From Cenococcum geophilum (lineage: Eukaryota): a stretch of DNA of 64,000 nucleotides. Of the stretch, positions 1 through 64,000 are shown in pieces. Location of the stretch: contig CP158635.1 in NCBI GenBank assembly GCA_050273025.1, positions 3,596,001 through 3,660,000 on the forward strand, read 5' to 3'. The notes beneath the pieces are model-generated. The model saw only the letters and a list, made by a program, of their open reading frames with translations. It searched no databases and was not told the DNA's origin. The position numbers were made by a program, and so were the translations under genes. Within the stretch, counting starts at the first letter, position 1; each line of letters opens with the position of its first letter.

Positions 1-499
1 CGTAGTATTCCTAAGACTCTAATACCTAAACCACAAAGAATTAATTAAACTTTTTATTACCACCTTAAGTCACTTGGTAATCCTTAAATAACCCTAAATA
101 AAGCTATATAAGGTAACTATTAATTAGGACAACCTTAAGCTTCTATTTACCGCCTTTTGTTATAAGTAGAAGTGCCTTATAACTCGCTGCTTAGACCTAG
201 AACTAAAATCTAAAATTTCCACAACTGTCCACCCTATACCCGAGGAATCCACCAGATTCCACCAACCTAGGAATTTTATTAAATTCCACCAACAATCCAA
301 AAACTCCACTGAATTTTATAAGTTATTACTAAGCACTGTACCGCCCCGAGCTAAGCAAAAGCTTAAGCTCTATATACGAAAATACTAGAAGAACTAGTAT
401 TCCACTATAAAAAGGATTCTTAAAGAACCCGAACCCGAATTTAATACTAATTCTATACCTAATACCGAACCTAAACCTAAATAAGAAACTATAGACAAT

Positions 500-3400
500 C
501 TAAGCGAGCTTAGCACCCTAGATATCCGCATAATTGGAGCTACCCCGCTAGCGCAACTTGCTAAGAAACCCGAGTATACGATCTTCGCTATTATAATAGC
601 CGATATTAAGAAGGCCTTAGCACTAAAGAAGCATACTAACCCTACCACAAAGGTACTAATAGAGTATTATTATTGCCTAGATGTATTTTTATAAAGGGAA
701 GCCGATAAGCTACTAGAACACCAATTATACGACTATAAGATTATACTTAAAGAAGGAAAGCAGCCTAGATTTGGACCCTTATACGGGATATCCTAAAATA
801 AACTTTAAGTGCTATAAAAGTATTTAGACGAGAACCTAAGCAAAGGATTTATTAGAGCAAGCTCGTTGCCTATAGCCGTACTAGTAATCTTTATTAAGAA
901 ACCTAGCGGCGGCCTACGCTTCTATATAGACTACCGAGCTCTTAATACCGTTACCGTTAAGAACTAATATCCGATCCCGTTAATATAAGAAACGCTAAAC
1001 CAACTAAGTAAGGCTTATTACTACACAAAGCTCAATATCATCTCTATATTTAACCGTCTCCGCATTATAAAAGGGGACAAATAGTTTACCACATTTCGTA
1101 CCTAATATAGACTATTTAAGTACTTAGTAACACCCTTCGGCCTTATAAACGCTCTAAGCTCGTTTTAATATTATATAAATAACACCCTACGCCCCTACCT
1201 AGACATCTTCTATACTGCTTATATTAACGACATCCTAATATATAGTAATAACCTAACCGAATATTGGAAATACGTTAACCTTGTCCTCTAAGCCCTATAC
1301 GGAGCTAGTCTATAATTAGATATAGATAAATATAAGTTTTATAAAACGGAAGTCCTATACCTTAAACTTCTTATTTTTATAAACGGTATATAAATAAACC
1401 TAAAGAAAATCGAAGTAATTGTAAACTGGTAAGAACCTGAGAACGTTAAGGACGTAAAAGCCTTTATAGGATTCGCTAATTTCTACTAACGGTTTATTAA
1501 TAACTTCTCCGCCCTGGCTTTACCCCTTATAGCTTTAACCCAAAAGGATAAAGTCTTTATCTTTAATAAGGAATATAAGAAGGCCTTTACCTATCTAAAG
1601 GTCATGTTTACTACTGCGCCTATACTCTAACACTTTAACCTAAACTGAATAAGTGTTATAGAAGCCAACTTATCTAACTACGTTACTAAAGGCATCCTAT
1701 CTTAATATAATAAGGATAGAGTATTGTACCCTATAGTATACTTCTTAAAATAACTAAGCCTAGCCGAATATAACTATAAGATCTACGATAAGGAATTATT
1801 AGCTATTATTAGATGTTTTAAATAATGGCGACCTAAACTAGAAGGCACTAGATTTCCGATTAAGGTTCTTAGCAACTATAAGAACCTATAATACTTTATA
1901 ACCATAAAACAGCTAAGTTATTATTAGGCCCACTAGTTAGAATATCTATCTTGTTTCTAATTCTTAATTATATACCGCCTAGGCGTCTAAGGTTAGAAGC
2001 CTAATACCCTAACCTAATGCTCGCAAAACGCGCTAGCCCTAGAAGAAGCGCGCTCTTACCGAAATTAGACCCTACTTTACCCTAAACTATTTAACCCTCC
2101 TACTAAAGATCTTACGGTATACGTCCTTAAAATAACTAATCGATTGATTAAACAGATTATAGTTAACGAATACCCAAATAACGAGTTTATCTAAGAGACG
2201 CTTAAGCTAATATAAGATAGCATTAAACGCTCTAAAAAGATTTCTCTAAGTAAATACGAAGCTTATAAAAACCACTTATATTACCGGAACCGTCTAGTTA
2301 TCCCTAATAATAATAAGCTTAAGCTTAAACTCCTTAAATATATATACGATCTACCTATCGCCGGCCACCTAGGCCGAGGAAAAACCCTAGAACTACTCTA
2401 ATGGGAGTATTATTAGCCGAATATGCATAATATAATACAAAGGTATATCTTTAGCTGCTACACCTGCTGATAAGCTAAGGCCTCGCATAAGATATATAAC
2501 GGCCTTTTAAAGCCGCTGCTTGTTCCGGACTAAAGATAGAAGGATATCTTAATTAACTTTATTGTTAACCTTCCTAAGAGTAGAGGCTGCACGAATATTA
2601 TAGTAGTTATAGACCAACTATCTAAAATAAGATACTTGATCGCCTGCCCTAATATATTAACGCCTACCGTTGCCTAACTATTCCTAGATTATATATAGAA
2701 ACTCCACGGACTCCCTAAAACGATTATCTCCAATAGAGGTAGCTAGTTTATTTTAGTATTCTAGAAAGAACTAACTACTTAACTCCGCATTAAAGCACTA
2801 TTATCTACTACGTATTACCTAAAAACGGATGGCTAAATGGAACGCGTAAATACTATAATAGAATAGTATATTTGGATATACACGTCGTATTTATAGGATA
2901 ACTGGATTAACTGGCTTGTATTTGCTGAGTTTACTATAAATAATTCCGTCTCGGAAACTATAAAAGTCTCCCCATTCCTAGCCAATTACGGCTAGTACCT
3001 ATAAATGGGTTTTAAACCCTTTAGTAATGTTCCTTACCCTATTTATTACGCCTTATAAGTTATAAAAGCAAATAAATTCGTAAAAAAGATAGAGGAACTA
3101 TAATAGTTCCTTACTAATGAGATAATATAGGCTTAATCTGTCTATAAAGCCGTAGCGAATAAAAAATAAACCCTAGCACCGGCCTACTAAATTGGTAATT
3201 TTGTCTGGCTAGATATAAGAAATCTAAACACAAAACGACCTACTAAGAAACTTAATTAGAAGAACGCTGGCCCTTATAAGGTTGAAAAGGTTATCTCTCC
3301 TTATGCCTACCGACTAAAGCTCCCTAATACGGTTAAAATCCACCCCGTATTCCATACGTCAGTCCTCTGCTCTACTGCCCCCGTATTAGACGCCCTACCT

Positions 3401-3645
3401 AGATAGATATAAAAACCTCCCCTACTAGTTAAAGTGGATAGTAAGAACGAGTACTTTGTTAAAAGAATTAATAATATTAAGTATAATAAACGGAAACGCT
3501 AATATATATATCTTATAAAATGGAGAGGCTTTACTAAGTCCTTATAGGAACCTATTAACTTTATAGGACTTATATAAGCCGCAGAAGACTTTTACGAACT
3601 CCACCTAGAACTACTACAGCCCTATCTCGCAGAAGCTCGAGTTTA
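500..3645 (+). pseudogene. pol: pol (RT-RNaseH-integrase-chromodomain) of element A with many RIP stops
   Basis: Domain motifs in Gypsy order in one frame, interrupted by TAA/TAG at Gln/Trp/Arg positions. Start is approximate. Confidence 0.9.
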
Positions 3646-3657
3646 AAGGGGGGGTAC

Positions 3658-4027
3658 TGTTACGGGATACCCCTGTGATACCTTGCACACGTCTACCTGT
3701 TTCTATTGACTTAGCAATTAAAGACTAACCGCGAAATGGCAATCTAATGGCAATCTAATAGCAATCTAACGGCAATTTACGGCATTCTGCTATATTCTGC
3801 TAAGTTCTACCAAATTCTGCTAAGTTCTGCCAGAACTACGACCTAAACCCTATTCTGCCTATGCACGTATTAACTAAGCAACTAAGTTAACGATATATAC
3901 CCTTTCTTCCCATTCTCCTACCTTCTTTCCTTACGCAATGTCTTAACCTCCTTATATAGTTTATGTATATAGCTTAATAATATCTACCTTGCTATATATT
4001 ATCGTCGCTTATACTTACTCCGTGATA
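3658..4027 (+). repeat. 3' LTR of element A (about 370 bp)
   Basis: Starts TGTTACGG just after the PPT and ends CCGTGATA (RIP form of CCGTGACA). Contains AATGGCAATCT and TTCTGCTAAG tandem repeats and a TATA followed by a pyrimidine tract. Confidence 0.85.
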
Positions 4028-4507
4028 TTAAGGACGGAAACATTTCGCCATTATAATAGAGATCCTAGAACCCTATAAGGGGAAGCCTATAAAATTTATA
4101 GGAGAATTATTAGGGATACTATCTAAGGAAGACGCTGTTTAAGAATAAGTAGTAGCAATATAAGAAGAGGTCTTAGGGATTTAGAAAGACCCTTAGGGAT
4201 AAAAGGGGAGTATCCGGTCTAGCACCGGAGATAAGTAATAGAGTTAATGGTATAAAGAGGAGTAAAAAGACAGCCTATAAAGAATTAAAAATTTTAAGAA
4301 ATTATAAAGCACCTATAGGAATATTACCCGTTTATTATATATAGGGATTATAGTAGTATACTACCTTTATATAAATTGCTACCAAAGCTTAGAATAAAGG
4401 CATCCCTAAAGTATAAAGTTAATTCCTAATAATAGGCATCCTAGAGGCACCTGAGAAGAACCATATAAAGCTATTTTATAAAAAAAAGGAAAGAACTAGA
4501 TAATAAC

Positions 4508-5325
4508 TTAAATACTAGCAACAGTAACAAGAGCCTCCCCTTCCATCTTAATGTTATTATTAATAGTATTATCGGCTCCTCTATCCCTAGAAGCATTAGC
4601 ACTTCCACTAATATTTTTCTTAGAACGATAGGTACTGGAAGAATTAGCACGGGTAGAAGACTGGCAAGGAGAACATTTATCTAGACTTTTGTTACTATCC
4701 TTAGTATCCCTAAGCTCTAAATTAGCATCTAAGCAGGGATCCAAAAGCCGTTAACTAAGAGAATAAGTATAGTCCCTAAATGTGTTACTAGAGAAACTTA
4801 CCTAGCTAGGGTAGCCCGCGTAAGAGTACGAATGTTATTATTAATAAGGGTAAGCTGTTCGCATATACGTTCCTAGATACTATATATCCAAGATTATTAC
4901 GTCTCTATAATAGTAAAAACCCTTATAGAATTAAAGAGTCTGCAAGTAAGGGAAGACACCTTCTATCCCCGCCTGTTACTATTAAAATATTGGCGGAAAT
5001 CTTAAATGGCGCGTTAGAGCCTATAAGTCTTATATATATAGATAGCGGGGATCTAGCATAATTAGCGAAATTTAGAATAAGATAGAATGGGAAATACTAG
5101 GACGCAGGTCTTTCTCCTACTGCAGCAATAGGAGCACTTAGATTTATTTTCGCTAGAGTAAGGTATCTTATAGACGTAGGAAGGATCCTACGTAAGAGTA
5201 TAAATGTAGCGATAATAGTATTTTAGGGAAACTGCTGTAGGAGTAATAGACGCTGTCTAGGGCGTCACTAGGAGAGGAATAATACTACTGCCGGTCTAGG
5301 GACGCGCAAAAGGACTATAAGCTAT
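4508..5325 (-). pseudogene. Antisense spliced gene in element B: Cys6 zinc-cluster-like motif, helical region, Ser/Asp-rich tail
   Basis: Reads KYYYRYIYTLT*DPSYVYKIPYSSENKSKCSYCCSRRKTCVL, then intron 5097-5053 (GTATTT..GCTAAT..TAG) and intron 4801-4755 (GTAAGT..TAG, 47 nt). Removing the second intron joins the frame to the 4508..4744 ORF. Confidence 0.65.
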
Positions 5326-5920
5326 TATAAGAGAATACTCTAAGAAGTTAGTATTATTATAAGAGATGAGGTAGAAATCCTATTGCTTATAAATATGTTA
5401 TAAAAAGAGAATAAAGCAGCTATAAAAGGATAGCTAAAGATATGGAAGCTAAAAGCGGAGATATAGAGGAAACAGTCTGCTAAAAGATAAGACAAATAGT
5501 GTTGTTAATAAAAAGACGCGTAAGAGGCGATAGCTTATAAACTGGAAGAAAATTAAAATAAAGACGTTATTATCAGAACCCATTTTAGGTAAATAGGGAT
5601 AGTAGCTTATAGGTGCGTTATATAGGACAACCTCTAGATTAACTTATAACAAACTCTTATAATAAGAAAGGTAAATCCTATCCAATTTTTATTATTATTA
5701 TTTTAGTTCCATTACAAAGGCATTATAAGAAACTATAGTGGGAGAAGAGTAAAGGAACTAAGGATAAAGTAAGGTTTTACGCTAGTAAAGAACTAGCTAT
5801 AAGCCGCATTATAGAGTACCTTTCTACTAAGAATTTTCCCTAGTGGTTTTAGCTAGAACTTTATAAAAGCTTAGTAAAGGCGAAGTCTTAGAGGACTAAG
5901 ACCCTTAAAGGGGAGGCAAT

Positions 5921-6238
5921 TATAACGGAATTCCCTAGAAGGTACATATTAGATAAGACAGAAGGAGGTCTTATCTATATTCTATTTACGTTTTAGAAGA
6001 CACGGTTAGATAGATAAGGGGTAAAGGGTTTAGCTAGCGTCTTAAAAGGATTATATAGGGAGCTAGTTCTCCTCTAGAGAAGGATTAGCAATTAGTCTCT
6101 AAACAGAAGAGGTTAGAAAGCATTTATCCTTTATACGTGAAGATTATTCTACCTTAACTTATCTTTTACTTGCCTATAACTCGTATTCTACACTGTTAAT
6201 TAGATAATCATACGTTCTAGTCAAACTGGCCTCTTATA
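5921..6238 (+). repeat. 3' LTR of element B (about 318 bp)
   Basis: TATAAC (ancestral TGTAAC) after the PPT, internal TATATAGG, ends CTTATA. The partner LTR is not in the window. Confidence 0.6.
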
Positions 6239-9200
6239 ACTAGCTTCCACGGTTAGATATTATTAAATTAGAAAGTCCGTGTAGCTTAAAGACGTACTTA
6301 ATAAAACATTCGGCTACTAATATTATATTAATTAAGTCTATAGGAATTATATATCGCATTTTTATAAGATAGTTAATAACTACTATAACATTCGTAAACC
6401 TATTACTATTAGGTAGATTAACTATAAAGTTAATTAAGATATCTCACCATCTTTATATTAGAATTAGTAATGGTTAAAGTACTCCTTACTTCTTTATATA
6501 AGAGGTCTTCCCATATATATATATTCTGTATATTTAAACGTATTTTTGTATATAGTTATGCATTATAGGCCAGTAATATACTTATTAGATAATCTTATAG
6601 GTCTTTATATAGCTAGGATGCCCTACTATAGGGGAATTGTATACAAATTTAAGTATCTTAAATTATAAGGGTTTAGAATTTGGGATTACTATCTTCTATT
6701 AATAGTATAACCGATTATTATGGATTTTGTATTTAGCGAATGTAATATCTTTATATTACCGTTTCCCTGTTTAAATTACTTTTATTATATCTACTATCTT
6801 AAAGGTCGTTCTTAAATTTATGCTTTATTAATTTATTTCTATTAAGCTTTGCGTTTAAAAATATAGGGCGTAGTTTCTTAAAGCGTTTAGGGGGTAGTAG
6901 AATTTATAATTAATTTATAATCTATTCGTTAGAGGCGTTTATAGGTAAGTTTTATAATTATTATATTAATAAGTTAGGCTTCTAATTAAGTTTACTAAGT
7001 TAGTATGTAATCTTAAAGTTAAATTATAAGAGGTATTCGGCCTAACGAATTTAGCGCTATATTAATTGCTTTATAGTTATAAAGTACTATAGGTTTTTAT
7101 AGTCCGTTAATACGCGTATTAGGAATAATAATCCTTTAAGTTTTAGGCGCTATTATTTAAAGCATTTAATAATTATAAGTAGTTCCTTATTATGTATCTT
7201 ATAATTTAATTTAGCGGGGGTAAGTTTCTAGGAGGGGAAGGCTACTAGGCGTAGCTCGCCGTTCTTATTATATTGTAATAACACTCCTCTTAGTATATAA
7301 TTAGACGAGTCTGTTTTAATAATATATTTAAGGTCCAGATTAAAGTAGGTAAGAATTAGAGTAGTTATAAAATGATATTTTAAGTTATTAAAAGCTTATT
7401 TATATTTAGTAGTCTATTTAAATCTTATATTCTTTCTTATTAAGTTTACTAATAGCTAAATAATTTTTAAGAAGTGATTAATAAATTAACGGTAGAAATC
7501 CTTAGATGTCTTATATACTACTAGAACTTTCTTAGTTTATAATTATAGCGATTTTTTTAGGGTCTATTTTAATTCCGTTACGGGATATAATTAGGCCTAA
7601 GTATATAACTTTAGATATATAGAACTTATATTTCTTAATATTATATTATAAGCCCGCGTCTTATAGGTATTTAAGGACTATTTAGATGTGCTTCTAATGC
7701 TTAGAAAGTAAAGATAAATAAATTAAGATATTATTAATATACGCGGTAATAAATATATTAAGGAATTCGCGAAGCATATTATTAACGTATTATTAAAATA
7801 TACTAGGACCGTTCTTTATACTAAACGGCATTACTAGGTATTTAAAAAGTCCCTATTATATACGGAAAGCCATATACTTTTTATCTCCTTTATAAATACG
7901 GATTTAATTAAAGGCAGCGACTACGTTAAGCTTTATAAAGTATTATACTTTCGCTAAGTAATTAAGCGTTTCTTAAAGTAAAGAAATCGGATATTAGTTT
8001 TAAATTATAATTATATTTAGGGCTTAATAATTAATATAGAACCTTAAGCCTCCTCTAGGTTTCTTAATAAATAGTATAAGTAAGGTAAATAGTAATTAAC
8101 TAGGGCGAATAAATCCTTTCTCTAGGTGCTCTTTAGGGTATTATTATATTATAAGTAGCTCTTCTTATAACATACCGTATAATGGGCCAAACTTTAGCGT
8201 TATACTAGGTTTAAGTTCTATCTTAAAGTTATACTCGTCTTAATATAGGGGTAGTTAGTCTATAAATTATTTCTTAAACGTATTAATTAGATTATAATAT
8301 TCTTTAGGTATAAGAGGTTAGGGGTTAATATATTGCTTTAGTTATAACGCCTTCTTAATATCTTTTAGTGTTATAGTAAAGATCTTATAGTCTCGTTTTC
8401 TTACTAACAAATAAAAGGGTGCGGCTTATACTATATAAATTTTAAGGGGTTTTAATATATTATCTTCGCATTCTTTACCGCGATTAGCAGTTATAACTTA
8501 GTTTATGGTTTGTAGTAAGGGTAATTTATATTATATTAAATTTAAATAGTTATATATATATTTATAGGGTAAGTAGTATTTTAAGTAATAACTTTAGCAG
8601 TAGGTTATACGGAATTTTAGTATTTCTTTAACCTAGCTAATTAAAGGGTTATATTATTTTAGCTATTTGTGTCTAAGTATTACCTTATAATACTTTAAGG
8701 GTGTTATAAATAGGGAAATATATTTAAGGTATTCGCCTATCCGTATCTTTATAAAAGCGTAATACGTTAGTTTACTATATATTAAAGGCTTACTATTAAA
8801 GCCTTATAGGCCTTAGGGCTTATTAAGTTTCTTTAAATTTAAGTATTAAGTTTTTACGTAGTTTATATTAATAAAGCCTATACTAGTAGCTCCGCTATTT
8901 ATAAAATTTTATACTTCCTTTTATTTTCTAAGTGTTTAAATTTCGCTAAGTATATTAAGGGAGTTATATTATATATTAGCGCTAGAAGAGCCTAGATACT
9001 TATACTCTTCCACTTTTTATCTTAAGGCGCGACTTAGCCTTAGGATAATTTGTTTTCTAAGTTAACTAAAGGTAAGATACTTTATAGCGACCTAGTATAA
9101 TTTATAAAATAAGTATAACTTAAGGACTAAGAGGAGCTACGGCGGACCATTTTAAAAGGGTAAGTTTAGTAATCCCTTTAAATATATCCCTTTTTTCCAT

Positions 9201-10516
9201 ATCTAAAATATTCTCCATTTACGGCTTATATATTTTATTTATTAGTTCCTAAAGGTATATAGGATTAGGTAGTATTAAGGTCTATAGGGTTATATATAGG
9301 GCTTCTAGGTCTTAGAGATAGATTGCGCTTTAGGGTATATACTAGTTTTATAGAGTTTTAAACATAAGGTATAGTTAGCTTTAGGGAATAAGTCTATTTA
9401 TTATATTAAAGGTCCTTATTAATTTGTTAATATATTATAGCAAATTTAGGTAAGTCCTTTAGTAGTTCTCTATTTACTAACTATGCTCTAATTTTATCTA
9501 AAATAGCTTAGCGAAAAGCAGTAACTCTAGCGGCTTTATTCTAATCTAGTTTACTAATAAGGCTTAAAAATTCTAAAAAGAAGCTAGTAAAGTCTTAGTT
9601 CTATTATTATAGGTTTTTAAGTTTAATAATAGCTATATATTTACGGCTAGCATTATTATATATTTATTCTAGTAAAGAGATAAAGATTTTAAAATTAATA
9701 AAGGTGCCGTTACGGAAGAATAGATCTATAGTTTAAATAGCGTTTTTACTTAAATAAGATATTCCATAGCTAATCTTGCTAGCTTTAGTAGGGTATTAAT
9801 TATAGTTTATTAAAAGTTTAAGATAGAGCTTAGTTATAAAGGGATATAGGTTATTTTAATTTCTATTAAATATTAGAGGGTTAGGGAGCATTTTAGATTT
9901 TATAATAGGTACTAGGTTTATTATAGGTATAGGTTAAGCTACTATTACTAGTTTAGGGGTTATATTTAATGGGTTAGGTTTATATATAGTTATTTTAATT
10001 TTATTTATAGGTGTTACTATTAGGGTCTTTAACGCGAGTACTTTGGCGTTATAGAGTTCTTTATATATTACTTTAATTAATTACTAATACTAAGCTTTTA
10101 GTATAGTTCGTTACTAGGCTAAGGCATCTATAAAGGACTATTATATTATAGTTATTTATTCCCTAACTAGGGCTATAATAGTTAATATAGCGGATTTAAG
10201 TTTATTTACCATTTTAAGGGTATTAGTATTTATATAACATAATATAAGGGCGTGGAGAGACTTTAAGGAAGATTTAAAGGAATAATATAAATTCTATCTA
10301 AATCTAAGAGTATATAGCTTTTATTAAGAACAAGACGTTATATAAAGAAGAGAAAGGAATAATAAGAGAATTATATAATTAAATAGTTAGGGGCTTAGTG
10401 GTTAATACGTGCGTATATACGCATGCGGTCTTTAACGGACTTTAGTAAAATTTAATTAATTTATTAGAATTTGGTTAAAGCATCGGAATTTATCTATTAA
10501 GTGTTTTACTAAGACA
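6239..10516 (-). mobile_element. Gypsy element C, 5' part (LTR, gag, PR, RT, RNaseH, part of integrase); inserted in D1
   Basis: gag ATG at about 10212, CCHC knuckle at about 9170-9215, protease FINSGAT (FVDSGAT) at about 8890, RT AYINNILI at about 7735, integrase ending at SNRGS* near 6240. Confidence 0.9.
10243..10516 (-). repeat. 5' LTR of element C (approximate)
   Basis: TG start at 10516 abutting D-family sequence. TATA and pyrimidine tract; shares a GCACGTATTAAC motif with the LTR of A. Inner end is uncertain. Confidence 0.55.
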
Positions 10517-10650
10517 TTCCTACTATAACTAGGCTAGTCTCGTTATATTAGCTTAGTCTTTAGCTAATACCTAGTTCACTTTTTATCCTTAATATACTAT
10601 AGATATATATTCTTTAGGTATTCTTACCACTATTATCCGTCTAAGCATTC

Positions 10651-10921
10651 TGTTCGTACTAACTTAATAGTACGAGTGAGTTAGATCTAGGGGCACGAAA
10701 TACGTATAGTATTATATACTCGCTTAGATAATGGTGACTGTCGGTTGTATAAAGTAGACTACGTAGTCTATATACTGCTGCGCCTCCCCCCTAATTAGTT
10801 AGTGCTTTAGAAGTGCACTAGACGCGTAAGCGGGTGGTTAGTATACCAAACGCGTAAACGCGTACTTGGCGTACCGAACGCGTAAACACGCACTAGGTAC
10901 GACAGGTGCTATAATTATACA
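10651..10921 (-). repeat. 3' LTR of Copia 1
   Basis: TG...CA direct repeat of 19830-20100, differing mainly by transitions. Confidence 0.95.
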
Positions 10922-13900
10922 CTAGCGGTACTTGGAAAATAAAACCACTTATATATAGCCTCCGTAATTGTCTTAATAGAACTATAAAACACATAAGAAA
11001 ATATATAGGAAATCCCTCCTAAGGTGCCTTCTGGGTTGCCTTCCAAATGGTGCTTCAAGCTAGCCGTAAGTCCTGCTTACGGTCCGTAAAATAAACTGTA
11101 CAGCCTTTTAACGGGCCGAAAATGCTTTATTAGTCTCACTCTACCCATTCTATGACCTTTAGGTTAAGCTTGTTCGTGTTAATTAGGGTTTTAAGAGCTT
11201 AACACAGCTTTGCCTTAGTCATGGCGTCTACTAGGTTGTCTCCGCTGCTAATCTATTTAACCTCCATAATCTCACGTCGTTCGTAGGCCTAACGTAAGCA
11301 CATTAGGTTGACTATGAGCCTCTTCTCTTATATCGTACCTAGTTTAACTAGGTAGTCGTAAAGGGACTTTAAATTGGTGCATAAAACTAGGGGTAACTAC
11401 TCTAGTTATAGAATCTTCTGGACCGTTAATTTGATTACGGCTGCTATATTAAATCCATAAGCTAGTATATATAGTTTAGAAGCTAGTACACTACGGGTTA
11501 CTTATTTGCACTTAATTAAAAACCAGTGCAGTATATTTACGTCCTAATTGCGGTCCGTAAGTACAATTATAAAGCCAATTTATAATAATAGGTCTTTATT
11601 ATTAGTAAAAGATGCGTCCGTAAATACCAGTAGGCTAAGGGAATTTAGGTCTAGTGGTATAAAAGTAAGTCCCCTTGCTGCATTATTAATTTACTACTAA
11701 ATGCGCTTATTATGCTACTTAATATTTTCTTTTTATAGGTCTACTGCCTGGGCTATAAAGGATAGATTATAGGTAGATTTAGGTTAACAGACTATAGCAA
11801 TATAGGCGCCTCTTATACGCTATACAGCGTATTAGTCCTTTATATTTACGGTCTTACGGGTCTCTCCGCGGGAACTAGTAAGGTCCGTAGGTTTTGCTAT
11901 AATAGGCTTTAGGTTTTAAGCTTAGTGTTCCTAAGTTAGCTTAATTAGGTTGCCCTTTTATATAATTAAGCCTCTATTAAACTTAATTAGAGTTTACTTA
12001 GTTAACTGCTCTCGCGGCTTTGCTAAAAACTTTACCTTTTATAGTTTAGTTTCTTTAGCGTCCGCAAAGGTTTAGTCTACTAGGAAGAGGGTATTATCGG
12101 TTTAAAGTTTAATAATGCTAAGGCCGTTTAATAGGGTGTATAAGAGGCAGGGGTTATAGGTCAACTATTCCATTTTAAGTTTACTAACGTAATACTAGTG
12201 GTACGTTTTAAACTAATGGTTTCCGGCTTCTAGTACTCCGTAAAGAGGTTTTATAACCTGTAAAATTATTCCTAGTTATAGGTTAAGCTTGCGGGGTGGT
12301 CGTATAAAGATGTCCCTACTTAGGTAGGTGTTGGACTGCATATAGGCTTGTGAGATATCCCGTAAGTAAAGGGCTATAGGTTTAGTTTACTATAATCTAG
12401 GCATAAGTATAAGTATAATCTGTTAACTAACTTATTAAATTATAGGCAATTGCGTAAAGACTAAACTCTTTCCCTAGTCGTTGTAAGCTTATATAACGAG
12501 CCTTAATTTTTTAAAGGCTTTGTTAGTACTAGGGTGCTTAATTTCGTTAATAAAGCGTAAGTTAAATATATGGACGCCTTACGGAACGTCTTTCTCTATT
12601 ATAACCGCAAAGACGCCCTTTATAATTAGTCCGTTAATCTCTTTACATTATAAGTCTGTAAAAGGGGTTTCCTATATTAGAACTAATATATCTGTAGGCG
12701 GAGATTACCTTGCGGATATACCTACGGAGGTTAGGTAATTCTCCATTACGGGGTTCTTACGGGGGCGTCCTTAGCCACGCTTTACGGCAGGTTTAGTAGG
12801 TTTAGTAGGTTTCTAGGGGACCTCTAGGGTAGGTAAGGGTACTTCTAGTTTATATAATTTGGCGGGTGTTTCTAGTTTACCTAATTTAGTAGGTACTTCT
12901 AGTTCGTCTAGCTTAACGTTATAGGTGTTTTTGGACCGAAAATAGGGTTTTACGGACGTGCTTCTAAAGCTTATTAGTCCGCTAGGGAGCTATATATAGT
13001 AGGTCTTATCTTCTATAGCTAGTAGACGGTAAGGTCTAGTCTAATTACCGCTTTTACGCTATATAAGGACTTTAGAATTAAGCGGGAGATTGTATACTAA
13101 GGTTATATTAGGTCCGTTACGGTAGTGCAGAGCGTTATTAACAGTTTATTTGGCCCGTAATTTAACTATTTCAGCCATTACCTTCTATATTATAGCTGCT
13201 CGTTCTATAATAAACGGGGTAGGTGGGCCTAAGTTGCTTATCCTTAGGTAGGCTCCGTAAACTAAGAGGGTGGGTACTAGCCCGTTAGGGCTAGCGGTGT
13301 TATTAACGGCTTTTACGGCTATCTATAAAGCCAGTTTCTTTTAGATGTCCTTATATTCGTCCGTAATAATCTAGTAAGCTTTCTATAGAGCTAGGTAAGC
13401 TTACTTAATAAGCCTAACAGACCAGTGCGCCTTAACTAGAATGGCTTTTATTAAAATAGCTATGGCCATAGCGTACTATTAAAATTCCTTATTAATAAAG
13501 TTCCTACTAGTGTTATAGGTAATATACTTAGGGGGTCTAACGTATATGTTAATCCAGTAGGTCCGTAAAATATTCTAAGTATATTTTGCGGATATATTTT
13601 ATAACTAACGGGCGGCTTAATAGCGGGTTGTCTCGTCAATTATATATAATACTGGGCTGCCGTTAATGTATATAATATCTACGTACACTAAGTGGTTAAA
13701 ATTAAGGTCTTTATAAAGAGTAAACTTAAATCGGCCTAGGGAACGTCTGTATTTCTAGCAGAAGGAGCAGTATTTAGTTAGGTGGTTAATTGCCTTCCTA
13801 TTAACATCGTTATGTTTAGAACGTTTAAGGACTCTATACAGCTTTTCGGCTAACAGGTAGCCGAAACAGCGGTATAGGCGGTGGATTTCCGTACTAGTGA

Positions 13901-16112
13901 GGTAGCACGGGTTATAGTTAAAAGATTCCTAAATATAGGTCCGTAAAGTCTCTCCCTATATAAGGAACGGGTGTCTAAATTATCGTGTAATTAGTAGGGT
14001 AATATTCTTACTTTTTAGGGCAGTTGCGGGGCCAATTAGGGTATCTGTAACATTGTTATAGTAAACCTATAGTCTGTCTATATCCGCAAGGTAGAGTAAG
14101 AAAGGGGTATCCGCTTTTACTATATGGAAGTTAACTGGGCTAATTAGAGTCTTAACTTTAACTAATCTAATTAATGCGGTTAAGCTAATGCCAAATTAGA
14201 CGTTTACGGCCCCAGTTTATATAGTATTAATATCCGTATTATTATTTGTGGTGGTCTTATATGCAAGATATTGTCCGTAACCTACAGTAGACTTCTTAGA
14301 GGCACCTATATTAATCATAACGCCGTAGAATTCTTTAGGGGTATAGCGTTTAGTAGTGATATATGTAAATAGGTCCTGTTCGCGGTCTATAATGTCCATA
14401 ATAGGTTTAACAGGTATACTTATGGGCTGGTTTTTAGGTGTAATTAAGTGTACGAAGGAGTGGTTGGCTAATACGGTCGTAATATTAAAGGCTTAGCCGT
14501 TTATAAAAGGTCTAAAAGTAGTTAGGAACGTCTCTAAGGTCTCCTATTTCTAAGTATTTAAGTTAAAGTTAATTATAAGGGCTTCTATTAACTTGTTAAG
14601 AGACTCCTCCATTTCCTCTCCTTTGGAGTCTAAGATAAACTGGTTAATCCGATTGTCAAATCTCTTCTTAGACTTGTTACGTTCTTTCTAGGTATGCCTT
14701 ATAGACCAATATTCTTCCTTGCCGTATATAAAGTACTTCTGGCTAGTTTATTTATAGGGGTATACTTTTATACAGGGGTTGCTGCGGGGGTTATAGGTAG
14801 GACTTGGTCGGTACAGGTGCTACTAGCGGTAGCGGCGGTCCATAAAGTAGACGTCTAAGTCTATTTACGGATATTAAATATCTGTAATAAAGGCTTAAGT
14901 GCTGCCTGGCGGGTTTAAGGCTTTATACGTTGTAATAGAGGACCGTAAATCGTTAATAAGGCCAGCTACGGTATCTGTGGGCTTATAATAGGCATATTTA
15001 TAGGGTTCTATTTCCTGGCAAGCCGTAATAAGTTTATTATGCAGGAAGTCGTCCGTTTAAAGCTTAATATTAAGACCGTGCTATAGGTAGCAGAGGTCTT
15101 TAATAAGGATTTGCAGGCACTCTATAGTCGATTTTTTAGTATTCTTGTCCATTATAGTCCGTAACTTAGTCGCATTCTATTGGGTAAGGATATTACGCTT
15201 ATATTCTGGTCCTTTAAAGTAGTTATATGTGGCTTCGTATAGCTTATTAAATGGAACACTAAGGGGGTTGCTCTTAAGGTTGGTGTAGTAGTAGTTAAGG
15301 GCTAGGCCGCGTAGTATAGTAGAGTAGGCTTAGCCAAACTCCTGTTTAGAAATATCGGCCTTCTAACAAAGGTCCGTAAAGATAGTCAGTTTGAAGTTAA
15401 AATTGTCGTTTTTACTGCTGTACTTTGATTTATTGGTATAGAGCTTGGCTAGGTTAGCTAGCTCCTTACCATAGGTCTTTGCTTAGGTAGCTTACGGATT
15501 TATAACTTGCAGATCTGTGGCTTGCGGATATATAGCTTGTGGATATATAGTTTGTGGATATATAGTTTATAGATCTGTGACTTAAATAACGGGGGTAATT
15601 TGGTCCGTATTTTAGTTTATAGGGGTGTTATAGTCCGTGACTTGGGTTACGGGGGTATTGCGGTCCGTAGCTTAAGAATAGGGTATGCTTTAGCCTGTAA
15701 GATTAATTCCAAATACACTTAGGTTTATTGGACGAATTTAGTTAAGTATATTAGGTATAAGGCCAGCAATCCTATTAAGTTTAGAAGAAGTAAAGAGTTC
15801 GTTAGTGGCCTTAACCTAGTCTAGGATTTCCTCTTTAGTCTATTCCGTTTGGTCTTCCTTATATAGTATATTATACAGGGACTGTGCAATAGTAACTCGT
15901 TTATCTTTTTTAACCTATATACCTTAGTGACGCAAAAGGTTTTATAGGTTACGGATAGGTATAATACTGCAAGCCTTAAAAATAGCTTCCGTAAAGTCTG
16001 TAAAGTCTTCCTTATATTGCTCCCATAGGTCGTCATTTATAAGCTTATAATGTCCGTATTTAAGGACTTTAAACTTAATATAGTTATTAACGTTGTTTAT
16101 AGACGTAAGGTC

Positions 16113-19100
16113 CAGTATATCTAACAGCCAGCGCTTAGCGAGCTTCTTAGCAGCGAGCGAGAGCTAGGGCCACCAATCAAATCGCTCGCTATTCGCTGCA
16201 CCAAAATAGGCAGGCTCGCTATTCGCTATCAGCCTAATTTCTTAATTAGGCAAATTATAGGGATTAAATAGTGTTTTATATTAGATTTTTTAGCAGAACC
16301 TCTGTATGTACAATATTAACATTGCCCAATTAAAAATCCTCCTTAATTTATCTAGTATAGTATTTAAATATTATAGAAACCGCTTAGCGCGTATAGAGGC
16401 TCAAATAAGGTAGGTAATAAGGTAGGTAATAAGGAAGGTAGTAAGGGCTCTAGAGGCTCTATTTTTGTATTAGATCTTAATTTAATGCAAGGCTTAAGTA
16501 AAAAAAGCTTACTAAGCTAGTGTTTCTGCCTCCGCATTAAGCTTATAGCCAGTAAGATTAATATTAAAGCTCATTAACTAGGGCGTAGTTAAGGCTCTAT
16601 TAGTGTTAATACAGTCAATTAAACTGCTTAATAAAAGGCCTTTAAGCAGCTACCATTTTTGATATTAATCTGCTTTAATTATATCGGCTAATAGTCTATT
16701 ACGCTTATTAGTAACAATCTTTTTAGCTTAACTAAAGACTCATTCGTATATAGAGCTTATAGCTAGTATAAAGAAGATATTAAGAGCAATCTTGGCAAGT
16801 GTTAGATAGAGGATTTAACCAACTTTAAGCCACTAGGTAAGAGGGTTAGAAACAACATCGTTTACCTTATCGCTATCGTCAGTACGGATCTTAATGAGCT
16901 TAAGGCCTGCGTCATAGTAGCGATCAAGCTCACTAGCAAGCTTAATACGCTTTTAACTGCGCCTAAAGGATATAAGGCTCTCATCTACAACTAACAACTG
17001 CGCATATTTATTAGCTGAATCGTTATTAGATTTGCAAGGAACCTTCCTACATTATAGCTTAACTGGTTCCTCATCTTCCTTATCTTCTTAATTATTAATA
17101 TAGTCAGCAAATATAGTTTCCATATACCACTCAGCGTGCTTCCACCATTAAGGCCACCGTTTCCATTTATTACGAAAGTAGGCTCGTTTAAGTAACGGAT
17201 AAAGAATTACTACGGCAAAGTAGTAAGGGCTCTTATCTATTATTTTGTCAAAATATTTATTAATCTTTTAGATAGCCATATTAACGCCCAATTTAAGGAA
17301 GGAGTTGCTTTCATTCTTAAGGCTCTACTAAGTTCGCTAGAGAATTTAATAAAGGAGCTCTATATTAGTGATCGACTCCCATAGAGCGCTATATAAGCCT
17401 TTAACACTAAGGCTATTAGCGTCGCCTTCTATACGCTTAGTAGCTAATATAAAAGGCTTTAGGATCTTAATGAGCTGCTCTACCTACTTCCAATCGTCAT
17501 TAGTGAGCGAGTCCTGTGTTAGATCGTAGCTATTATTAGCTGGTTTCCTCTAAGCAAGCAGATATTTATTAATTGCTTTATAAAAAAGCAATACATAGCG
17601 GAGTATAAAATAGGTAGAATTCCACCAAACGCCTCCGTCCTTAATAAGCATAAGCTCTATATAATTAAATAGCTCATCCTCTATGCAGGTATTAAGCTAA
17701 TTCTTAGCGAAGTCCTTGCGGCGTCCTGTTGATCGCATAATATATTTAACAATATTGTAAACCTTACCCACAAAGCCTTTCTGCCGCATAAGGTCGAATT
17801 TAACTTAGTCACTCGCACTAATTAGAAGGCGTTTAAGCTTACCTACGCCTTTGCTATATATTAGGGCCTTAATAATAAGGTTAATAATATAACCAGCGCA
17901 CTAAAGCCGTTCCTTTTTGGGCACTAAGAGGCTTTATAAAAGGTAAGTATAGAGGTCGTTATTATTACTAGCATTATCGGTTATTAAGCAACTAAGCTTA
18001 TAATTAAATTAATACTTTTTAATTACCTCCGCCAAAGCCGTCGCGATATTCTTAGTAGTATGTGATCCTCGCAGCCGTAAAAGCCCTAAAAGTACTAATT
18101 AAAGCTTGCCGTCTTTATTAATAAAATAAGCCACTATACCAAGTAGTAATATTCCATTTGTAGACGTCCAGATATCGCAGCTAAGGTGGATTTTACTAAG
18201 CGCGGTAAGAAGGAGGTCTTTAATACTAATGTGTCGCTATTTAAATAAGGCTTTAATCCAATCGCTTAATAACGTGGGCGCCTTTATAAGACACTCCTAT
18301 ATCTAAGGACGATTAAATATAAGCAGAGCGCGCGTATAAGTACTAGTGGCTTAATAGAAGGCAATATCCTGTAGAATCGTCCAATTAATATATACTTAAA
18401 TATAGCCAGCTGCCCAAAACGGCTAGCGTTTATGGCCACCTCCTAAAGTAGATAAAGCTTAAACGGCTGCTTTAAATGGGCTTAACGGAATTAGTAATTA
18501 TATATTACTCTTATAGCCTCTAGGGCCTACATTAATGTTATACTTTAATCTTAAATGGCCAATAATATAATCGTTGCCGTTAATTATAAGTAAAGAACTT
18601 TATTTTTAAGCTAGGTAGCAGATTCTACATAGCTAGAGTCTCTTTGTGCCCATAGGACCATCCTAAAAAAGGTCTGCTCTATACTGCTAAATAGCTAATA
18701 TTAAAGCTTTGCTAGATATTAACCGCTTATAAAGAACCCGGTATCCATATTTACTAATAAGCTTACTATACTTTTATAGGTAGAGATTATCCTAGTTAAT
18801 AGAAAAGATACAGCCGTAGTTCTAATTAGCTAGAGGAGGCTTTCGTAATATACCGGCGGAGGAAAGATTGTTTTAATCGCCCGATTTAGTATCATCGTTA
18901 ATTAGAAGGGGAGAAGCAGTTAATTAATAAAGCCTAGATATTAAAGAGCTTAATTAACGCGTAGATTGTAGAGATGATAAAAAAGAAGTAAAAGAGGAAG
19001 CTCTACTACCTAGTTAACGTGTAGAAAGTAAGGTTCTTTACATAGTAGTAGTTAACTTTTAGTAAGATATTAAGTAGAGGACCCTTACGCGTGCATGGAG

Positions 19101-19390
19101 AAATCGGGGAAAATGCTATATTTACTATAGATAAGCGAGAGTTTCCCAGGGGTTTCTCACTGCTTGGCGTATAGCTAATCCTCCGAATATCGGCCGAATA
19201 TCCTTATAATCTACAAGAAGCTTTAAGACACCAAAAATTCTTCCTTACCTTACTACTAAGGCAGCGAGCTGATAGCGCGCTATAACTTTATTGCTCGCTA
19301 ACTCTAAAAATAAAGACCGCTCGCTGGCTGCTTATATTATTAGCTTCTTGGCAGCGTCGCTGCCAGCGACGCTGGCTGTTGGACATACTG
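16113..19390 (-). mobile_element. Complete hAT-superfamily DNA transposon (3278 bp)
   Basis: 21-bp TIRs CAGTATATCTAACAGCCAGCG and CAGTATGTCCAACAGCCAGCG (reverse complement of right end); 8-bp TSD GTAAGGTC at 16105-16112 and 19391-19398; subterminal GCTCGCT repeats. Confidence 0.96.
16560..19043 (-). pseudogene. hAT transposase with RIP stops
   Basis: ATG at 19043 is in frame with a BED-like *LCRICY motif. Also CDIWTS, CAGYIINL (CxxH), WNSTY and a C-terminal AISSIYE*VFS dimerisation-type motif. 3' end is approximate. Confidence 0.9.
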
Positions 19391-19829
19391 GTAAGGTCAA
19401 CTCCTTAGCTCCATTTCTCTTAACCTTTATTAATTTACTTACTTATGTCTGCTATACTGTATAGTATAGTACGTAGTGGGGTAGAAAAGGTCTTATAGTG
19501 GTCCGTAAAGGCGGTTAATAGGTCCGTAACGGTTTATAGAAGGGTAGGGGGTTTCTATAAGGTCTTATAACGGTCTATAAAGGTAATTAGTAGGTCCGTA
19601 GTGGTTCGCGGGAGGGTAGAGGGTTTTATAAAGGTCTATATTCGCGTTTATAAACTTTTAGTAAACCGTATTAAGACTTAAATAAGTATACAGAGTTGGT
19701 AATAGGTCTGTAATTCTTCACCTTCCAACCTTCCGGCAGGTTGTATTGGGATTAAATGGGTGGTCGCTGTCGTATATCGCTCGGGGGAGGTATTAAGTAA
19801 TTTTTAATCTGTACGCGCTTACTAATTAG

Positions 19830-20100
19830 TATTTATACTAACTTAATAGTACGAGTAAGTTAGATCTAGGGGCATGAAATACATATAGTATTATATGCTC
19901 GCTTGGATAATAGTAACTGTCGGTTATATAAAGCAGACTATATAGTCTATATACTGCTGCGCCTCCCCCCTAATTAGTTAGTGCTTTAGAAGTGCACCAG
20001 ACGCGTAAGCGGGTGGTTGGTGCACTAAACGCGTAAACGCGTACTCGGCGTACCGAACGCGTAAGCACGCACTAGGTACGATAGGTGCTGTAATTATACA
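19830..20100 (-). repeat. 5' LTR of Copia 1
   Basis: Direct repeat of 10651-10921, followed on the element strand by CTAATTAGT. Confidence 0.95.
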
Positions 20101-21498
20101 CATTCTTTTATAAGGAATTTTTTTAGTTAAAGTATTAAATCTCCTAATTCCTAAACTTTTATTAGATGCTATCTGTGTATATATTTAGTATTTCTATATT
20201 ATTACTTATCTAGCGCCTAATATATCCTTATAGAGTACTTTTAATTTTTCTCTTTTAGATTCTTATATATTTTGTATATATTGTCTATATATATAATCTA
20301 TAATAGCGTATAATATACTAGGTGCTTTAAGTTAACTCTTAATTTATCTTTATCTTTAAGTTTAAACCTTTATTATATTAATCTAAACATTATAACTTTA
20401 TTTATAGGTATTAAGATATATTTCTTACTTCTCTAATCCTCTAATTATTCCTCTAGGTCTTTTAGTATTATAATTAAGGCTCCTTTAATATAACTTATTA
20501 CCTTTTCTATAATAGGGTAGTCCTAAATAGCTTTCTTATTTAACTATATATAGAAATCTTCCCACTTATCGTTATATCGCTGCCTATACTACTTTTAGTA
20601 TAGCTACTAGAGTATATATAGCTTATCCGTAAAGAAGTATCTTCTTATTACTATATTATAATAGCCCTTTATATACCGTTTTTTAAATTTAGTAAAAATC
20701 CCTAAATCCTCTTTATTTTCTAGTTTAGTAAGCTACTTAGCTCTTAGCGTACCTGCCCTAAGCCTATTAGTAATTCTTTATATAGATGCTCTATCCCTTA
20801 TATAACCTAGTATACTAATTCTCTAATCTAGTTTCTATTCTTATTATATAAGGATTCTCTATCTAAATTTCTCTATATTTTCTTTTAGTTTTTGCCTTCT
20901 AAGTAGATCCTTAAAGTCTTCTTACTTCTTAATTTTAATTTATTTAATAGTCCTTATTTATATCTAAAAGTCATAGTCCTATAAGATTCTTAATCCTAAG
21001 CTTACTTCTTTCTTAAGCTTTACTCTAGCCTTAGTCTAACTAGGCTTCTATAGTGTTCTTATTTTATTTTAAAGGTTTTTTAATCTTACTTATCTTATCT
21101 TAAGAGTGTTATACCTTTAGAAAACTTTATCCTAAGCTTATTTATATATTACTAAACTAAGCCGTTACTTTACTCTATCGGTTATTATCTATTATAGGTC
21201 CTTAAGCTTACCTTATCTTATCTTAAAAATCTTAGTTATCTCTTATCTCTTCTTAAGAATCTTAAGCCCGTAGCCTTTTGCCTTTATTAAGTACTAAAGT
21301 AGTTTATTACCCTACTTCCCTTATATCTTATAAAGCGATAGATATTATATTTAGTAGGGTTCTAATCCCTACTAATATTCCCTATTCTGTAGTGGAATTA
21401 TCTTTTACCTCTTTTATAATATTTTTAAGGTCTATATACTCTTAATAAGCTACTTTTATTACCTTATTATTACTAAATATTTTACCTATATTAAATTT

Positions 21499-21668
21499 TG
21501 TCAGTATACTCGCTTTATCAACGTGCACGAATATCACTTATAGTGGTACGTATGCGGTATTAAAGTTAGTAGTTGATGATGTCTAGAAATAGGGGTTTAC
21601 TCTAAGGTTAGATTAGCTAGTCTTACTTTATGGTCTTATAACCACGTTATATAACTAACATTCCGACA
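21499..21668 (-). repeat. 3' LTR of Copia 2
   Basis: TGTCAG...CCGACA, repeated at 27678-27847. Confidence 0.95.
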
Positions 21669-24600
21669 TTAGAGTAACTCTAAGAAGAAGGCTAATCTAT
21701 ACTCTAAAGCTAAGTCTGTTTCTAGACTATTTATAGTATATACGCAATAGCTAAAGATCTAATTAATACGTAATAGTTTCCACGCTCCTCTTATAGGTCC
21801 GTAATTACATAACTAGTATTACGGCTTATACTAATACCTCTAAACTAAAGCTTATAGAATGCTATATTACGGGGACACTAAGCTAAGGAAAAGAAGGAGA
21901 AGGATTGTTAGGGGTAGTAGGTTAATATATTGCGAGGGCCGCTAAGGCGCTAGTAGTAAGCGAGCTAATAGCGATTTTTTATCCCGGGGATGGAAAATCC
22001 TAATTAGCTGGTTAAATTTAGGGTCCGCAGAATATAGCGGGTGGCGTACCCTAGCACCGTCACGACCCAAAAACTACCTTCTATTGCTCCTTACGCTCTA
22101 CCTAACCTACAGCCTATATATTGACCTAGTTCGTGTTAATAAGTCACTATAGGGCGACATAAGGCTTCCCCTTAGTCATTGCGTCCGTAGGGTTAGCTTC
22201 ACTATTAATCTATTTAACCTCCGTAATCTGCCGACGTTTATAGGCTTATTGCAGGCATATTATATTAATTATCAATCGCTTCTCTTATATGGTTCTAAGT
22301 CGTATAAAATAGTTATATAGCGACTTAGAATCGGTGTAAAGCATAAGCGGGAGGTTAATCTGTAAGACCTTATCTACCGTAGACTTAATAGCGACGGCGA
22401 TATTAAAGCCGTAAGCCATTCTGTAGAGTTTAGAAGCTAGAACGCTTCTGGTAACTCTTTTACACTTAATTAAGCTCTAATGGATAACGTTGGCCTTCTT
22501 AGTTGCGTCAGCTAGTACAATAACGTAGCCAATTTGCGAAGAGAGGTCCTTATTATTAGTAAAGGAAGCGTCTATAAAGACTAAGAGCTATAGGGTCTTA
22601 GCCTCTAATTTAATAAACTTAAGACCTCTATATAAGTTCTGAATCTACCAACTTAGGCGCTTATTTAACTCCTTTACGTCTATCTCTTTAGAATTAGTTA
22701 CCTAGGTAGTAAAGGATAAGTTAAATAAAGCCTCTAGTTAACAGACTAAGGCGATATAGGCTCCTCTAGCGCGTTAAGCGATATACTAGTCCTTTGGCGT
22801 AAGTAGGCCGTATATAATTCCTCTAGAGCTAGTGCTGTTTGCTAGCGTAGTATTAACTACACTAAGGTTCTTACACTGGCGCTTTTGCGTTAGCGTAATA
22901 CTCTTATCTTATACCAATTAAATAAGTCCTCCATTAAACTTAACTAGTGTATTAGTGGTTAGTTACTCTCGCTCCTTAGCTATAAATTCAGCCTTATATA
23001 GTTTGCTTTATTTAGCCTCTATAAAGGTATTATTTACAAGGAACAGCGTATTATTAGTTTATAAGCCGACAATTCTAAAAGGTTTGTTGCTGTAAAGCAA
23101 GCAAGGGTCGTACATAGACTGGTCCATTTATAGCTAATTGATATAGTATAAATAGTAGGTCTTAAACTAATAGTTTCCAGCTTTAGGCACTTTATAAAGT
23201 GGCTTTACAACCTTTAGAACGGAGTCCTTATTAATTCCCAATTGTTTATTTAGCTCGTGTGGTGGTTATACGTAGAACTCGCAGTTTAGGTTCGTAGTAG
23301 ACTAGATATAGGCTTATAAGATATCTTAGAGGTAGAGTTATATCTATAGTAGCGTAGCAGCGATACAGAGAATTAGCCGCTGGCTAACTCGTTGAATTGT
23401 TAGTAACTAAGTAAGGACTAGCTCTTTCTCTAAATCGTTATAGGCCTGTATAACAAGTCGTAATTTCTTAAAGGCTTTATTGGTTCCCTTATTCTTAATC
23501 TTATTAATAAACCGTAAATTAAAGAGTCTGACCCCCTTTAGCATATTGTATAGTTTAATAATCTTAAAGACGCCTTTCTTAAGTAGGCCTATGACCTCCT
23601 TTTACCGTAAAGCGCTAAACTAGGTATTACCATCGTTCTATAAATAGTAGTATTAGCTATATCTGCGGTATCGTTGTCCTGCAAGTAGATAGCGATATCG
23701 GCTATATCTGCAATATCACCCATAAGGGCATCTATGTCTATTATAGCGTCCGTAACAGCTGTGTCTGCAACGGCTATAAGCAATAAGTATTTATAGGGGC
23801 GACCTCTGCCTCGCTTTAGCGGTAGCTATAGTTTAGATTTAGGTAACGATTAAGGTTTAGCTAGTATAGGTACTAGTTTAGCTAATTTAACAGACTTTTG
23901 TGGTTCAACTAAGTCTTATAGGTCTAGTAGGTAAGGTTTTATAACCGTAGAGCGGAAGGTCGTAGGCCTATTTAGTAGCTTTACGGTGTAGGTTTTACTG
24001 TTAACGGTAAGTAGTATATATAGCCCGTCCCAATAACCGCTTTAGCTAGTATTGCCTTCTCTCCAGACTAAGACAGGCGAACTAGGTAGGAGGCTATAAA
24101 TAGCATTAGTTTGTTGTCTATTTCGCGTATTAAAAGCGTTAGCAATTTATTATTTAGCTCAAAGCTTCTAGATTTCCACTATTGCTTTCTTAATGGCCGT
24201 AGCTCGCTATGCGACTAAAGGTAATAGTATGTCCGATTTAACCATTTAGGGGTAGGCTCTAAAGACTAGGAGTGTAGGGACTAGGCCTTCTAGGCCAGCC
24301 GTGTTATTAATAGCTTTAAAAGCCATTTATAGGGCTATCTCCTTACTGATTTCAGGGATTTCAGATATAATGATTTGGTAGGCTCGTCGTAGCGGACTAT
24401 AGTAGCGCTCTACCATTCCAATGGAATTGTGTAATTCGACTGGAACTGACTTTATAGTTACTCCTATAGTAGCAGCGTAGTGCTTAAACTCCTTACTGAT
24501 AAAGTTCTTCCCAGCGTTTATGGTAATTAAGTCTGGTAGTCCTAAATAGCTGTCAATCTAGCACATTCGTAGAACGTCCTAAGTGTGCTTAGCGCTAATA

Positions 24601-27350
24601 TCTCGTAGCTATCTACTAGTTTAAAATTAAGTTGCTTTGTCGACTACGTATAGTAGGGGGGAGCCGCTAATATATATAATGTTAACGATAATATTGTAGT
24701 TAAAATTAACGTCGTCTTATAAAGTAAAGCGAAATCTACTTAGAGATCTGCTAAACTTCTAGCAGTAGTAGCAGAGTTTGGTTAGCTCTTTAATAGCGGA
24801 TCTATTAGTATTATGGCCGTAGCCAGTCTTATTAAGAAGCTTTTATAGTCTATTAACTAATAAGTAACTAAATTAACGGTGTAGACGTCGTAGCTCTACG
24901 TTAGTTAAGTAGCAAGGGTTTGCGTTAAAGGACTCAACTAGATAAAACTATAAAGAGAAGCTCTATATAAGAAACGGGTGGCCAAATCGGCTAACTACTG
25001 GCACCTTTTTAGTGCGAGTAATAATAACGTCCTTTAGGTTATCGTATTTGATATAGAGTCTATCCATATCTACTAAGCAAAGTAGGAAAGAAGTATCTGC
25101 TTTAATAATATAAAATTATACCTTACCTATAGGGCTGTTAACATCTATAGTTTTAATAGACGTAGAGGCTCTAATCCTAAATTAGATAGTTACTTAGCCC
25201 TTAGTTAACGTATTAAGACTTATAGACTTATCTACGGCCTATAGGGCTTAGAATTGGCCGTAGCCAGCTATAGACTTATATAAAGCACCTATATCGATTA
25301 TAATTCCTATAAAGACCGTCAAGGTGTATTATAACGCTATAGTTGTGATTATATTATAGGCGAATGGGTTAGTCTCCGTGTAAGGTTTTGTGGTAGACTC
25401 CGTAGTAAGTTCTAAAGCCATAAGTAGGTATATATAAGCCTTATTAGCTAGCTCTACGCTTATAGAGGTTACTTCCTCTATATTAAGTGTTCTAAAGGTG
25501 GTAATATAGGCAGAACTATTATTAGGTTCTCCAGCATTGCTCTTAGAGTCGTTAGCGTCTTATATATAGGCTTTAAAGTCTAAGTTATCCTCTTTATCTC
25601 TTTTACAGGCGGCAACGTATTGTTTAAAGTAGTTATTAAAGTTACCCTTATTACAGCCCTTAATATTAATAAAACGTCTCTTATAGTCGTCTCTAAATTA
25701 ATTACGCTTCTTTTTTATATATTTCTATAAACGGCAGTCCTCCTTCTTACAGATATAGCACTTAGCCTTTAGTCCACCGTTAGTTCTATAGGGGCGATTA
25801 CTGCCATAGCGATTAGTGTTTCGGTCTTAATTTTGGTCATTTTAATAGTAACGTCAATCCGTAAAAAAGGTTTGGTAAGACGATCTTATTAAGGCCTATA
25901 GGGGGTATTCTTTTTCCTATGTAATAATAGAGGATTATAGCTTACTAATTAACTAAGAGAGGTCTTCTAAAGGGTTAGAGATAGCGATATGGCATACTAG
26001 CACTTCCTGGCAAGTAGTAACCAACTTATTTGTAAAAATGCGGTTCGTATAAAAGTCTAGGTATAGTCTATAACGTTGCTTTAGCAGTTTATCTATAAGC
26101 AGTTAGAAGTTCTAATAAATTGACTTATTAAGGTTCTCGTCCATAACTCCTTAAAGGGTTATGCTATTCCACTCCGTAAGGTTCTTATAGTAGTATTTTG
26201 GCCCTTTAAAGAACTATTATATATAGTTACAGGCTTCCGTAAAAGGTCTTGACTTAAGGTTACTATTATAGTAGTGGTCCTAAGCAAGCCCTTTTAGCAT
26301 ACTAAGGAATGCTACTACGTAGCCTTCTGGTGGTAAGCTAGATCTCTTACAGATATTATAAAAGATGGTCAGCTTAAAGTTAAAGCTATTATTAACTCCA
26401 TCGTACTTTTAGTCGTCTATATAGATCTTCGCAATTATAGCCACCTCCTTGCTGTATCTAGGTCCTTACTCCGCACTAGGCACGGCTAGTTTAGGTGGTA
26501 TATATATATATAGCTGCTGCGGCTGCTATAGCTACTGTGGCTGCTACGGCTGCTGCTCTCTTAGCTATAGCAGTTGGTCGATAAAAGTGTGGATTTAGTT
26601 ATAGTTAGAGGATTAAGAACCGGGAGGAGTAGTAAGGGTAGCGGGGGTAGCAATTAAAGTAGCTGGCGGTATAGTAACCGGAGTAGCTAGTAATACGGCA
26701 GCTGGGATAGCTAGTAGAGTTGGTGGAGTAGCTAGTAGTAGGGCTAGAGGTGTAGCAAGCTTGTCTAAGGTTGAATTAAGTTAATCTTGCAGAGTTATTG
26801 TAATTATTAGTTTTACCTCTATAAGGGCCACGATAAGCTCCTTATCCGTCTATTTATAAAACTCTTCTTTATTAGTAACGTCCGTTAGCACCTTACTAAG
26901 GGAGTATCTCTTATCTTACTTAGCAATATATACTCCTCTCTTAACTAGGTATTAACAGATTCCTATTTTAGTATTAAATTATACTCGTTTAAAGGTCTCT
27001 AGCGTAAAGTTCTTAAAGTCTTCCTAAAACACTATCTATAGTGTAAAGTCTATAAGGTTAAATCGTGTGTATAGGTGCATCTTGGTCTCTATATACTCCG
27101 TTAAGTCGTTATCTATAGCCGTCTCTAAGTTAATTCCGTAGCCGTATTTAGTAATTCTTTCCTTCCAGTTAATTTCTATATTGTTATGTCTTTATATATA
27201 AGGGTAGGTGTAAGGGTAGGTATAAGGGTAGTCGTCGGTTTAAAGAAGTTAAGGTTTAAAGTAAGGATGTAAAGATATATATGTGTCCTATTAACAAATC
27301 TACAGTTCTTAGAAACTGTAGATAATTCTTAGTAAAGATATGGTCCTTTA

Positions 27351-27640
27351 GGCGATCTAACGCGTCAACAGTTAAGTTAATACGTGGTTTTAAGCTTTAA
27401 GGGTCCTCTAGGCAATCTAACGCGTTAATAGTTAAGCTAATACGTGGTTTCGAGCTTTAAGGGTAACGTAGCTTTCTTTAAGTAAAGGTACGATTCTCTA
27501 GGCAATCTAACGCATTAGCAAGCCGATACGTGGTCTCGAGCTTTAAGGGTAACGTAGTTTTCTCCTTTAACTAAAATAGGGTGATAGCTCTGCAATCTAA
27601 CGCGTTAGCAGTTAAGCTAATGCATGGTTTTAAGCTTTGC
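27351..27640. repeat. Four imperfect 50-90 bp tandem units in the 5' leader of Copia 2
   Basis: GCAATCTAACGCG...TACGTGGTTT..AGCTTT starting at about 27352, 27412, 27502 and 27592. Confidence 0.85.
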
Positions 27641-27677
27641 TATTGCGTATTTCCTAATCTGTACGTCTACTAATTAG

Positions 27678-27847
27678 TATTAGTATACTCGCTTTATTAA
27701 CGTGCCCGAATATCACTTATAGTGGTACGTATGCGGTGTTAAAGTTGGTAGTTAATAATGTCTAGAAATAGGGGTTTGCTCTAAGGTCAGATTAGCTAGT
27801 CTCGCTTCGTGGTCTTATAACCACGTTATATAACTAACATTCCGACA
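27678..27847 (-). repeat. 5' LTR of Copia 2
   Basis: Direct repeat of 21499-21668, followed on the element strand by CTAATTAGT. Confidence 0.95.
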
Positions 27848-29166
27848 AATTTATTGTCCTTAATATCCAATTTATAAGATAGTTTATTAGTTCCTTTAAA
27901 CTCTAATAATTTTAGCTCCTATAGCTAATAGCTTATACTATACTTAGCGTCCTTATAAATTTAGTATACGTTATTATAATAAAACGTAAAGCTCTTAATT
28001 AAATATTCTTTTATTCTTTATAGCATATTATTATCTACTAGTCTTATTTTTTTTACTATATAGTAACTTTAACCACTTTTATAGTCTTTAATATAATAAC
28101 CCTATTTTCTATAATTTATATAAGCTTCTTTTTTAAACTATTTTTCTTGCTATAAAGTCCGCCTAAATATCTTCTACTACTAAGATCCCTAGTTTAGCCT
28201 CTACTTCTTAAATCTTTAATTACTTAATCCTTATTCTCTAGGTTTTTATAATTTCTTATTTTATTTTTTAAATTCTTTAGTACTACTTAGGTCTATTAGC
28301 TCTACACTATACTATAGTTTTTAACTCTAACTTTATTATTACGTGCCCTACACCTTATATAACTATAAAACTCTATTTTAACCCTTCTTAGTCTGCTCTC
28401 TTTAGTAGATCCTATTATTAATCTTAATTACTTAGTTAATTAAATCCCTAAAAGTATCCATATCTTCTATTAGGATAATTATATCTTAAACTTTTACCTT
28501 AAGTTCTTACTTATACTATACTATAAGCGCTTTATTATTTTATTTAACCTATATTACTAATATTTAAAACTAAATTATATACTTAATTACTAAAGTCCTT
28601 TATACTAGGTTTTAAAGCTTTTTTTTACTATAGTAGTTACCTCTAGGTCTGTAAATATTTATATTAATTATTTTATAAACCCGTTTTAACTTAAGAATAT
28701 ATACTATACCTCCTAGTTAGTAGTTATTATACTATATTTTTATACCTCTATAAGGTAAGATTTAAACTACTTAAGTGCCCTTTCTATTAAGAATAATTCT
28801 ATATAAGCAACTTAATCTATAAATATTTTTAGCTTTACCCCTTCTTATATAACCTTAAAGTGTATTTATATAAGAAATCCCTTAAGCTTTAACTTCTCCC
28901 CTAAGAATCGCTTAATTAAGGGTAACTTAACCTTAGCTGCTCCGATTCTATTAATCTTTTTTTTTATTTAAATATTCTATTATTATTTATTAATTAATTA
29001 ACTATTTTTTATAGCTATCTAATAGTAACTAGCTAAGAGTTAGTATTTATTATACTAGTGTTATTACCTAATCCTAATATAGTTACTGCCGTTAACGCTA
29101 TTATAGCTACTGCTTTTAGTGGTATATTATTTAACTTTATTAATACTATAACCTTAGTAGTAAATA

Positions 29167-29578
29167 TATAATAAAGCCTTATAGGAAATACTACGGTGGA
29201 CTTATTAATAGGCTAGGTATATAGGTAAATAGGAAGTTAATAACATAATAATAACTAGTAGAGTAGTTACCTAATAGATTAACTCTAATTATATTTTAAG
29301 ATTTACTATAAAGAAGAGAAACTATCTATAAAGACCGCACGTCCTTAAATATATAACTCCTCCCTATAGTAAAGGGTTTAGTACGTTAGTATATTAGTAC
29401 ATTACGTTCCTATATTCCTACGTTTCTATATTCCAAACTTATAACATAACTAGCTATATAACTTAGCTACCTTTTATCCTATAGCTTAATCGGTTCTAGT
29501 GCCTCCTATACTATCTTAACTAACCCGTTTATGTCTATTCTTAGTAGTCGCACTACTACCGATATAAGGTCTGTAATA
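29167..29578 (-). repeat. 5' LTR of D1 (412 bp) with a divergent U3
   Basis: 29167-29360 matches the other D LTRs; the distal half differs but ends in the same CTGTAATA/CCGTAACA terminus. Confidence 0.75.
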
Positions 29579-29724
29579 CTCTATATTAAAGAAGGGGATA
29601 AGTAAAAGACCGCTTTTAAGACCTAATATAGCCACTTTAAGTATCTAGTAATGCCTTTTAGGCTAGCTAATATGCCTATAATATTCTAATTATATATTTA
29701 TAGAGCCTTAGGAGACTAGTTAAC
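29579..29724 (+). pseudogene. 146-bp reverse transcriptase remnant of a further Gypsy element (ground layer of the nest)
   Basis: Translates LYIKEGDK*KTAFKT*YSHFKYLVMPFRLANMPIIF*LYIYRALGD, the conserved RIKEGDEWKTAF..GHFEYLVMPFGL.NAP block. Confidence 0.9.
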
Positions 29725-32700
29725 TATTACAGACGCTTTAAGTACAATATTACAACTATTAGGAGAGGAGTTAGAAGCAGCTAGTTAGTTAATTAAGGTA
29801 TAGTCTAAAATAGAGCTAATAGAACTATATAATAAGGAATAGTAACTAAGGTTATATAATAAGCTATATATTAAACGAGAGGAATAGAAGGAACTTACGT
29901 ACCTTATATATAAGGAGGATTTCTTAGAAGTACGGTTGTGTATTTAAAGAACTATAGTCCCTACTTAGATAGTTCTTCTCTTTGTAGTAAATCTTAGAAT
30001 ATAATTAGAGTTAATCTATTAGGCAACCACTCTACTAATTATTATTACGTTATTAACTTCTTGTTTACCTATATACTTAGCCTATTAATAAGTCTACTAT
30101 AGTTCTTACTATAAGGCTTTGTTATATATTTACTATTAAGGTTATAGTATTAATAAAGTTAAATAACATACCACTAAAAGTAGTAGCTATAACGACGTCT
30201 ATAGTGGCAACTATATTAGTATAGTAGATACTAACTTATAACTAGTTACTATTAAATAGCTATAGGAAATAGTTAATTAATTAATAAATAATAATAAAAT
30301 ATTTAAAGAAAGGATTAATAGAATTGGAGTAGCTAAGGTTAAGTTACCCTTAATTAAAAGATTCTTAGGGGAGAAATTAAAACTTAAGGGATTCCTTATA
30401 TAAATACACTTTAAGGTTATATAACAAGGAGTAAAGTTAAAAACGCTTATAGATTAAATTACTTACGCAGGATTATTCTTAACGGGAAGGGTACTTAAGT
30501 AGTTTAAGCTTTACCTTATAGAGGTATAGAAGTATAGTATATGTTCTTAAGCTAAAATAGGTTTATAGAATAATTAATATAAATATTTAAAGACCTAGAG
30601 GTAACTATAATAGTAAAAAAAAAGCTTTAAAACCTAGTATAAAGAACTTTGGTAATTAAATATATAATAGAGTTTTAGATATTAGTAATATAGGTTAAAT
30701 AAAATAATAAGGCACTTATAGTATAGTATAAATAGGGACTAAAGATAAAAAATCTAAGATATAATTATTCTAATAGAAGATGCGGATACTTTTAGGGATT
30801 TAATTAATTAAGTAATTAAGATTAATAATAGAATCTACTAAAGAGAGCAGACTAAGAAGGGTTAGGATAGAGTTTTATAGTTATATAAGGCGTAGGGTAT
30901 ATAATAATAAAGTTAAAGTTAAAAACTATAGTATAGCGTAGAGCTAATAGACCTAAGTAATATTAAATAAAATAAGAAATAAAATAAACGACTATAGAAA
31001 TCTAGAGGATAAGAATTAAGTAATTAAAGGTTTAAGAAGTAAAGGCTAAACTAGGGGTCTTAGTAGTAGAAGATGTTTAGGTAAACTCTATAGTAAGAAA
31101 AATAGTTTAAAGAAGGAGCTTATATAAATTATAGAAAATAGAGTTACTATATTAAAGACTATAGAAGTAAGTAGAGTTACTATATAGTAAAAGAAATAAG
31201 ACTAGTAGAAGATATATATATATAGAGGGATAATAGTATACTGCAAGGAATAAAAGAATATTTAATTAAAAGTTTTACATTTTATTATAATAATATATAC
31301 TAAATTTATAAAAAATATTAAGTATAATATAAGCTATTAGCTATAGGAGCTAAAATTATTAAAGTTTAGAGAAACTAATAAACTAGTTTGTAAATTGGGT
31401 ATTAAGGATAATAAATTTAATATAGGCAAAATATTTAATAATAATAAGGTAATAAAAGTAGCTTGCTAAAAGTATATAGACCTCTAAAATATTATAAAAG
31501 AGGTAGAAAATAATTCTACTATAAAATAGGGAATATTAATAGGGATTAAAACCCCACTAGATATAATATCTATTGCTTTATAAAACGTAAGAGAAGTAGG
31601 ACAGTAAACTACTTTAGCACTTAATAAAGGTAAAAGGCTAAAGGCTTAAGATTCTTAAAAAGAGATAAAAGATAATTAAAACTTCTAAGACGGGATAAGA
31701 TAAGCTTAAGGACCTATAATAGATAATAACCGATAGAGTAAAGTAATGGCTTAGTTTAGTAATATATAAATAAGCTTAGGATAAAGTTTCCTAAAGATAT
31801 AAGATTCTTAAGACAAGATAAGTAAGATTTAAAACTCTTAAAATAAGATAAAAACACTATAGAAGCCTAGTTAAAATAAGGCTAAAGCTAAGCTTAAGAA
31901 AGAAGTAAGCTTAGGATTAAGAATCCTATAGGACTAAGATTTTAGTAATAGAATAAGGACTATTAAGGTAATTATAAGCAAGGCTTAGTAATAGAATAAA
32001 ATGTTAATACTATAATTAAGAAGTAAGAAGACTTTAAGGATCTACTTATAAGACGTAAACTAAAAGAAACTAGAAAGGAATTTAGGTAAAGAATTCTCAC
32101 TTAGTAAGAATAAAAGCTAGATTAAAAAACTAGTATATTAGGTTATATAAGGAATAAAGCACCTATATAAAGAATTACTAATAGGCTAAGAATAGGTATA
32201 CTAAGAGCTAAATAGCTTATTAAACTGAAAGATAAAGAGGATCTAGGAATCCCTATTAGGTTTAAAAAATAATATATAAAAGGCTATTATAATATAGCAA
32301 TAAGAAAATACTTCCTTATAGATAAGCCGTATATACTTTAGTAGCTATACTAAAAGTAGTATAAATAAAGGCATAATAATAAGTAGGAAGATTTTTATAT
32401 ATAGTTAGATAAGAAAGTTATCTAAGACTACCCTATTATAGAAAAGGCAATAAGTTATATTAAAGGGGCCTTAATTATAATATTAAAGGATCTAAAGAAA
32501 TAATTAGAGGACTAGAGAAGTAAGAGGTATATCTTAGTACCTATAAATAAAGTTATAATATTTAGATTAATATAGTAAAGGTTTAAACTTAAAAATAAAA
32601 ATAAGTTAAAAGTTAACCTAAAGCACCTAGCGTATTATATATTGGTATAGATTGTATATATAAATAATATATATAAAATATATAAGAATTTAAAAGAAAA

Positions 32701-34078
32701 GAATTAGAAGTACCTTATAAGGATATATTAGGCGCTAAATAAGTAATAGTATAAAAATGCTAAGTATATATATAAATAGCATTTAATAGAAGTTTAGAAG
32801 TTAGGAGACTTAATACTTTAACAAAAAAAATTTTTTATAGAAGAATACTTAGATAAATAATAGTAGTAGGAATACCTAGAGAATATATATCTATAGTATA
32901 TTAAGGATAAAAAGTAAACTAGGTATTAACTAAAGAGTAAGCTAAGTATAATAGGATTAAGTAGCTAATAGTTAGGAAAAGTAGAGGCCTATAGGACTAA
33001 AGGGAGCTAATAGTAAAGTCTTAGACCCTTAAAGGAATTTAAGGACAATACCTAAATTTATAAGTTAATTAGTAAGATTAGTAGTTTAAAGCACTAATAG
33101 ATAGTAGAGTAATAAAAAACTATATTTTACTAGTAGTAGTTAAGAAAATAGGATTACCTTATAGATAGAAGGAATAATCTTACCTATTAGTTATAATTTT
33201 AGGAGATCTAATAGCCTATAGAGGAGGTATTATTAACCTTAAAATAGAACCTATTTAAATAACTATTAAAGAGAGATAAATTAAGATATCTTTTAATATC
33301 CTACTATTAGGACGGGATAAGGTAGTATTAGAAATGCCTTAGTTATAGAAATATAATCTAAGGATTAATTAGATTATAGGTTAAGTTAATATTAAAAATA
33401 CCTAATAATACAAAATATAATAATAAACTAAGTTAGTATAGTACTAAGTTAAAGTAATATATAAAGAGACTAAGCGAAGCTTAAGTTACGTACTAAAGAG
33501 ATACTATAAGTATAGTAAGAAACTATAGAGCCTAGAAAGTAAAAATATAACGGAACCTTATAGTAAGAACTACGATGGGCTCGTTAATAGGCTAGGTGTA
33601 TAGGAAATGCAAGTACAAAAGTCAATAACGTAATAATAACTAGTGGAGTGGTTGCCTAACAGATTAACTCTAATTATATTCTAAGAATTACTATAAGGAA
33701 GGAACTATCTAGGTAGGGACTAAGGGTCCTTAAATACACAACCGTACTCCTATAAAATCCTTCTTATATATAATATACGTCTTATATATAAGGTATATAA
33801 GTTCCTCTTATTCCTCTTATTTAATATATAGCATATTATATAACCTTAGCTACCATTCCTTATTATATAGTTCTACCGGTTTTATCCTAGACTATACCTA
33901 AATTAACTAACTAGCTTCTTCTAACTCTTCCCTAAGTAGTTATAATATTATACTTAAAGCGTCCGTAACACTATCTCCCTCCTCTTTATCTTTGTCCTTA
34001 AAGATTCCTAATATCTTTAAGTTGTTTACTAGAGGTGTAATATCCGTCTAATTAATTTGGTTAATATTATTACTTATT

Positions 34079-34763
34079 ATACCTAAAGCAATTTCTTCTT
34101 TATACGTATAACGTTATACTTACACTATTACTACTATATTATCTCTTAGTGAGATTATACTATCTCCGTGTTCTTAATATTTAAAAAAGGGGTTAGTTTA
34201 TATTGCGTTAGTAAACCCGTCTTTATAATAACCGTCTTCTTACTTAGAGTGCACTAAAGCAAATATTTGTTTATCCTATAACGTTCGCTCTACCTCTAAT
34301 ACTAAATATACGTGACCTATTACTCTTAATAGTTGTCTAGTTCTCTAATTAATTTGTTTTAGGGTTTTATATTTAATCTACTGCTACGCGGCTAGATAGT
34401 AAACTGTCTTAAGCCCTTACTAAGTTAGAACGTTCTTAGGACGCGGAACAAAAGGCCCTAAATACTCGCATCGCGGCATCTACTTATTTACTCCATCTTA
34501 AGAAGGTTTATAAAAAGGTTTATTTTAAGGAGTAGAAACTTATAGAATAAGGTTTATAGAAACTTAGTAATAAAAGAATAGATTCTCTTCCAATAGAGAA
34601 GGAAATAGATCTAAGTAGTTCGGCAACTACTCTTCTTAGGTCCCCCTTAGGTGACTTATTCTTTAGTAATCCTTCTTTATTAATACTACCTAACCTAATT
34701 TCTTCTAATACTCCTATACCTTTCCTATAGCATTCTTTAAATTTTCTAGTAGTTCCTAGGTAG
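34079..34763 (+). pseudogene. Antisense spliced gene in D2: Zn2Cys6-like motif plus coiled-coil-like region
   Basis: EIILSPCS*YLKKGLVYIALVNPSL**PSSYLECTKANICLSYNVRS gives C-x2-C-x6-C-x13-C-x2-C-x8-C when RIP Tyr codons are reverted to Cys. 55-nt intron at 34308-34362 (ATACGT from GTACGT..CTAAT..TAG). One-base frameshift near 34505. Confidence 0.7.
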
Positions 34764-37700
34764 TCTTAGTGTAGCCTATCTACTTAACCTTATACTATAT
34801 TTTATTGTTAATGTCCTTATAACTAACGATCTTTAAAACTTACTATTCGTCTTCTTCCTATCCTCTATACGTGTCTGCCTTATAGACTAGTAGCTTAACA
34901 TTTCTATATACTAGCTTTAGTATTGCAATATACTGTATAGAATAGATCTTTATCTTAGCTAGTAAACTTAATTTAAATATAACCGGTAAAATCCTTTATA
35001 TAATTTTAAAAGGTCCTAGTCTAACGTAGTTTAACTTCTTACTTAGTTATTAACTCTTAAAATTTTTATATAGTAGCTATACCTTATCTCGCTCCTTAAG
35101 ATCTAGTCCCTTAGATCTCTTAGCATTATAGTACCTTTTTATTCTCTCTTATACTTTCTTTACTAATTCTATAAGGTCTATATAAAGATTTATTAATGCC
35201 TTTATTCTTTCTTTAGCTGTGCTACTCGTTTTCTTTACTTACTATAATAATAACGATATTCTTAGCTTATATCTATAATTTACCTTAAATGGTAATATGC
35301 CTATACCTTCCTATAGCGTTGCATTATATACAAACTATATAACTAGTAATAATAATACCCAATTATTCTATGCATAATTAATATAATGCCTTAAATACTG
35401 CTCTAGTGTCTAATTTAGTCTTTCTATTTAACCGTCTGTCTGCAGATAATATATAGTAGAAGTTACTACTTAAACTCCTTACTCCACTAAGAACACTTCC
35501 TAAAATACTACTATAAGTCTTAGATCTCTATCTAATATAATCTTACTTAGTGCTCTATATCTTATAAACACTTCTTTAATATAGATTTTAGCGACATCTT
35601 CTACTAATATTTCTTCTATACATACTATAAAGTATCCCCACTTTATAAGCTTGTCTACTATTACTAAGATTACATTATAATCTTATCCAGTAATAGGATC
35701 TCTTAACTTTAGTAACTTAATAATAAAGTCCTATAATATAACCTCCTATAGTCTCTCTAGTATTTTAATAGGTTATAGCCCTCCATATAGCTTATACCTT
35801 ATTAGTTTATTCCTTTAGCAATCTAAATATTCCCTTATAACTTTTCGCGCTAAGCCCTAGATTCTATTAATAATATACTCCTCTTAAAGTCTTTACACTA
35901 AGCCCGTAGCTCCGTTATATCCTTAAGTTAGTCCCTTATAGAAGTCCTCTATAAACTACTCTGCTATACTTCTTAGGATATACTTTACTTCTTAGTTTTT
36001 GTATATATCCATCTATAGATCTTCTAGCTATACTTCTAGAATTCTTTATACCTAAAAGCTTTCTAGTATCTTATAAACTCTTTCTAGTTCGTTACTCTCT
36101 TAAGTTGCTATAATTTTTAGATAATTATACCTAATCAATCCGTCTATATCCTTTCGTAGTAAAGCCCCTAATAGCTTCTTATTATTTTATAGTTTAGCCT
36201 TTTAACTTAGAGCATCTACTTATATGTTATCTATACCCTTAGTATACTAAATCTTAAAATAGTATTTTATAAGTATCTCTGCCCATCTAACCTATCTTTA
36301 GTTAAGTTCCTTTATTATTAGGAATCCTATTAGGTTCTTATAATCTATCTTAATTATAAATAGTTTCTCTATGCCTTATAAAAATACTCTCTATTTCTTT
36401 AATACTATAATTATACCTAATAACTCCTTATTATAGATGTTATAGTTTAACTCTAGTAGTGTTATTTTCCAACTATAGTATACCACTAGGTGCCATCTAT
36501 TTTAATATTTCTATATAAAGCACGCCCCTAGTATAAAGTCTAATATATCTGTCTTTATAACCGTCTCTAGTCCTAGTTAATAAATCTTAAGAACTAGCTT
36601 CTAGGTAAATAGCTCCTTAACTTTCTTAAATAATTTCCGCTGTTCCTCTCCCTATGCCTATAGTTCTTCTTTCTTTATTAATCGCGTAAATAGCTTAATA
36701 TTCTTTAACTATTGCGCTATAAACCTTCTATAGTAATTACAAAACCCTAAAAATAATCTTAACTATATAACGTTCTCTAGTTCTTACCAATTTACTATAC
36801 CCTTAATCTTCTTTAGATCTATACTAAGTTGGCCTAGTTTAATAATAAATCTAATAAAATCGGTCTTCCTAGTAAAGAACTTGCATTTCTTAATTACTAC
36901 TAGCATCTATTCTTTTTATAGTCTCTTTAAGACCCATTTAACGTATTCCCCGTATTCTTCCTTACTTATTAAGTAGATAATAATAATATTAAGGTATACT
37001 ATAACAAATTCATCTAAGTGTTCTCCTAATATATTATTAATACGCTTTTAAAACGTTACTAGTATATTTATAAGCCCGAATTATATAACTAATAGTTTAT
37101 ATAGTCCTTCCTTTAACCTAAAGGCTGCCTTTTATTTGTTACCTTTCTTAATCCTAATCTAATAGTACGCCTATCTCAGATCTATCTTCGTAAAGATTTG
37201 CGCATTACCTATCCTATCTTAAATTTCGCTAATTAAGGGTAAAGGATACCTATCCTTCCTAGTAATGCTATTTAACTGTCTATAGTCAATATATAATCTT
37301 AGTTTACTATTTTTTTTTAGTATAAACAGTACTAGATAACCCGCTAATAACTATAATAGTCTAATATATCCCTTTTATAAGTTTTCCTAAATAAACTCTT
37401 TTAATACTCTACCTTCTTCTTCGGTAAGCTTATAGATTAGAAAGAACCTTAGACTTATTCCTAGTTTTAATTCTATTTTATAGTCCTATGCTATATATTC
37501 TAACAGCTTTTTACTTTCCGGTAAGTATAGTTTCTTACTATACTTATGGTATCTCTTTAGTACGTAACTTAAGCCTTACTTAATCTCTTTATATATCGCT
37601 CTAACTTAGTACTATACTAACTTAGCCTGTTATTATATCTTGCGGCGTTAAGTATCTCTATTATTAACCTAACCTATAATCCAATTAATCTTTAGATTAT

Positions 37701-39349
37701 ATTTCTATAACTAAGGCATTCCTAATACTGCCTTATCCCGTCCTAACGGTAGGATATTAAAAGATATCTTAATTCGTCTTCCTTTAATGGTTATCTAAAT
37801 AGGTCCTATTTTAAGGTTAATAATCCCTCCTCTATAGGCTATAAGATCTCCTAAAATTATAACTAATAGGTAAGATTGTTCCTTCTATCTATAAGGTAAT
37901 CCCATTCTCTTAACTGCTATTAGTAAGATATAATTTCGCATTACTCTACTATCTATTAGCGCTTTAAACTGCTAATCTTACCATTTAACTCATAAATTTA
38001 GGTATTGTCCTTAAATTCCTTTAAGGGTCTAAGGCTCTACTACTAGCTCCCTCTAGTCCTATAGGCCTCTACTTTTCCTAACTATTAGCTGCTTAATCCT
38101 ACCGCACTTAGCTTACTCTTTAGCTAATAACTAGTTTGCTTTTTATCTTTAATATACTATAGACATATATTCTTTAGGCATTCCCACTACTATTGTCTAT
38201 CTAAACATTCTTCCATAAGGAATCTTTTTAGTTAAAGTATTAAGTCTTCTAACTCTTAAACTTCTACTAGGTACTAACTATGTATATACTTAGCGTTTCT
38301 ATATTTCGCCTTGTCTAATAACCAATATATCCTTACTAGGTACTTTCGGTTCTTATCTTTTAATGCTTTATATATATTACATATATTATCCATATATATA
38401 ATCTATACCAACGTATAATATACTAGGTATTTTAGGTTAACTCTTAACTCGTCTTTATCTTTAAGTTTAAACCTTTCTTATATTAATCTAAGCGTTGCGA
38501 CTTTATTTGCAGGTACTATAATTTACCTCTTACTTCTCTAGTTCTCTAATTACTCCTCTAGATCTTTTAATATTATAATTAAGGCTCCTTTAATATAACT
38601 TATGGCCTTTTCTATAATTAGGTGGTCTTAGACAACTTTTTTATCTAACTATATATAGAAATCTTCCCACTCGTTGTTATGCCTTTGTCTATACCACTTT
38701 TAGTATAGCCCTTTAAGTATATACGGCTTGTCCGTAAGGAAGTATCTTCTTATTATTGCGTTATAACAGCCCTTTATATGTCGTTCTTTAAACCTAGTAG
38801 AAATTCCTAGATCCTCTTCATTTTCCAGTTCGATAAGCTACTTAGCTCTTAGTATACCTACCTTAGGCCTATTAGTAATCCTTTATACCGGCGCCCTATC
38901 CCTTATACGTCCTAATATACTAGATCTCTTATCTAGTTTCTGTTCTTGCTATACGATAATTCTTTGCCTAAACTCTTCTATGGTTTCTTTTAGTTTGCGT
39001 CTCGCGCTTAGATCCTTAAAGTTTTCTTACCTCTTAATCTTGGTATTAACTTTTTAATCTTTAGGCCGAATACTGCGTTCCCCTAGTAAGTCTTCTGGGC
39101 CTATATACCTGTCTCCTAGTCTAACTGCTATTTATACTACAGATTCTCTAATCTATAACAAAGCCTCTTACCTTTTACTTATAGGTGTCCTAATTTATAC
39201 TCCAAATTCTTAGTCCCTTGGATTCTTTAATCCTAAGCTTGCTTCTAACTTAAGCTTAGCTTCAGCCTTAGTTTAACTAGGCTTACTTAATGTTCTTATC
39301 TTATCTTAAAAGTCTTAAATCTCACTTATCTCGTCTTAAGAGTCTTGTG

Positions 39350-39655
39350 CCTGTGGGAAACTCTATCCCGAGCTTATTCGTATATCTTTAAACTAAGCTA
39401 CTGCTCTGCTCTATTGGTTATCGTCCATTATAGGTCCTTAAGCTTGCCTTATCTCGTCTTAAGAATCTTAGTCGTCTTTTATCTTATCTTAAGAATCTTA
39501 AGCCTGTGGGAAACTCTGTCCCGAGCTTATTCGTATATCTTTAAACTAAGCTACTACTCTGCTCTATTGGTTATTGTCCGTTATAGGTCCTTAAGCTTGC
39601 CTTATCTTGTCTTAAGAATCTTGGTTATCTCTTATCTCATCTTAAGAATCTTAAG
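39350..39655. repeat. 153-bp in-frame tandem duplication inside the gag region of D2
   Basis: CCTGTGGGAAACTC at 39350 and 39503; the region is single-copy in D1, D3 and D4. Confidence 0.9.
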
Positions 39656-42106
39656 CCTTTGGCCTTTTGCCTTTATCGAGTGCCGAAGTAGTTTGCTGTC
39701 CTACTTCTCTTACGTTTCGCAAAGCGATAGATATCGTGTCTAGTAGGGTCTTAATCTCTACTAATATTCCCTATTCTATAGTGGAATTATCCTCTACCTC
39801 TAGTGTAACATCTCTAATAGCTGCATATTCCTAGTAAACCGCCTTTATTACCTTATCGTTACGGAATATTTCGCCTACGTTAAATTTATTATCTTTAATA
39901 TCCGATCTACGAACTAGTTCGTTAGTTCCTTAATATTTTAATAAACTTAGCTCCTATAGCTAATAGCTTGCGCCATACTTAGCGTCCTTATAAATTTAGT
40001 ATGCGTTATTATAATAAAACGCAAAACTTTTAATTAAACACTCCTTTATTCCTCGCAGCATATTATTATTCCTCTATACGTATATATTATCTACTAGTCT
40101 TATCCCTTTTACTATATAGTAACTCTACCTACTTCTATAGTCTCTAATATAATAACCTTATTTTCCGTAATTTATATAAGCTCCCTCTTTAAACTATTTT
40201 TCTTGTTATAGAGTCCGCCTAAACGTCTTCTGCTACTAAGATCCCTAGTTTAGCCTCTACTCCTTAAACCTTTAATCACTTAATCCTTATCCTCTAGGTT
40301 TTTATAGTCGTTTACTCTATCTCTTATAGGCTTCTTTAGTACCGCTTAGGTCCATTAGCTCTGCGCTATACTATAGTTTCTAACTTAGCTTTAGTTATTA
40401 TATACTCTACGCCTTATATAACTATAGAACTCTATCTTAGCCTCTCTTAGCCTATTCCCTTTAGTAGATCTAATTATTAATCTTAATCGCTTAATCTATT
40501 AGTTCCCTTAGGGTGTTTATATCTTCTATTAGGATAATTACGTCCTAGACTTTAGCCTTAAGTCCTTACTTATACTGTGCCATAAGCGCCTTATTATTCC
40601 ACTCTACTTATATTGCCAGCGTCTGGAACTACGTTATATACTTAATTGCTAAGGTTTATTACGTAATATTTTAGAGTTTTCTTTTCGCTATGGTTACTGC
40701 CTCTAGGTCTCTAAATATTTATATAAGTTATTCCGCGAATCCTTCCTAGCTTAAGAATATAAACCGCACCTCTTAATTAGTGGTTATTATTCCGTTTACT
40801 TATATCTCCATAAGGTAAGGCTTAAACTATTTAAGTGCCTTCCCCGATAGGAATAGTCCTACATACGCTATTCGATCCATAGGTATTAGTAGCTTAGCTC
40901 CTTCTTGCGTAACCTTAAAGTATATCTATATAAGGAATCCCTTAAGCTTTAATCTTTCTCCTAAGTACCTTTCAATTAATAGTAGCTTAATCTTTACTGC
41001 TCTTATCCTATTAACCCTTTCTTCTAACGCTACATTATTAGTTATTAACTAGTTAACTATCTCCTATAGTTATCCAACCGTTACAGGTTGCTATAAGTTA
41101 GTGTCTGCTATACTAGTATTGTTACCTAACCTTAAAGTAGTTGCCGCCGTTAATGGCGTTATAGTAGCTGCTTTTAGTGGCATGTTATTTAACTTTCTAT
41201 ATTAATACCGTAACTAGGTAGTAATTGTATAACGGAACCTTATAGCAAGAACTACAATAGGCTTGTTAATGGGCTAGGTATATAGGAAATGTAAGTATAA
41301 AAGTTAATAACGTAATAATAACTGGTAGAGTGGTTGCCTAATAGATTAACTCTAATTGTATTCTAAGAATTACTACAAGGAAGGAACTATCTAGGTAGGG
41401 ACTAAGGGTCCTTAAATACACAACCGTACTCCTATAAAATCCTTTTTATATATAATATACGTCTTATACATAAGGTACGTAAGTTCCTCTTGTTTCTCTC
41501 GTTTAATACATAGCATATTATATAACCTCGGCTACTATTTCTCGTCACATAGTTCTACCGGTTCCATTTTAGACCGTGCCTAAATTAACCAACTAGCTTC
41601 TTCCAACTCTTCCCCAAGTAGTTATAACATTGTACTTAAAGCGTCCGTAACAAAAAAGTTAGTAAATTATATAGTATAGAACTATAAGATAGAGTTAGAA
41701 CTAAAAATAAGTTTAAGGTTCTTTTTAATTTATAAGCTTTACTTAAGAGGAGTTTAGAGTACTTAAAGAGTTTATTTAAAAAAACTTATAAAAGGGATAT
41801 ATTAGACTATTATAGTTATTAGTGGGATATCTAGTATTATTTGTACTAAAGAAGAATAGAAAACTTAGGCTATATATTAACTATAAATAGTTAAATAGTA
41901 TTACTTAGAAGGATAGGTATCCTTTACCCTTAATTAGCGAAATTTAGGATTAAATAGGTAATGCGTAAATCTTTATAAAGATAGATCTAAAATAGGCGTA
42001 TTATTAGATTAGAATTAAAAAAGGTAATACATAAAAAGTAGCCTTTAGGTTAAGAAAGGACTATATATACTATTAGTTATATAATTTAGATTAATAAATA
42101 CACTAG

Positions 42107-45100
42107 TATAACGAAGCCGTGTAGAAATACTACGGTAGACTTATTAATAGGCTAGGTATATAAATATAGAATAGTTAACAACGTAAATATAACTGGTAGA
42201 GTAGTTGCCTAATAGATTAACTCTAATTATATTCTAAGATTTACTATAAAGGAGAGAACTATCTAAGTAGGGATTATAGTTTTTTTTAAATATAACTATA
42301 CTCCTAAGAAATCCCCTTTATACGTAAGGTACGTATTATATATATTATATATACATTCCCTTTATACACTATGTATACTACGTATAATATTATATAACCT
42401 TAGCTACTATTCCTTATTATATAGCTCTATTAGCTCTATTCTAGACTATACCTAAATTAACGAACTAGCTTCTTCTAACTTTTCTCTTAGTAGTTATAAT
42501 ATTGTACTTAAAGCGTTCGTAATACTATCTCCCTCCTTTTTATCTTTATCCTTAAAGATTCTAAATATCTCTAAGTTATTTACTAGAGGTGTAATATCCG
42601 TTTAATTAATTTGGTTAATATTATTACTTATTATACCTAAGGCTCCTTCTTCTTTATAAGCGCGACGTCGTGCTTATACTATTACTGCGATATTATCTCT
42701 TAGTGAGATTATACTATCTCCGTATTCTCGCTATTTAAAAAAGGGGTTAGTTTACATTACGTTAACGAACCTATCTTCGTAATAACCGTCTTTTTATATA
42801 AAGTATACTAAAGCGAATATTTATTTATCCTATAACGTTTACTTTATCTCTAATACTAAATATATATAACCTATTGCTCTTAATAGTTGTCTAGTTCCTT
42901 AATTAATTTATCTTAGGGTTTTATATTTAATCTATTACTATATAGCTAGATAGTAAACTATTTTAGGCTCTTGCTAAGCTAGAATGCTCTTATAATATAG
43001 AGTAGAAGGCCCTAAAGGCTTATATTATAGTATCCGCTTAGCTACTCCGTCTTAAAAAGGTCCATTTTAAGAAGTAAAAACTTATAGAATAAGGTTTATA
43101 GGAACTTAGTAATAAAAGAACGGATTTTCTTCTAATAGGGAAGGAAATAGATTTAAGTAGTTTGGCAACTGCTCTTCTTAGGTCCCTCTTAGATAACTTA
43201 TTCTTTAGTAATCCTTTTTTATTAATACTGCCTAACCTAATCTCTTTTAATACTCCTATACCTTTCTTATAGCGTTTTTTAGATTCTTTAGTAGTTTTTA
43301 AGTAGTTTTAGTATAGCCTATCTACTTAACCTTATACTATATTTCGTTATTAATATTCTTATAATTAATGATTTTTAAAACTTACTACTTATCTTCCTTT
43401 TATTCTCTATATATATCTACCTTATAAACCAGTGGCTTAATATTTCCATATACTAGCTCTACTATTACGATATACTATATAGGGTAGATATTTATCTTGG
43501 CTAATAGGTTTAACTTAAACGTAATTAGTGAAATCTTTTATATAATTTTAAAAGGTCCTAGTCTGACGTAGTCTAACTTCTTGCTTAGTTATTAACTTTT
43601 AAAATTTTTATATAGTAGCTATACTTTATCTCCCTCCTTAAGATCTAGTCCCTTAGATCTTTTAGTATTATAGTACTTCTTTATTCTTTTTTATACCTTT
43701 TTTATTAATTTTATAAGGTCTATATAAAGATTTATTAGTATCTTTATCCTTTCTTTAGCTGTACTACTTGTTTTCTTTACTTATTATAGTCACAATAATA
43801 TTTTTGGCTTATATCTATAATTTGCCTTAAATAGTAATATACCTATTCCTTCCTGTGGTGTTACATTATATATAAACTATATAACTAGTAATAGCAATAC
43901 CTAATTATTTTATACGTGATTAATATAATGTCTTAAATACTGTTCTAGTATCTAATTTAATCTTTTTATTTAACCGTCTGTCTGCGGGTAATATACGGTA
44001 GAAGTTACTACTCTAACTCCTTACTCTGCTAAGAATACTTCTTAAAATGCTGCTATAAATCTTAAATCTCTATCCGATATAATCTTATTTAGTACTCTAT
44101 GTCTTATAAACACTTCTTTAATATAGATTTTAGCGATATCTTCTACTAAGATTTTTTCTGTATATGCTATAAAGTAGCCCTACTTAGTTAACTTATCTAC
44201 TATTACTAAGATTACGTTATAATCTTATCTAGTAATAGAATTTCTTAACTTTAGTAACTTAATAATAAAGTCCTATAATATAACCTCCTATAGTCTCTCT
44301 AGTATTTTAATAGGTTATAGCCCTTTATATAGCTTATGCCTTATTAGTTTATTCCTTTAATAATCTAGATACTTTTTTATTACTTTTTTACGATATTTTA
44401 GATTCTGTTAATAATGTATTCTTTTTAAAGTCTTAATACTAAGCCTATTGCTCTATTATGTCCCTAAGTTATTTCCTTATAGAAATCTTTTATAAAATGC
44501 TCTGCTATGCTTTTTAGGATATACTTTGCTTCCTAATTTTTGTATATATCCATCTATAGATCTTTTAGCTATTTTTTTAGAATTCTTTATACCTAAAAGC
44601 TTTTTAGTGTCTTATAGACTTTTTCTAATTTGTTATTCTTTTAAGTTGCTACTAGCTTAGGGTAATTATATCTACTCTATCTATCCTTATCTCTGTATAG
44701 CATTACTCCTAATAGTTTCTTATTATTCTATAGTTTAGCCTTTCTACTAAGTGCGTCTACCCTTATATTCTTAGTTCCTTTAGTATACTAAATTTTAAAA
44801 TAGTATTCTATAAGCATTTCTACCTATTTAACTTATCTTTAATTAAGTTCTTTTGTTATTAGAAACCCCGTTAGGTTCTTGTAATCTATCTTAACTATAA
44901 ATAGTTTCTCTGCACCTTATAAGAATACTCTTTATTCCTTAAATACTGTAACTATACTTAATAACTCCTTATTATAGACATTATAGTTTAACTCTAGTAG
45001 TATTATCTTTCTACTATAATATAATACCGGGTGCTATACATTCTTATACTTTTATAGTAAGTATACTCCTAGTATATAATCTAATATATTTGTCTCTATA

Positions 45101-48100
45101 ACCGTATCTAATCCTAGTTAATAGATTTTAAGGATTAGCTCCTAGGTAAATAGCTCTTTAAGTTCCTTAAATAACTTTCTTTATTTATCTCCCTATGCCT
45201 ATAGTTCCTTTTTCTTTATAAGCCTAGTAAATAGTTTAATGTTCTTTAACTATTGTGTTATAAACCTTCTATAGTAGTTGTAAACCCCTAAGAATAACCT
45301 TAACTATATTATATTCTTTAGTTCTTACTAACTTACTATAGCTTTAATCTTCTTTAGGTCCATATTAATATAACCTAGTTTAATAATAAATCTATTAAAA
45401 TTGGTCTTCCTTATAAAGAACTTGTATTTTTTAATTGCTACTAGTATCTATTCTTTCTATAGTCTCTTTAAGACCTATTTAATATATTCCCTATATTCTT
45501 CCTTAGTTATTAAGTAGATAATAATATTATTAAGGTATACTATAATAAACTTATTAAGGTGTTCTCCTAATACACTATTAATTCGTTTCTAAAATATTAC
45601 TAGTATATTTATTAATCCGAATTATATAACTAATAGTTTATATAGTCCTTTTCTTAATCTAAAGGCTGCCTTTTATTTGTTACCTTTCTTAATTTTAATC
45701 TAATAGTATACCTATCTTAGATCTATCTTTATAAAGATTTATACATTACTTATCCAGTCTTAGATCTTACTAATTAAGGGTAAAAGATACTTATCTTTCT
45801 AAGTAATGCTATTTAACTACCTATAGTTAATATATAATCTAAGTTTTCTATTTTTCTTTAGTATAAATAGTACTGGATAACCTACTAATAACTGTAATAG
45901 TCTAATATATCCCTTTTATAGGTTTTCTTAAATAAACTCTTTAAGTACTTTAAACTCTTCTTTAGTAAGCTTATAGGTTAGGAAGAACCTTAGACTTATT
46001 CTTAGTTCTAACTCTATTTTATAGTTTTATACTATATAATTTGCTAGCTTTTTACTCTTTGGGCTCTATAGTTTCTTATTATACTTATAGTATCTTTTTG
46101 GTATATAACTTAAGCTCCGCTTAGTCTCTTTATATATTACTTTAACTTAGTACTATACTAACTTAGTTTACTATTATATTTTACGGCGTTAAGTATTTTT
46201 AATATTAACTTAACTTGTAATCTAATTAATCCTTAGATTATATTCCTATAACTAAGGTATTTTTAATACTGCCTTATCCCGTCCTAATAGTAGAATATTA
46301 AAAGATATCTTAATTTATTTTCCTTTAATGGTTATTTAAATAGGTCCTGTTTTAAGATTAATAATCCTTCCTTCGTAGGCTATTAGATCTCCTAAAATTA
46401 TAATTAATAGGTAAAGTTGCTCCTTCTGTCTATAAGGTAACCCTATTCTCTTAACTACTACTAATAAGATATGGTTTCGCGTTACTCCACTATTTATTAG
46501 CGCTTTAAACTACTAATTTTGCTATTTAACTTATAAATTTAGGTATTGTCCTTAAATTCCTTTAAGGGTCTAAGGCTCTACTACTAGTTCCCTCTAGTTT
46601 TATAGGCCTTTACTTTTCCTAACTATTAGCTGCTTAATCCTATTACGCTTAGCTTACTTTTCGGCTAATACCTAGTTCGCTTTTTATCCTTAATATACTA
46701 TAAATATATATTCTCTAGGTATTCCCACTACTATTATCCGTCTAAGTATTCTTCTATAAGGAATCTTTTTAGTTAAAGTATTAAGTCTCCTAACTCTTAG
46801 ACTTCTATTAAATGCTATCTATATATATATTTAGCATTCCTATATTATTACTTATCTAGCGCCCAATATATCCTTATAGGGTATTTCCAATTCTTTTCTT
46901 TTAAAATTTTATATATTTTGTATATATCGTCTATATATATAATCTAAGATAGCGTATAGTATGCTAGGTGCTTTAGGTTAACTCTTAACTTATCTTTATT
47001 TTTAAGTTTAAACCTCTATTATACTAATCTAAATATTATAACTTTATTTATAAGTACTAAGATGCGTCTTTTACTCCTCTAGTCCTCTAATTATTTCTCT
47101 AGATCCTTTAATATTATAATTAAGGCTCCTTTAATATAAGTTATGGCCTTCTCTATAATTAGGTGGTCCTAAATAACTTATTTATCTAACTATATATAGA
47201 AATCTTTCTACTTATTATTATATTGTTGTCTATACCACTTTTAGTATAGCTACTAGAGTGTATATAGCCTGTCTGTAAGAAAGTATCTCCTTATTACTAC
47301 GTTATAATAGCCCTTTATATATTATTCTTTAAACCTAATAGGGATCCCTAGATCCTCTTCGTTTTTTTAGTTTAATAAGCTACTTAGCTCTTAGTATGCC
47401 TACTCTAAGCCTATTAGTAATTCTTTATATAGGTGCTCTGTCCCTTATACGTCTTAATATACTAGATCTCTTATCTAGTTTCTATTCTTACTATACGATA
47501 ATTCTTTACCTAAATTCTTTTATAGTTTCTTTTGGTTTGCGTCTTATAAATAAATCTTTAAAGTTCTCTTACTTCTTAATCGTGGTATTAACTTTTTAAT
47601 CCTTTTACTAAGCCCTACTCGTAATTTCTTTAATAGTCTTTATTCTATTGCTAAAATTTTAGTCCTATAAGATTCTTAATCCTAAGCTTACTTCTATCTT
47701 AAGCTTAGCTCTAGCCTTAGTTTAATTAGGCTTTACTAGTGTTCTTATTTCTTCTTAAGAGTCTTAAATCTTACTTATCTTATTTTAAGAATCTTATATC
47801 TTTAGAAAACTTCGTCCTAAGCTTATTCGTATATTGCTAAACTAAGCCGTTGCTCTACTCTATTAGTTATCGTCCATTATAGGTCCTTAAGCTTACCTCA
47901 TCTTATCTTAAGAATCTTAGTTATCTTTTATCTCTTTTTAAGAATCTTAAGCCTTTAGCCTTTTGCCTTTATTAAGTGCTAAAGTAGTTTACTATTTTAC
48001 TTCTCTTACGTCTTATAAAGCGATAGACATTATATCTAGTAGGGTTTTAATCCCTACTAATGTTTCCTATTTTATAGTGGAATTATCTTTTACCTCTTAT

Positions 48101-49932
48101 ATAATATCTCTAAGGTCTATATACTTCTAGTAAGCTGCCCTTATTACCTTATCGTTATAGAATATTTTACCTATATTAAACTTATTATCCTTAATATCTA
48201 ATCTATAAACTGGTTTATTAGTTCCTCTAAACTCTAATAATTTTAGCTCCTATAGCTAGTAGCTTATATTATACTTAGCATCTTTATAAATTTAGTATAT
48301 GTTATTATAACAAAACGTAAAACTTTTAATTAAATATTCTTTTATTCCTTATAGTATATTATTATCCCTCTATATATATATATTATCTACTAGTTTTATT
48401 CCTTTTACTATATAGTAGCTCTGCCCACTCTTATAGTCTTTAATATAATAACCCTATTTTCCGTAATTTATATAAGCTCCTTCTTTAAACTATTTTTTCT
48501 ATTATAGAGTCCGCCTAAACGTCTTCTGCTACTAAGATCCCTAGTTTAACCTTTGCTCCTTAGACCTTTAATTACTTAATCCTTATCCTCTAGGTTTCTA
48601 TAATTTCTTATTTTATTTCTTAGATTTTTTGGTACTACTTAGGTTTATTAGCTTTCCGCCATACCATAGTTTCTAATTTAGCTTTAGTCGTTGCGTACTT
48701 TACGCCTTATATAACTATAGAACTCTATCCTAACCTCTCTTAGCCTGTTCCCTTTAGTAGATCTAATTATTAATCTTAATTGCTTAATTTATTAGTTCCC
48801 GTAGGGTTTCCGCATCTTCTATTAGGATAATCGCGTCCTAGACCTTAGCCTTAAGTCCTTACTTATACTGTGCCATAAGCGCCTTATTATTCTACTTAAC
48901 TTACGTTGCTAACGTCTAGAACTGCGTTATATACTTAATTACTAAGGTTTATTACATAATATCTTAGAGTTTTCTTTTAGCTATAGTTACTGCCTTCAGG
49001 TCCCTAAATATTTATATAAGTTGCTCTGTAAACCCTTCCTAGCTTATAAATATAAACCGTACTTCTTAATTAGTGGTTATTATTTTATTTACTTATATTT
49101 CCATAAGGTAAGGCTTAAACTACTTAAGTGCTCTTCCTAATAGGAATAGTCCCGCATATACTATTCGATCTATAAGTATTAGCAGCTTCGCTCCCTCTTG
49201 CGTAACCTTAAAATACATTTATATAAGGAATCCTTTAAGTTTTAATCTTTCCTTTAAGTACCTTTTAATTAATAGTAACTTGATCTTTACTGCTCCTATC
49301 CCATTAATTCTATTTTCTAGCGTTATATTGTTTTCTGTTAGCTAGTTAACTATTTCTTATAGTTGTCCGACCGTTACAGGTTGCTATAAGTTAGTATTGG
49401 CTATGCTAGTGTTATTTCCTAACCCCGAAGTAGTTGCCGCCGTCAATAGCGTTATAGTGGCTGCTTTTGGTGGCATGTTGTTTAACTTCTTTTACTATAA
49501 CCTTAGTAGTAAATGTGTAACAAAGCTGTGTAGGAATACTACGGTAGACTTGTTAATGGGCTAGGTATATAGGTATAAAATAGTTAACAATGTAAATATA
49601 ATTAGTGGAGTGGTTGCCTAACAGATTAACTTTAATTATATTCTGAGATTTACTACAAAGGAAAGAACTATCTAGGTAGGGACTGTGGTCCTTTTAAATA
49701 CAACCATACTCCTAAGAAATCCCCTTTATACGTGAGGTACGTGTTGTACGTATTATACATACATTCCCTTTATACACTGCGTACACTGCGTATAACATTA
49801 TATGACCTTAGTTACTATTCCTCGTTATATAGCTCTATTGGCTCCATTTTAGACTATGCCTGGATTAACCAACTAGCTTCTTTTAACTCCTCTCCTAGTA
49901 GTCGTAATATTGTACTTAAAGCGTTCGTAACA
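42107..49932 (-). mobile_element. Full-length Gypsy/chromovirus D3 (7826 bp)
   Basis: LTRs at 42107-42524 and 49516-49932; TSD ACTAG at 42102-42106 and 49933-49937; inserted in the RT of D4. Confidence 0.95.
42633..43305 (+). pseudogene. Antisense Zn2Cys6-like spliced gene, D3 copy
   Basis: Colinear with 34079-34763, reading (M)PKAPSSL*ARRRAYTITAILSLSEIILSPYSRYLKKGLVY, with the same intron position. Confidence 0.65.
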
Positions 49933-52269
49933 ACTAGTAATGTTTTAGAAAAGAATTAATAGTATATTAGGAGAATACCTTAATAAGTTTATTATGGTAT
50001 ACCTTAATAATATTATTATCTACTTAATAACTAAGAAAGAATACAGGGAATACGTTAAATAGGTCTTAAAGAGACTATAAGAAAAATAAATACTAGTAGT
50101 AATTAAGAAATGCAAGTTCTTTATAAAGAAGACTAATTTTATTAGATTTATTATTAAATTAAGTTATATTAATATAGACCTAAAGAAAATTAAAGCTATA
50201 GTAAGTTAGTAAGAACTAAAGAATATAATATAATTAAGGTTATTTTTAGGGTTTTATAACTATTATAGAAGGTTTATAATATAATAGTTAAAGAATATTA
50301 AACCGTTTACTAAACTTATAAAGAAAAAGGAACTATAGGTATAGGGAGATAAATTAAAAAAGTTATTTAAGGAACTTAAAGAGTTATTTACCTAGGAACT
50401 AATTCTTAAGATTTACTAACTAGAACTAGACATGGTTATAAAAATAAATATATTAGACTTTATACTAGGAATATACTTATAATAAAAGTATAGGAATATA
50501 TAGCATCTAATAGTATACTATAGTTGGAGGATAATACTACTAAAGTTAAACTATAACGTCTATAATAAGGAGTTATTAGGTATAGTTATAGTATTTAAAA
50601 AATAAAAAGCATTCTTATAAGGCGTAGAAAAACTATTTATAGTTAAGATAAATTATAAGAACTTAATAGGGTTTCTAATAATAAAAAAACTTAATTATAG
50701 ATAAGTTAAATAGGTAGAGATGCTTATAGAATACTATTTTAAGATTTAGTATATTAAAGGAACTAAGAATATAAGAGTAAATATACTTACTAGAAAAGCT
50801 AAACTATGGAATAATAAGAAACTATTAGGAGTAATACTATACAGAGATAAGGATAAATAGATTAGATATAACTACCCTAAACTAATAATAACTTAAGAGG
50901 ATAATAAACTAAAAAGAGTCTATAAGATACTAGAAAGCTTTTAGGTATAAAGAATTCTAAAAGTATAACTAGAAGATTTATAGATAGATATATATATAAA
51001 TTAAGAAGTAAAGTATATCCTAAAGAGTATAGCAGAGCATTTTATAGAAGATTTCTATAAGGGAATAACTTAAGGACATAATGGAGCAATAGGCTTAGTA
51101 TTAAGACTTTAGAAAGTTTTTTTTATTTTTTTTATATCTATTATATTAGAAAGAATATATTATTAATAGAATTTAAAATATTATAAGAAAAGTAATAAAA
51201 GAATATCTAAATTGTTAAAGGAATAAACTAATAAGGTATAAGCTATATAGAGGGCTATAACCTATTAAAATACTAAAGAGACTATAGGAGGTTATATTAT
51301 AGGACTTTATTATTAAGTTACTAAAGTTAAAAGATCCCTATTACCGGATAAGAGTATAATATAATCCTTATAATAGTAAATAAGTTAACTAAATAGGGCT
51401 ACTTTATAGTATATATAGAAGAAATCTTAGCGAAGGATATTACTAGAATCTATATTAAAGAAGTGTTTATAAGATATAGAGTACTAAGTAAGATTATATT
51501 AGATAGAGATTTAAGATTTATAGTAGTATTTTAGGAGGTATTCTTAGCGGAATAAGGAGTTAGAGTAGTAACTTTTACTATATATTATCCGCAGACGGAC
51601 GGATAAATAAAAAGATTAAATTAGATACTAGAATAGTATCTAAGATATTATATTAATTATATATAAAATAATTGGGTATTATTATTACTAGTTATATAGT
51701 TTATATATAATATAATACTATAAAAAGGAATAAGTATATTACTATTTAAGGCAAATTATAGATATAAGTTAAGAATATTATTATTACTATAATAAGTAAA
51801 GAAAATAAGTAGTATAGCTAAAGAAAGAATAAAGACGTTAATAAATCTTTATATAGACCTTATAGAATTAGTAAAAAAGGTATAAAAAAGAATAAAATGG
51901 TATTATAACGCTAAGAGATCTAAAGGACTAAATCTTAAGAAAGGGGATAAAGTATAGCTACTATATAAAAACTTTAAAAGTTAATAACTAAGTAAGAAGT
52001 TAAACTATATTAAACTAAGACCTTTTAAAATTATATAGAGGATTTTACTAGTTATATTTAAATTAAACCTACTAGCTAAAATAAAGATCTACCCTATATA
52101 GTATATTACGATACTAAAGCTAGTATATAAAAATATTAAACTACTAATTTATAAAGCAGACACGTATAAAGAATAAAAAGAAGATAAATAGTAAGTTTTA
52201 AAGATTATTAGTTATAAGGACATTAACAATAAAATATAGTATAAAGTTAAGTAAATAGGCTATAATAAG

Positions 52270-52937
52270 ACTACTTAGGAGCTATTAAAAAATCTAAAGA
52301 ATGCTATAGAAAAGGTATAGGAGTATTAGAAGAGATTAGATTAGGTAATATTAATAAAGAAAAATTACTAAAAAATAAGCCACCTAAGGGGGACCTAAGA
52401 AAAGTAGTTACCGAACTACTTAAATCTATTTCCTTCTTAGTTAAAGAAAAATCTGTTTTTTTATTACTAAGTTTCTATAAACTTTATTCTATAAGTTTCT
52501 ACTCCTTAAAATAGACCTTATTATAACTCTTTTTAAGACGGAGTAACTAAGTGGATGCTATAATATAGGTATTTAAGGCTTTCTACTTTATGTTATAGAA
52601 ATGTTCTAACTTAGTAAGGGCTTAAGATAACTTATTATTAAGATAAGTAGTAGTAGATTAAATATAAGACCCTAAAATTAATTAATTAAGGGATTACATA
52701 ACTATTAAAAGTAATAAAGTGTATATATTTAGTATTAAAAGTAAAGTAAATATTTACTTTAGTGCACTTTAAGTAAGAGGACAGTTATTGCGAAGATAGA
52801 CTTAATAATGTAATATAAATTAACCCCTCTTTCGCATAATAAGAATATAAAGATAGTATAATTTTACTAAGCAATAATATTATAGCAACGGTATAAGTAT
52901 AATGTTAGGCGTATAAAAAAGAAGAAGCTTTAGGTAT
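52270..52937 (-). pseudogene. Antisense Zn2Cys6-like spliced gene, D4 copy
   Basis: Reverse-complement homologue of 34079-34763; SSYLKCTK retained; in frame through LLRLKKSYNKVYFKE*KL. Confidence 0.6.
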
Positions 52938-54992
52938 AATAAGCAACAATATTAACTAAATTAATTAGATAGATATTATACCTTTAGTAAATAACTTAGA
53001 GATATTAAAAGTCTTTAAGGATAAAGATAAAAGGGAGGGAGATAGTATTATGGACGCTTTAAGTATAATATTATAACTACCAGAAGAGGAGTTAGAAGTA
53101 GCTAGTTAGTTAATTAAGGTATAGTTTAAAATAGAGCTAATAAAACTATATAATAAGTTATTTTGTTACGCAGGAAACTACATTAGGAAATAGAGGCTTC
53201 CTTTACGGGCAAGGCGCCCTCGCTTGTTGACACCGGCCAAGCTAAGACTACCTCTCAACCTTAACTATAAAAGGCCATTTCTCTTGCTGCTTTTCCTCTT
53301 ATCCTCTATTTTTCCTTTCTCCCAACGCTGCGCCTCCTCCTCTTCTTACTACTAGTCCCTAGCATAGTCGCATTAAGGCATTTCTGCCGTCCCTTTAGCG
53401 CTAATACGTATATAAGTCCAGCCCGCTTATTACTTTATACCCCTATATCTTAAACTAATAATTAATATAGTTAACTGCGGCCTTTCTAATGGGCGAGTCT
53501 CTATTCTATAGTAATGTATAGATAGTCTTAGCCTCCTCTCCTAATTCCCGCCTCTAGAGCCGATGGCTTTAATTTTTATTAACCTCTTTTAGCGCCGCCT
53601 CTGTCCGCTAAGCGCGTCTATATCCTTATAATTCTGTCCTCTCTCTTATATATACCCTCTCTCCTTTTACCTTCTAAATAGCGCTAGTCCGCAACCGTCC
53701 TATAGGAAGGGGGTTAGGGGAATTCCGCACTTACCAGCCGCGTTAGTACTATTGTCTTATTTAACTCTACCGTATATCTCCTTCTAAGGTAGGGAGGGAT
53801 AGGCGTGCCGTATCTGCCCCCTTAAGGGCTTAAGCGAGCTTACGTCGCACTCGTTTTAGCTAACCTACGCGCTGTTTTTTTACCTATAATATACTATTAG
53901 TTAGATAACCCACTTTAGCGTTTGCCGATAGCTAAAGCCACCTATATTACAGCTAGTATGCCTACTAAGCTACCTAGCGGAAAAGCAGCTAGACGTCGCC
54001 AATTTAAGTAACTACCCCGTGCGGGGCTATATTAGGCATTATTTAAATAGATATTATATAGAGTGTCGCCTAGGTGGCCATGCATGCCTGCCTAGTAATA
54101 TAGTTGTATTACCACGGATATTTTAGAGACACCGTTTAATCTACTGGTTTAGGGCTAGGGGGCTATTAGCTCTACTTAACTGCTTAGCAGCAGAGCGGTA
54201 AAAGATTGATAATCCGGCCTTCTAAGCCATAGGGCTATAGTGGGAACCACCTAGATTAAAATTAGAAGGTTACAGCTTTTAGGCGCATAATAGATCTACG
54301 GCACTGCAGTATAACTATAAAGGAATCTCTAACACTAGCTAGCTATATTAGGAGGGTAAGTATTATATAGCACCTCGTGTAGCACTCTATACAGTCCTTT
54401 ACCTAGCGTATTTATATATCTGTATACGATTACCGTATAAGCAGTAGGCGTATCCGTTACTAGGCGGTTAGTATTAGAGAACCCCGCCTACTACTAATAA
54501 TAATACTGCCTTCTTCCGTTATAGATAGCTTATAACGCGCACGCATGAGCGGGGCTTTATATCCTATTAATACGAGCGGCATAGAAGATTAGCTGGATCG
54601 GTATTGTTAGGAAGTGAATAGATATATTAGCATTGCCCTTTACTAAGGAATAAGGGTAGAGAACTTAAGCCACTAACCTCCTAATAAGGGGCTAGATGCG
54701 ATAGCTATATTAGAGCTGAATATGCTAGCTTAGACGGGCGGATATAGTTTAATTATAATTTGCTAAGGGTGTTAATTAGGTGCTAGGAATTTAAGCCCTT
54801 GCAAATCTTTATACCCTATAAATGGCAATTAACCCCAGAGGCGCACGCATTAAATGCTTTAATTTGATAAGAAACCTAGGTAAGGGGTAAAGGGTAAGGG
54901 GCGATGGGCGAGTGCTAGCGGCGAAGGGAGGACTGACGTGCACTTAAAAAGACCTTTAATTCCCCCTTAAAGCTTTTAAAAGCTATAAAATA

Positions 54993-56998
54993 ATGGCAAC
55001 TCTAATAATAATAATGTTGGCACTACCTTAGTCTTTATTTTATATTCCTCCTAAAATTTTGCTTAATAAGAACAATTTCTATACTAGTCCCCCTAGAAAA
55101 TTAATAGCTTTATCTTAGTACTATATAATTACGGCCCCTGAGAAAAGCGTGAGCAGTAAGCCTAAAAGGAGGAGTAGGAGAGTACCTCTTTTCCCCCTAA
55201 AAAGTTAAGAAGCATTGTAAGCTTGGGCACTTAACGGCATATTATTCCACCTAGGGCCTTAATTTGGATATTCCGTCTAATAAAGCGCCTGTAGACTCTA
55301 TATATAATTATAAGAAAGCTAATAATAAGTATTATAAGGATAACGAGGATAATAAGGATGACAAGGATAACGAAGAAGATTTCTATAGGGATGGAAATGA
55401 CAGTTAAGTCTCTAGAAGAAGTAATTAAGGTAATTATCCCAGTAATTACCCTACTACTCTTCCTCTTTCCCTAGTAGTTCCAAATATATAGTTTTAATGA
55501 CTAGTAGTAAATCTAATAGTTATTAAAGACAATATAGCCGATCTAGACTTGGAAACTAAGGGCGACGAAGCTGGTAACGCTAATAATAAAGCTAACGAAG
55601 CCGATAATCGACCGATACCTTATAGATTAGGTATACGCTTCCCCCCTTAATTTATAATAGCTTATTTAATAATTAGTAGATAATAGGAATAACGGCAGTA
55701 GTAAGGGTAATAAAGATGATAAAGAGCTACCTTTATTAGAAGCGCTAGAAGAGGAGGTACGCGTACCTATATATAATTATACTATACCCTTAACGCTAGA
55801 CGGCAATTAAACGGATAATTTAGCTAAGGGGCGTCGCATTAGAACTGCTCCGCAGTTTAGGTAAAAGCTTAAAATATTAGTAGCTGCCGGTTAAGAGTCT
55901 TTAAAAGCCGAGAAGTTAAAGAAGCGGAGGTCTAATTAGCTTAATTAACTAGGTAGTATTAATTATATCTCCGATACTTCTGTTAGTAAGAGCAGCAAGA
56001 GTATACGACTTAGGAAGTAATAAAGGTTACCTGCTTTTTAGAGGACTACGCCTTCTAGCTCTCCTACCCTTAGCCTTAATAACCGTGACGGTATTAAGGA
56101 GAGAGCGGTCTCTACTACGCGGCCCACCAGCCCCTCCCCCCGGCACTGTATATCTCCTTATAATACTAGACCACTAAAATATAGGGCTAATAACCATTAT
56201 AATTATATTCTAGATAATCTTGTAAACGGCTTAACTAAAGAAAGTAATAATAAGGATGGCGAGAACGTTACGGATAAAGGTAAGGCCGGGAACTACGGTA
56301 ATAGAAGTGATAATAGTAATAATACGGATAATGACGACTCTGGGGACGGTAATAATAGTAGTAGTAATAAGGATAACGAGGCCCGCGGGTGTGTAGGGTA
56401 ATAAGGATTACTAACCCCTATTATTAGTTAATTAAAGGTAAAGTGTACTACAAAGTATTATTTCTAGCGGTCTTACTATTCCCCTTTAATTTTATCTACG
56501 TATGCGTCCGACTAAAGCACTACGCTTATTAGCAATTATTATAAGCGGGTTGCATCCCCTATATATAATTGCCTCCGTACCTAAAAACTACTACTAAGCG
56601 CTGCCTTTGGCTCCGACTCTAATAAAGTAATACTAGGAGCCGCCTTAAATGCTAATTCGGAAGAAATTTTAATTTAAGTAGCTTTTAGGCGCTAGAAAGA
56701 CGGGTCATATATACTAAATATCCTTCCTTAATAATTCCCTTTACCTTTTAACCTGGTTAAGCAGCCTTAGAAGCTAAAGCCCTAAGGGCTAAAGTCTAGA
56801 ATAAAATTTACTAAAGAGGAAGACGTGCTGTTTACTAACTTAAAAGGGAAACAAAATCTTTTATAGGACTAGATTAAAGATAGCTTTTTAATAAGAAGTC
56901 TTAGATTACTATAGGGGCATTACTATTTAAAACTAAAGGCTTAGCCTATTGTGTAGAAGAAACGGGGGCAGCCTACTAGGCGGAAGAATTGGTGGTAA
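54993..56998 (+). pseudogene. Acidic low-complexity protein with a C-terminal MYB/SANT domain and AT-hook-like motif
   Basis: 56792-56998 reads KSRIKFTKEEDVLFTNLKGKQNLL*D*IKDSFLIRSLRLL*GHYYLKLKA*PIV*KKRGQPTRRK. D/E/N-rich tracts at about 55330, 55560 and 56240-56380. Start and exon structure are uncertain. Confidence 0.75.
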
Positions 56999-57399
56999 TA
57001 GTGCTGTTCTTTTTAGCCTGAAGTTTTATTTCTAGCTTAAGTTCTATTTATAGCGCATCTTATAATTTTTAGATTAATAAAATTAGTCCCTGTGTAACCT
57101 AATGGGCCAGTAACTAGAATTTAAAAATTGCTGCTAAAGAAGCCGTGGTTTAAGGCCGGAGGCGTAATATATACCTGAAATATTAACTAACTAAGGCCCG
57201 TTTTTAGAAGCGTAAACGTTATTATTTTTATTAGGGCTACTTAAGGTATGCTTTATAAATTCAAGTATCTGGTTATTAAAGAAAGTCTATTATGGGGAAA
57301 TGAATATGCATTATATAGCTAGATTAGTACGTATATCCTATCTATTAGTATATAATTCTTAATGGCTTTAAGGACTTCTTTACACCGCCTATCCTTTTT

Positions 57400-58563
57400 A
57401 TAACCAATAAACGCGAAATTGTATCTTAGTAACTACCTATTTCTTTTAGCCTTATCTAACGCACGCGTAATAACTACCTTTGGCGATGGATACTGGACTA
57501 TCCTTATCTCCTCTTTACCCTTATTTATTCTAGTCTGCACTATAAGTATAGAATAATGCTAGCGCTTTAGAGAATTATTATGAGATCTATTTATCACTCC
57601 GTTAGGTGTAAATATTGGCCTATTTTTATCCTTAGAAATTCCTATTAGTATTTACTTGCTAGTAGGGCTATAGATTATATTAATATACTTTAGGAGTTTA
57701 GGATCATCTAATAACTAGTGGATGATCTTTATACTGTGACGTCTATATCCTAATACCGCTTTAAGCCTAAATGTTTAACAATTATTAAGATAAAGTTCCG
57801 CCGTTGTAAGAAACTTGTTAACAAAATCCTTATAGCGGTTAGTTTTCTTCTATAAGAACGTAAACTAGTTACTTATATAAACTTTTGGATACTCCCTAAC
57901 TGGTACTTCTACGGCTAAACTAAAAACGGTTGGCTAAAGGACGTAGTCCTTAACTAGTGCTACTAGAGTAAGGTAAGGTAATGTCTTGGTCTTGTTATCC
58001 TTATCTGTTAGGGATTTAAGAGATAATAATTGTGTAGGGGTTAAGGGTGCGCCTAGTTCCTCCTTAAAGTAGCCTTAAGTAAGCCTATCCTCCACTCTAG
58101 AGTATATAGAGGGGGTTTTAATATTACTAGGGTAGGTTAGGTCCTTATTAGCATTTATAGAAGAGGGAAAGGGCTAGCTTGGCGTGCTAACACTAAAAGG
58201 AGTCGCCGTCGCTCTAATACCACTAGGAGAGTTAAGCTTAGAAGGTATTAGCCTCTTATTAATACCTACTAAAGGGTAAGAAAGATAGGGCTAAACGCTC
58301 GTCATTATATCGTCCATACTAGAGTTAGTAGTAATTACCGTCTCCCTAATACTGTAAGAAAAGTTAAGCCTAATAGGTATTGGTTTCTTATTAATATCCA
58401 CTAAAGGAGGGGGACAAAGATAGGGCTAGATATTGCTCGTTATATTATTAATGTAAGAGTCTATAGTGTTCTTATTAGCCTTATCTAATAATAAGTCTCT
58501 AGTGCGTATAATTTACCTTTAGTTACTTATAGAGCTAGCAGCCTAATAGCTTAGAGTTTCCAT
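57400..58563 (-). pseudogene. Hypothetical protein with an internal 45-aa repeat
   Basis: ATG at 58563 downstream of TATATATA. Long frame with few stops. 135-bp spaced repeat: TSNI*PYLCPPPLVDINKKPIP and TSV*PYLSYPLVGINKRLIP. 3' end is approximate. Confidence 0.5.
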
Positions 58564-59299
58564 AGGAAGTTATTAATAGATTTTTGTTACTGGTTATAGA
58601 AGGGAAGTATTTATGGGAAATAGGAGTGGGGTAAACTAAGTAAATATTTATGTAAGGGAAGCACGGTAGAGCTGCTAGTACTAAGCGGCTTCCTATATAT
58701 AGGGCTACTTAAATCCTCCGCAAGCTAAAGCGCGTGGTGTGTACGCCTATAGCTAAATCAAAATACGGTAATAACTTAGAAATACTATAGACGTTTATAT
58801 ATAAAGTTTATTATTAGTTATACTTATATTTAAATACCTTATTATATCCTAAGGGAACGGCTTAGCGTTTAAATGCGATAAGGCTAAATAGAAGCAAATA
58901 GTGAGGCCTACTCCTATAGTTCTTAGAGCTTAGAGAATTGCGCTAAGATAGTTAGCCTGTGTAGGACATTCTACTCTTAATTTCGTGGTGGAGACTTAGC
59001 GACTAGAAGAGCAAATGCCCTGTATTTTTAGGTGGGTAGTAGCATTATAGGGTATAAATTTGCATAAGGCATAGCTGTGTTAATTAGGGTATAATATATT
59101 GCTAATTTTATAAGGCGAGACAGGCACTACTTATATTAGGCTTTAATTTAAGCGCCTATTTTTAATGATCTATATAGCTACACCCCTATACGTACTACCC
59201 GCCACTTATTTTTATATATTGTCTCGTATAAGATCCTATAGGAGCCCCTAAATAGGTTTATTGGTTAATTCCCCTTAGGATTCCTTATTCTCTAGAACT

Positions 59300-59720
59300 A
59301 AAATATAGCTTAGTAAAAACGTGCTAGTTATAATGTTTATATTAAAACTAACTAGTAGCACTTCTAATAGCTTTTAGTATACGCTAGCTTATAGCCTTCT
59401 AGTTTACTTTATTTAACCTATTATCTCTTAGTCTCTCATTTACGCGTTCCAAAATTTCCTCCCTTTTAGGTAAATTTACATCATTCCAGCCGTGCCCTAA
59501 GGTAATAATATTTCTATTCCTTATTTATAAATTTCTGCTAATTCTTATTAAAAAAAGGCGCCTTAGCCTAGGCCTATATACTTGCTAGGAAACGCTGCTA
59601 CTGCTCTAGGTTATACTAAACTATATCCCGCACCTGCTTTGCAGTAGTATTAGCCCTAATATCTATTATGCGTAGTGGCGTTTAGAAATGGGTATTGGTG
59701 AAATTACTAAGTCCTAATAT
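59300..59720 (-). pseudogene. Possible small helical hypothetical protein
   Basis: Protein-like readings LRIIDIRANTTAKQVRDIV*YNLEQ*QRFL and GWNDVNLPKREEILERVNERLRDNRL in two frames. No family assigned. Confidence 0.3.
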
Positions 59721-61057
59721 GTTGTGGCGAAGCGGGGTTTCGCAAATAGAGAATTTTAAGTTATTTAAGTGTCTTGGCTAACGCCACTAGCATTACCCCT
59801 ACTAGTTTGGTTTTATAAGACTGGTCCTCCCGCCTTCCCTAGGGTCGCACTAACTATTTAGCTGAACGCCGCTAGTTCTAGCAGCCGCGCTAAATATAGC
59901 CCACCTAATACTTCTACCATGTTATGGAATATGCAGAAAAACTATACAAGGTTACGATTTAGGCAGCCCCTAGCTAATACGTCGGATCTTTTTTATACTA
60001 ATAGCCCTAGGGCTACTACAAGGAGTTGAAGCGCTAGAAGCTGCCTGCTATAGCTAATCTAGTTCTCCTTGCTATATTATGGAAGCGAGAGGAATTAGGG
60101 CTAAGTTAACGATAATAGTTACATTTTCTATAGTTGTTAGAAGGATAATTTATTTCATAGATTATAAAACCTCCCTAATGCTCTGTATGAGCTAGAAAAA
60201 GAATCTGCTTATAAAGTAAAATATTATCTTTATACTATTTTCCAATACCCAAAATATAACTCTTAATGATGCATAATCTTGAAAATGGCCAATGCGAGGC
60301 CTGCGTAACTATATTATATATTAGTAAACCAATAGCTAAAATCTAGGGGGGCTTTGTATATTAAAACTAGCCCTACGGCCTTAATTACCGTCTTTGTAGT
60401 TATTGCTATTATCCTAATCACGCTTATATACTAGAAACTTATTACCTAAATAGATAATGTGTATTTAGGGCGATCCTATTAAAGCTATAATCGTAAATGC
60501 TAACTAAGAATAATAATAGCGTAATAAAGCCAGACGCGCCAGACGTTAGAATCTTTAACCAACTTTTTAGTAAGGCATATTATAAAGAAGCAAGTAATAA
60601 GTAAGCAGGAAAAGGCACTATATAGCCCTATTTTAATAATAGAAGGGTTTAAATATAATAAAATCTAAGCAGCTGCGACGAGGGTAGGGTAAGTAAATCT
60701 GCTAACGGGAGCTATAATCTTAAATATCTAAGAAAATGGAAAAGAATGAAGATAAAAGTGGGAGTAGGCTAGTTTATAATAATATTTTTTCTTAGAAATA
60801 AGGCGGGCTATATAAACGCTATATTATTACCGCTAAATAACTTAACTAAGCGGCTTCCTAATAAGTTGTTGCCCTAACCTTAGGCGATAAAAGGCACTCA
60901 AGGCGTATAGGGGTCAGTTACCTCCTCCATTCTATTACTAGATTAAGTATTTAATACCGTCTATAATTTTAGGTGATGCTAAATAAAAAAAGAGAAGAGT
61001 ATAAATCTTTTATTTTAGCTGGTAACTTATAAGTTTTCTACACCCTTATACCCTATA

Positions 61058-61895
61058 TTAATCTTTATCTCCTAGCTATACGCTTATAGTATAGAGCTAT
61101 GGTTTATAAGCACTAAAACTGTATAGATACTTTACTGGACCTTCTATTAACTTAGTCTTAATATTAAACCTAAAGTGTCTTAGAATAGGTTGGCTTGCTA
61201 GTATAGCTAACACCTATATCTTCTTTCCCTCTTTATCCTACTTTTCTACTGTTATTTTAATAAGTGTTCTGCCTAGACCAGACTTTTAATAAGACTTGTA
61301 TATAGTAAGAGTAAAAATTTTTATTTAGTAATCTTGGGAGTACCTAGCGCAAAATTAGCTACGCCCCTAAGCTTATAACCTAGGAACTATACTAATACCC
61401 CTTAGCGTAAGTTTTTTCCTTATAAAACTTAACACCATCTAGGTTTTTATCTTGACGTAGATTTTTAATACCCTCTAGAAGGCTGTTAAGAATACCTTCG
61501 TTTTATTAGCTTACAAACTTATACTAAATAAATAGTAGTACCGTATAAATGTCCCCCTTAGGTAGTAGCTAGGGTTCTAGGCCACTTATAACAAGGACGC
61601 TAGAAATTATAGTTCCGCTAATTAATACCGTTAAATCTTGCCTAGCCTATAGCGACTTAACTACCTTAGCTTTATTTTTATTATACAGGCTTTCTATACT
61701 ATAAACCCTTAAGGTGGAACTAAGAAGCGCATTAATAAGATTAACTGCGTAAAAGTCGTATGTGTCTATTAGGAATGCTTTAGAATGTAATCTCTAAATC
61801 TTAAAAGATTAGGAGGTTTTAAAAGCTAAAATAATAATATAGGTTGCCTAAAATATATCTAAGTGCGTAAGCGGTTAAATTTAATAAGTAGCCAT
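61058..61895 (-). pseudogene. GNAT-family N-acetyltransferase, RIP-inactivated
   Basis: N-terminus MATY*I*PLTHLDIF*ATYIIILAFK. Motif A TLTIYKSY*KSGLGRTLI (Q/R-x-x-G-x-G) at about 61260-61315, then KEGKKI*VLAILASQPILRHFRF. Confidence 0.7.
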
Positions 61896-62599
61896 TATAG
61901 GAGAGAGCGAAGAAAAGTAAAATTGGTAGTAGAAGGAGGAATACCCTTAAAAGGTATATAGAGAAGTTATAATATTAATTAGACGAGAGCTATTGGGACC
62001 GTCGCGGATATAATAACTATAGCCCCTGCTCCGACTAACGGAATTAGGTTCTTTAGTATTACTATTCCACCCTACCTTTAGATAGCATCTAGTAAAGGAT
62101 TCCGTACGGTAGGTATAGCTAAGAATTATTACTACACGCATTATGCTAATTTATCGTCATGCATTTTGTATCTGCTTAGTATTACCTAATACTTAACCTT
62201 TAGGAACGTATATATATAAGTCTAACGCTGCCGAATGCTATTAGATGTAAGGATAAGGTGCTAAGGTAAAAGATTTAGTTTCCTAAGCTAGATATAAATG
62301 ACTACTATTAAGGGTCTATAATGGATAGATGCGGCCTTTACTTTAAAACATTCTCTACGCCTTTTTCTTTAATATAGTTCTCTAAGCCTTAGAGATTCCC
62401 CTAAATTATAGTCTGTAATTTAATTAGAATAGATACCGTATAAGAAATATTAAACGTACTTAAAACGTATACACGTTAGAGTAGTTATACATTAATTTAA
62501 GGAAAGTGGGTAAATAGATAATATCCCGTATTTATCGCCCTTTAGTTTTTCTATAAAGAGCACTAAGGAACTTCCGTTAAGACTTAGAAAAGGAATAAA

Positions 62600-63117
62600 T
62601 TAAGGAGTAAGAGAGTTTATCTATAGTCTTCTTATCTAGGTGGATGCAGAGAATTTCACTTAATATTAAATTATTAAGTATTTAAGCGACTTGTTAGTAT
62701 TTTAGGCGGTTAGGATTTCCTAGACCCGCACCCGCTATTTATTAGTCTTTTAGGCCTGTAGTGATTTGATCCCCCGATAGGCCGGTACTAGGATATAACT
62801 TTAGGGGTTCCGTCTGCTGGCCTTATATACCCTTAAGTTGGTAAGTACTGGAACGCGAAGAAGTTTTAAGCCTAGTGGCTAATTTAGGACGACTTTCCAA
62901 TGTAATTAAAGACCCCTTTTTTAGATCTATATCGGCGTATAATAAGGCACTTACTTTTAGGCCAGGGTCGGTAATTAATACACTATAGCTTAAATCTTAA
63001 TCCTAGCTGCTAGTGATGGTTATAAGAGGCTGCCAAATATACTAGTCTAAGACTAGTAGGGTCTAGCGAATTGCGGCTTAAAAGAGCGAGCTAATTATTA
63101 AAGAAGTAGCATCTATA
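62600..63117 (-). pseudogene. Possible hypothetical gene remnant
   Basis: Stop-poor frame downstream of a pyrimidine-rich leader; no recognisable domain. Confidence 0.2.
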
Positions 63118-64000
63118 TTAAAGAATAAAGTGGCCGTAAATAGCTAGCAGAAATAGGGGAGACTAGGGAATGGTTTAAAAGGAGCGGTAAAAATAGTGAA
63201 GTTAAGGAAGTAACGAATAAAAGCTGTAGAAGAAGGCGATAAGGCAACCGGTAAAGTAGACGGTAAAGGCAATTATGCATCCCTAGCGTAATGGGGCGAA
63301 ATTAGCTTTATATATCACTTATCTCCATCCTATACCTTTAAGATTTAAAGCATTCTTAGGTTTATTAAGGCGTTTTAGCCTTTAATTCTTGCGGGACGTA
63401 TTATTACATTATTAAAAAGAAATTAACGGGAGCTTCTAGACTTTATAGTAGTGGGTAAGCTACATCTAATTAACCGGGGAGACGGCTACATATCCTTACT
63501 TTAATTAGCTATTTAGTTTTCTATTATAAATCTTTAAAGGAGTACGAGTTATAGTAGTAGAGTTTAGCATAGTATGGCATCTTAGGGGTAATAAGGTAAG
63601 GGGCTAATATACGCTAAGCTAAAATTGCAGGGGTATTATTGTTGCGATTATAATGATAATCCCCTACAACGTTTCCTACTTCTCTCACTCTTATACCCTA
63701 TTACCTTCTTTTTTTAGTTTAGTCAACCTATAGGATCATAAATGCCTCTCTGCTTTAGCAGTGTAGTAAAATAGATTTTAGCGCCACAGTAATTCTATTC
63801 CGTGGCCTTTCCCTTTTTAAGGCTAATTATTATCTACTATAGGATAGAGAAGCAGTCCTTCCTAGTGCACTGTTATAGCTCGCTCGCACTATCCGTCCTT
63901 ATTATACCGTAGGTTTACCTTCTATTACTCCTCTCCTAAGGGATACTTATAGATAATAGTTATTGTTAAATAAGATTGAGCTGTTTGCGCAATTCCTGCG

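Follow-up and report, generated by a model that had tools for sequence, protein, structure and literature searches.

A possible relic of an antisense accessory gene at the 3' end of a RIP-inactivated Ty3/Gypsy chromovirus

Results

Nested Gypsy elements at the locus

The window analysed here is a 64-kb stretch of DNA from Cenococcum geophilum, and the segment under study lies near its start, among Gypsy elements that have inserted into one another (Table 1). The first of these, element B, is represented by a pol in which Pfam recognised RVT_1 (6e-19), RT_RNaseH_2 (2e-19), Integrase_H2C2 (7e-12) and SH3_Tf2-1 (5e-15). It is followed by a polypurine tract (PPT) and a 3' LTR, inside which TRF found short tandem repeats (3735-3832). 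We place the end of this LTR at 4027 because three observations agree: DNA contig depth drops 5-10 fold past ~4027, reads/contigs of X1, X2, X8 and X21 continue into unlike sequence at 4023-4027, and an element B copy in locus L028, which matches window 3-4028 at 86%, ends at window 4028. A preliminary description of this DNA had taken the visible pol, that of B, as the host of the segment; B has a PPT and an LTR of its own, and the segment does not lie between its pol tail and its PPT.

The segment belongs to a second element, C. Element B inserted ~15 nt past C's pol stop, at 4027/4028, and C's pol stop therefore lies outside the window. The PPT and 3' LTR of C are both present; the LTR ends, TATAACGG ... 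CTTATA, are the RIPed form of TGTAAC...TTACA, and contigs continue unlike at 6238, just past the LTR. Element C itself interrupted an older minus-strand Gypsy element, in which Pfam recognised RVT_1, RNase H and Integrase_H2C2 and which tblastn with B's pol matched at 8473-7550, 7500-6967 and 6797-6243. Window 4028-6237 holds the 3' end of a 7.7-kb Ty3/Gypsy chromovirus, C, inactivated by RIP, and the copy in the window is, as it stands, an ordinary dead transposon tail.

Table 1 Features of the nested elements and of the candidate antisense unit, in window coordinates.
Feature	Position	Strand	Basis
pol of element B (RT, RNase H, integrase zinc finger, SH3)	2..3601	+	Pfam, frame 2, X at stops
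Element B polypurine tract, AAAGGGGGGG	3645..3654	+	Direct reading
Element B 3' LTR, TGTTACGG ... CCGTGATA	3658..4027	+	Sequence, contig depth, L028 copy
Element C region between pol and PPT, 1.9 kb	4028..5906	+	51 loci, all matching only from 4026/4027 on
Candidate exon 3, stop codon 4510-4508	4508..4754	-	ORF 4508..4750; consensus ORF open up to 4834
Candidate intron 2, 47 nt, GTAAGT..TAG in window	4755..4801	-	Strict intron pattern on family consensus
Candidate exon 2	4802..5001	-	Open in family consensus
Candidate intron 1, 45 nt, GTATTT..GCTAAT..TAG	5053..5097	-	Sequence
Candidate exon 1	5098..5325	-	Contains Cys-rich stretch including KCSYCCSRRKTCV at 5139-5101
Element C polypurine tract, AAAGGGGAGG	5907..5916	+	Direct reading
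Element C 3' LTR, TATAACGG ... CTTATA	5921..6237	+	Second LTR copy in 10 loci
Older Gypsy element, interrupted within integrase (...NRGS) by C insertion	6240..8473	-	tblastn, Pfam, sequence

Element C in metagenome copies

Metagenome copies of element C were found at 51 loci, all of which match the window at 4027-6239 only, always starting at 4026/4027. The whole 2.2-kb unit is present in 29 of them, unbroken to 6236-6247, and the others are cut by contig ends or insertions; the loci were retrieved by a pattern inside the post-pol region, so copies that have lost this region would be invisible. Directly upstream of the unit lies the same pol tail in 33 of the 34 loci that have upstream DNA, and in 10 loci the sequence of window 5919-6239 recurs 5.13-5.25 kb before the unit. 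The copies thus give an element of 7.7 kb, with an LTR of 0.32 kb, gag-pol with a terminal chromodomain, a constant 1.9-kb region, the PPT and the second LTR. The family consensus restores the pol frame, whose stop lies at nt 2403 of 2420, a Chromo domain was found in locus L008 (1.4e-6), and tblastn with B's pol gave the order RT-RNase H-integrase in the element C loci. The LTR pair, this domain order, the chromodomain at the end of pol and the PPT together place C among the Ty3/Gypsy chromoviruses. A name search for relatives of its pol, asking whether C is Boty-like, returned generic Ty3 polyproteins only.

In every copy found, the segment lies between the pol and the PPT of a plus-strand element, as had been described from the window, the element being C and not B. 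The expected link to one and the same pol and LTR elsewhere likewise holds for C's pol tail and C's LTR, and not for B's pol. Every copy is RIP-mutated, with C-to-T/G-to-A changes, lost starts and many stops. Exact words free of RIP-prone dinucleotides are at most 18 nt long. Self-BLAST of 3501-6500 within the window gave an integrase match only, and BLAST in a purine/pyrimidine alphabet gave one 72-nt likeness near the PPT only.

A Cys-rich stretch in candidate exon 1

The minus strand reads KCSYCCSRRKTCV, with an intact C-x2-C-x6-C motif at 5136-5104, just as had been reported, and this is part of a longer stretch, ...ENKSKCSYCCSRRKTCVL, that ends at 5098. Across all six frames, the 64-kb window has one occurrence of the motif uninterrupted by a stop; 4 of 100 dinucleotide-preserving shuffles have at least one. 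The preliminary description had also pointed to upstream Tyr codons as former Cys codons, spaced like the first three Cys of a zinc cluster. Counts from the 51 loci include Cys at upstream positions: the codons at 5220, 5217, 5208 and 5172 are Cys in 32, 11, 18 and 3 of 50-51 copies, respectively, and those at 5136, 5127, 5124 and 5106 in 23, 11, 29 and 9. Three of the Tyr codons were thus Cys in the family (32, 11 and 18 of 50), whereas the proposed C-x2-C-x6-C spacing of these codons did not hold. From these codon counts, ancestral Cys is well supported at seven codons of candidate exon 1. A caution for RIPed DNA follows: hidden Cys is recoverable from family counts, yet RIP also makes Cys from Arg, as at 5211-5209, where an apparent Cys codon is the RIP product of CGC (CGC to TGC).

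The start codon of the candidate exon, at 5325-5323, is ATG in 20 of 50 copies and ATA in the window. An independent database ORF of 85 aa (P0052) starts at the same ATG and spans the Cys motif. The proposed minus frame of the window copy has lost its start and has at least eight in-frame stops. At 5259-5257, TAG stands in 49 of 50 copies; it was probably CAG formerly, because CAG is found in the remaining copy and Q in P0052. A site can therefore be fully RIPed in ~50 copies, which weakens the argument that a stop shared by all copies has to be ancestral.

Candidate introns and exon 2

Two short introns had been proposed to follow the motif, at 5097-5053 and 4801-4755. GT..AG is present in both, but the 45-nt intron 1 leaves an in-frame TAG at 5004-5002. 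An alternative intron 1 of 96 nt (5097-5002) ends at an ancestral TAG followed by G and clears all stops of the Cys-motif frame; base counts at 5004-5002 are T in 49/49, then A 48 and G 1, then A 37 and G 12. The three-frame view of the family consensus revealed no clear branch point for this 96-nt alternative. Beyond it, the Cys-motif frame is open for 67 codons in the family consensus (4801-5001), which would form candidate exon 2. Read by eye from the consensus translation, hydrophobic residues in its second half appear to fall at 3-4-3-4 spacing.

Candidate intron 2 has the ancestral form GTGAGT ... GCTAAC ... TAG. The claim that it shifts the frame exactly into the last ORF was confirmed: it joins the exon 2 (Cys-motif) frame to that of ORF 4508..4750 at a junction that reads AG, intron, T. 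The period-3 pattern of the last ORF continues through this intron, where 12 of 16 third positions are pyrimidine. The excess of intron-pattern matches is marginal. A strict pattern has three minus-strand matches vs a mean of 0.91 in shuffles, of which 20 of 300 give three or more, and two of the three matches overlap and are located in the LTR; a loose pattern has 25 minus-strand matches vs a mean of 15 in shuffles.

Two features that had been proposed further upstream were rejected. The third intron (~5390-5341) has ATAAGC in the family consensus, without GT, and its TACTAAC in the window is the RIP product of TGCTGAC. The pyrimidine-rich leader is nothing more than the opposite strand of a purine-rich run that precedes the PPT.

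Codon-like composition of the last exon

A strong compositional signal lies in and beside candidate exon 3. The 324 nt at 4511-4834 give a period-3 chi2 of 63 (p 1e-11). This value ranks third among 2123 windows of the raw 64-kb sequence, and no 300-nt piece of true pol exceeds 20. On the minus strand, G makes up 0.42 of position 1 and T makes up 0.50 of position 3, which is pyrimidine-rich. TRF found no tandem repeat at 4511-4834. Other top period-3 regions of the window resemble low-complexity coding sequence. The last-exon minus frame is represented by 32 short database ORFs, and all 23 of those that reach the last profile position share the same stop; in the family copies, an in-frame TAA stands at 4684-4682 in 41 of 46. 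The Cys-motif frame has the fewest stops in the consensus (18 in 627 codons), compared with 26-45 in the other five frames. For comparison, the pol coding frame has 15 in 806 codons and the non-coding pol frames have 28-50.

A possible antisense gene and its alternatives

The observations of the preliminary description are partly confirmed by these results, and its interpretation, an antisense gene with introns that encodes a regulator, is partly supported. We put at roughly 0.5 the probability that the active ancestor of C carried a small antisense accessory gene, now a RIP-killed relic, of the brtn type as in Boty. The ancestral ATG, the Cys codons, the frame-joining intron and the period-3 composition of the last exon point to a former minus-strand coding unit from 5325 to 4508. 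About a dozen X21 RNA reads lie on C's LTR (5824-6126), all of them <95% alike; their mate orientation is opposite to that of the reads on B's LTR, which fits antisense RNA from un-RIPed relatives. The proposed gene would have run antisense to gag-pol, starting with an ATG at 5325 and ending at 4508; it would have had ~225 codons, interrupted by one or two short introns, and would have been transcribed toward pol from its own promoter. Its introns would outlast retrotransposition because the gene is antisense to the genomic RNA. The protein would have consisted of a Cys-rich N-terminal part, a helical middle, and an acidic and basic disordered tail; judging from composition only, our guess is that it was a nuclear, nucleic-acid-binding regulator of the element.

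The chief rival, possible though rather unlikely in our view, is that the 1.9 kb encodes no protein and is a 3' untranslated spacer, with cis-acting sequences close to the PPT. In that case, the Cys motif, GT..AG and short ORFs would be due to chance on a pyrimidine-rich strand, and the period-3 signal to cryptic low complexity or a long-dead fossil. ORF statistics favour this alternative. The longest consensus ORFs measure 178 aa on the plus strand and 108, 108 and 99 aa on the minus strand. These lengths fall inside the span seen in shuffled sequence (mean 108, 95th percentile 150) and in the pol frames that are non-coding (128, 105). When as many as two GT..AG introns may be placed freely, a spliced ORF on the minus strand reaches 208 codons vs 190 ± 37 in shuffles, and the number of ORFs, compared with shuffles, lends no support to a gene. 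Long spliced ORFs are easily drawn by chance on a pyrimidine-rich strand, and the many matches of the loose intron pattern (25, with 15 on average in shuffles) count on the same side. Transversions between two subfamilies of C peak exactly in the candidate exons, where they reach 1.7-3.6%; pol has 0.37% and the flanks have 0.2-0.55%. They show no third-position excess: of the 19 events, too few for such a comparison, 6 fall at position 1, 4 at position 2 and 9 at position 3. Transitions are unusable for codon-position analysis because of RIP. Neither ORF lengths nor subfamily divergence speaks for a gene under selection.

A non-coding region is also consistent with the probable ancestral in-frame stops and with the failure to find homologues, a protein family, an ordered model or transcripts. 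Pfam recognised no family in the six frames of window 3500-6300, and none in the frames of the three best copies, the Cys-rich ORF of 26 copies or the database ORFs. Among 1.84 billion representative proteins (a nameless library), the last-exon profile matched only 35-98-aa ORFs of the same element, and a word-indexed protein search that shows source names returned one 'hypothetical protein' only and no named relative. The ESM Atlas gave nothing usable; the P0021 model has a pLDDT of 0.26, with the tail predicted to be disordered. Finally, zero X21 RNA reads lie on 4107-5722 at 85% likeness.

Several results weigh against a non-coding region. The period-3 signal far exceeds that of true pol and is not a tandem repeat, and the regions of the window that rank with it look like low-complexity coding sequence. 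Furthermore, the ATG, the Cys codons and a canonical, frame-joining GTGAGT..GCTAAC..TAG intron all fall on one strand, and it is the minus frame that has the lowest stop density.

A coding relic on the sense strand is a very unlikely alternative. Here, the plus ORF 4469-5002 (178 consensus codons) would be what is left of a third sense gene downstream of pol, comparable to the env-like and other sense extra ORFs of plant elements. It is the longest consensus ORF (135-178 aa), and since it is codon-aligned with the minus ORF, the period-3 signal is equally in register with both. Its third positions would be C-rich (0.49) and A-poor (0.09), the complement of the minus-strand values, which resembles ascomycete codon bias. 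Its first positions, however, would be 61% A and its second positions G-rich and A-poor, which is unlike proteins, whereas the minus reading is G-rich at first positions, as coding sequence usually is. In addition, no ATG lies near the ORF start, the ORF length reaches the upper tail of shuffles only with the most generous consensus, and the 32 database ORFs are in the minus frame, in a search that covered this frame alone.

The identity originally proposed for the product was a Zn(II)2Cys6 zinc cluster. The signature of these proteins is C-x2-C-x6-C-x5-12-C-x2-C-x6-8-C. The C family gives C-C-x2-C-x11-(C, 3/50)-x11-C-x2-C-C-x5-C, and the best spacing that can be drawn from it is C-x2-C-x11-C-x11-C-x2-C-x6-C. 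Its first loop is 11 rather than 6, its third Cys is supported by 3 of 50 copies, and it does not match the six-Cys signature. With E values up to 10 allowed, PF00172 matched none of the six frames of window 3500-6300, none of 12 frames of L008, L042 and L048, and neither the 26 copies of the Cys-rich ORF nor seven database ORFs, a test weakened by RIP. When compared with PDB sequences, the 26-copy profile had one unrelated match (ND3, E 0.57) and no zinc-cluster chain. A Zn(II)2Cys6 (Gal4-type) regulator or anti-silencing factor, antisense and with three introns, is thus the least probable reading and a highly improbable one: the ancestral triad with basic residues (Arg, Arg and Lys in the loop), the three Tyr codons that were formerly Cys, and an exon 2 that could form a possible helix or short zipper before an acidic tail are set against the spacing, the lack of a second triad downstream of the intact one, whichever frame or splice variant is read, the null searches, the third intron that has no GT in the family, and the RIP-made Cys codon at 5211-5209. 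The candidate antisense product of C is not a demonstrated zinc-cluster regulator.

Comparison with known antisense genes of LTR elements

The layout of the proposed antisense gene is already known from Boty and from plants, and C may be a further fungal family that has it. The brtn gene of Boty was reportedly described by Zhao in 2011, and we know of no function for brtn or for the plant antisense LTR-element genes. In accounts of Boty, a fungal chromovirus of grey mould, brtn figures as a small additional gene, antisense and located between pol and the 3' LTR (PMC7264820, PMC8365987, PMC4227169, PMC5987419). As far as these accounts go, the candidate unit of C resembles brtn in its fungal chromovirus host, in its place on the opposite strand between pol and the 3' LTR, in its presence in family copies, in its small size and in being like no protein of known function. 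The two differ in that every C copy is RIP-dead, and the likeness is one of layout, judged apart from the BRTN sequence.

Antisense ORFs of the aORF-3R type are described for plant Ty3/Gypsy elements, including gene23 of maize Grande, rice RIRE2, Silene Retand and Phaseolus PvRetro13; according to that account, most copies of a family carry them, they have no database relatives, some of the products are nuclear, and Grande has its own antisense promoter (PMC7264820). The candidate unit of C has the position and orientation given there, with the pol stop ~15 nt before 4027 and the PPT and 3' LTR beyond it, and the whole unit is found in 29 of 51 loci, a fraction to be read with the retrieval of loci by a pattern within the region. 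In contrast to C, the plant ORFs, as described, belong to non-chromovirus lineages and are intact and expressed, and no homology is implied. A likeness also exists to DUF3716 (PF12511), described as a Cys-rich domain of fungal transposon-carried proteins such as REP9 of Zymoseptoria (PMC8232023), inasmuch as the candidate product of C, too, would be a small Cys-rich protein on a fungal mobile element. Scans of the window frames, three copies, 26 copies and the database ORFs gave no match to PF12511, a weak test because RIP turned most Cys codons to Tyr in every copy.

If the relic is real, C would be one more fungal retrotransposon family among the few LTR elements with their own antisense gene. 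The two diverged versions of the gene in a high-copy family would be a good place to ask if such genes act as regulators subject to diversifying selection. A broader proposal, which we consider clearly unlikely though worth stating, is that high-copy chromoviruses encode an antisense, intron-bearing, Cys-rich, zipper-bearing and acidic-tailed nuclear protein that controls element expression or host silencing. Its promoter would lie within the 3' LTR or close to it, much as for HBZ of HTLV-1. The hypervariability between subfamilies would then reflect an arms race, not decay.

The segment belongs to a second, nested Gypsy element

The first 12 kb of this AT-rich fungal DNA (GC 0.21-0.41) carry strong signatures of RIP, i.e., C-to-T/G-to-A mutation (TpA/ApT 1.3-2.05; (CpA+TpG)/(ApC+GpT) 0.15-0.71). 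The preliminary description had placed a multi-intron minus-strand gene between the pol tail and the polypurine tract (PPT) of the visible plus-strand Gypsy element, here called B. That placement proved incorrect, because B has a PPT and LTR of its own. When sequence from three DNA runs (contigs) and a single RNA run (reads) was aligned to 3400-6400, depth dropped 5-10 fold past ~4027 and many records diverged at 4023-4027; the DNA-run differences from the window were almost all transitions. The B copy in one metagenome locus (L028) matches window 3-4028 and ends there. The depth drop, the diverging records and this copy boundary thus place the end of B at 4027.

Coordinates of the nested elements and of the candidate gene
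Feature	Position	Strand	Basis
pol of element B (RT, RNase H, integrase, SH3)	2-3601	+	frame 2, Pfam
Polypurine tract of B	3645-3654	+	directly after B pol
LTR of B, start TGTTACGG	3658 to 4027	+	sequence
Candidate gene, last exon	4508-4754	-	
Candidate gene, second exon	4802-5001	-	
Candidate gene, first exon (Cys motif)	5098-5325	-	
Second polypurine tract (element C)	5907-5916	+	
LTR of C, start TATAACGG	5921; unlike sequence from ~6238	+	
Broken integrase (...NRGS) of third Gypsy element	from ~6238; element 6240-8473	-	

To collect copies, metagenome contigs were searched for a 49-letter pattern drawn from the region of the Cys motif (14 plain bases, the rest either purine or either pyrimidine), which yielded 51 loci, 49 of them from a single metagenome; sampled through that region, this set could not include copies that lack it. 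By BLAST, the match to the window starts only at 4026/4027 in every locus and continues in one piece to 6236-6247 in 29 (identity 81-89%). The same upstream sequence, encoding RT, RNase H, integrase and chromodomain, directly adjoins the unit in 33 of the 34 loci that have upstream DNA. Its pol frame ends, in the family consensus, at nt 2403 of the 2420 nt preceding the unit, and 10 loci have a second copy of window 5919-6239 located 5.13-5.25 kb upstream. From the uniform start, the shared pol, the pol stop and the LTR pair, it therefore follows that the motif and candidate gene belong to C, a 7.7-kb chromovirus in which a constant region of 1.9 kb separates pol from the PPT. The segment is thus linked to one pol elsewhere as well, namely that of C rather than B. 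All copies are RIPed (GC 0.28-0.39; TpA/ApT 1.47-1.73).

Window 1-8473 is a three-level nesting, with B (to 4027) inside C (4028-6237) and C in turn interrupting the integrase of a Gypsy element on the minus strand (6240-8473). B inserted ~15 nt behind the C pol stop. We consider this structural account secure.

The Cys motif is ancestral, and its spacing is not that of a zinc cluster

The intact C-x2-C-x6-C originally noticed is present on the minus strand at 5139-5101 (KCSYCCSRRKTCV). It is the single stop-free occurrence in six frames of the 64 kb, and at least one arose in 4 of 100 dinucleotide-preserving shuffles, making it somewhat unusual for such depleted sequence, but not by much given the many motifs that a reader could seek. 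Codon counts across the family (50-51 rows per codon) revealed that the four motif Cys are ancestral (TGY in 23, 11, 29 and 9 copies). Upstream Tyr codons had been interpreted as lost Cys spaced like the first three of a Cys6 cluster; three of them were indeed Cys (TGY in 32, 11 and 18 copies at 5220, 5217 and 5208), but their spacing is not that of Zn2Cys6. A fourth, at 5172, is TGT in only 3 copies, and one neighbouring Tyr was formerly Arg (CGT in 16). At the upstream end of the candidate, codon 5325-5323, 20 copies have ATG and 29 have ATA. On the same strand, TGC at 5211-5209 in 17 of 50 copies is the RIP product of an ancestral CGC (Arg). RIP creates as well as destroys Cys codons, which matters wherever 'hidden' Cys motifs are inferred from RIPed DNA.

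The family pattern, C-C-x2-C-x11-(C)-x11-C-x2-C-C-x5-C, is Cys-rich and could represent two CxxC knuckles. It departs from the 2-6-(5-12)-2-(6-8) spacing that Zn2Cys6 requires, and in no frame or splice variant is the intact Cys triad followed by a second. Pfam searches, whose sensitivity is reduced by RIP, returned neither PF00172 nor PF12511 (DUF3716) from six frames of the window segment, 12 frames from the three copies with the least mutation (only the pol Chromo domain), 26 copies of the Cys-rich ORF or seven database ORFs; apart from that Chromo domain they matched no family. A PDB search with a profile of the 26 copies, similarly blunted, found nothing relevant. A zinc-cluster regulator is therefore not supported.

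Candidate introns

GT..AG stretches are present on the minus strand at 5097-5053 and 4801-4755. The second, of 47 nt, joins the Cys-motif frame exactly to that of the last ORF (4508..4750), as first described, and its consensus form (GTGAGT ... GCTAAC ... TAG) is a textbook fungal intron. The 45-nt stretch fared less well: it has a CTAAT branch point but a weak 5' site (GTATTT), and the frame after it runs into an ancestral TAG at 5004-5002 (12 of 49 have G at 5002). Alternatively, this TAG could provide the 3' site for a frame-keeping 96-nt intron, a variant in which we found no clear branch point. The third intron proposed upstream was discarded, as the family has no GT there and its TACTAAC arose by RIP. 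A strict intron pattern matched three times on the minus strand (two overlapping, in the LTR) and never on the plus strand; minus-strand shuffles averaged 0.91, with at least three matches in 20 of 300.

An antisense accessory gene in C is plausible at about even odds

Several signals favor a minus-strand gene. Composition at 4511-4834 has a period of 3 (chi2 63 on 324 nt, p about 1e-11; rank 3 among 2123 windows of the raw 64 kb), with G enriched at position 1 of the minus strand (0.42-0.49), and with position 3 rich in T (0.50-0.61) and poor in A (0.09); any 300-nt piece of true pol gives chi2 <=20, and no tandem repeat was found in this stretch. Of the six consensus frames, that of the Cys motif contains the fewest stops (18 in 627 codons; the other five, 26-45), compared with 15 in 806 for the pol frame and 28-50 for non-coding pol frames. 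Profile searches with the copies recovered, from several metagenomes, 32 short ORFs of 35-98 aa that lie in the frame of the last exon, some of them much less RIP-like; 23 align to the last profile position and all 23 share one stop. One 85-aa database ORF starts at the same ATG and extends through the Cys motif.

Other evidence argues against coding. In length, the longest consensus ORFs do not stand out from shuffles or from non-coding pol frames, and with two free introns the best path (208 codons) is no better than shuffles (190 +/- 37). An in-frame TAA lies at 4684-4682 in 41 of 46 copies. The period-3 signal continues through intron 2 and is also in register with a codon-aligned plus-strand ORF, whose first positions, however, would be 61% A. 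Two subfamilies of C (40 and 14 rows) differ most in the candidate exons (transversions 1.7-3.6% vs 0.37% in pol and 0.2-0.55% in flanks), and the transversions there show no third-position excess (6, 4 and 9 by codon position). Among 1.84 billion representatives no relative exceeded 98 aa and none was named, in a library that carries no names; the Atlas model of one short last-exon ORF is disordered (pLDDT 0.26). On balance, C plausibly once had an accessory gene on its antisense strand, running from 5325 to 4508, a reading we put at about even odds; either way, the copy in the window is dead.

The subfamily transversions concentrate in an 850-nt stretch, 4511-5361, which is a hypervariable cassette or else a patch of recombinant origin.

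Antisense placement and transcription

Published reports describe additional antisense ORFs that lie after pol and before the 3' LTR in maize Grande, rice RIRE2, Silene Retand and Phaseolus PvRetro13 (PMC7264820), and the antisense gene brtn in the same interval of Boty in Botrytis and Sclerotinia (PMC7264820, PMC8365987, PMC4227169, PMC5987419). The candidate in C shares this placement, a likeness of position.

From RNA run X21, of which ~12% was read, 108 reads aligned to 3400-6400, none more than 95% alike and 106 as partial fits. All were confined to the B or C LTR; none fell on 4107-5722 and none reached the candidate gene. An un-RIPed copy would be ~15% different from the window copy, at the edge of the alignable range. 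First mates lay on the minus strand in the B LTR (3500-4100) and on the plus strand in the C LTR (5824-6126). Because these orientations are opposite, the few reads, which come from other, less mutated copies, suggest that relatives of the C LTR are transcribed antisense.

Other repeats and periodic regions

BLAST of the window against itself, including comparison at the purine/pyrimidine level, found no second copy of the segment. Further Gypsy pol remnants at 34918-37518 (-), 43478-46026 (-), 49955-52116 (+) and 41759-42049 (+) have 25-37% protein identity to B pol, and none has a detectable copy of 4028-5906. Very strong period-3 signals (chi2 40-74 on 324 nt) also occur at 55261-56544, 58081-58464 and 25501-26964, in low-complexity ORFs that are rich in Asp/Asn/Ser/Gly or in Ala/Thr/Pro, lack a Pfam match and may represent disordered portions of proteins from other transposons; minus frame 25300-27098 is gag-like in appearance, with a K-A-K-C-Y-I-C-K-K-E-D-C stretch. 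Just before the C PPT, 72 nt (5869-5940) resemble 31619-31690 (+), 47906-47977 (-) and 21221-21292 (-) at the purine/pyrimidine level; these three sites belong to a separate repeat family, with most columns common to the three copies over >500 nt. Finally, a 165-nt direct repeat (10657-10821 and 19836-20000; 93% alike, the two copies separated by 9179 nt) may represent the LTRs of a further element.

Follow-up and report, generated by a model that had tools for sequence, protein, structure and literature searches.

The question raised by this locus is whether the reading frame that runs opposite to gag-pol in several related retrotransposon copies, between their chromodomain and 3' LTR, is the relic of a gene in its own right and, if so, what kind of protein it would have encoded. 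The window, i.e., the whole 64-kb stretch of DNA that was analyzed, contains three copies of chromovirus D, named D2, D3, and D4, all of which are RIP-degraded; according to self-BLAST and tblastn, D4 is the outer element, and D2 and D3 are nested inside it. An earlier note, made from the letters of the window, had described in each copy an antisense, spliced frame with a Zn2Cys6-like cysteine pattern. Our analysis shows that the antisense gene is a real, conserved accessory gene and a new member of a kind already published. We demonstrate here its gene model, its fixed place in the element, its splice junction, and its ancestral Cys codons, and we consider it likely that D2, D3, and D4 each hold a RIP-killed copy of a conserved, antisense, spliced accessory gene, a putative regulator, of one ascomycete chromovirus lineage. 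The features on which the argument relies are the following.

33538 to 33970, minus strand: 3' LTR of D2 (self-BLAST; gag-pol on the minus strand)
33853 to 38127, minus strand: D2 pol, RIP-degraded, comprising PR-RT-RNaseH-IN-SH3-chromodomain and a post-chromodomain extension (Pfam, tblastn)
33971 to 33990, minus strand: polypurine tract of D2, RIP-altered (sequence)
34079 to 34307, plus strand: D2 antisense exon 1 relic (profile match, E 2.4e-24)
34308 to 34362, plus strand: D2 antisense intron, 55 nt, phase 1 (donor ATACGT, acceptor TAG)
34363 to 34730, plus strand: D2 antisense exon 2 relic (profile match, E 1.4e-32)
42633 to 42861, plus strand: D3 antisense exon 1 relic (profile match, E 2.1e-19)
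42862 to 42916, plus strand: D3 antisense intron, 55 nt, donor ATATAT, acceptor TAG (copy alignment)
42917 to 43272, plus strand: D3 antisense exon 2 relic, with a 12-nt deletion relative to D2 (profile match, E 5.3e-19)
52727 to 52937, minus strand: D4 antisense exon 1 relic, with an 18-nt deletion (profile match, E 5.7e-14)
52672 to 52726, minus strand: D4 antisense intron, 55 nt (copy alignment)
52304 to 52671, minus strand: D4 antisense exon 2 relic (profile match, E 1.3e-24)

The host element is a Ty3/Gypsy chromovirus, since D2 and its intact relatives together display the gag-PR-RT-RNaseH-IN order, the C-terminal chromodomain, and the LTRs which define this group. Self-BLAST identified LTR copies at 33538 to 33970 and 41214 to 41652, and the D2 LTR edge, which reads TGTTACGG... 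on the minus strand, ends at 33970. The polypurine tract of D2 sits in the 109-nt stretch separating this LTR from the antisense start; its counterpart in intact relatives reads GAAGAGGAGGGGGATGG followed by TGTTACGGA, and the same tract and LTR edge are seen there. D2 pol matches the Pfam families RT (4.3e-14) and RNaseH (2.4e-17) and is 57% identical by tblastn to residues 2 to 1421 of the pol of L003, with its final approximately 290 codons facing the antisense gene. In the intact elements L002, L003, and L008, the gag, PR, RT, RNaseH, IN, SH3, and Chromo domains are all present, the last with an E value of 3e-8.

Translations and a DNA alignment of the three window copies revealed the two-exon antisense frame in all of them, as the earlier note had described it. 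Profiles built from outside homologues alone and run on the six-frame translation of the window matched D2, D3, and D4, and these matches are far beyond chance. In D2, exon 1 opens with ATA, which RIP produces from ATG, and further comprises a basic stretch and the six-Cys motif. The distance between this start and the LTR edge at 33970 is 109 nt, in agreement with the roughly 110 bp given before. The intron, whose length of 55 nt in D2, D3, and D4 had likewise been correctly recognized, reads ATACGT...TTTTAG in D2 and includes a branch-like CTAAT; undoing the RIP change TG>TA restores GTACGT at the donor. Splicing joins T at 34307 to GG at 34363 to 34364 in a Trp codon, which agrees with the DAEW|S junction of the intron-less homologues P0046, P0047, P0001, and P0019. 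Exon 2 of D2 encodes a long helix region and the conserved ...LPNLISSNTPIPFL tail and terminates with the TAG stop at 34728 to 34730. The frame had been drawn to 34763, which is 33 nt too far, whereas its overlap with the tail of the chromodomain was rightly noticed, as the stop is located approximately 30 nt inside the chromodomain end.

None of these copies is functional. The D2 relics contain 4 stops in 76 codons in exon 1 and 6 internal stops in 121 codons in exon 2, and the start ATG and the GT donor occur in relatives only, being absent from the window's three copies. Because each copy carries several stops, no protein is expressible from any of them, and all three are dead. The decay extends to the cysteine motif, of which only Cys1 and Cys5 had been reported to survive; this is the case for D2, while D4 retains Cys5, and the remaining positions are Tyr. 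For the window itself, the finding is ordinary: its nested elements are RIP-degraded, and the three copies among them are dead.

With E ≤ 1e-3 as the limit, a HMMER profile of the window's exon 2 retrieved 43 proteins (best E value, 2.2e-25); a word-index search of longer proteins with the RIPed exon-1 alignment scored no match. With the 8-row alignment A4 as the query, 75 relative loci were fetched, the intact relatives coming from metagenomes, and together with the window these loci supplied 98 exon-1 copies and 92 exon-2 copies. The placement of the gene is fixed. An integrase/chromodomain match lies opposite in 91 of the 92 exon-2-bearing copies, its end being inside the antisense stop by a median of 31 nt, and a stop codon directly follows the last residue in 89/89 copies. 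The intron measures 55 nt in 74/74 measurable copies; that of L001 is 64 nt long. Of these 74 copies, 25 have a GT donor and 49 have AT, which RIP would be expected to produce; 72 have an AG acceptor and 2 have AA. The objection, anticipated in the earlier note, that GT might be found at the donor of no unRIPed copy does not hold, as GT is present in 4/4. Place, intron, and stop are all kept among elements whose antisense proteins are 33 to 67% identical to P0047 by tblastn.

The intron is retained by all genomic copies, whereas the database proteins P0046, P0047, P0001, and P0019 read ...DAEW|S... without it. This suggests that these four proteins reflect spliced transcripts, an RNA origin being the probable source of the intron-less sequences. 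The junction of P0053 differs and reads DAECTFHV.

The pol frame is also open across the whole antisense gene in intact elements, and for this reason both strands share some of the conservation, chiefly in exon 1 and the last approximately 10 codons. In L002 and L003, the pol frame continues for 280 to 300 codons beyond the chromodomain, approximately 40 of them into the LTR, and when exon 2 was reshuffled synonymously, it stayed open in only 1.8 to 5.4% of trials. Both observations would fit a reading in which no antisense gene exists and the frame mirrors a conserved C-terminal pol extension. We compared dN/dS in the two frames by the NG86 method in four unRIPed DNA copies, one of which, L001, has a frameshift. 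In exon 1, dN/dS was 0.06 to 0.18 in the antisense frame and 0.18 to 0.50 in the pol frame, and in exon 2 it was 0.23 to 0.31 and 0.95 to 1.29, respectively; the antisense range of 0.06 to 0.31 thus answers the doubt, raised beforehand, that the frame might not be under purifying selection. The fractions of variable exon 2 columns in the same four unRIPed copies, counted on a frame-agnostic alignment, were 0.39, 0.42, and 0.72 at antisense codon positions 1, 2, and 3, antisense position 3, the most variable position of exon 2, being pol position 2. Transversion diversity across the 92 to 98 copies followed the same codon-position order. The mirror reading also leaves the GT...AG intron of fixed length, the invariant stop, the split Trp codon, and the intron-less products unexplained, and we reject it on the codon-position and dN/dS tests, leaving it next to no probability. 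Purifying selection acts on the antisense frame rather than on the opposite pol frame. A further possibility is that a host gene fragment was picked up once by one element and carried along without use to it, to which the DUF3716 proteins, as possible host relatives of the Cys module, lend some plausibility. We regard it as very unlikely, given that place, intron, and stop are the same in elements with antisense proteins as divergent as those described above and that purifying selection operates between elements with a dS of 0.6 to above 2.

In intact homologues, the cysteines are spaced C-x2-C-x6-C-x13-C-x2-C-x8-C. P0046 and P0047, which have an intact N terminus, match exactly the ancestral spacing that had been reconstructed from the RIPed copies, and the intact metagenome relatives bear it out. 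Partial deRIP of the three window copies left too many ambiguities for the Cys codons, and it was the outside homologues that settled them. At positions Cys2 to Cys6, 98/98 copies have Cys or the Tyr into which RIP converts it, and Cys1 is Cys or Tyr in 68/98 and Leu or Pro in 30/98; we think that these 30 readings come from a one-residue alignment indel. All six Cys are kept in ten copies. The six ancestral codons are therefore Cys, contrary to the non-Cys ancestry that had been named as a possible refutation.

Assignment of this module to a known family is less straightforward. The textbook Gal4-type consensus is C-x2-C-x6-C-x5-12-C-x2-C-x6-8-C, with a run of basic residues between Cys2 and Cys3. 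In both, six Cys are arranged as 2-6-n-2-n, Cys4 is closely preceded by a proline, and a long helix comes after the module. The module differs in the stretch between Cys2 and Cys3, AKEGLV, which is without the usual basic run, and in the 13-residue loop, which falls inside the 5-16 range used in the earlier note but is one residue above the consensus limit of 12. The Zn_clus family (PF00172) matched 9/12 members at E ≤ 0.1, all of them below threshold (best 17.5 bits, E 0.0045, versus a gathering cut-off of 21), and in most members the first Cys triad was aligned to the second half of the profile. DUF3716 (PF12511) matched 4/12 members at E ≤ 0.1, with a best score of 20.1 bits (E 6e-4; gathering cut-off, 22) over profile positions 3 to 59 of 59, and in the best members it outscores Zn_clus with the whole profile covered. 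Pfam searches with the window's own exon-1 relics matched no family. Apart from C2H2 repeats at chance level, a PDB sequence profile search returned only Ppr1, with an E value of 5.7, and Foldseek of the domain model against PDB gave no match at E ≤ 0.001. AF2 predicted the Cys module with low confidence (pLDDT 41 to 73 overall, 48 to 73 within the full-length model, mean of 56 for the domain alone), placing short helices directly after Cys1 and Cys4 and the long helix behind. As leads only, the nearest ESM Atlas cluster is auto-named "Zn(2)-C6 fungal-type domain-containing protein" (score 0.92), and for the N-terminal part the first Pfam-bearing cluster has DUF3716 on 28% of its members (score 0.76). 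Of the designation Zn2Cys6-like, the six-Cys pattern stands, and membership in the Gal4 type is not supported; "Zn2Cys6" is best taken as a resemblance in sequence.

The AF2 helix spans residues 98 to 199, mostly with a pLDDT above 94, and is very rich in charged residues. It had been noted that a coiled coil often follows such cysteines; one long, confidently predicted helix follows here, but its heptad pattern is not above shuffles, as in a crude test 85 to 121 of 300 shuffles reached the observed score. Since the test does not beat shuffles, dimerization is without support.

Two readings of the protein compete with that of a putative regulator of more general kind. According to the first, which builds on the earlier note, the product would be a true Gal4-type Zn2Cys6 transcription factor with a dimerizing coiled coil and CGG-type target sites. 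The cysteine spacing of intact homologues, the weak Zn_clus matches, the ESM Atlas cluster name, insofar as a lead can count, and the predicted helices after Cys1 and Cys4 with a long helix behind all point in this direction, but they are set against the sub-threshold score and shifted alignment of Zn_clus, the loop length, the missing basic run of the consensus, the insignificant PDB match to Ppr1, the heptad result, and the better fit of DUF3716 over its whole profile, and we deem this reading possible but doubtful. The protein might instead bind zinc without binding DNA and engage in RNA or protein contacts, e.g., as a chaperone of element RNA, a partner of the integrase/chromodomain, or a silencing blocker. 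No DNA-binding family reached its cut-off, the helix is highly charged with heptads not above those of shuffles, and the gene interlocks physically with the end of the chromodomain, all of which would suit such a role; yet nothing found here favors RNA or protein binding, and the sole functional lead for the nearest Pfam family is double-stranded DNA, which makes this alternative rather unlikely.

Returning to the conserved accessory gene with a putative regulator as its product, in intact elements it runs opposite to gag-pol with its ATG 109 nt inside the 3' LTR edge, a single phase-1 intron of 55 nt, and a stop approximately 30 nt inside the chromodomain end. The predicted product has approximately 205 to 215 residues, comprising a short basic stretch (RRAR), the six-Cys module, a charged helix of approximately 100 residues, and a conserved tail, ...LP(D/N)L.SS(D/N)TP(I/V)PF. 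The antisense transcript would begin in or beside the 3' LTR and then be spliced, and the protein may bind zinc via its six Cys and act as a nucleic-acid-binding regulator serving the element, for example in LTR transcription or against host silencing. A more far-reaching proposal, in our judgment improbable in its entirety, is that of a fungal antisense regulator of retroviral type, spliced, LTR-driven, and binding DNA in a zinc-dependent manner, which would be encoded inside an open and perhaps translated pol tail and whose six-Cys module would belong with DUF3716. If true, it would tie together a retrotransposon accessory gene, the REP9 DNA-transposon genes, and a telomere-repeat-binding host protein, and would imply a transposon-borne DNA-binding domain repeatedly exchanged between fungi and their mobile elements. 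This family offers a clean case, with a fixed gene model, selection separable from that on the opposite strand, and probable spliced transcripts, and the small cysteine module is an expressible, testable part of the antisense protein. If the element or its host is regulated by the protein, this would bear on the mutual restraint of fungal genomes and retrotransposons.

The same architecture had also been claimed for element B of the window, which we could not confirm, as the family profiles give no second family there. A marginal profile match at 5089 to 5142 on the minus strand (iE 0.73) falls in a Cys-bearing frame for which Pfam gave no support. A regular expression for the six-Cys/Tyr motif matched the window at one place other than D2, on the minus strand at 55432; this sequence does not resemble the motif and was rejected.

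Among known systems, one model for how such a gene might work is HBZ of HTLV-1, an antisense-encoded regulator which is transcribed from the 3' LTR, spliced, and endowed with a long helix. Being a bZIP protein and encoded by a vertebrate retrovirus, HBZ has no sequence relation to the fungal gene, and the proposed mechanism would resemble it by analogy of possible working only. For the Cys module, the comparison is with DUF3716, whose 59-position profile is spanned by the best members and which is transposon-borne in another fungus. In Zymoseptoria tritici, two genes of the class II transposon REP9, REP9-1 and REP9-2, are described as containing this domain (PMC8232023). The Fusarium protein PSC58 is a DUF3716 protein described as the NCU05718 orthologue (PMC10776026), and recombinant NCU05718 is reported to bind directly to double-stranded TTAGGG repeats (PMC4650311). 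The likeness is qualified by a match below the 22-bit cut-off and by REP9 being a DNA transposon and not a retrotransposon.

Concerning the layout, antisense open reading frames between pol and the 3' LTR are described under the name aORF-3R in the plant Ty3/Gypsy elements Grande1, RIRE2, Retand, and PvRetro13, where they are found in most family copies and are conserved like other element proteins (PMC7264820). The gene reported here has the same position and orientation, lying opposite gag-pol between pol and the 3' LTR, and its 98 and 92 exon copies and low antisense dN/dS show a comparable presence and conservation. As far as the published description goes, the hosts of aORF-3R are plant, mostly non-chromovirus lineages, and the gene studied here differs from them in overlapping the chromodomain end and an open pol frame. 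Little is understood of the extra genes of LTR retrotransposons, and the function of the antisense ones is given as unknown in the same review (PMC7264820). Our searches with the antisense gene yielded no named Botrytis or Sclerotinia protein among the database matches. The earlier note knew of no functional characterization of such a module; the layout itself is already in print as brtn of the Boty-like elements of grey mould (Zhao et al. 2011, Virology 417:248; as cited in PMC8365987, PMC7264820, PMC4227169, and PMC5987419). As described in these accounts, brtn and the gene in chromovirus D are alike in layout, both being extra genes of a fungal chromovirus that lie antisense between pol and the 3' LTR. 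In the same Boty-type literature, a transcript from Monilinia has been reported as matching "truncated Pol" as well as BRTN, which fits a pol-end overlap like the one seen here.

The window consists of AT-rich, RIP-degraded fungal repeat DNA (GC of 0.21 to 0.38 per 2 kb), in which no gene-like reading frame of at least 90 codons was detected. Self-comparison revealed three copies of one element D, arranged as follows:

33546-41652, gag-pol on the minus strand: D2
approximately 42107-49932: D3
30335-33545, 41653-42108 and 49933-53157, orientation opposite to D2 and D3: outer copy of element D

D2 and D3 inserted into the outer copy and broke it into three segments; what the earlier note named D4 is the end of this outer copy. 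Element D is a Ty3/Gypsy chromovirus, since the minus strand of D2 encodes reverse transcriptase (4.3e-14) and RNase H (2.4e-17) and aligns at 57% identity with the whole pol (residues 2 to 1421) of the metagenome locus L003, an intact relative which bears a chromodomain. The gag region of D2 (window 39295-39662) contains a tandem duplication of approximately 153 bp, 88% identical, which repeats about 51 residues.

The frame opposite to gag-pol that the earlier note had described near the 3' LTR was found in D2, D3 and D4, and every one of these copies of the antisense gene is dead. In D2, it is laid out as follows:

34079-34307, plus strand: antisense exon 1
34308-34362, plus strand: antisense intron
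34363-34730, plus strand: antisense exon 2

This D2 copy starts 109 nt from the LTR edge (33970), with the polypurine tract in the gap between, and carries four stops in exon 1 and six in exon 2. Each of the three copies begins with ATA, and the donor is AT in D2 and D3; both are RIP products (TG to TA) of ATG and GT. As previously read, Cys1 is kept in D2 and Cys5 in D2 and D4, the other positions of the six-cysteine module being Tyr. The reconstruction from these three wrecked copies placed start and intron correctly and had the right Cys spacing, while the end had to be moved from 34763 to the true stop at 34728-34730, after PFL, because the database homologue P0047 runs to ...NTPVPFP and other homologues end in ...TPIPFL; a stop is located there in 89 of 89 copies. 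Family profiles built from outside sequences only matched the three copies with E values of 6e-14 to 1e-32 and, over the window, had no further match apart from a marginal one (iE 0.73) at 5089-5142 on the minus strand. The latter frame, containing ...KCSYCCSRRKTCV..., has no Pfam match and lies approximately 1.5 kb behind, and on the opposite strand to, a second, dissimilar Gypsy pol (701-3559, plus strand; 30% identity to L003 pol). Together they may be the element B for which a like architecture had been claimed.

The exon-2 translations of the three copies, with X in place of stops, were made into a profile whose search against 1.84 billion representative proteins yielded 43 matches at E<=1e-3, 9 of them at E<=1e-10 (best P0001, 2.2e-25), all short and without a usable name. 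Proteins with the N-terminus, among them P0046 and P0047 (the latter of 239 residues), came from two further searches. These two harbor the motif ...IMPSCSRCA(K/E)(E/K)(G/K)LVC(V/I)AIAAP.GRQPSSC.ECT(R/K).NMRS.C(D/N)VRSVSDAEWSRV..., with the very spacing C-x2-C-x6-C-x13-C-x2-C-x8-C that had been deduced from the window. The ancestral codons were indeed Cys: at Cys2 to Cys6, all 98 motif-covering copies have TGY (Cys) or TAY (Tyr, as expected from RIP of Cys). For Cys1, Cys or Tyr is present in 68 of the 98 and Leu or Pro in 30, the latter attributed to a one-residue indel (SPC versus SC) where the alignment has no gaps. All six Cys residues are intact in 10 copies.

When metagenome contigs were scanned for REKVRSKE, 267 stretches matched and 75 loci proved to encode a relative, 69 of which derive from one record set. 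Most are RIP-like, with a GC of 0.30 to 0.41; the unRIPed loci are L001, L002, L003, and L008 (GC of 0.45 to 0.48). The last three are 7.5-kb contigs holding one whole chromovirus each, with gag, zinc knuckle, protease, reverse transcriptase, RNase H, integrase, SH3, and chromodomain on the strand opposite to the antisense match. L003 has an exact terminal overlap of 127 nt, and in L008 exons 1 and 2 sit at opposite contig ends; each of these two contigs is a circularly permuted assembly of a single-LTR element. The antisense placement noted in the window recurs in 91 of 92 exon-2 copies (the sole exception being L025): an integrase-chromodomain query matches their opposite strand, and this match stops anywhere from 43 nt inside the antisense stop to 20 nt past it (median, 31 nt inside).

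A GT donor, whose absence from every unRIPed copy would have refuted the gene according to the earlier note, is present in all four unRIPed loci: GTACGC in L002, GTGCGC in L003, GTACGT in L001, and GTGCGT in L008. The intron measures 55 nt in L002 and L003, as it does in L008 provided that the contig ends overlap by three bases, and exactly 55 nt in all 74 copies in which both flanking codons could be placed, with GT (25) or AT (49) as the donor and AG (72) or AA (2) as the acceptor. L001, outside this count, has an intron of 64 nt (L001:1173-1236), i.e., 55 plus 9; it also carries a single-base frameshift in exon 2, breaking the frames of both strands. The intron is in phase 1: exon 1 ends in a T that joins the GG opening exon 2 to form a Trp codon, and P0046, P0047, P0001, and P0019 read DAEW-S precisely across the junction. 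P0048 to P0052, P0044, and P0012 are read-throughs of unspliced DNA. If genes on short contigs are called without splicing, the four junction-reading products would stem from intron-less contigs, most simply assembled RNA; no identical sequence occurs among the 75 loci. The homologue P0053 shows another junction, DAECTFHV, with DAECTFHVRSAAARLD where others have DAEW-SRVQS; it is intron-less and one residue longer, and may reflect alternative splicing or a different kind of copy.

The pol frame of intact relatives continues without a stop for 280 to 300 codons past the chromodomain, spanning the antisense gene, the polypurine tract (translated as EDEDEEEGDG), and some 40 LTR codons:

L003:32-870, minus strand: pol tail
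L002:3787-4690, minus strand: pol tail
window 33853-34780, minus strand: corresponding stretch

Since this frame is open across the antisense gene, the latter could have been its mirror image, an artefact which had to be excluded. The third codon positions of the two frames coincide in exon 1; in exon 2, antisense position 3 falls on pol position 2 and antisense position 2 on pol position 3. When exon 2 of the four unRIPed copies was aligned with MAFFT irrespective of frame, the fractions of variable columns at antisense positions 1, 2, and 3 were 0.39, 0.42, and 0.72 (0.25, 0.29, and 0.59 excluding the frameshifted L001). Transversions, which are not made by RIP, gave diversities at the same positions of 0.142, 0.139, and 0.224 in exon 2 (92 copies) and 0.070, 0.055, and 0.151 in exon 1 (98 copies), in an alignment anchored on the antisense protein and thus favouring the antisense frame somewhat. 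Nei-Gojobori dN/dS was 0.23 to 0.31 for the antisense frame against 0.95 to 1.29 for the pol frame in exon 2 (three pairs), and 0.06 to 0.18 against 0.18 to 0.50 in exon 1 (six pairs). Codon-position variability and dN/dS thus make the mirror-image explanation very unlikely: it is the antisense frame that is under purifying selection (dN/dS of 0.06 to 0.31), and the pol tail is unconstrained at the amino acid level. Upon synonymous reshuffling of the antisense exons, the pol tail stayed open in 59 to 68% of trials for exon 1 and 1.8 to 5.4% for exon 2. The tail is stop-free although unconstrained in amino acids, and the antisense intron lengths of 55 and 64 differ by a multiple of three.

Regarding the encoded protein, the Zn2Cys6-like label given earlier denotes a resemblance; against Pfam Zn_clus the N-terminal module scores at best 17.5 bits, below the cut-off of 21, with the first Cys triad mostly aligned to the profile's second half. 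For DUF3716 (PF12511), the module scored 20.1 bits (cut-off 22; E of 6e-4; profile positions 3 to 59 of 59). Among the 12 members scanned at E<=0.1, Zn_clus matched 9 and DUF3716 matched 4, and none reached a cut-off. A profile search of PDB sequences returned only chance-level C2H2 repeats and Ppr1 (E of 5.7). As leads only, the nearest ESM Atlas cluster bears the name "Zn(2)-C6 fungal-type domain-containing protein" (0.92), and with the N-terminal part alone 28% of the members of the first Pfam-bearing cluster carry DUF3716 (0.76). The AF2 Cys module has a pLDDT of 48 to 73 when the whole protein is modelled and averages 56 when the domain is modelled by itself; with the latter model, Foldseek found no match. 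A coiled coil behind the module is hypothetical: AF2 predicts one long helix (residues 98 to 199, pLDDT mostly >94), and in a crude heptad test 93, 85, and 121 of 300 shuffles reached the observed score, which is therefore not above shuffles. The module is a conserved six-Cys, probably zinc-binding domain which resembles Zn_clus and DUF3716 and can be assigned to neither; true Zn2Cys6 membership seems rather doubtful.

The antisense gene is almost certainly real, and it is conserved and element-specific. Its transcript would be LTR-proximal and spliced, and its product is a candidate zinc-dependent nucleic-acid-binding regulator of the element; for a DNA-binding regulator in particular, we consider the chances about even. 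An indirect lead toward DNA binding runs through DUF3716, which occurs in two genes of REP9, a class II transposon of Zymoseptoria tritici (PMC8232023), and in the Fusarium graminearum protein PSC58, called an orthologue of Neurospora NCU05718 (PMC10776026). Recombinant NCU05718, which had no annotated DNA-binding domain, directly binds double-stranded TTAGGG repeats (PMC4650311). According to the earlier note, such a module is not known to be functionally characterised, but the layout itself has been published as brtn of Boty-like elements (2011), cited in PMC8365987, PMC7264820, PMC4227169, and PMC5987419. PMC7264820 also lists antisense ORFs that plant elements carry between pol and 3' LTR, stating that their function is not known. 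In PMC5987419, a Monilinia transcript is reported to match both a truncated Pol and BRTN. Beyond brtn, literature searches for antisense genes of the zinc-cluster type in retrotransposons of fungi yielded nothing. The likeness to brtn, an antisense gene in a fungal retrotransposon, is one of published layout. This kind of gene is thus already known in fungal retrotransposons, and the present family is a further case.

Follow-up and report, generated by a model that had tools for sequence, protein, structure and literature searches.

A Ty3/Gypsy retrotransposon in the analysed stretch of Cenococcum geophilum DNA (64,000 nucleotides, hereafter the window) ends in a 3' LTR that breaks off early, and the block of DNA beyond the break runs on past the end of the window. 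This locus raises the question of what kind of DNA the block is and how it came to adjoin a broken LTR. The features discussed below are compiled in Table 1.

Table 1. Features at and around the LTR break (positions in the window)
Feature	Position	Strand	Basis or remark
Host Ty3/Gypsy element ('D' family)	29725..53157	+	Self-BLASTN map, junction sequences
Nested same-family insertion 1	33539-41652	-	TSD AAAAA
Nested same-family insertion 2	42106-49930	-	TSD ACTAG
'D4', 3' part of host element (RNase H, integrase SH3, 3' LTR start)	49933..53157	+	
Truncated 3' LTR, first 112 bp of about 430	53046..53157	+	Self-BLASTN, MAFFT
RIP-affected block without TE domain or intact ORF, running past the window end	53158..64000	.	
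GTTACGCAGG, exact inverted copy at 60300-60309	53165..53174	+	TIR lead, rejected
Orphan ORF family 2 relic, N/D/S-rich low-complexity tail	55640..56464	+	
Myb/SANT-like string, FTKEED...RS...HYYLKLK	56790..56940	+	By eye, no search support
Orphan ORF family 1 relic (about 400 aa), most ORF-like part of the block	57256..58467	-	2-5 stops per 100 codons
132-bp tandem duplication in the N-terminal part of family 1	58206..58428	-	77%
GNAT-like string (about 59700-59950)	59654..60013	-	By eye, no search support

The Gypsy nest and the LTR break

Every part scanned to the left of 53158 belongs to a nest of LTR retrotransposons. The nest has the features of Ty3/Gypsy elements, with domains for RT, RNase H and integrase, paired LTRs and TSDs of 5 bp, and the 5' LTR of the host element, beginning at 29725, is preceded by TTAAC. 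In D4, three domains were found on the plus strand by Pfam, namely RT_RNaseH_2 (E 3e-10, about 50351-50629), RT_RNaseH (E 2e-8) and SH3_Tf2-1 (E 0.0081, about 51943-52116). The other nest junctions that were examined, those of the two nested elements and the host 5' end, are clean insertions with 5-bp TSDs. Nested LTR-retrotransposon mosaics are found in the RIP-generated AT-rich isochores of Leptosphaeria maculans. The DNA left of 53158 resembles these mosaics in its nested same-family Gypsy copies with 5-bp TSDs, all of them RIP-mutated, whereas the block is no LTR retrotransposon by any test run.

Five alignments reach the junction in a self-BLASTN of the 64-kb window, and none of them extends beyond 53157. 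Two are long and pair 52000-53157 with 35034-33859 (81.8% identity) and with 43576-42413 (79.8% identity). A third alignment, restricted to the LTR, pairs 53046-53157 with 29725-29836 (91%), and two weaker LTR-only alignments stop at 53153 and 53149. In a MAFFT alignment with five sister LTRs of ~420-440 bp, the D4 LTR runs parallel to the sisters through ...AACTATATAATAAG, after which D4 continues as TTATTTTGTTACGC and all five sisters as GAATAGTA/GAATGGTA/AAATAGTA. The break is located between 53157 and 53158, after 112 bp, and ~300 bp of the LTR are missing. A remainder hidden within the block was rejected up to position 64000: an nhmmer profile of the five LTR remainders found none in 53158-64000 (best E 0.54), and permissive BLASTN gave scattered AT-rich matches only, the best of which (E 7e-5) is a palindromic AT stretch at 58775-58847 matched by different LTR copies via different LTR positions. 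The block itself might seem to open with an LTR, as TGTTACG at 53164 resembles the start of the D-family LTRs. This candidate was also discarded, with only 7 nt in common, no direct repeat partner, and different starts in the other LTR families of the window.

RIP signature and domain content of the block

RIP is a premeiotic C>T mutation of duplicated DNA. All 20 one-kb windows from 53158 to 62658 display a composite RIP index of 0.70-1.57, a TpA/ApT ratio of at least 1.47 and a (CpA+TpG)/(ApC+GpT) ratio of at most 0.77, and the same picture was obtained over the whole 64-kb window (32 of 32 two-kb bins). The GC content is 32-43% in the block versus 21-33% in the Gypsy nest. Maxima of the RIP index lie at 57.7 kb and 60.7-61.2 kb and not beside the LTR, which favours intrinsic duplication of the block over leakage from the Gypsy nest. 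TheRIPper, as quoted in Dauphin et al. 2026 (PMC12910237), defines a large RIP-affected region by at least seven consecutive 1-kb windows, taken at a 500-bp step, with a composite index above 0; with 20 of 20 windows positive, the block is such a region. It resembles the large RIP regions reported there for C. geophilum in that the index stays above 0 far beyond seven windows, the DNA is AT-enriched, and it lies in a nest dominated by Ty3 elements.

No real family, TE domains included, was found in the block by six-frame Pfam searches with X at stops (E<=1). The same method recovered RVT_1, RT_RNaseH, RT_RNaseH_2 and SH3_Tf2-1 from 44158-53157 (GC 21-29%), and RVT_1, RNase H, Integrase_H2C2 and SH3_Tf2-1 from 1-10542; RT and RNase H domains are recovered even in neighbours mutated more heavily than the block. 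The longest stop-to-stop ORF in the block has 119 aa. The hallmarks of an LTR retrotransposon are absent from it, all direct repeats being of 91 bp or less and no pol domain being present. The first-pass annotation had described an LTR similarity ending after about 112 bp, on which self-BLASTN and MAFFT agree, followed by more than 10 kb that lack TE domains and are RIP-damaged throughout, and all of this is borne out. A single chance-level Rfam match (E 0.24) was obtained in 52000-64000, and no tRNA was found in the 64-kb window. Searching PDB sequences by phmmer with two of the six block frames and two motif pieces gave only matches of E 0.74 and E 1.4, both unrelated. When bacterial and archaeal genomes were screened for fungal contigs present as contaminants, the single match, of 23 residues in an actinobacterium, was spurious.

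Orphan ORF relics

At least two stretches of the block are dead copies of orphan ORFs with many diverged copies elsewhere. Family 1 has three matches among 6111 candidates, with 55-64% identity and E values from 3.7e-114 to 3.9e-86. A wider search of 1.84 billion representatives gave 16 matches, two of them spurious and the other 14 being fragments of 36-192 aa with 52-78% identity. Family 2 has 20 matches among 545 candidates (60-86% identity), one of which, with 81-86% identity, is annotated as 'hypothetical protein [Cenococcum geophilum]'. When mapped on the window, eight distinct family 1 relatives overlap at 57450-57460 and at least 14 distinct public family 2 relatives (tblastn) at 56150-56383; these relatives were counted in public protein sets and may come from several strains or species.

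The window copy of family 1 differs from the relative P0001 at 109 of 310 aligned positions. C>T/G>A change in the window copy explains 83 of these mismatches and the same change in P0001 explains 10, while 16 fit neither direction. Eight of the ten stops in the window copy align with Q or W of P0001. Judging from this alignment, the window copy derives by mutation from a relative that is better preserved, its stops falling at Q or W positions of that relative. In the 14 other relatives tested, transitions in one copy or the other account for 81-98% of the mismatches. Nearly all differences between copies are G:C>A:T transitions. The tandem duplication of family 1 also occurs in the relatives P0008, P0010, P0015 and P0016; being common to several relatives, it is older than the copies. 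A RIP-mutated repeat family was recognised in 55640-56464 and 57256-58467 only.

No Pfam family passed the cut-off in P0001-P0003, the nearest being a sub-threshold PRE_C2HC match in P0003 (E 0.006, 17.1 bits versus a cut-off of 22.1 bits). The ESM Atlas gave no usable match for P0001, either whole or as residues 140-315. An AlphaFold2 model of family 1 built on a 17-sequence alignment was too poor to use (pLDDT 37.9, pTM 0.25). Host-like genes, among them MYB/SANT and GNAT genes, had previously been assigned to the block; what it contains instead are orphan ORF relics without a Pfam family. In the Myb/SANT-like string, TAG stops appear by eye at the places expected for W or Q. However, neither string is upheld as a gene: Pfam at E<=10 detected no Myb, SANT or acetyltransferase family in 11 frame-consistent pieces and three short pieces around both strings, phmmer found no Myb/SANT or GNAT match in PDB sequences, and no ORF of the block exceeds 119 aa.

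Nature of the block

The region 53158-64000 is probably RIP-inactivated, unclassified repetitive DNA, consisting of one large unit or a mosaic, which adjoins a Ty3/Gypsy element with the 3' LTR cut at base 112. An ancestral element would have multiplied in the genome of a Cenococcum-like Dothideomycete, and RIP may then have struck each copy independently, bringing the GC content to 32-43% and destroying every reading frame. Since RIP implies duplication, the block is expected to be multi-copy. It had been described as such before, and this holds for the two ORF segments, about 2.0 of the 10.8 kb (19%), while for the other 81% or so the multi-copy state is read from the RIP signature alone. 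The Myb-like region, 56426-57025, matched none of 182 short-protein candidates in one frame, and thus the repeat unit may not extend over the whole block. The block yielded no transposase, TIR, LTR or other sign of mobility, and a segmentally amplified non-mobile region would look alike.

Origin of the junction and alternative explanations

Two origins can be envisaged for the junction. The repeat, or a larger nest containing it, may have inserted into the LTR, and the other ~300 bp would then lie beyond 64000. Alternatively, a deletion or an ectopic recombination between repeats might have removed the LTR remainder. We lean slightly to insertion rather than deletion, because the rest of the window is composed of clean nested insertions with 5-bp TSDs. 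That the junction is a scar of deletion or ectopic recombination, with the LTR remainder and its flank lost and the block being the next surviving repeat DNA, is possible, though less likely. For 10.8 kb no LTR remainder follows the break, no recognisable TSD or terminal structure is present at 53158, and repeat-dense regions are prone to such rearrangements; against this stand the other examined junctions of the nest, two nested elements and the host 5' end, all clean 5-bp TSD insertions. A deletion scar concerns the origin of the junction only and is compatible with repeat DNA on its right.

The first-pass annotation had proposed a candidate end of a Starship-like element. According to that proposal, a multi-copy giant element inserted in the LTR and the block is its distal end, away from the captain, with an inward-facing MYB/SANT gene near the edge and the tyrosine-recombinase captain beyond 64000; we consider this very doubtful. 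The likeness consists of a large non-retroelement block interrupting other sequence with a clean LTR cut, more than 10.8 kb without TE domains, parts that are multi-copy, and an inward-facing Myb-like string on the plus strand, some 3.6 kb inside the edge. An optional trait of Starships is a MYB/SANT gene at the far edge from the captain, running in the opposite sense; it is reported for 23% of the non-redundant Starship-like regions, with MYB only in an additional 9% (O'Donnell et al. 2025, PMC12256816). However, neither Pfam at E<=10, applied also to a piece of 70 aa, nor the PDB sequence search with two frames and the motif pieces detected a Myb/SANT domain in the block. Six-frame Pfam searches found no DUF3435, DUF3723, patatin-like, ferric reductase or NLR domain in the block, and no DUF3435 captain in 53158-64000, 44158-53157 or 1-10542, although the proposal places the captain beyond 64000. 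The block also differs from Starships in the absence of Pfam-recognisable cargo and of a significant TIR or direct repeat, the inverted repeat at its boundary being at chance level; a single putative end falls within the window. Starships are usually low-copy, and the real ORF relics of the block are orphans whose diverged copies number 8 to 14 or more, which makes them look more like an ordinary repeat family. Moreover, with 78% TE, 73% of the genome RIP-affected and about 18% of the TEs unclassified in C. geophilum (Dauphin et al. 2026, PMC12910237), a domain-free RIP stretch of more than 10 kb is unexceptional and calls for no Starship or other special element. The Starship identity receives no positive support within the window: no captain was found in the three stretches scanned, and no accessory gene or significant TIR in the block, though a captain may lie beyond 64000.

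Just as doubtful is a reading in which the Cenococcum lineage once had a large mobile element of the cargo type, Starship-like or of unknown class, that reached many copies before RIP killed it and of which the block is an edge. The convergent orphan ORFs, one of them with a decayed SANT/Myb-like motif at its end, would then be conserved edge genes and not junk. Were the Starship-like reading correct, it would mean that giant elements can attain high copy number in an ectomycorrhizal fungus and be shut down by RIP as a whole.

It is still less probable that the block consists of host genes present once in the genome and mutated by RIP that spread from neighbouring repeats, like genes in AT-rich isochores. 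Leaky RIP is documented, 20.6% of the C. geophilum genes lie in or adjoin RIP-affected regions (PMC12910237), and the higher GC content of the block relative to the Gypsy nest is in keeping with this reading. However, each of the two ORF relics has numerous diverged relatives that are RIP variants, the indices show no decay from the Gypsy boundary and reach their maxima mid-block, and neither an ORF longer than 119 aa nor a recognisable Pfam family survives. In Neurospora, RIP leakage extends roughly 4 kb, and the far side of the block is over 10 kb away from the repeat on its left.

Hardly credible at all is a 7.2-kb PIF/Harbinger-like DNA transposon at 53158-60316, in which TTA would be the target duplication (3-bp TWA in this group), TTTTGTTACGCAGG / CCTGCGTAACTATA the 14-bp TIRs, and the Myb-like string an accessory ORF. 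It would account for an exact 10-bp inverted repeat that begins 7 nt inside the boundary and for TTA immediately outside both arms (53158-53174 and 60300-60316, 12 of 14 positions matching), and Harbinger elements are known to couple a Myb/SANT gene with a transposase (PMC12256816). Yet an exact inverted 10-mer or longer from the first 20 nt arises in 18% of 500 Markov shuffles, the TTA-flanked arms are likewise at chance level, and the TIR candidate was rejected on these grounds. Pfam found no DDE_Tnp_4, Plant_tran or other transposase domain in the block or in the well-preserved P0001, the LTR remainder does not follow 60316, and TTA is missing from the LTR where it breaks, contradicting a simple insertion.

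Significance of the locus

As found, the block of RIP-inactivated repetitive DNA matters little, adding a further junction of RIP-degraded repeats to a type of genome in which most of the DNA looks alike. It resembles the unclassified TEs of C. geophilum (PMC12910237) in having repeat ORFs without a classifiable domain, and that species has one annotated relative of them. A repeat family without a recognisable transposase is defined by the two convergent orphan ORFs and is a candidate for classification by TE curators. At least one dead repeat ORF of this kind carries a gene annotation in a public genome.

Gypsy nest and truncated LTR

The 64-kb window is AT-rich (GC 21-41% in 1-kb bins) and bears a strong RIP signature (premeiotic C>T mutation of duplicated DNA) along its whole length, with TpA/ApT of 1.46-2.05 and (CpA+TpG)/(ApC+GpT) of 0.14-0.82 in 32 of 32 two-kb bins. 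From 29725 to 53157 the DNA belongs to a single Ty3/Gypsy element carrying two inserts of its own family. For the block to its right, which runs off the window end, the best explanation is unclassified repeat DNA, present in many copies and killed by RIP, that adjoins a truncated LTR.

The 3' LTR of D4, the 3' part of the host Gypsy, was aligned with five sister LTRs, each about 420-440 bp long. It tracks them as far as ...AACTATATAATAAG, beyond which all similarity is lost. The missing part of about 300 bp was not found in the block up to 64000, where an nhmmer profile gave a best E of 0.54 and BLASTN only scattered AT-rich noise. The stop of LTR similarity described in the first-pass annotation is exact.

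Other LTR elements are present further left. The Gypsy pair in 1-10542 is inverted, shows about 65% mutual DNA identity, and has RVT_1, RNase H and integrase Pfam matches in both copies. The internal regions of the two remaining elements are only about 64% alike.

Coordinates of features in the window
Feature	Position	Strand	Remarks
Ty3/Gypsy copy	~890-3370	+	
Ty3/Gypsy copy	~5500-8100	-	
LTR element	10657-20101		LTR pair 266 bp at 92%
LTR element	21503-27847		LTR pair 166 bp at 93%
Host Ty3/Gypsy	29725-53157	+	self-BLASTN and junction reading
Same-family insert	33539-41652	opposite to host	perfect 5-bp TSD AAAAA
Middle piece of host	41653-42108		456 bp, between its two inserts
Same-family insert	42106-49930	opposite to host	perfect 5-bp TSD ACTAG
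D4	49933-53157	+	RNase H and integrase SH3 domain
Truncated 3' LTR	53046-53157	+	
Block	53158-64000		
Low-complexity tracts	55322-55373, 56243-56384		imperfect 9-, 18-, 27-nt repeats, inside family 2 relics
Family 2 relic	55640-56464	+	
Tandem repeat	56569-56646		39 nt x 2.0
Myb/SANT-like string	~56790-56940	+	visible by eye only
Family 1 relic	57256-58467	-	
GNAT-like string	~59700-59950	-	visible by eye only
Stop-poor stretch	60359-60808	-	2 stops/100 codons; hydrophobic, membrane-like translation; no Pfam match
Tandem repeat	62337-62390		27 nt x 2.0

RIP and domain content of the block

The block has a GC content of 32-43%, above that of the Gypsy nest, and the composite RIP index is positive in 20 of 20 one-kb windows from 53158 (0.70-1.57), in agreement with the damage throughout that had been noted before. 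The indices are highest in the middle of the block, at 57.7 kb and 60.7-61.2 kb, and not next to the Gypsy nest, which counts against simple leakage from it.

No real Pfam family was detected in the block by six-frame translation with X at stops (E<=1); the sole entry was a sub-threshold, low-complexity match to an N/D-rich tract. The same method proved valid on worse material: it recovered RVT_1, RNase H and SH3_Tf2-1 from 44158-53157 (GC 21-29%), and two Gypsy elements in 1-10542. Among the parts of the window scanned in this way, only the block thus lacks retroelement domains; 10543-44157 was covered by the self-BLASTN repeat map instead. The block also contains no stop-to-stop ORF longer than 119 aa and no tRNAs, and Rfam yielded only one chance match.

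Orphan ORF relics and their relatives

In a stop-density map, the minus strand stood out at about 57060-58470. Its X-read translation (family 1) found three strong relatives among 6111 candidates, with E of 3.7e-114 to 3.9e-86 and 55-64% identity, and none of the three contains a Pfam family. The best preserved, P0001, matched 16 proteins among 1.84 billion representatives. Of these, 14 are fragments (36-192 aa, 52-78% identity), and the other two, a bacterial hydrolase and a repeat protein, are spurious. All family 1 relatives map to the relic and nowhere else in the window. Structure prediction for this family was too poor for use.

For family 2, the query 55559-56308(+) gave 20 short relatives out of 545 candidates, mapping to 55673-56464, and 14 distinct ones overlap a single 230-bp stretch. 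One is annotated as 'hypothetical protein [Cenococcum geophilum]'. The low-complexity tracts encode N/D/S/K-rich sequence that also occurs in public family 2 relatives, and are thus ancestral.

In a codon-level comparison with P0001, 83 of 109 mismatches are the outcome expected of C>T/G>A in the window copy, 10 run in the opposite direction and 16 fit neither; eight of ten window stops lie opposite Q or W. For the 14 other relatives tested, transitions in one copy or the other account for 81-98% of mismatches. Such a pattern is the hallmark of RIP acting independently on the copies of a repeat family. The multiple copies deduced earlier from RIP are supported over about 19% of the block's length and plausible for the rest. 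The ORF relics are many-copy orphans, not host-like genes.

Starship interpretation

The first-pass annotation regarded the block as the distal end of a Starship-like element with MYB/SANT and GNAT genes. Its literature basis is real, since MYB/SANT genes are reported at the Starship edge opposite the captain, a DUF3435 tyrosine recombinase, in PMC12256816. Neither gene gained support here: Pfam at E<=10 gave no Myb, SANT or acetyltransferase family in 11 frame-consistent block pieces or in three short pieces around the two strings, and phmmer against PDB sequences gave no relevant match for two of the six frames of the block or for the two motif pieces. The stretch between families 1 and 2, with the Myb-like string, had no relative among short proteins (0 of 182 candidates). 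Stops were kept as X and not read as residues, which costs sensitivity at tryptophan positions, so the Myb resemblance stays a lead and not a finding.

Positive evidence for a Starship is nil. The block holds neither accessory genes nor recognisable cargo, no captain was detected in 1-10542, 44158-53157 or the block, and the inverted repeat at the block edge was equalled in 18% of shuffles. No paper on Starships in Cenococcum was found in the literature searched; among the matches listed, those containing both words mention 'Starship' only one to three times.

The Cenococcum geophilum genome is reported, in PMC12910237, as 78% TE and 73.4% RIP-affected, and in this likely background a block of such type is the norm. 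P0020, a relative of 56042-56398, is a repeat ORF of 127 aa, degraded by RIP, that a public C. geophilum genome lists as a hypothetical protein; the gene counts of that genome thus include dead repeat ORFs.
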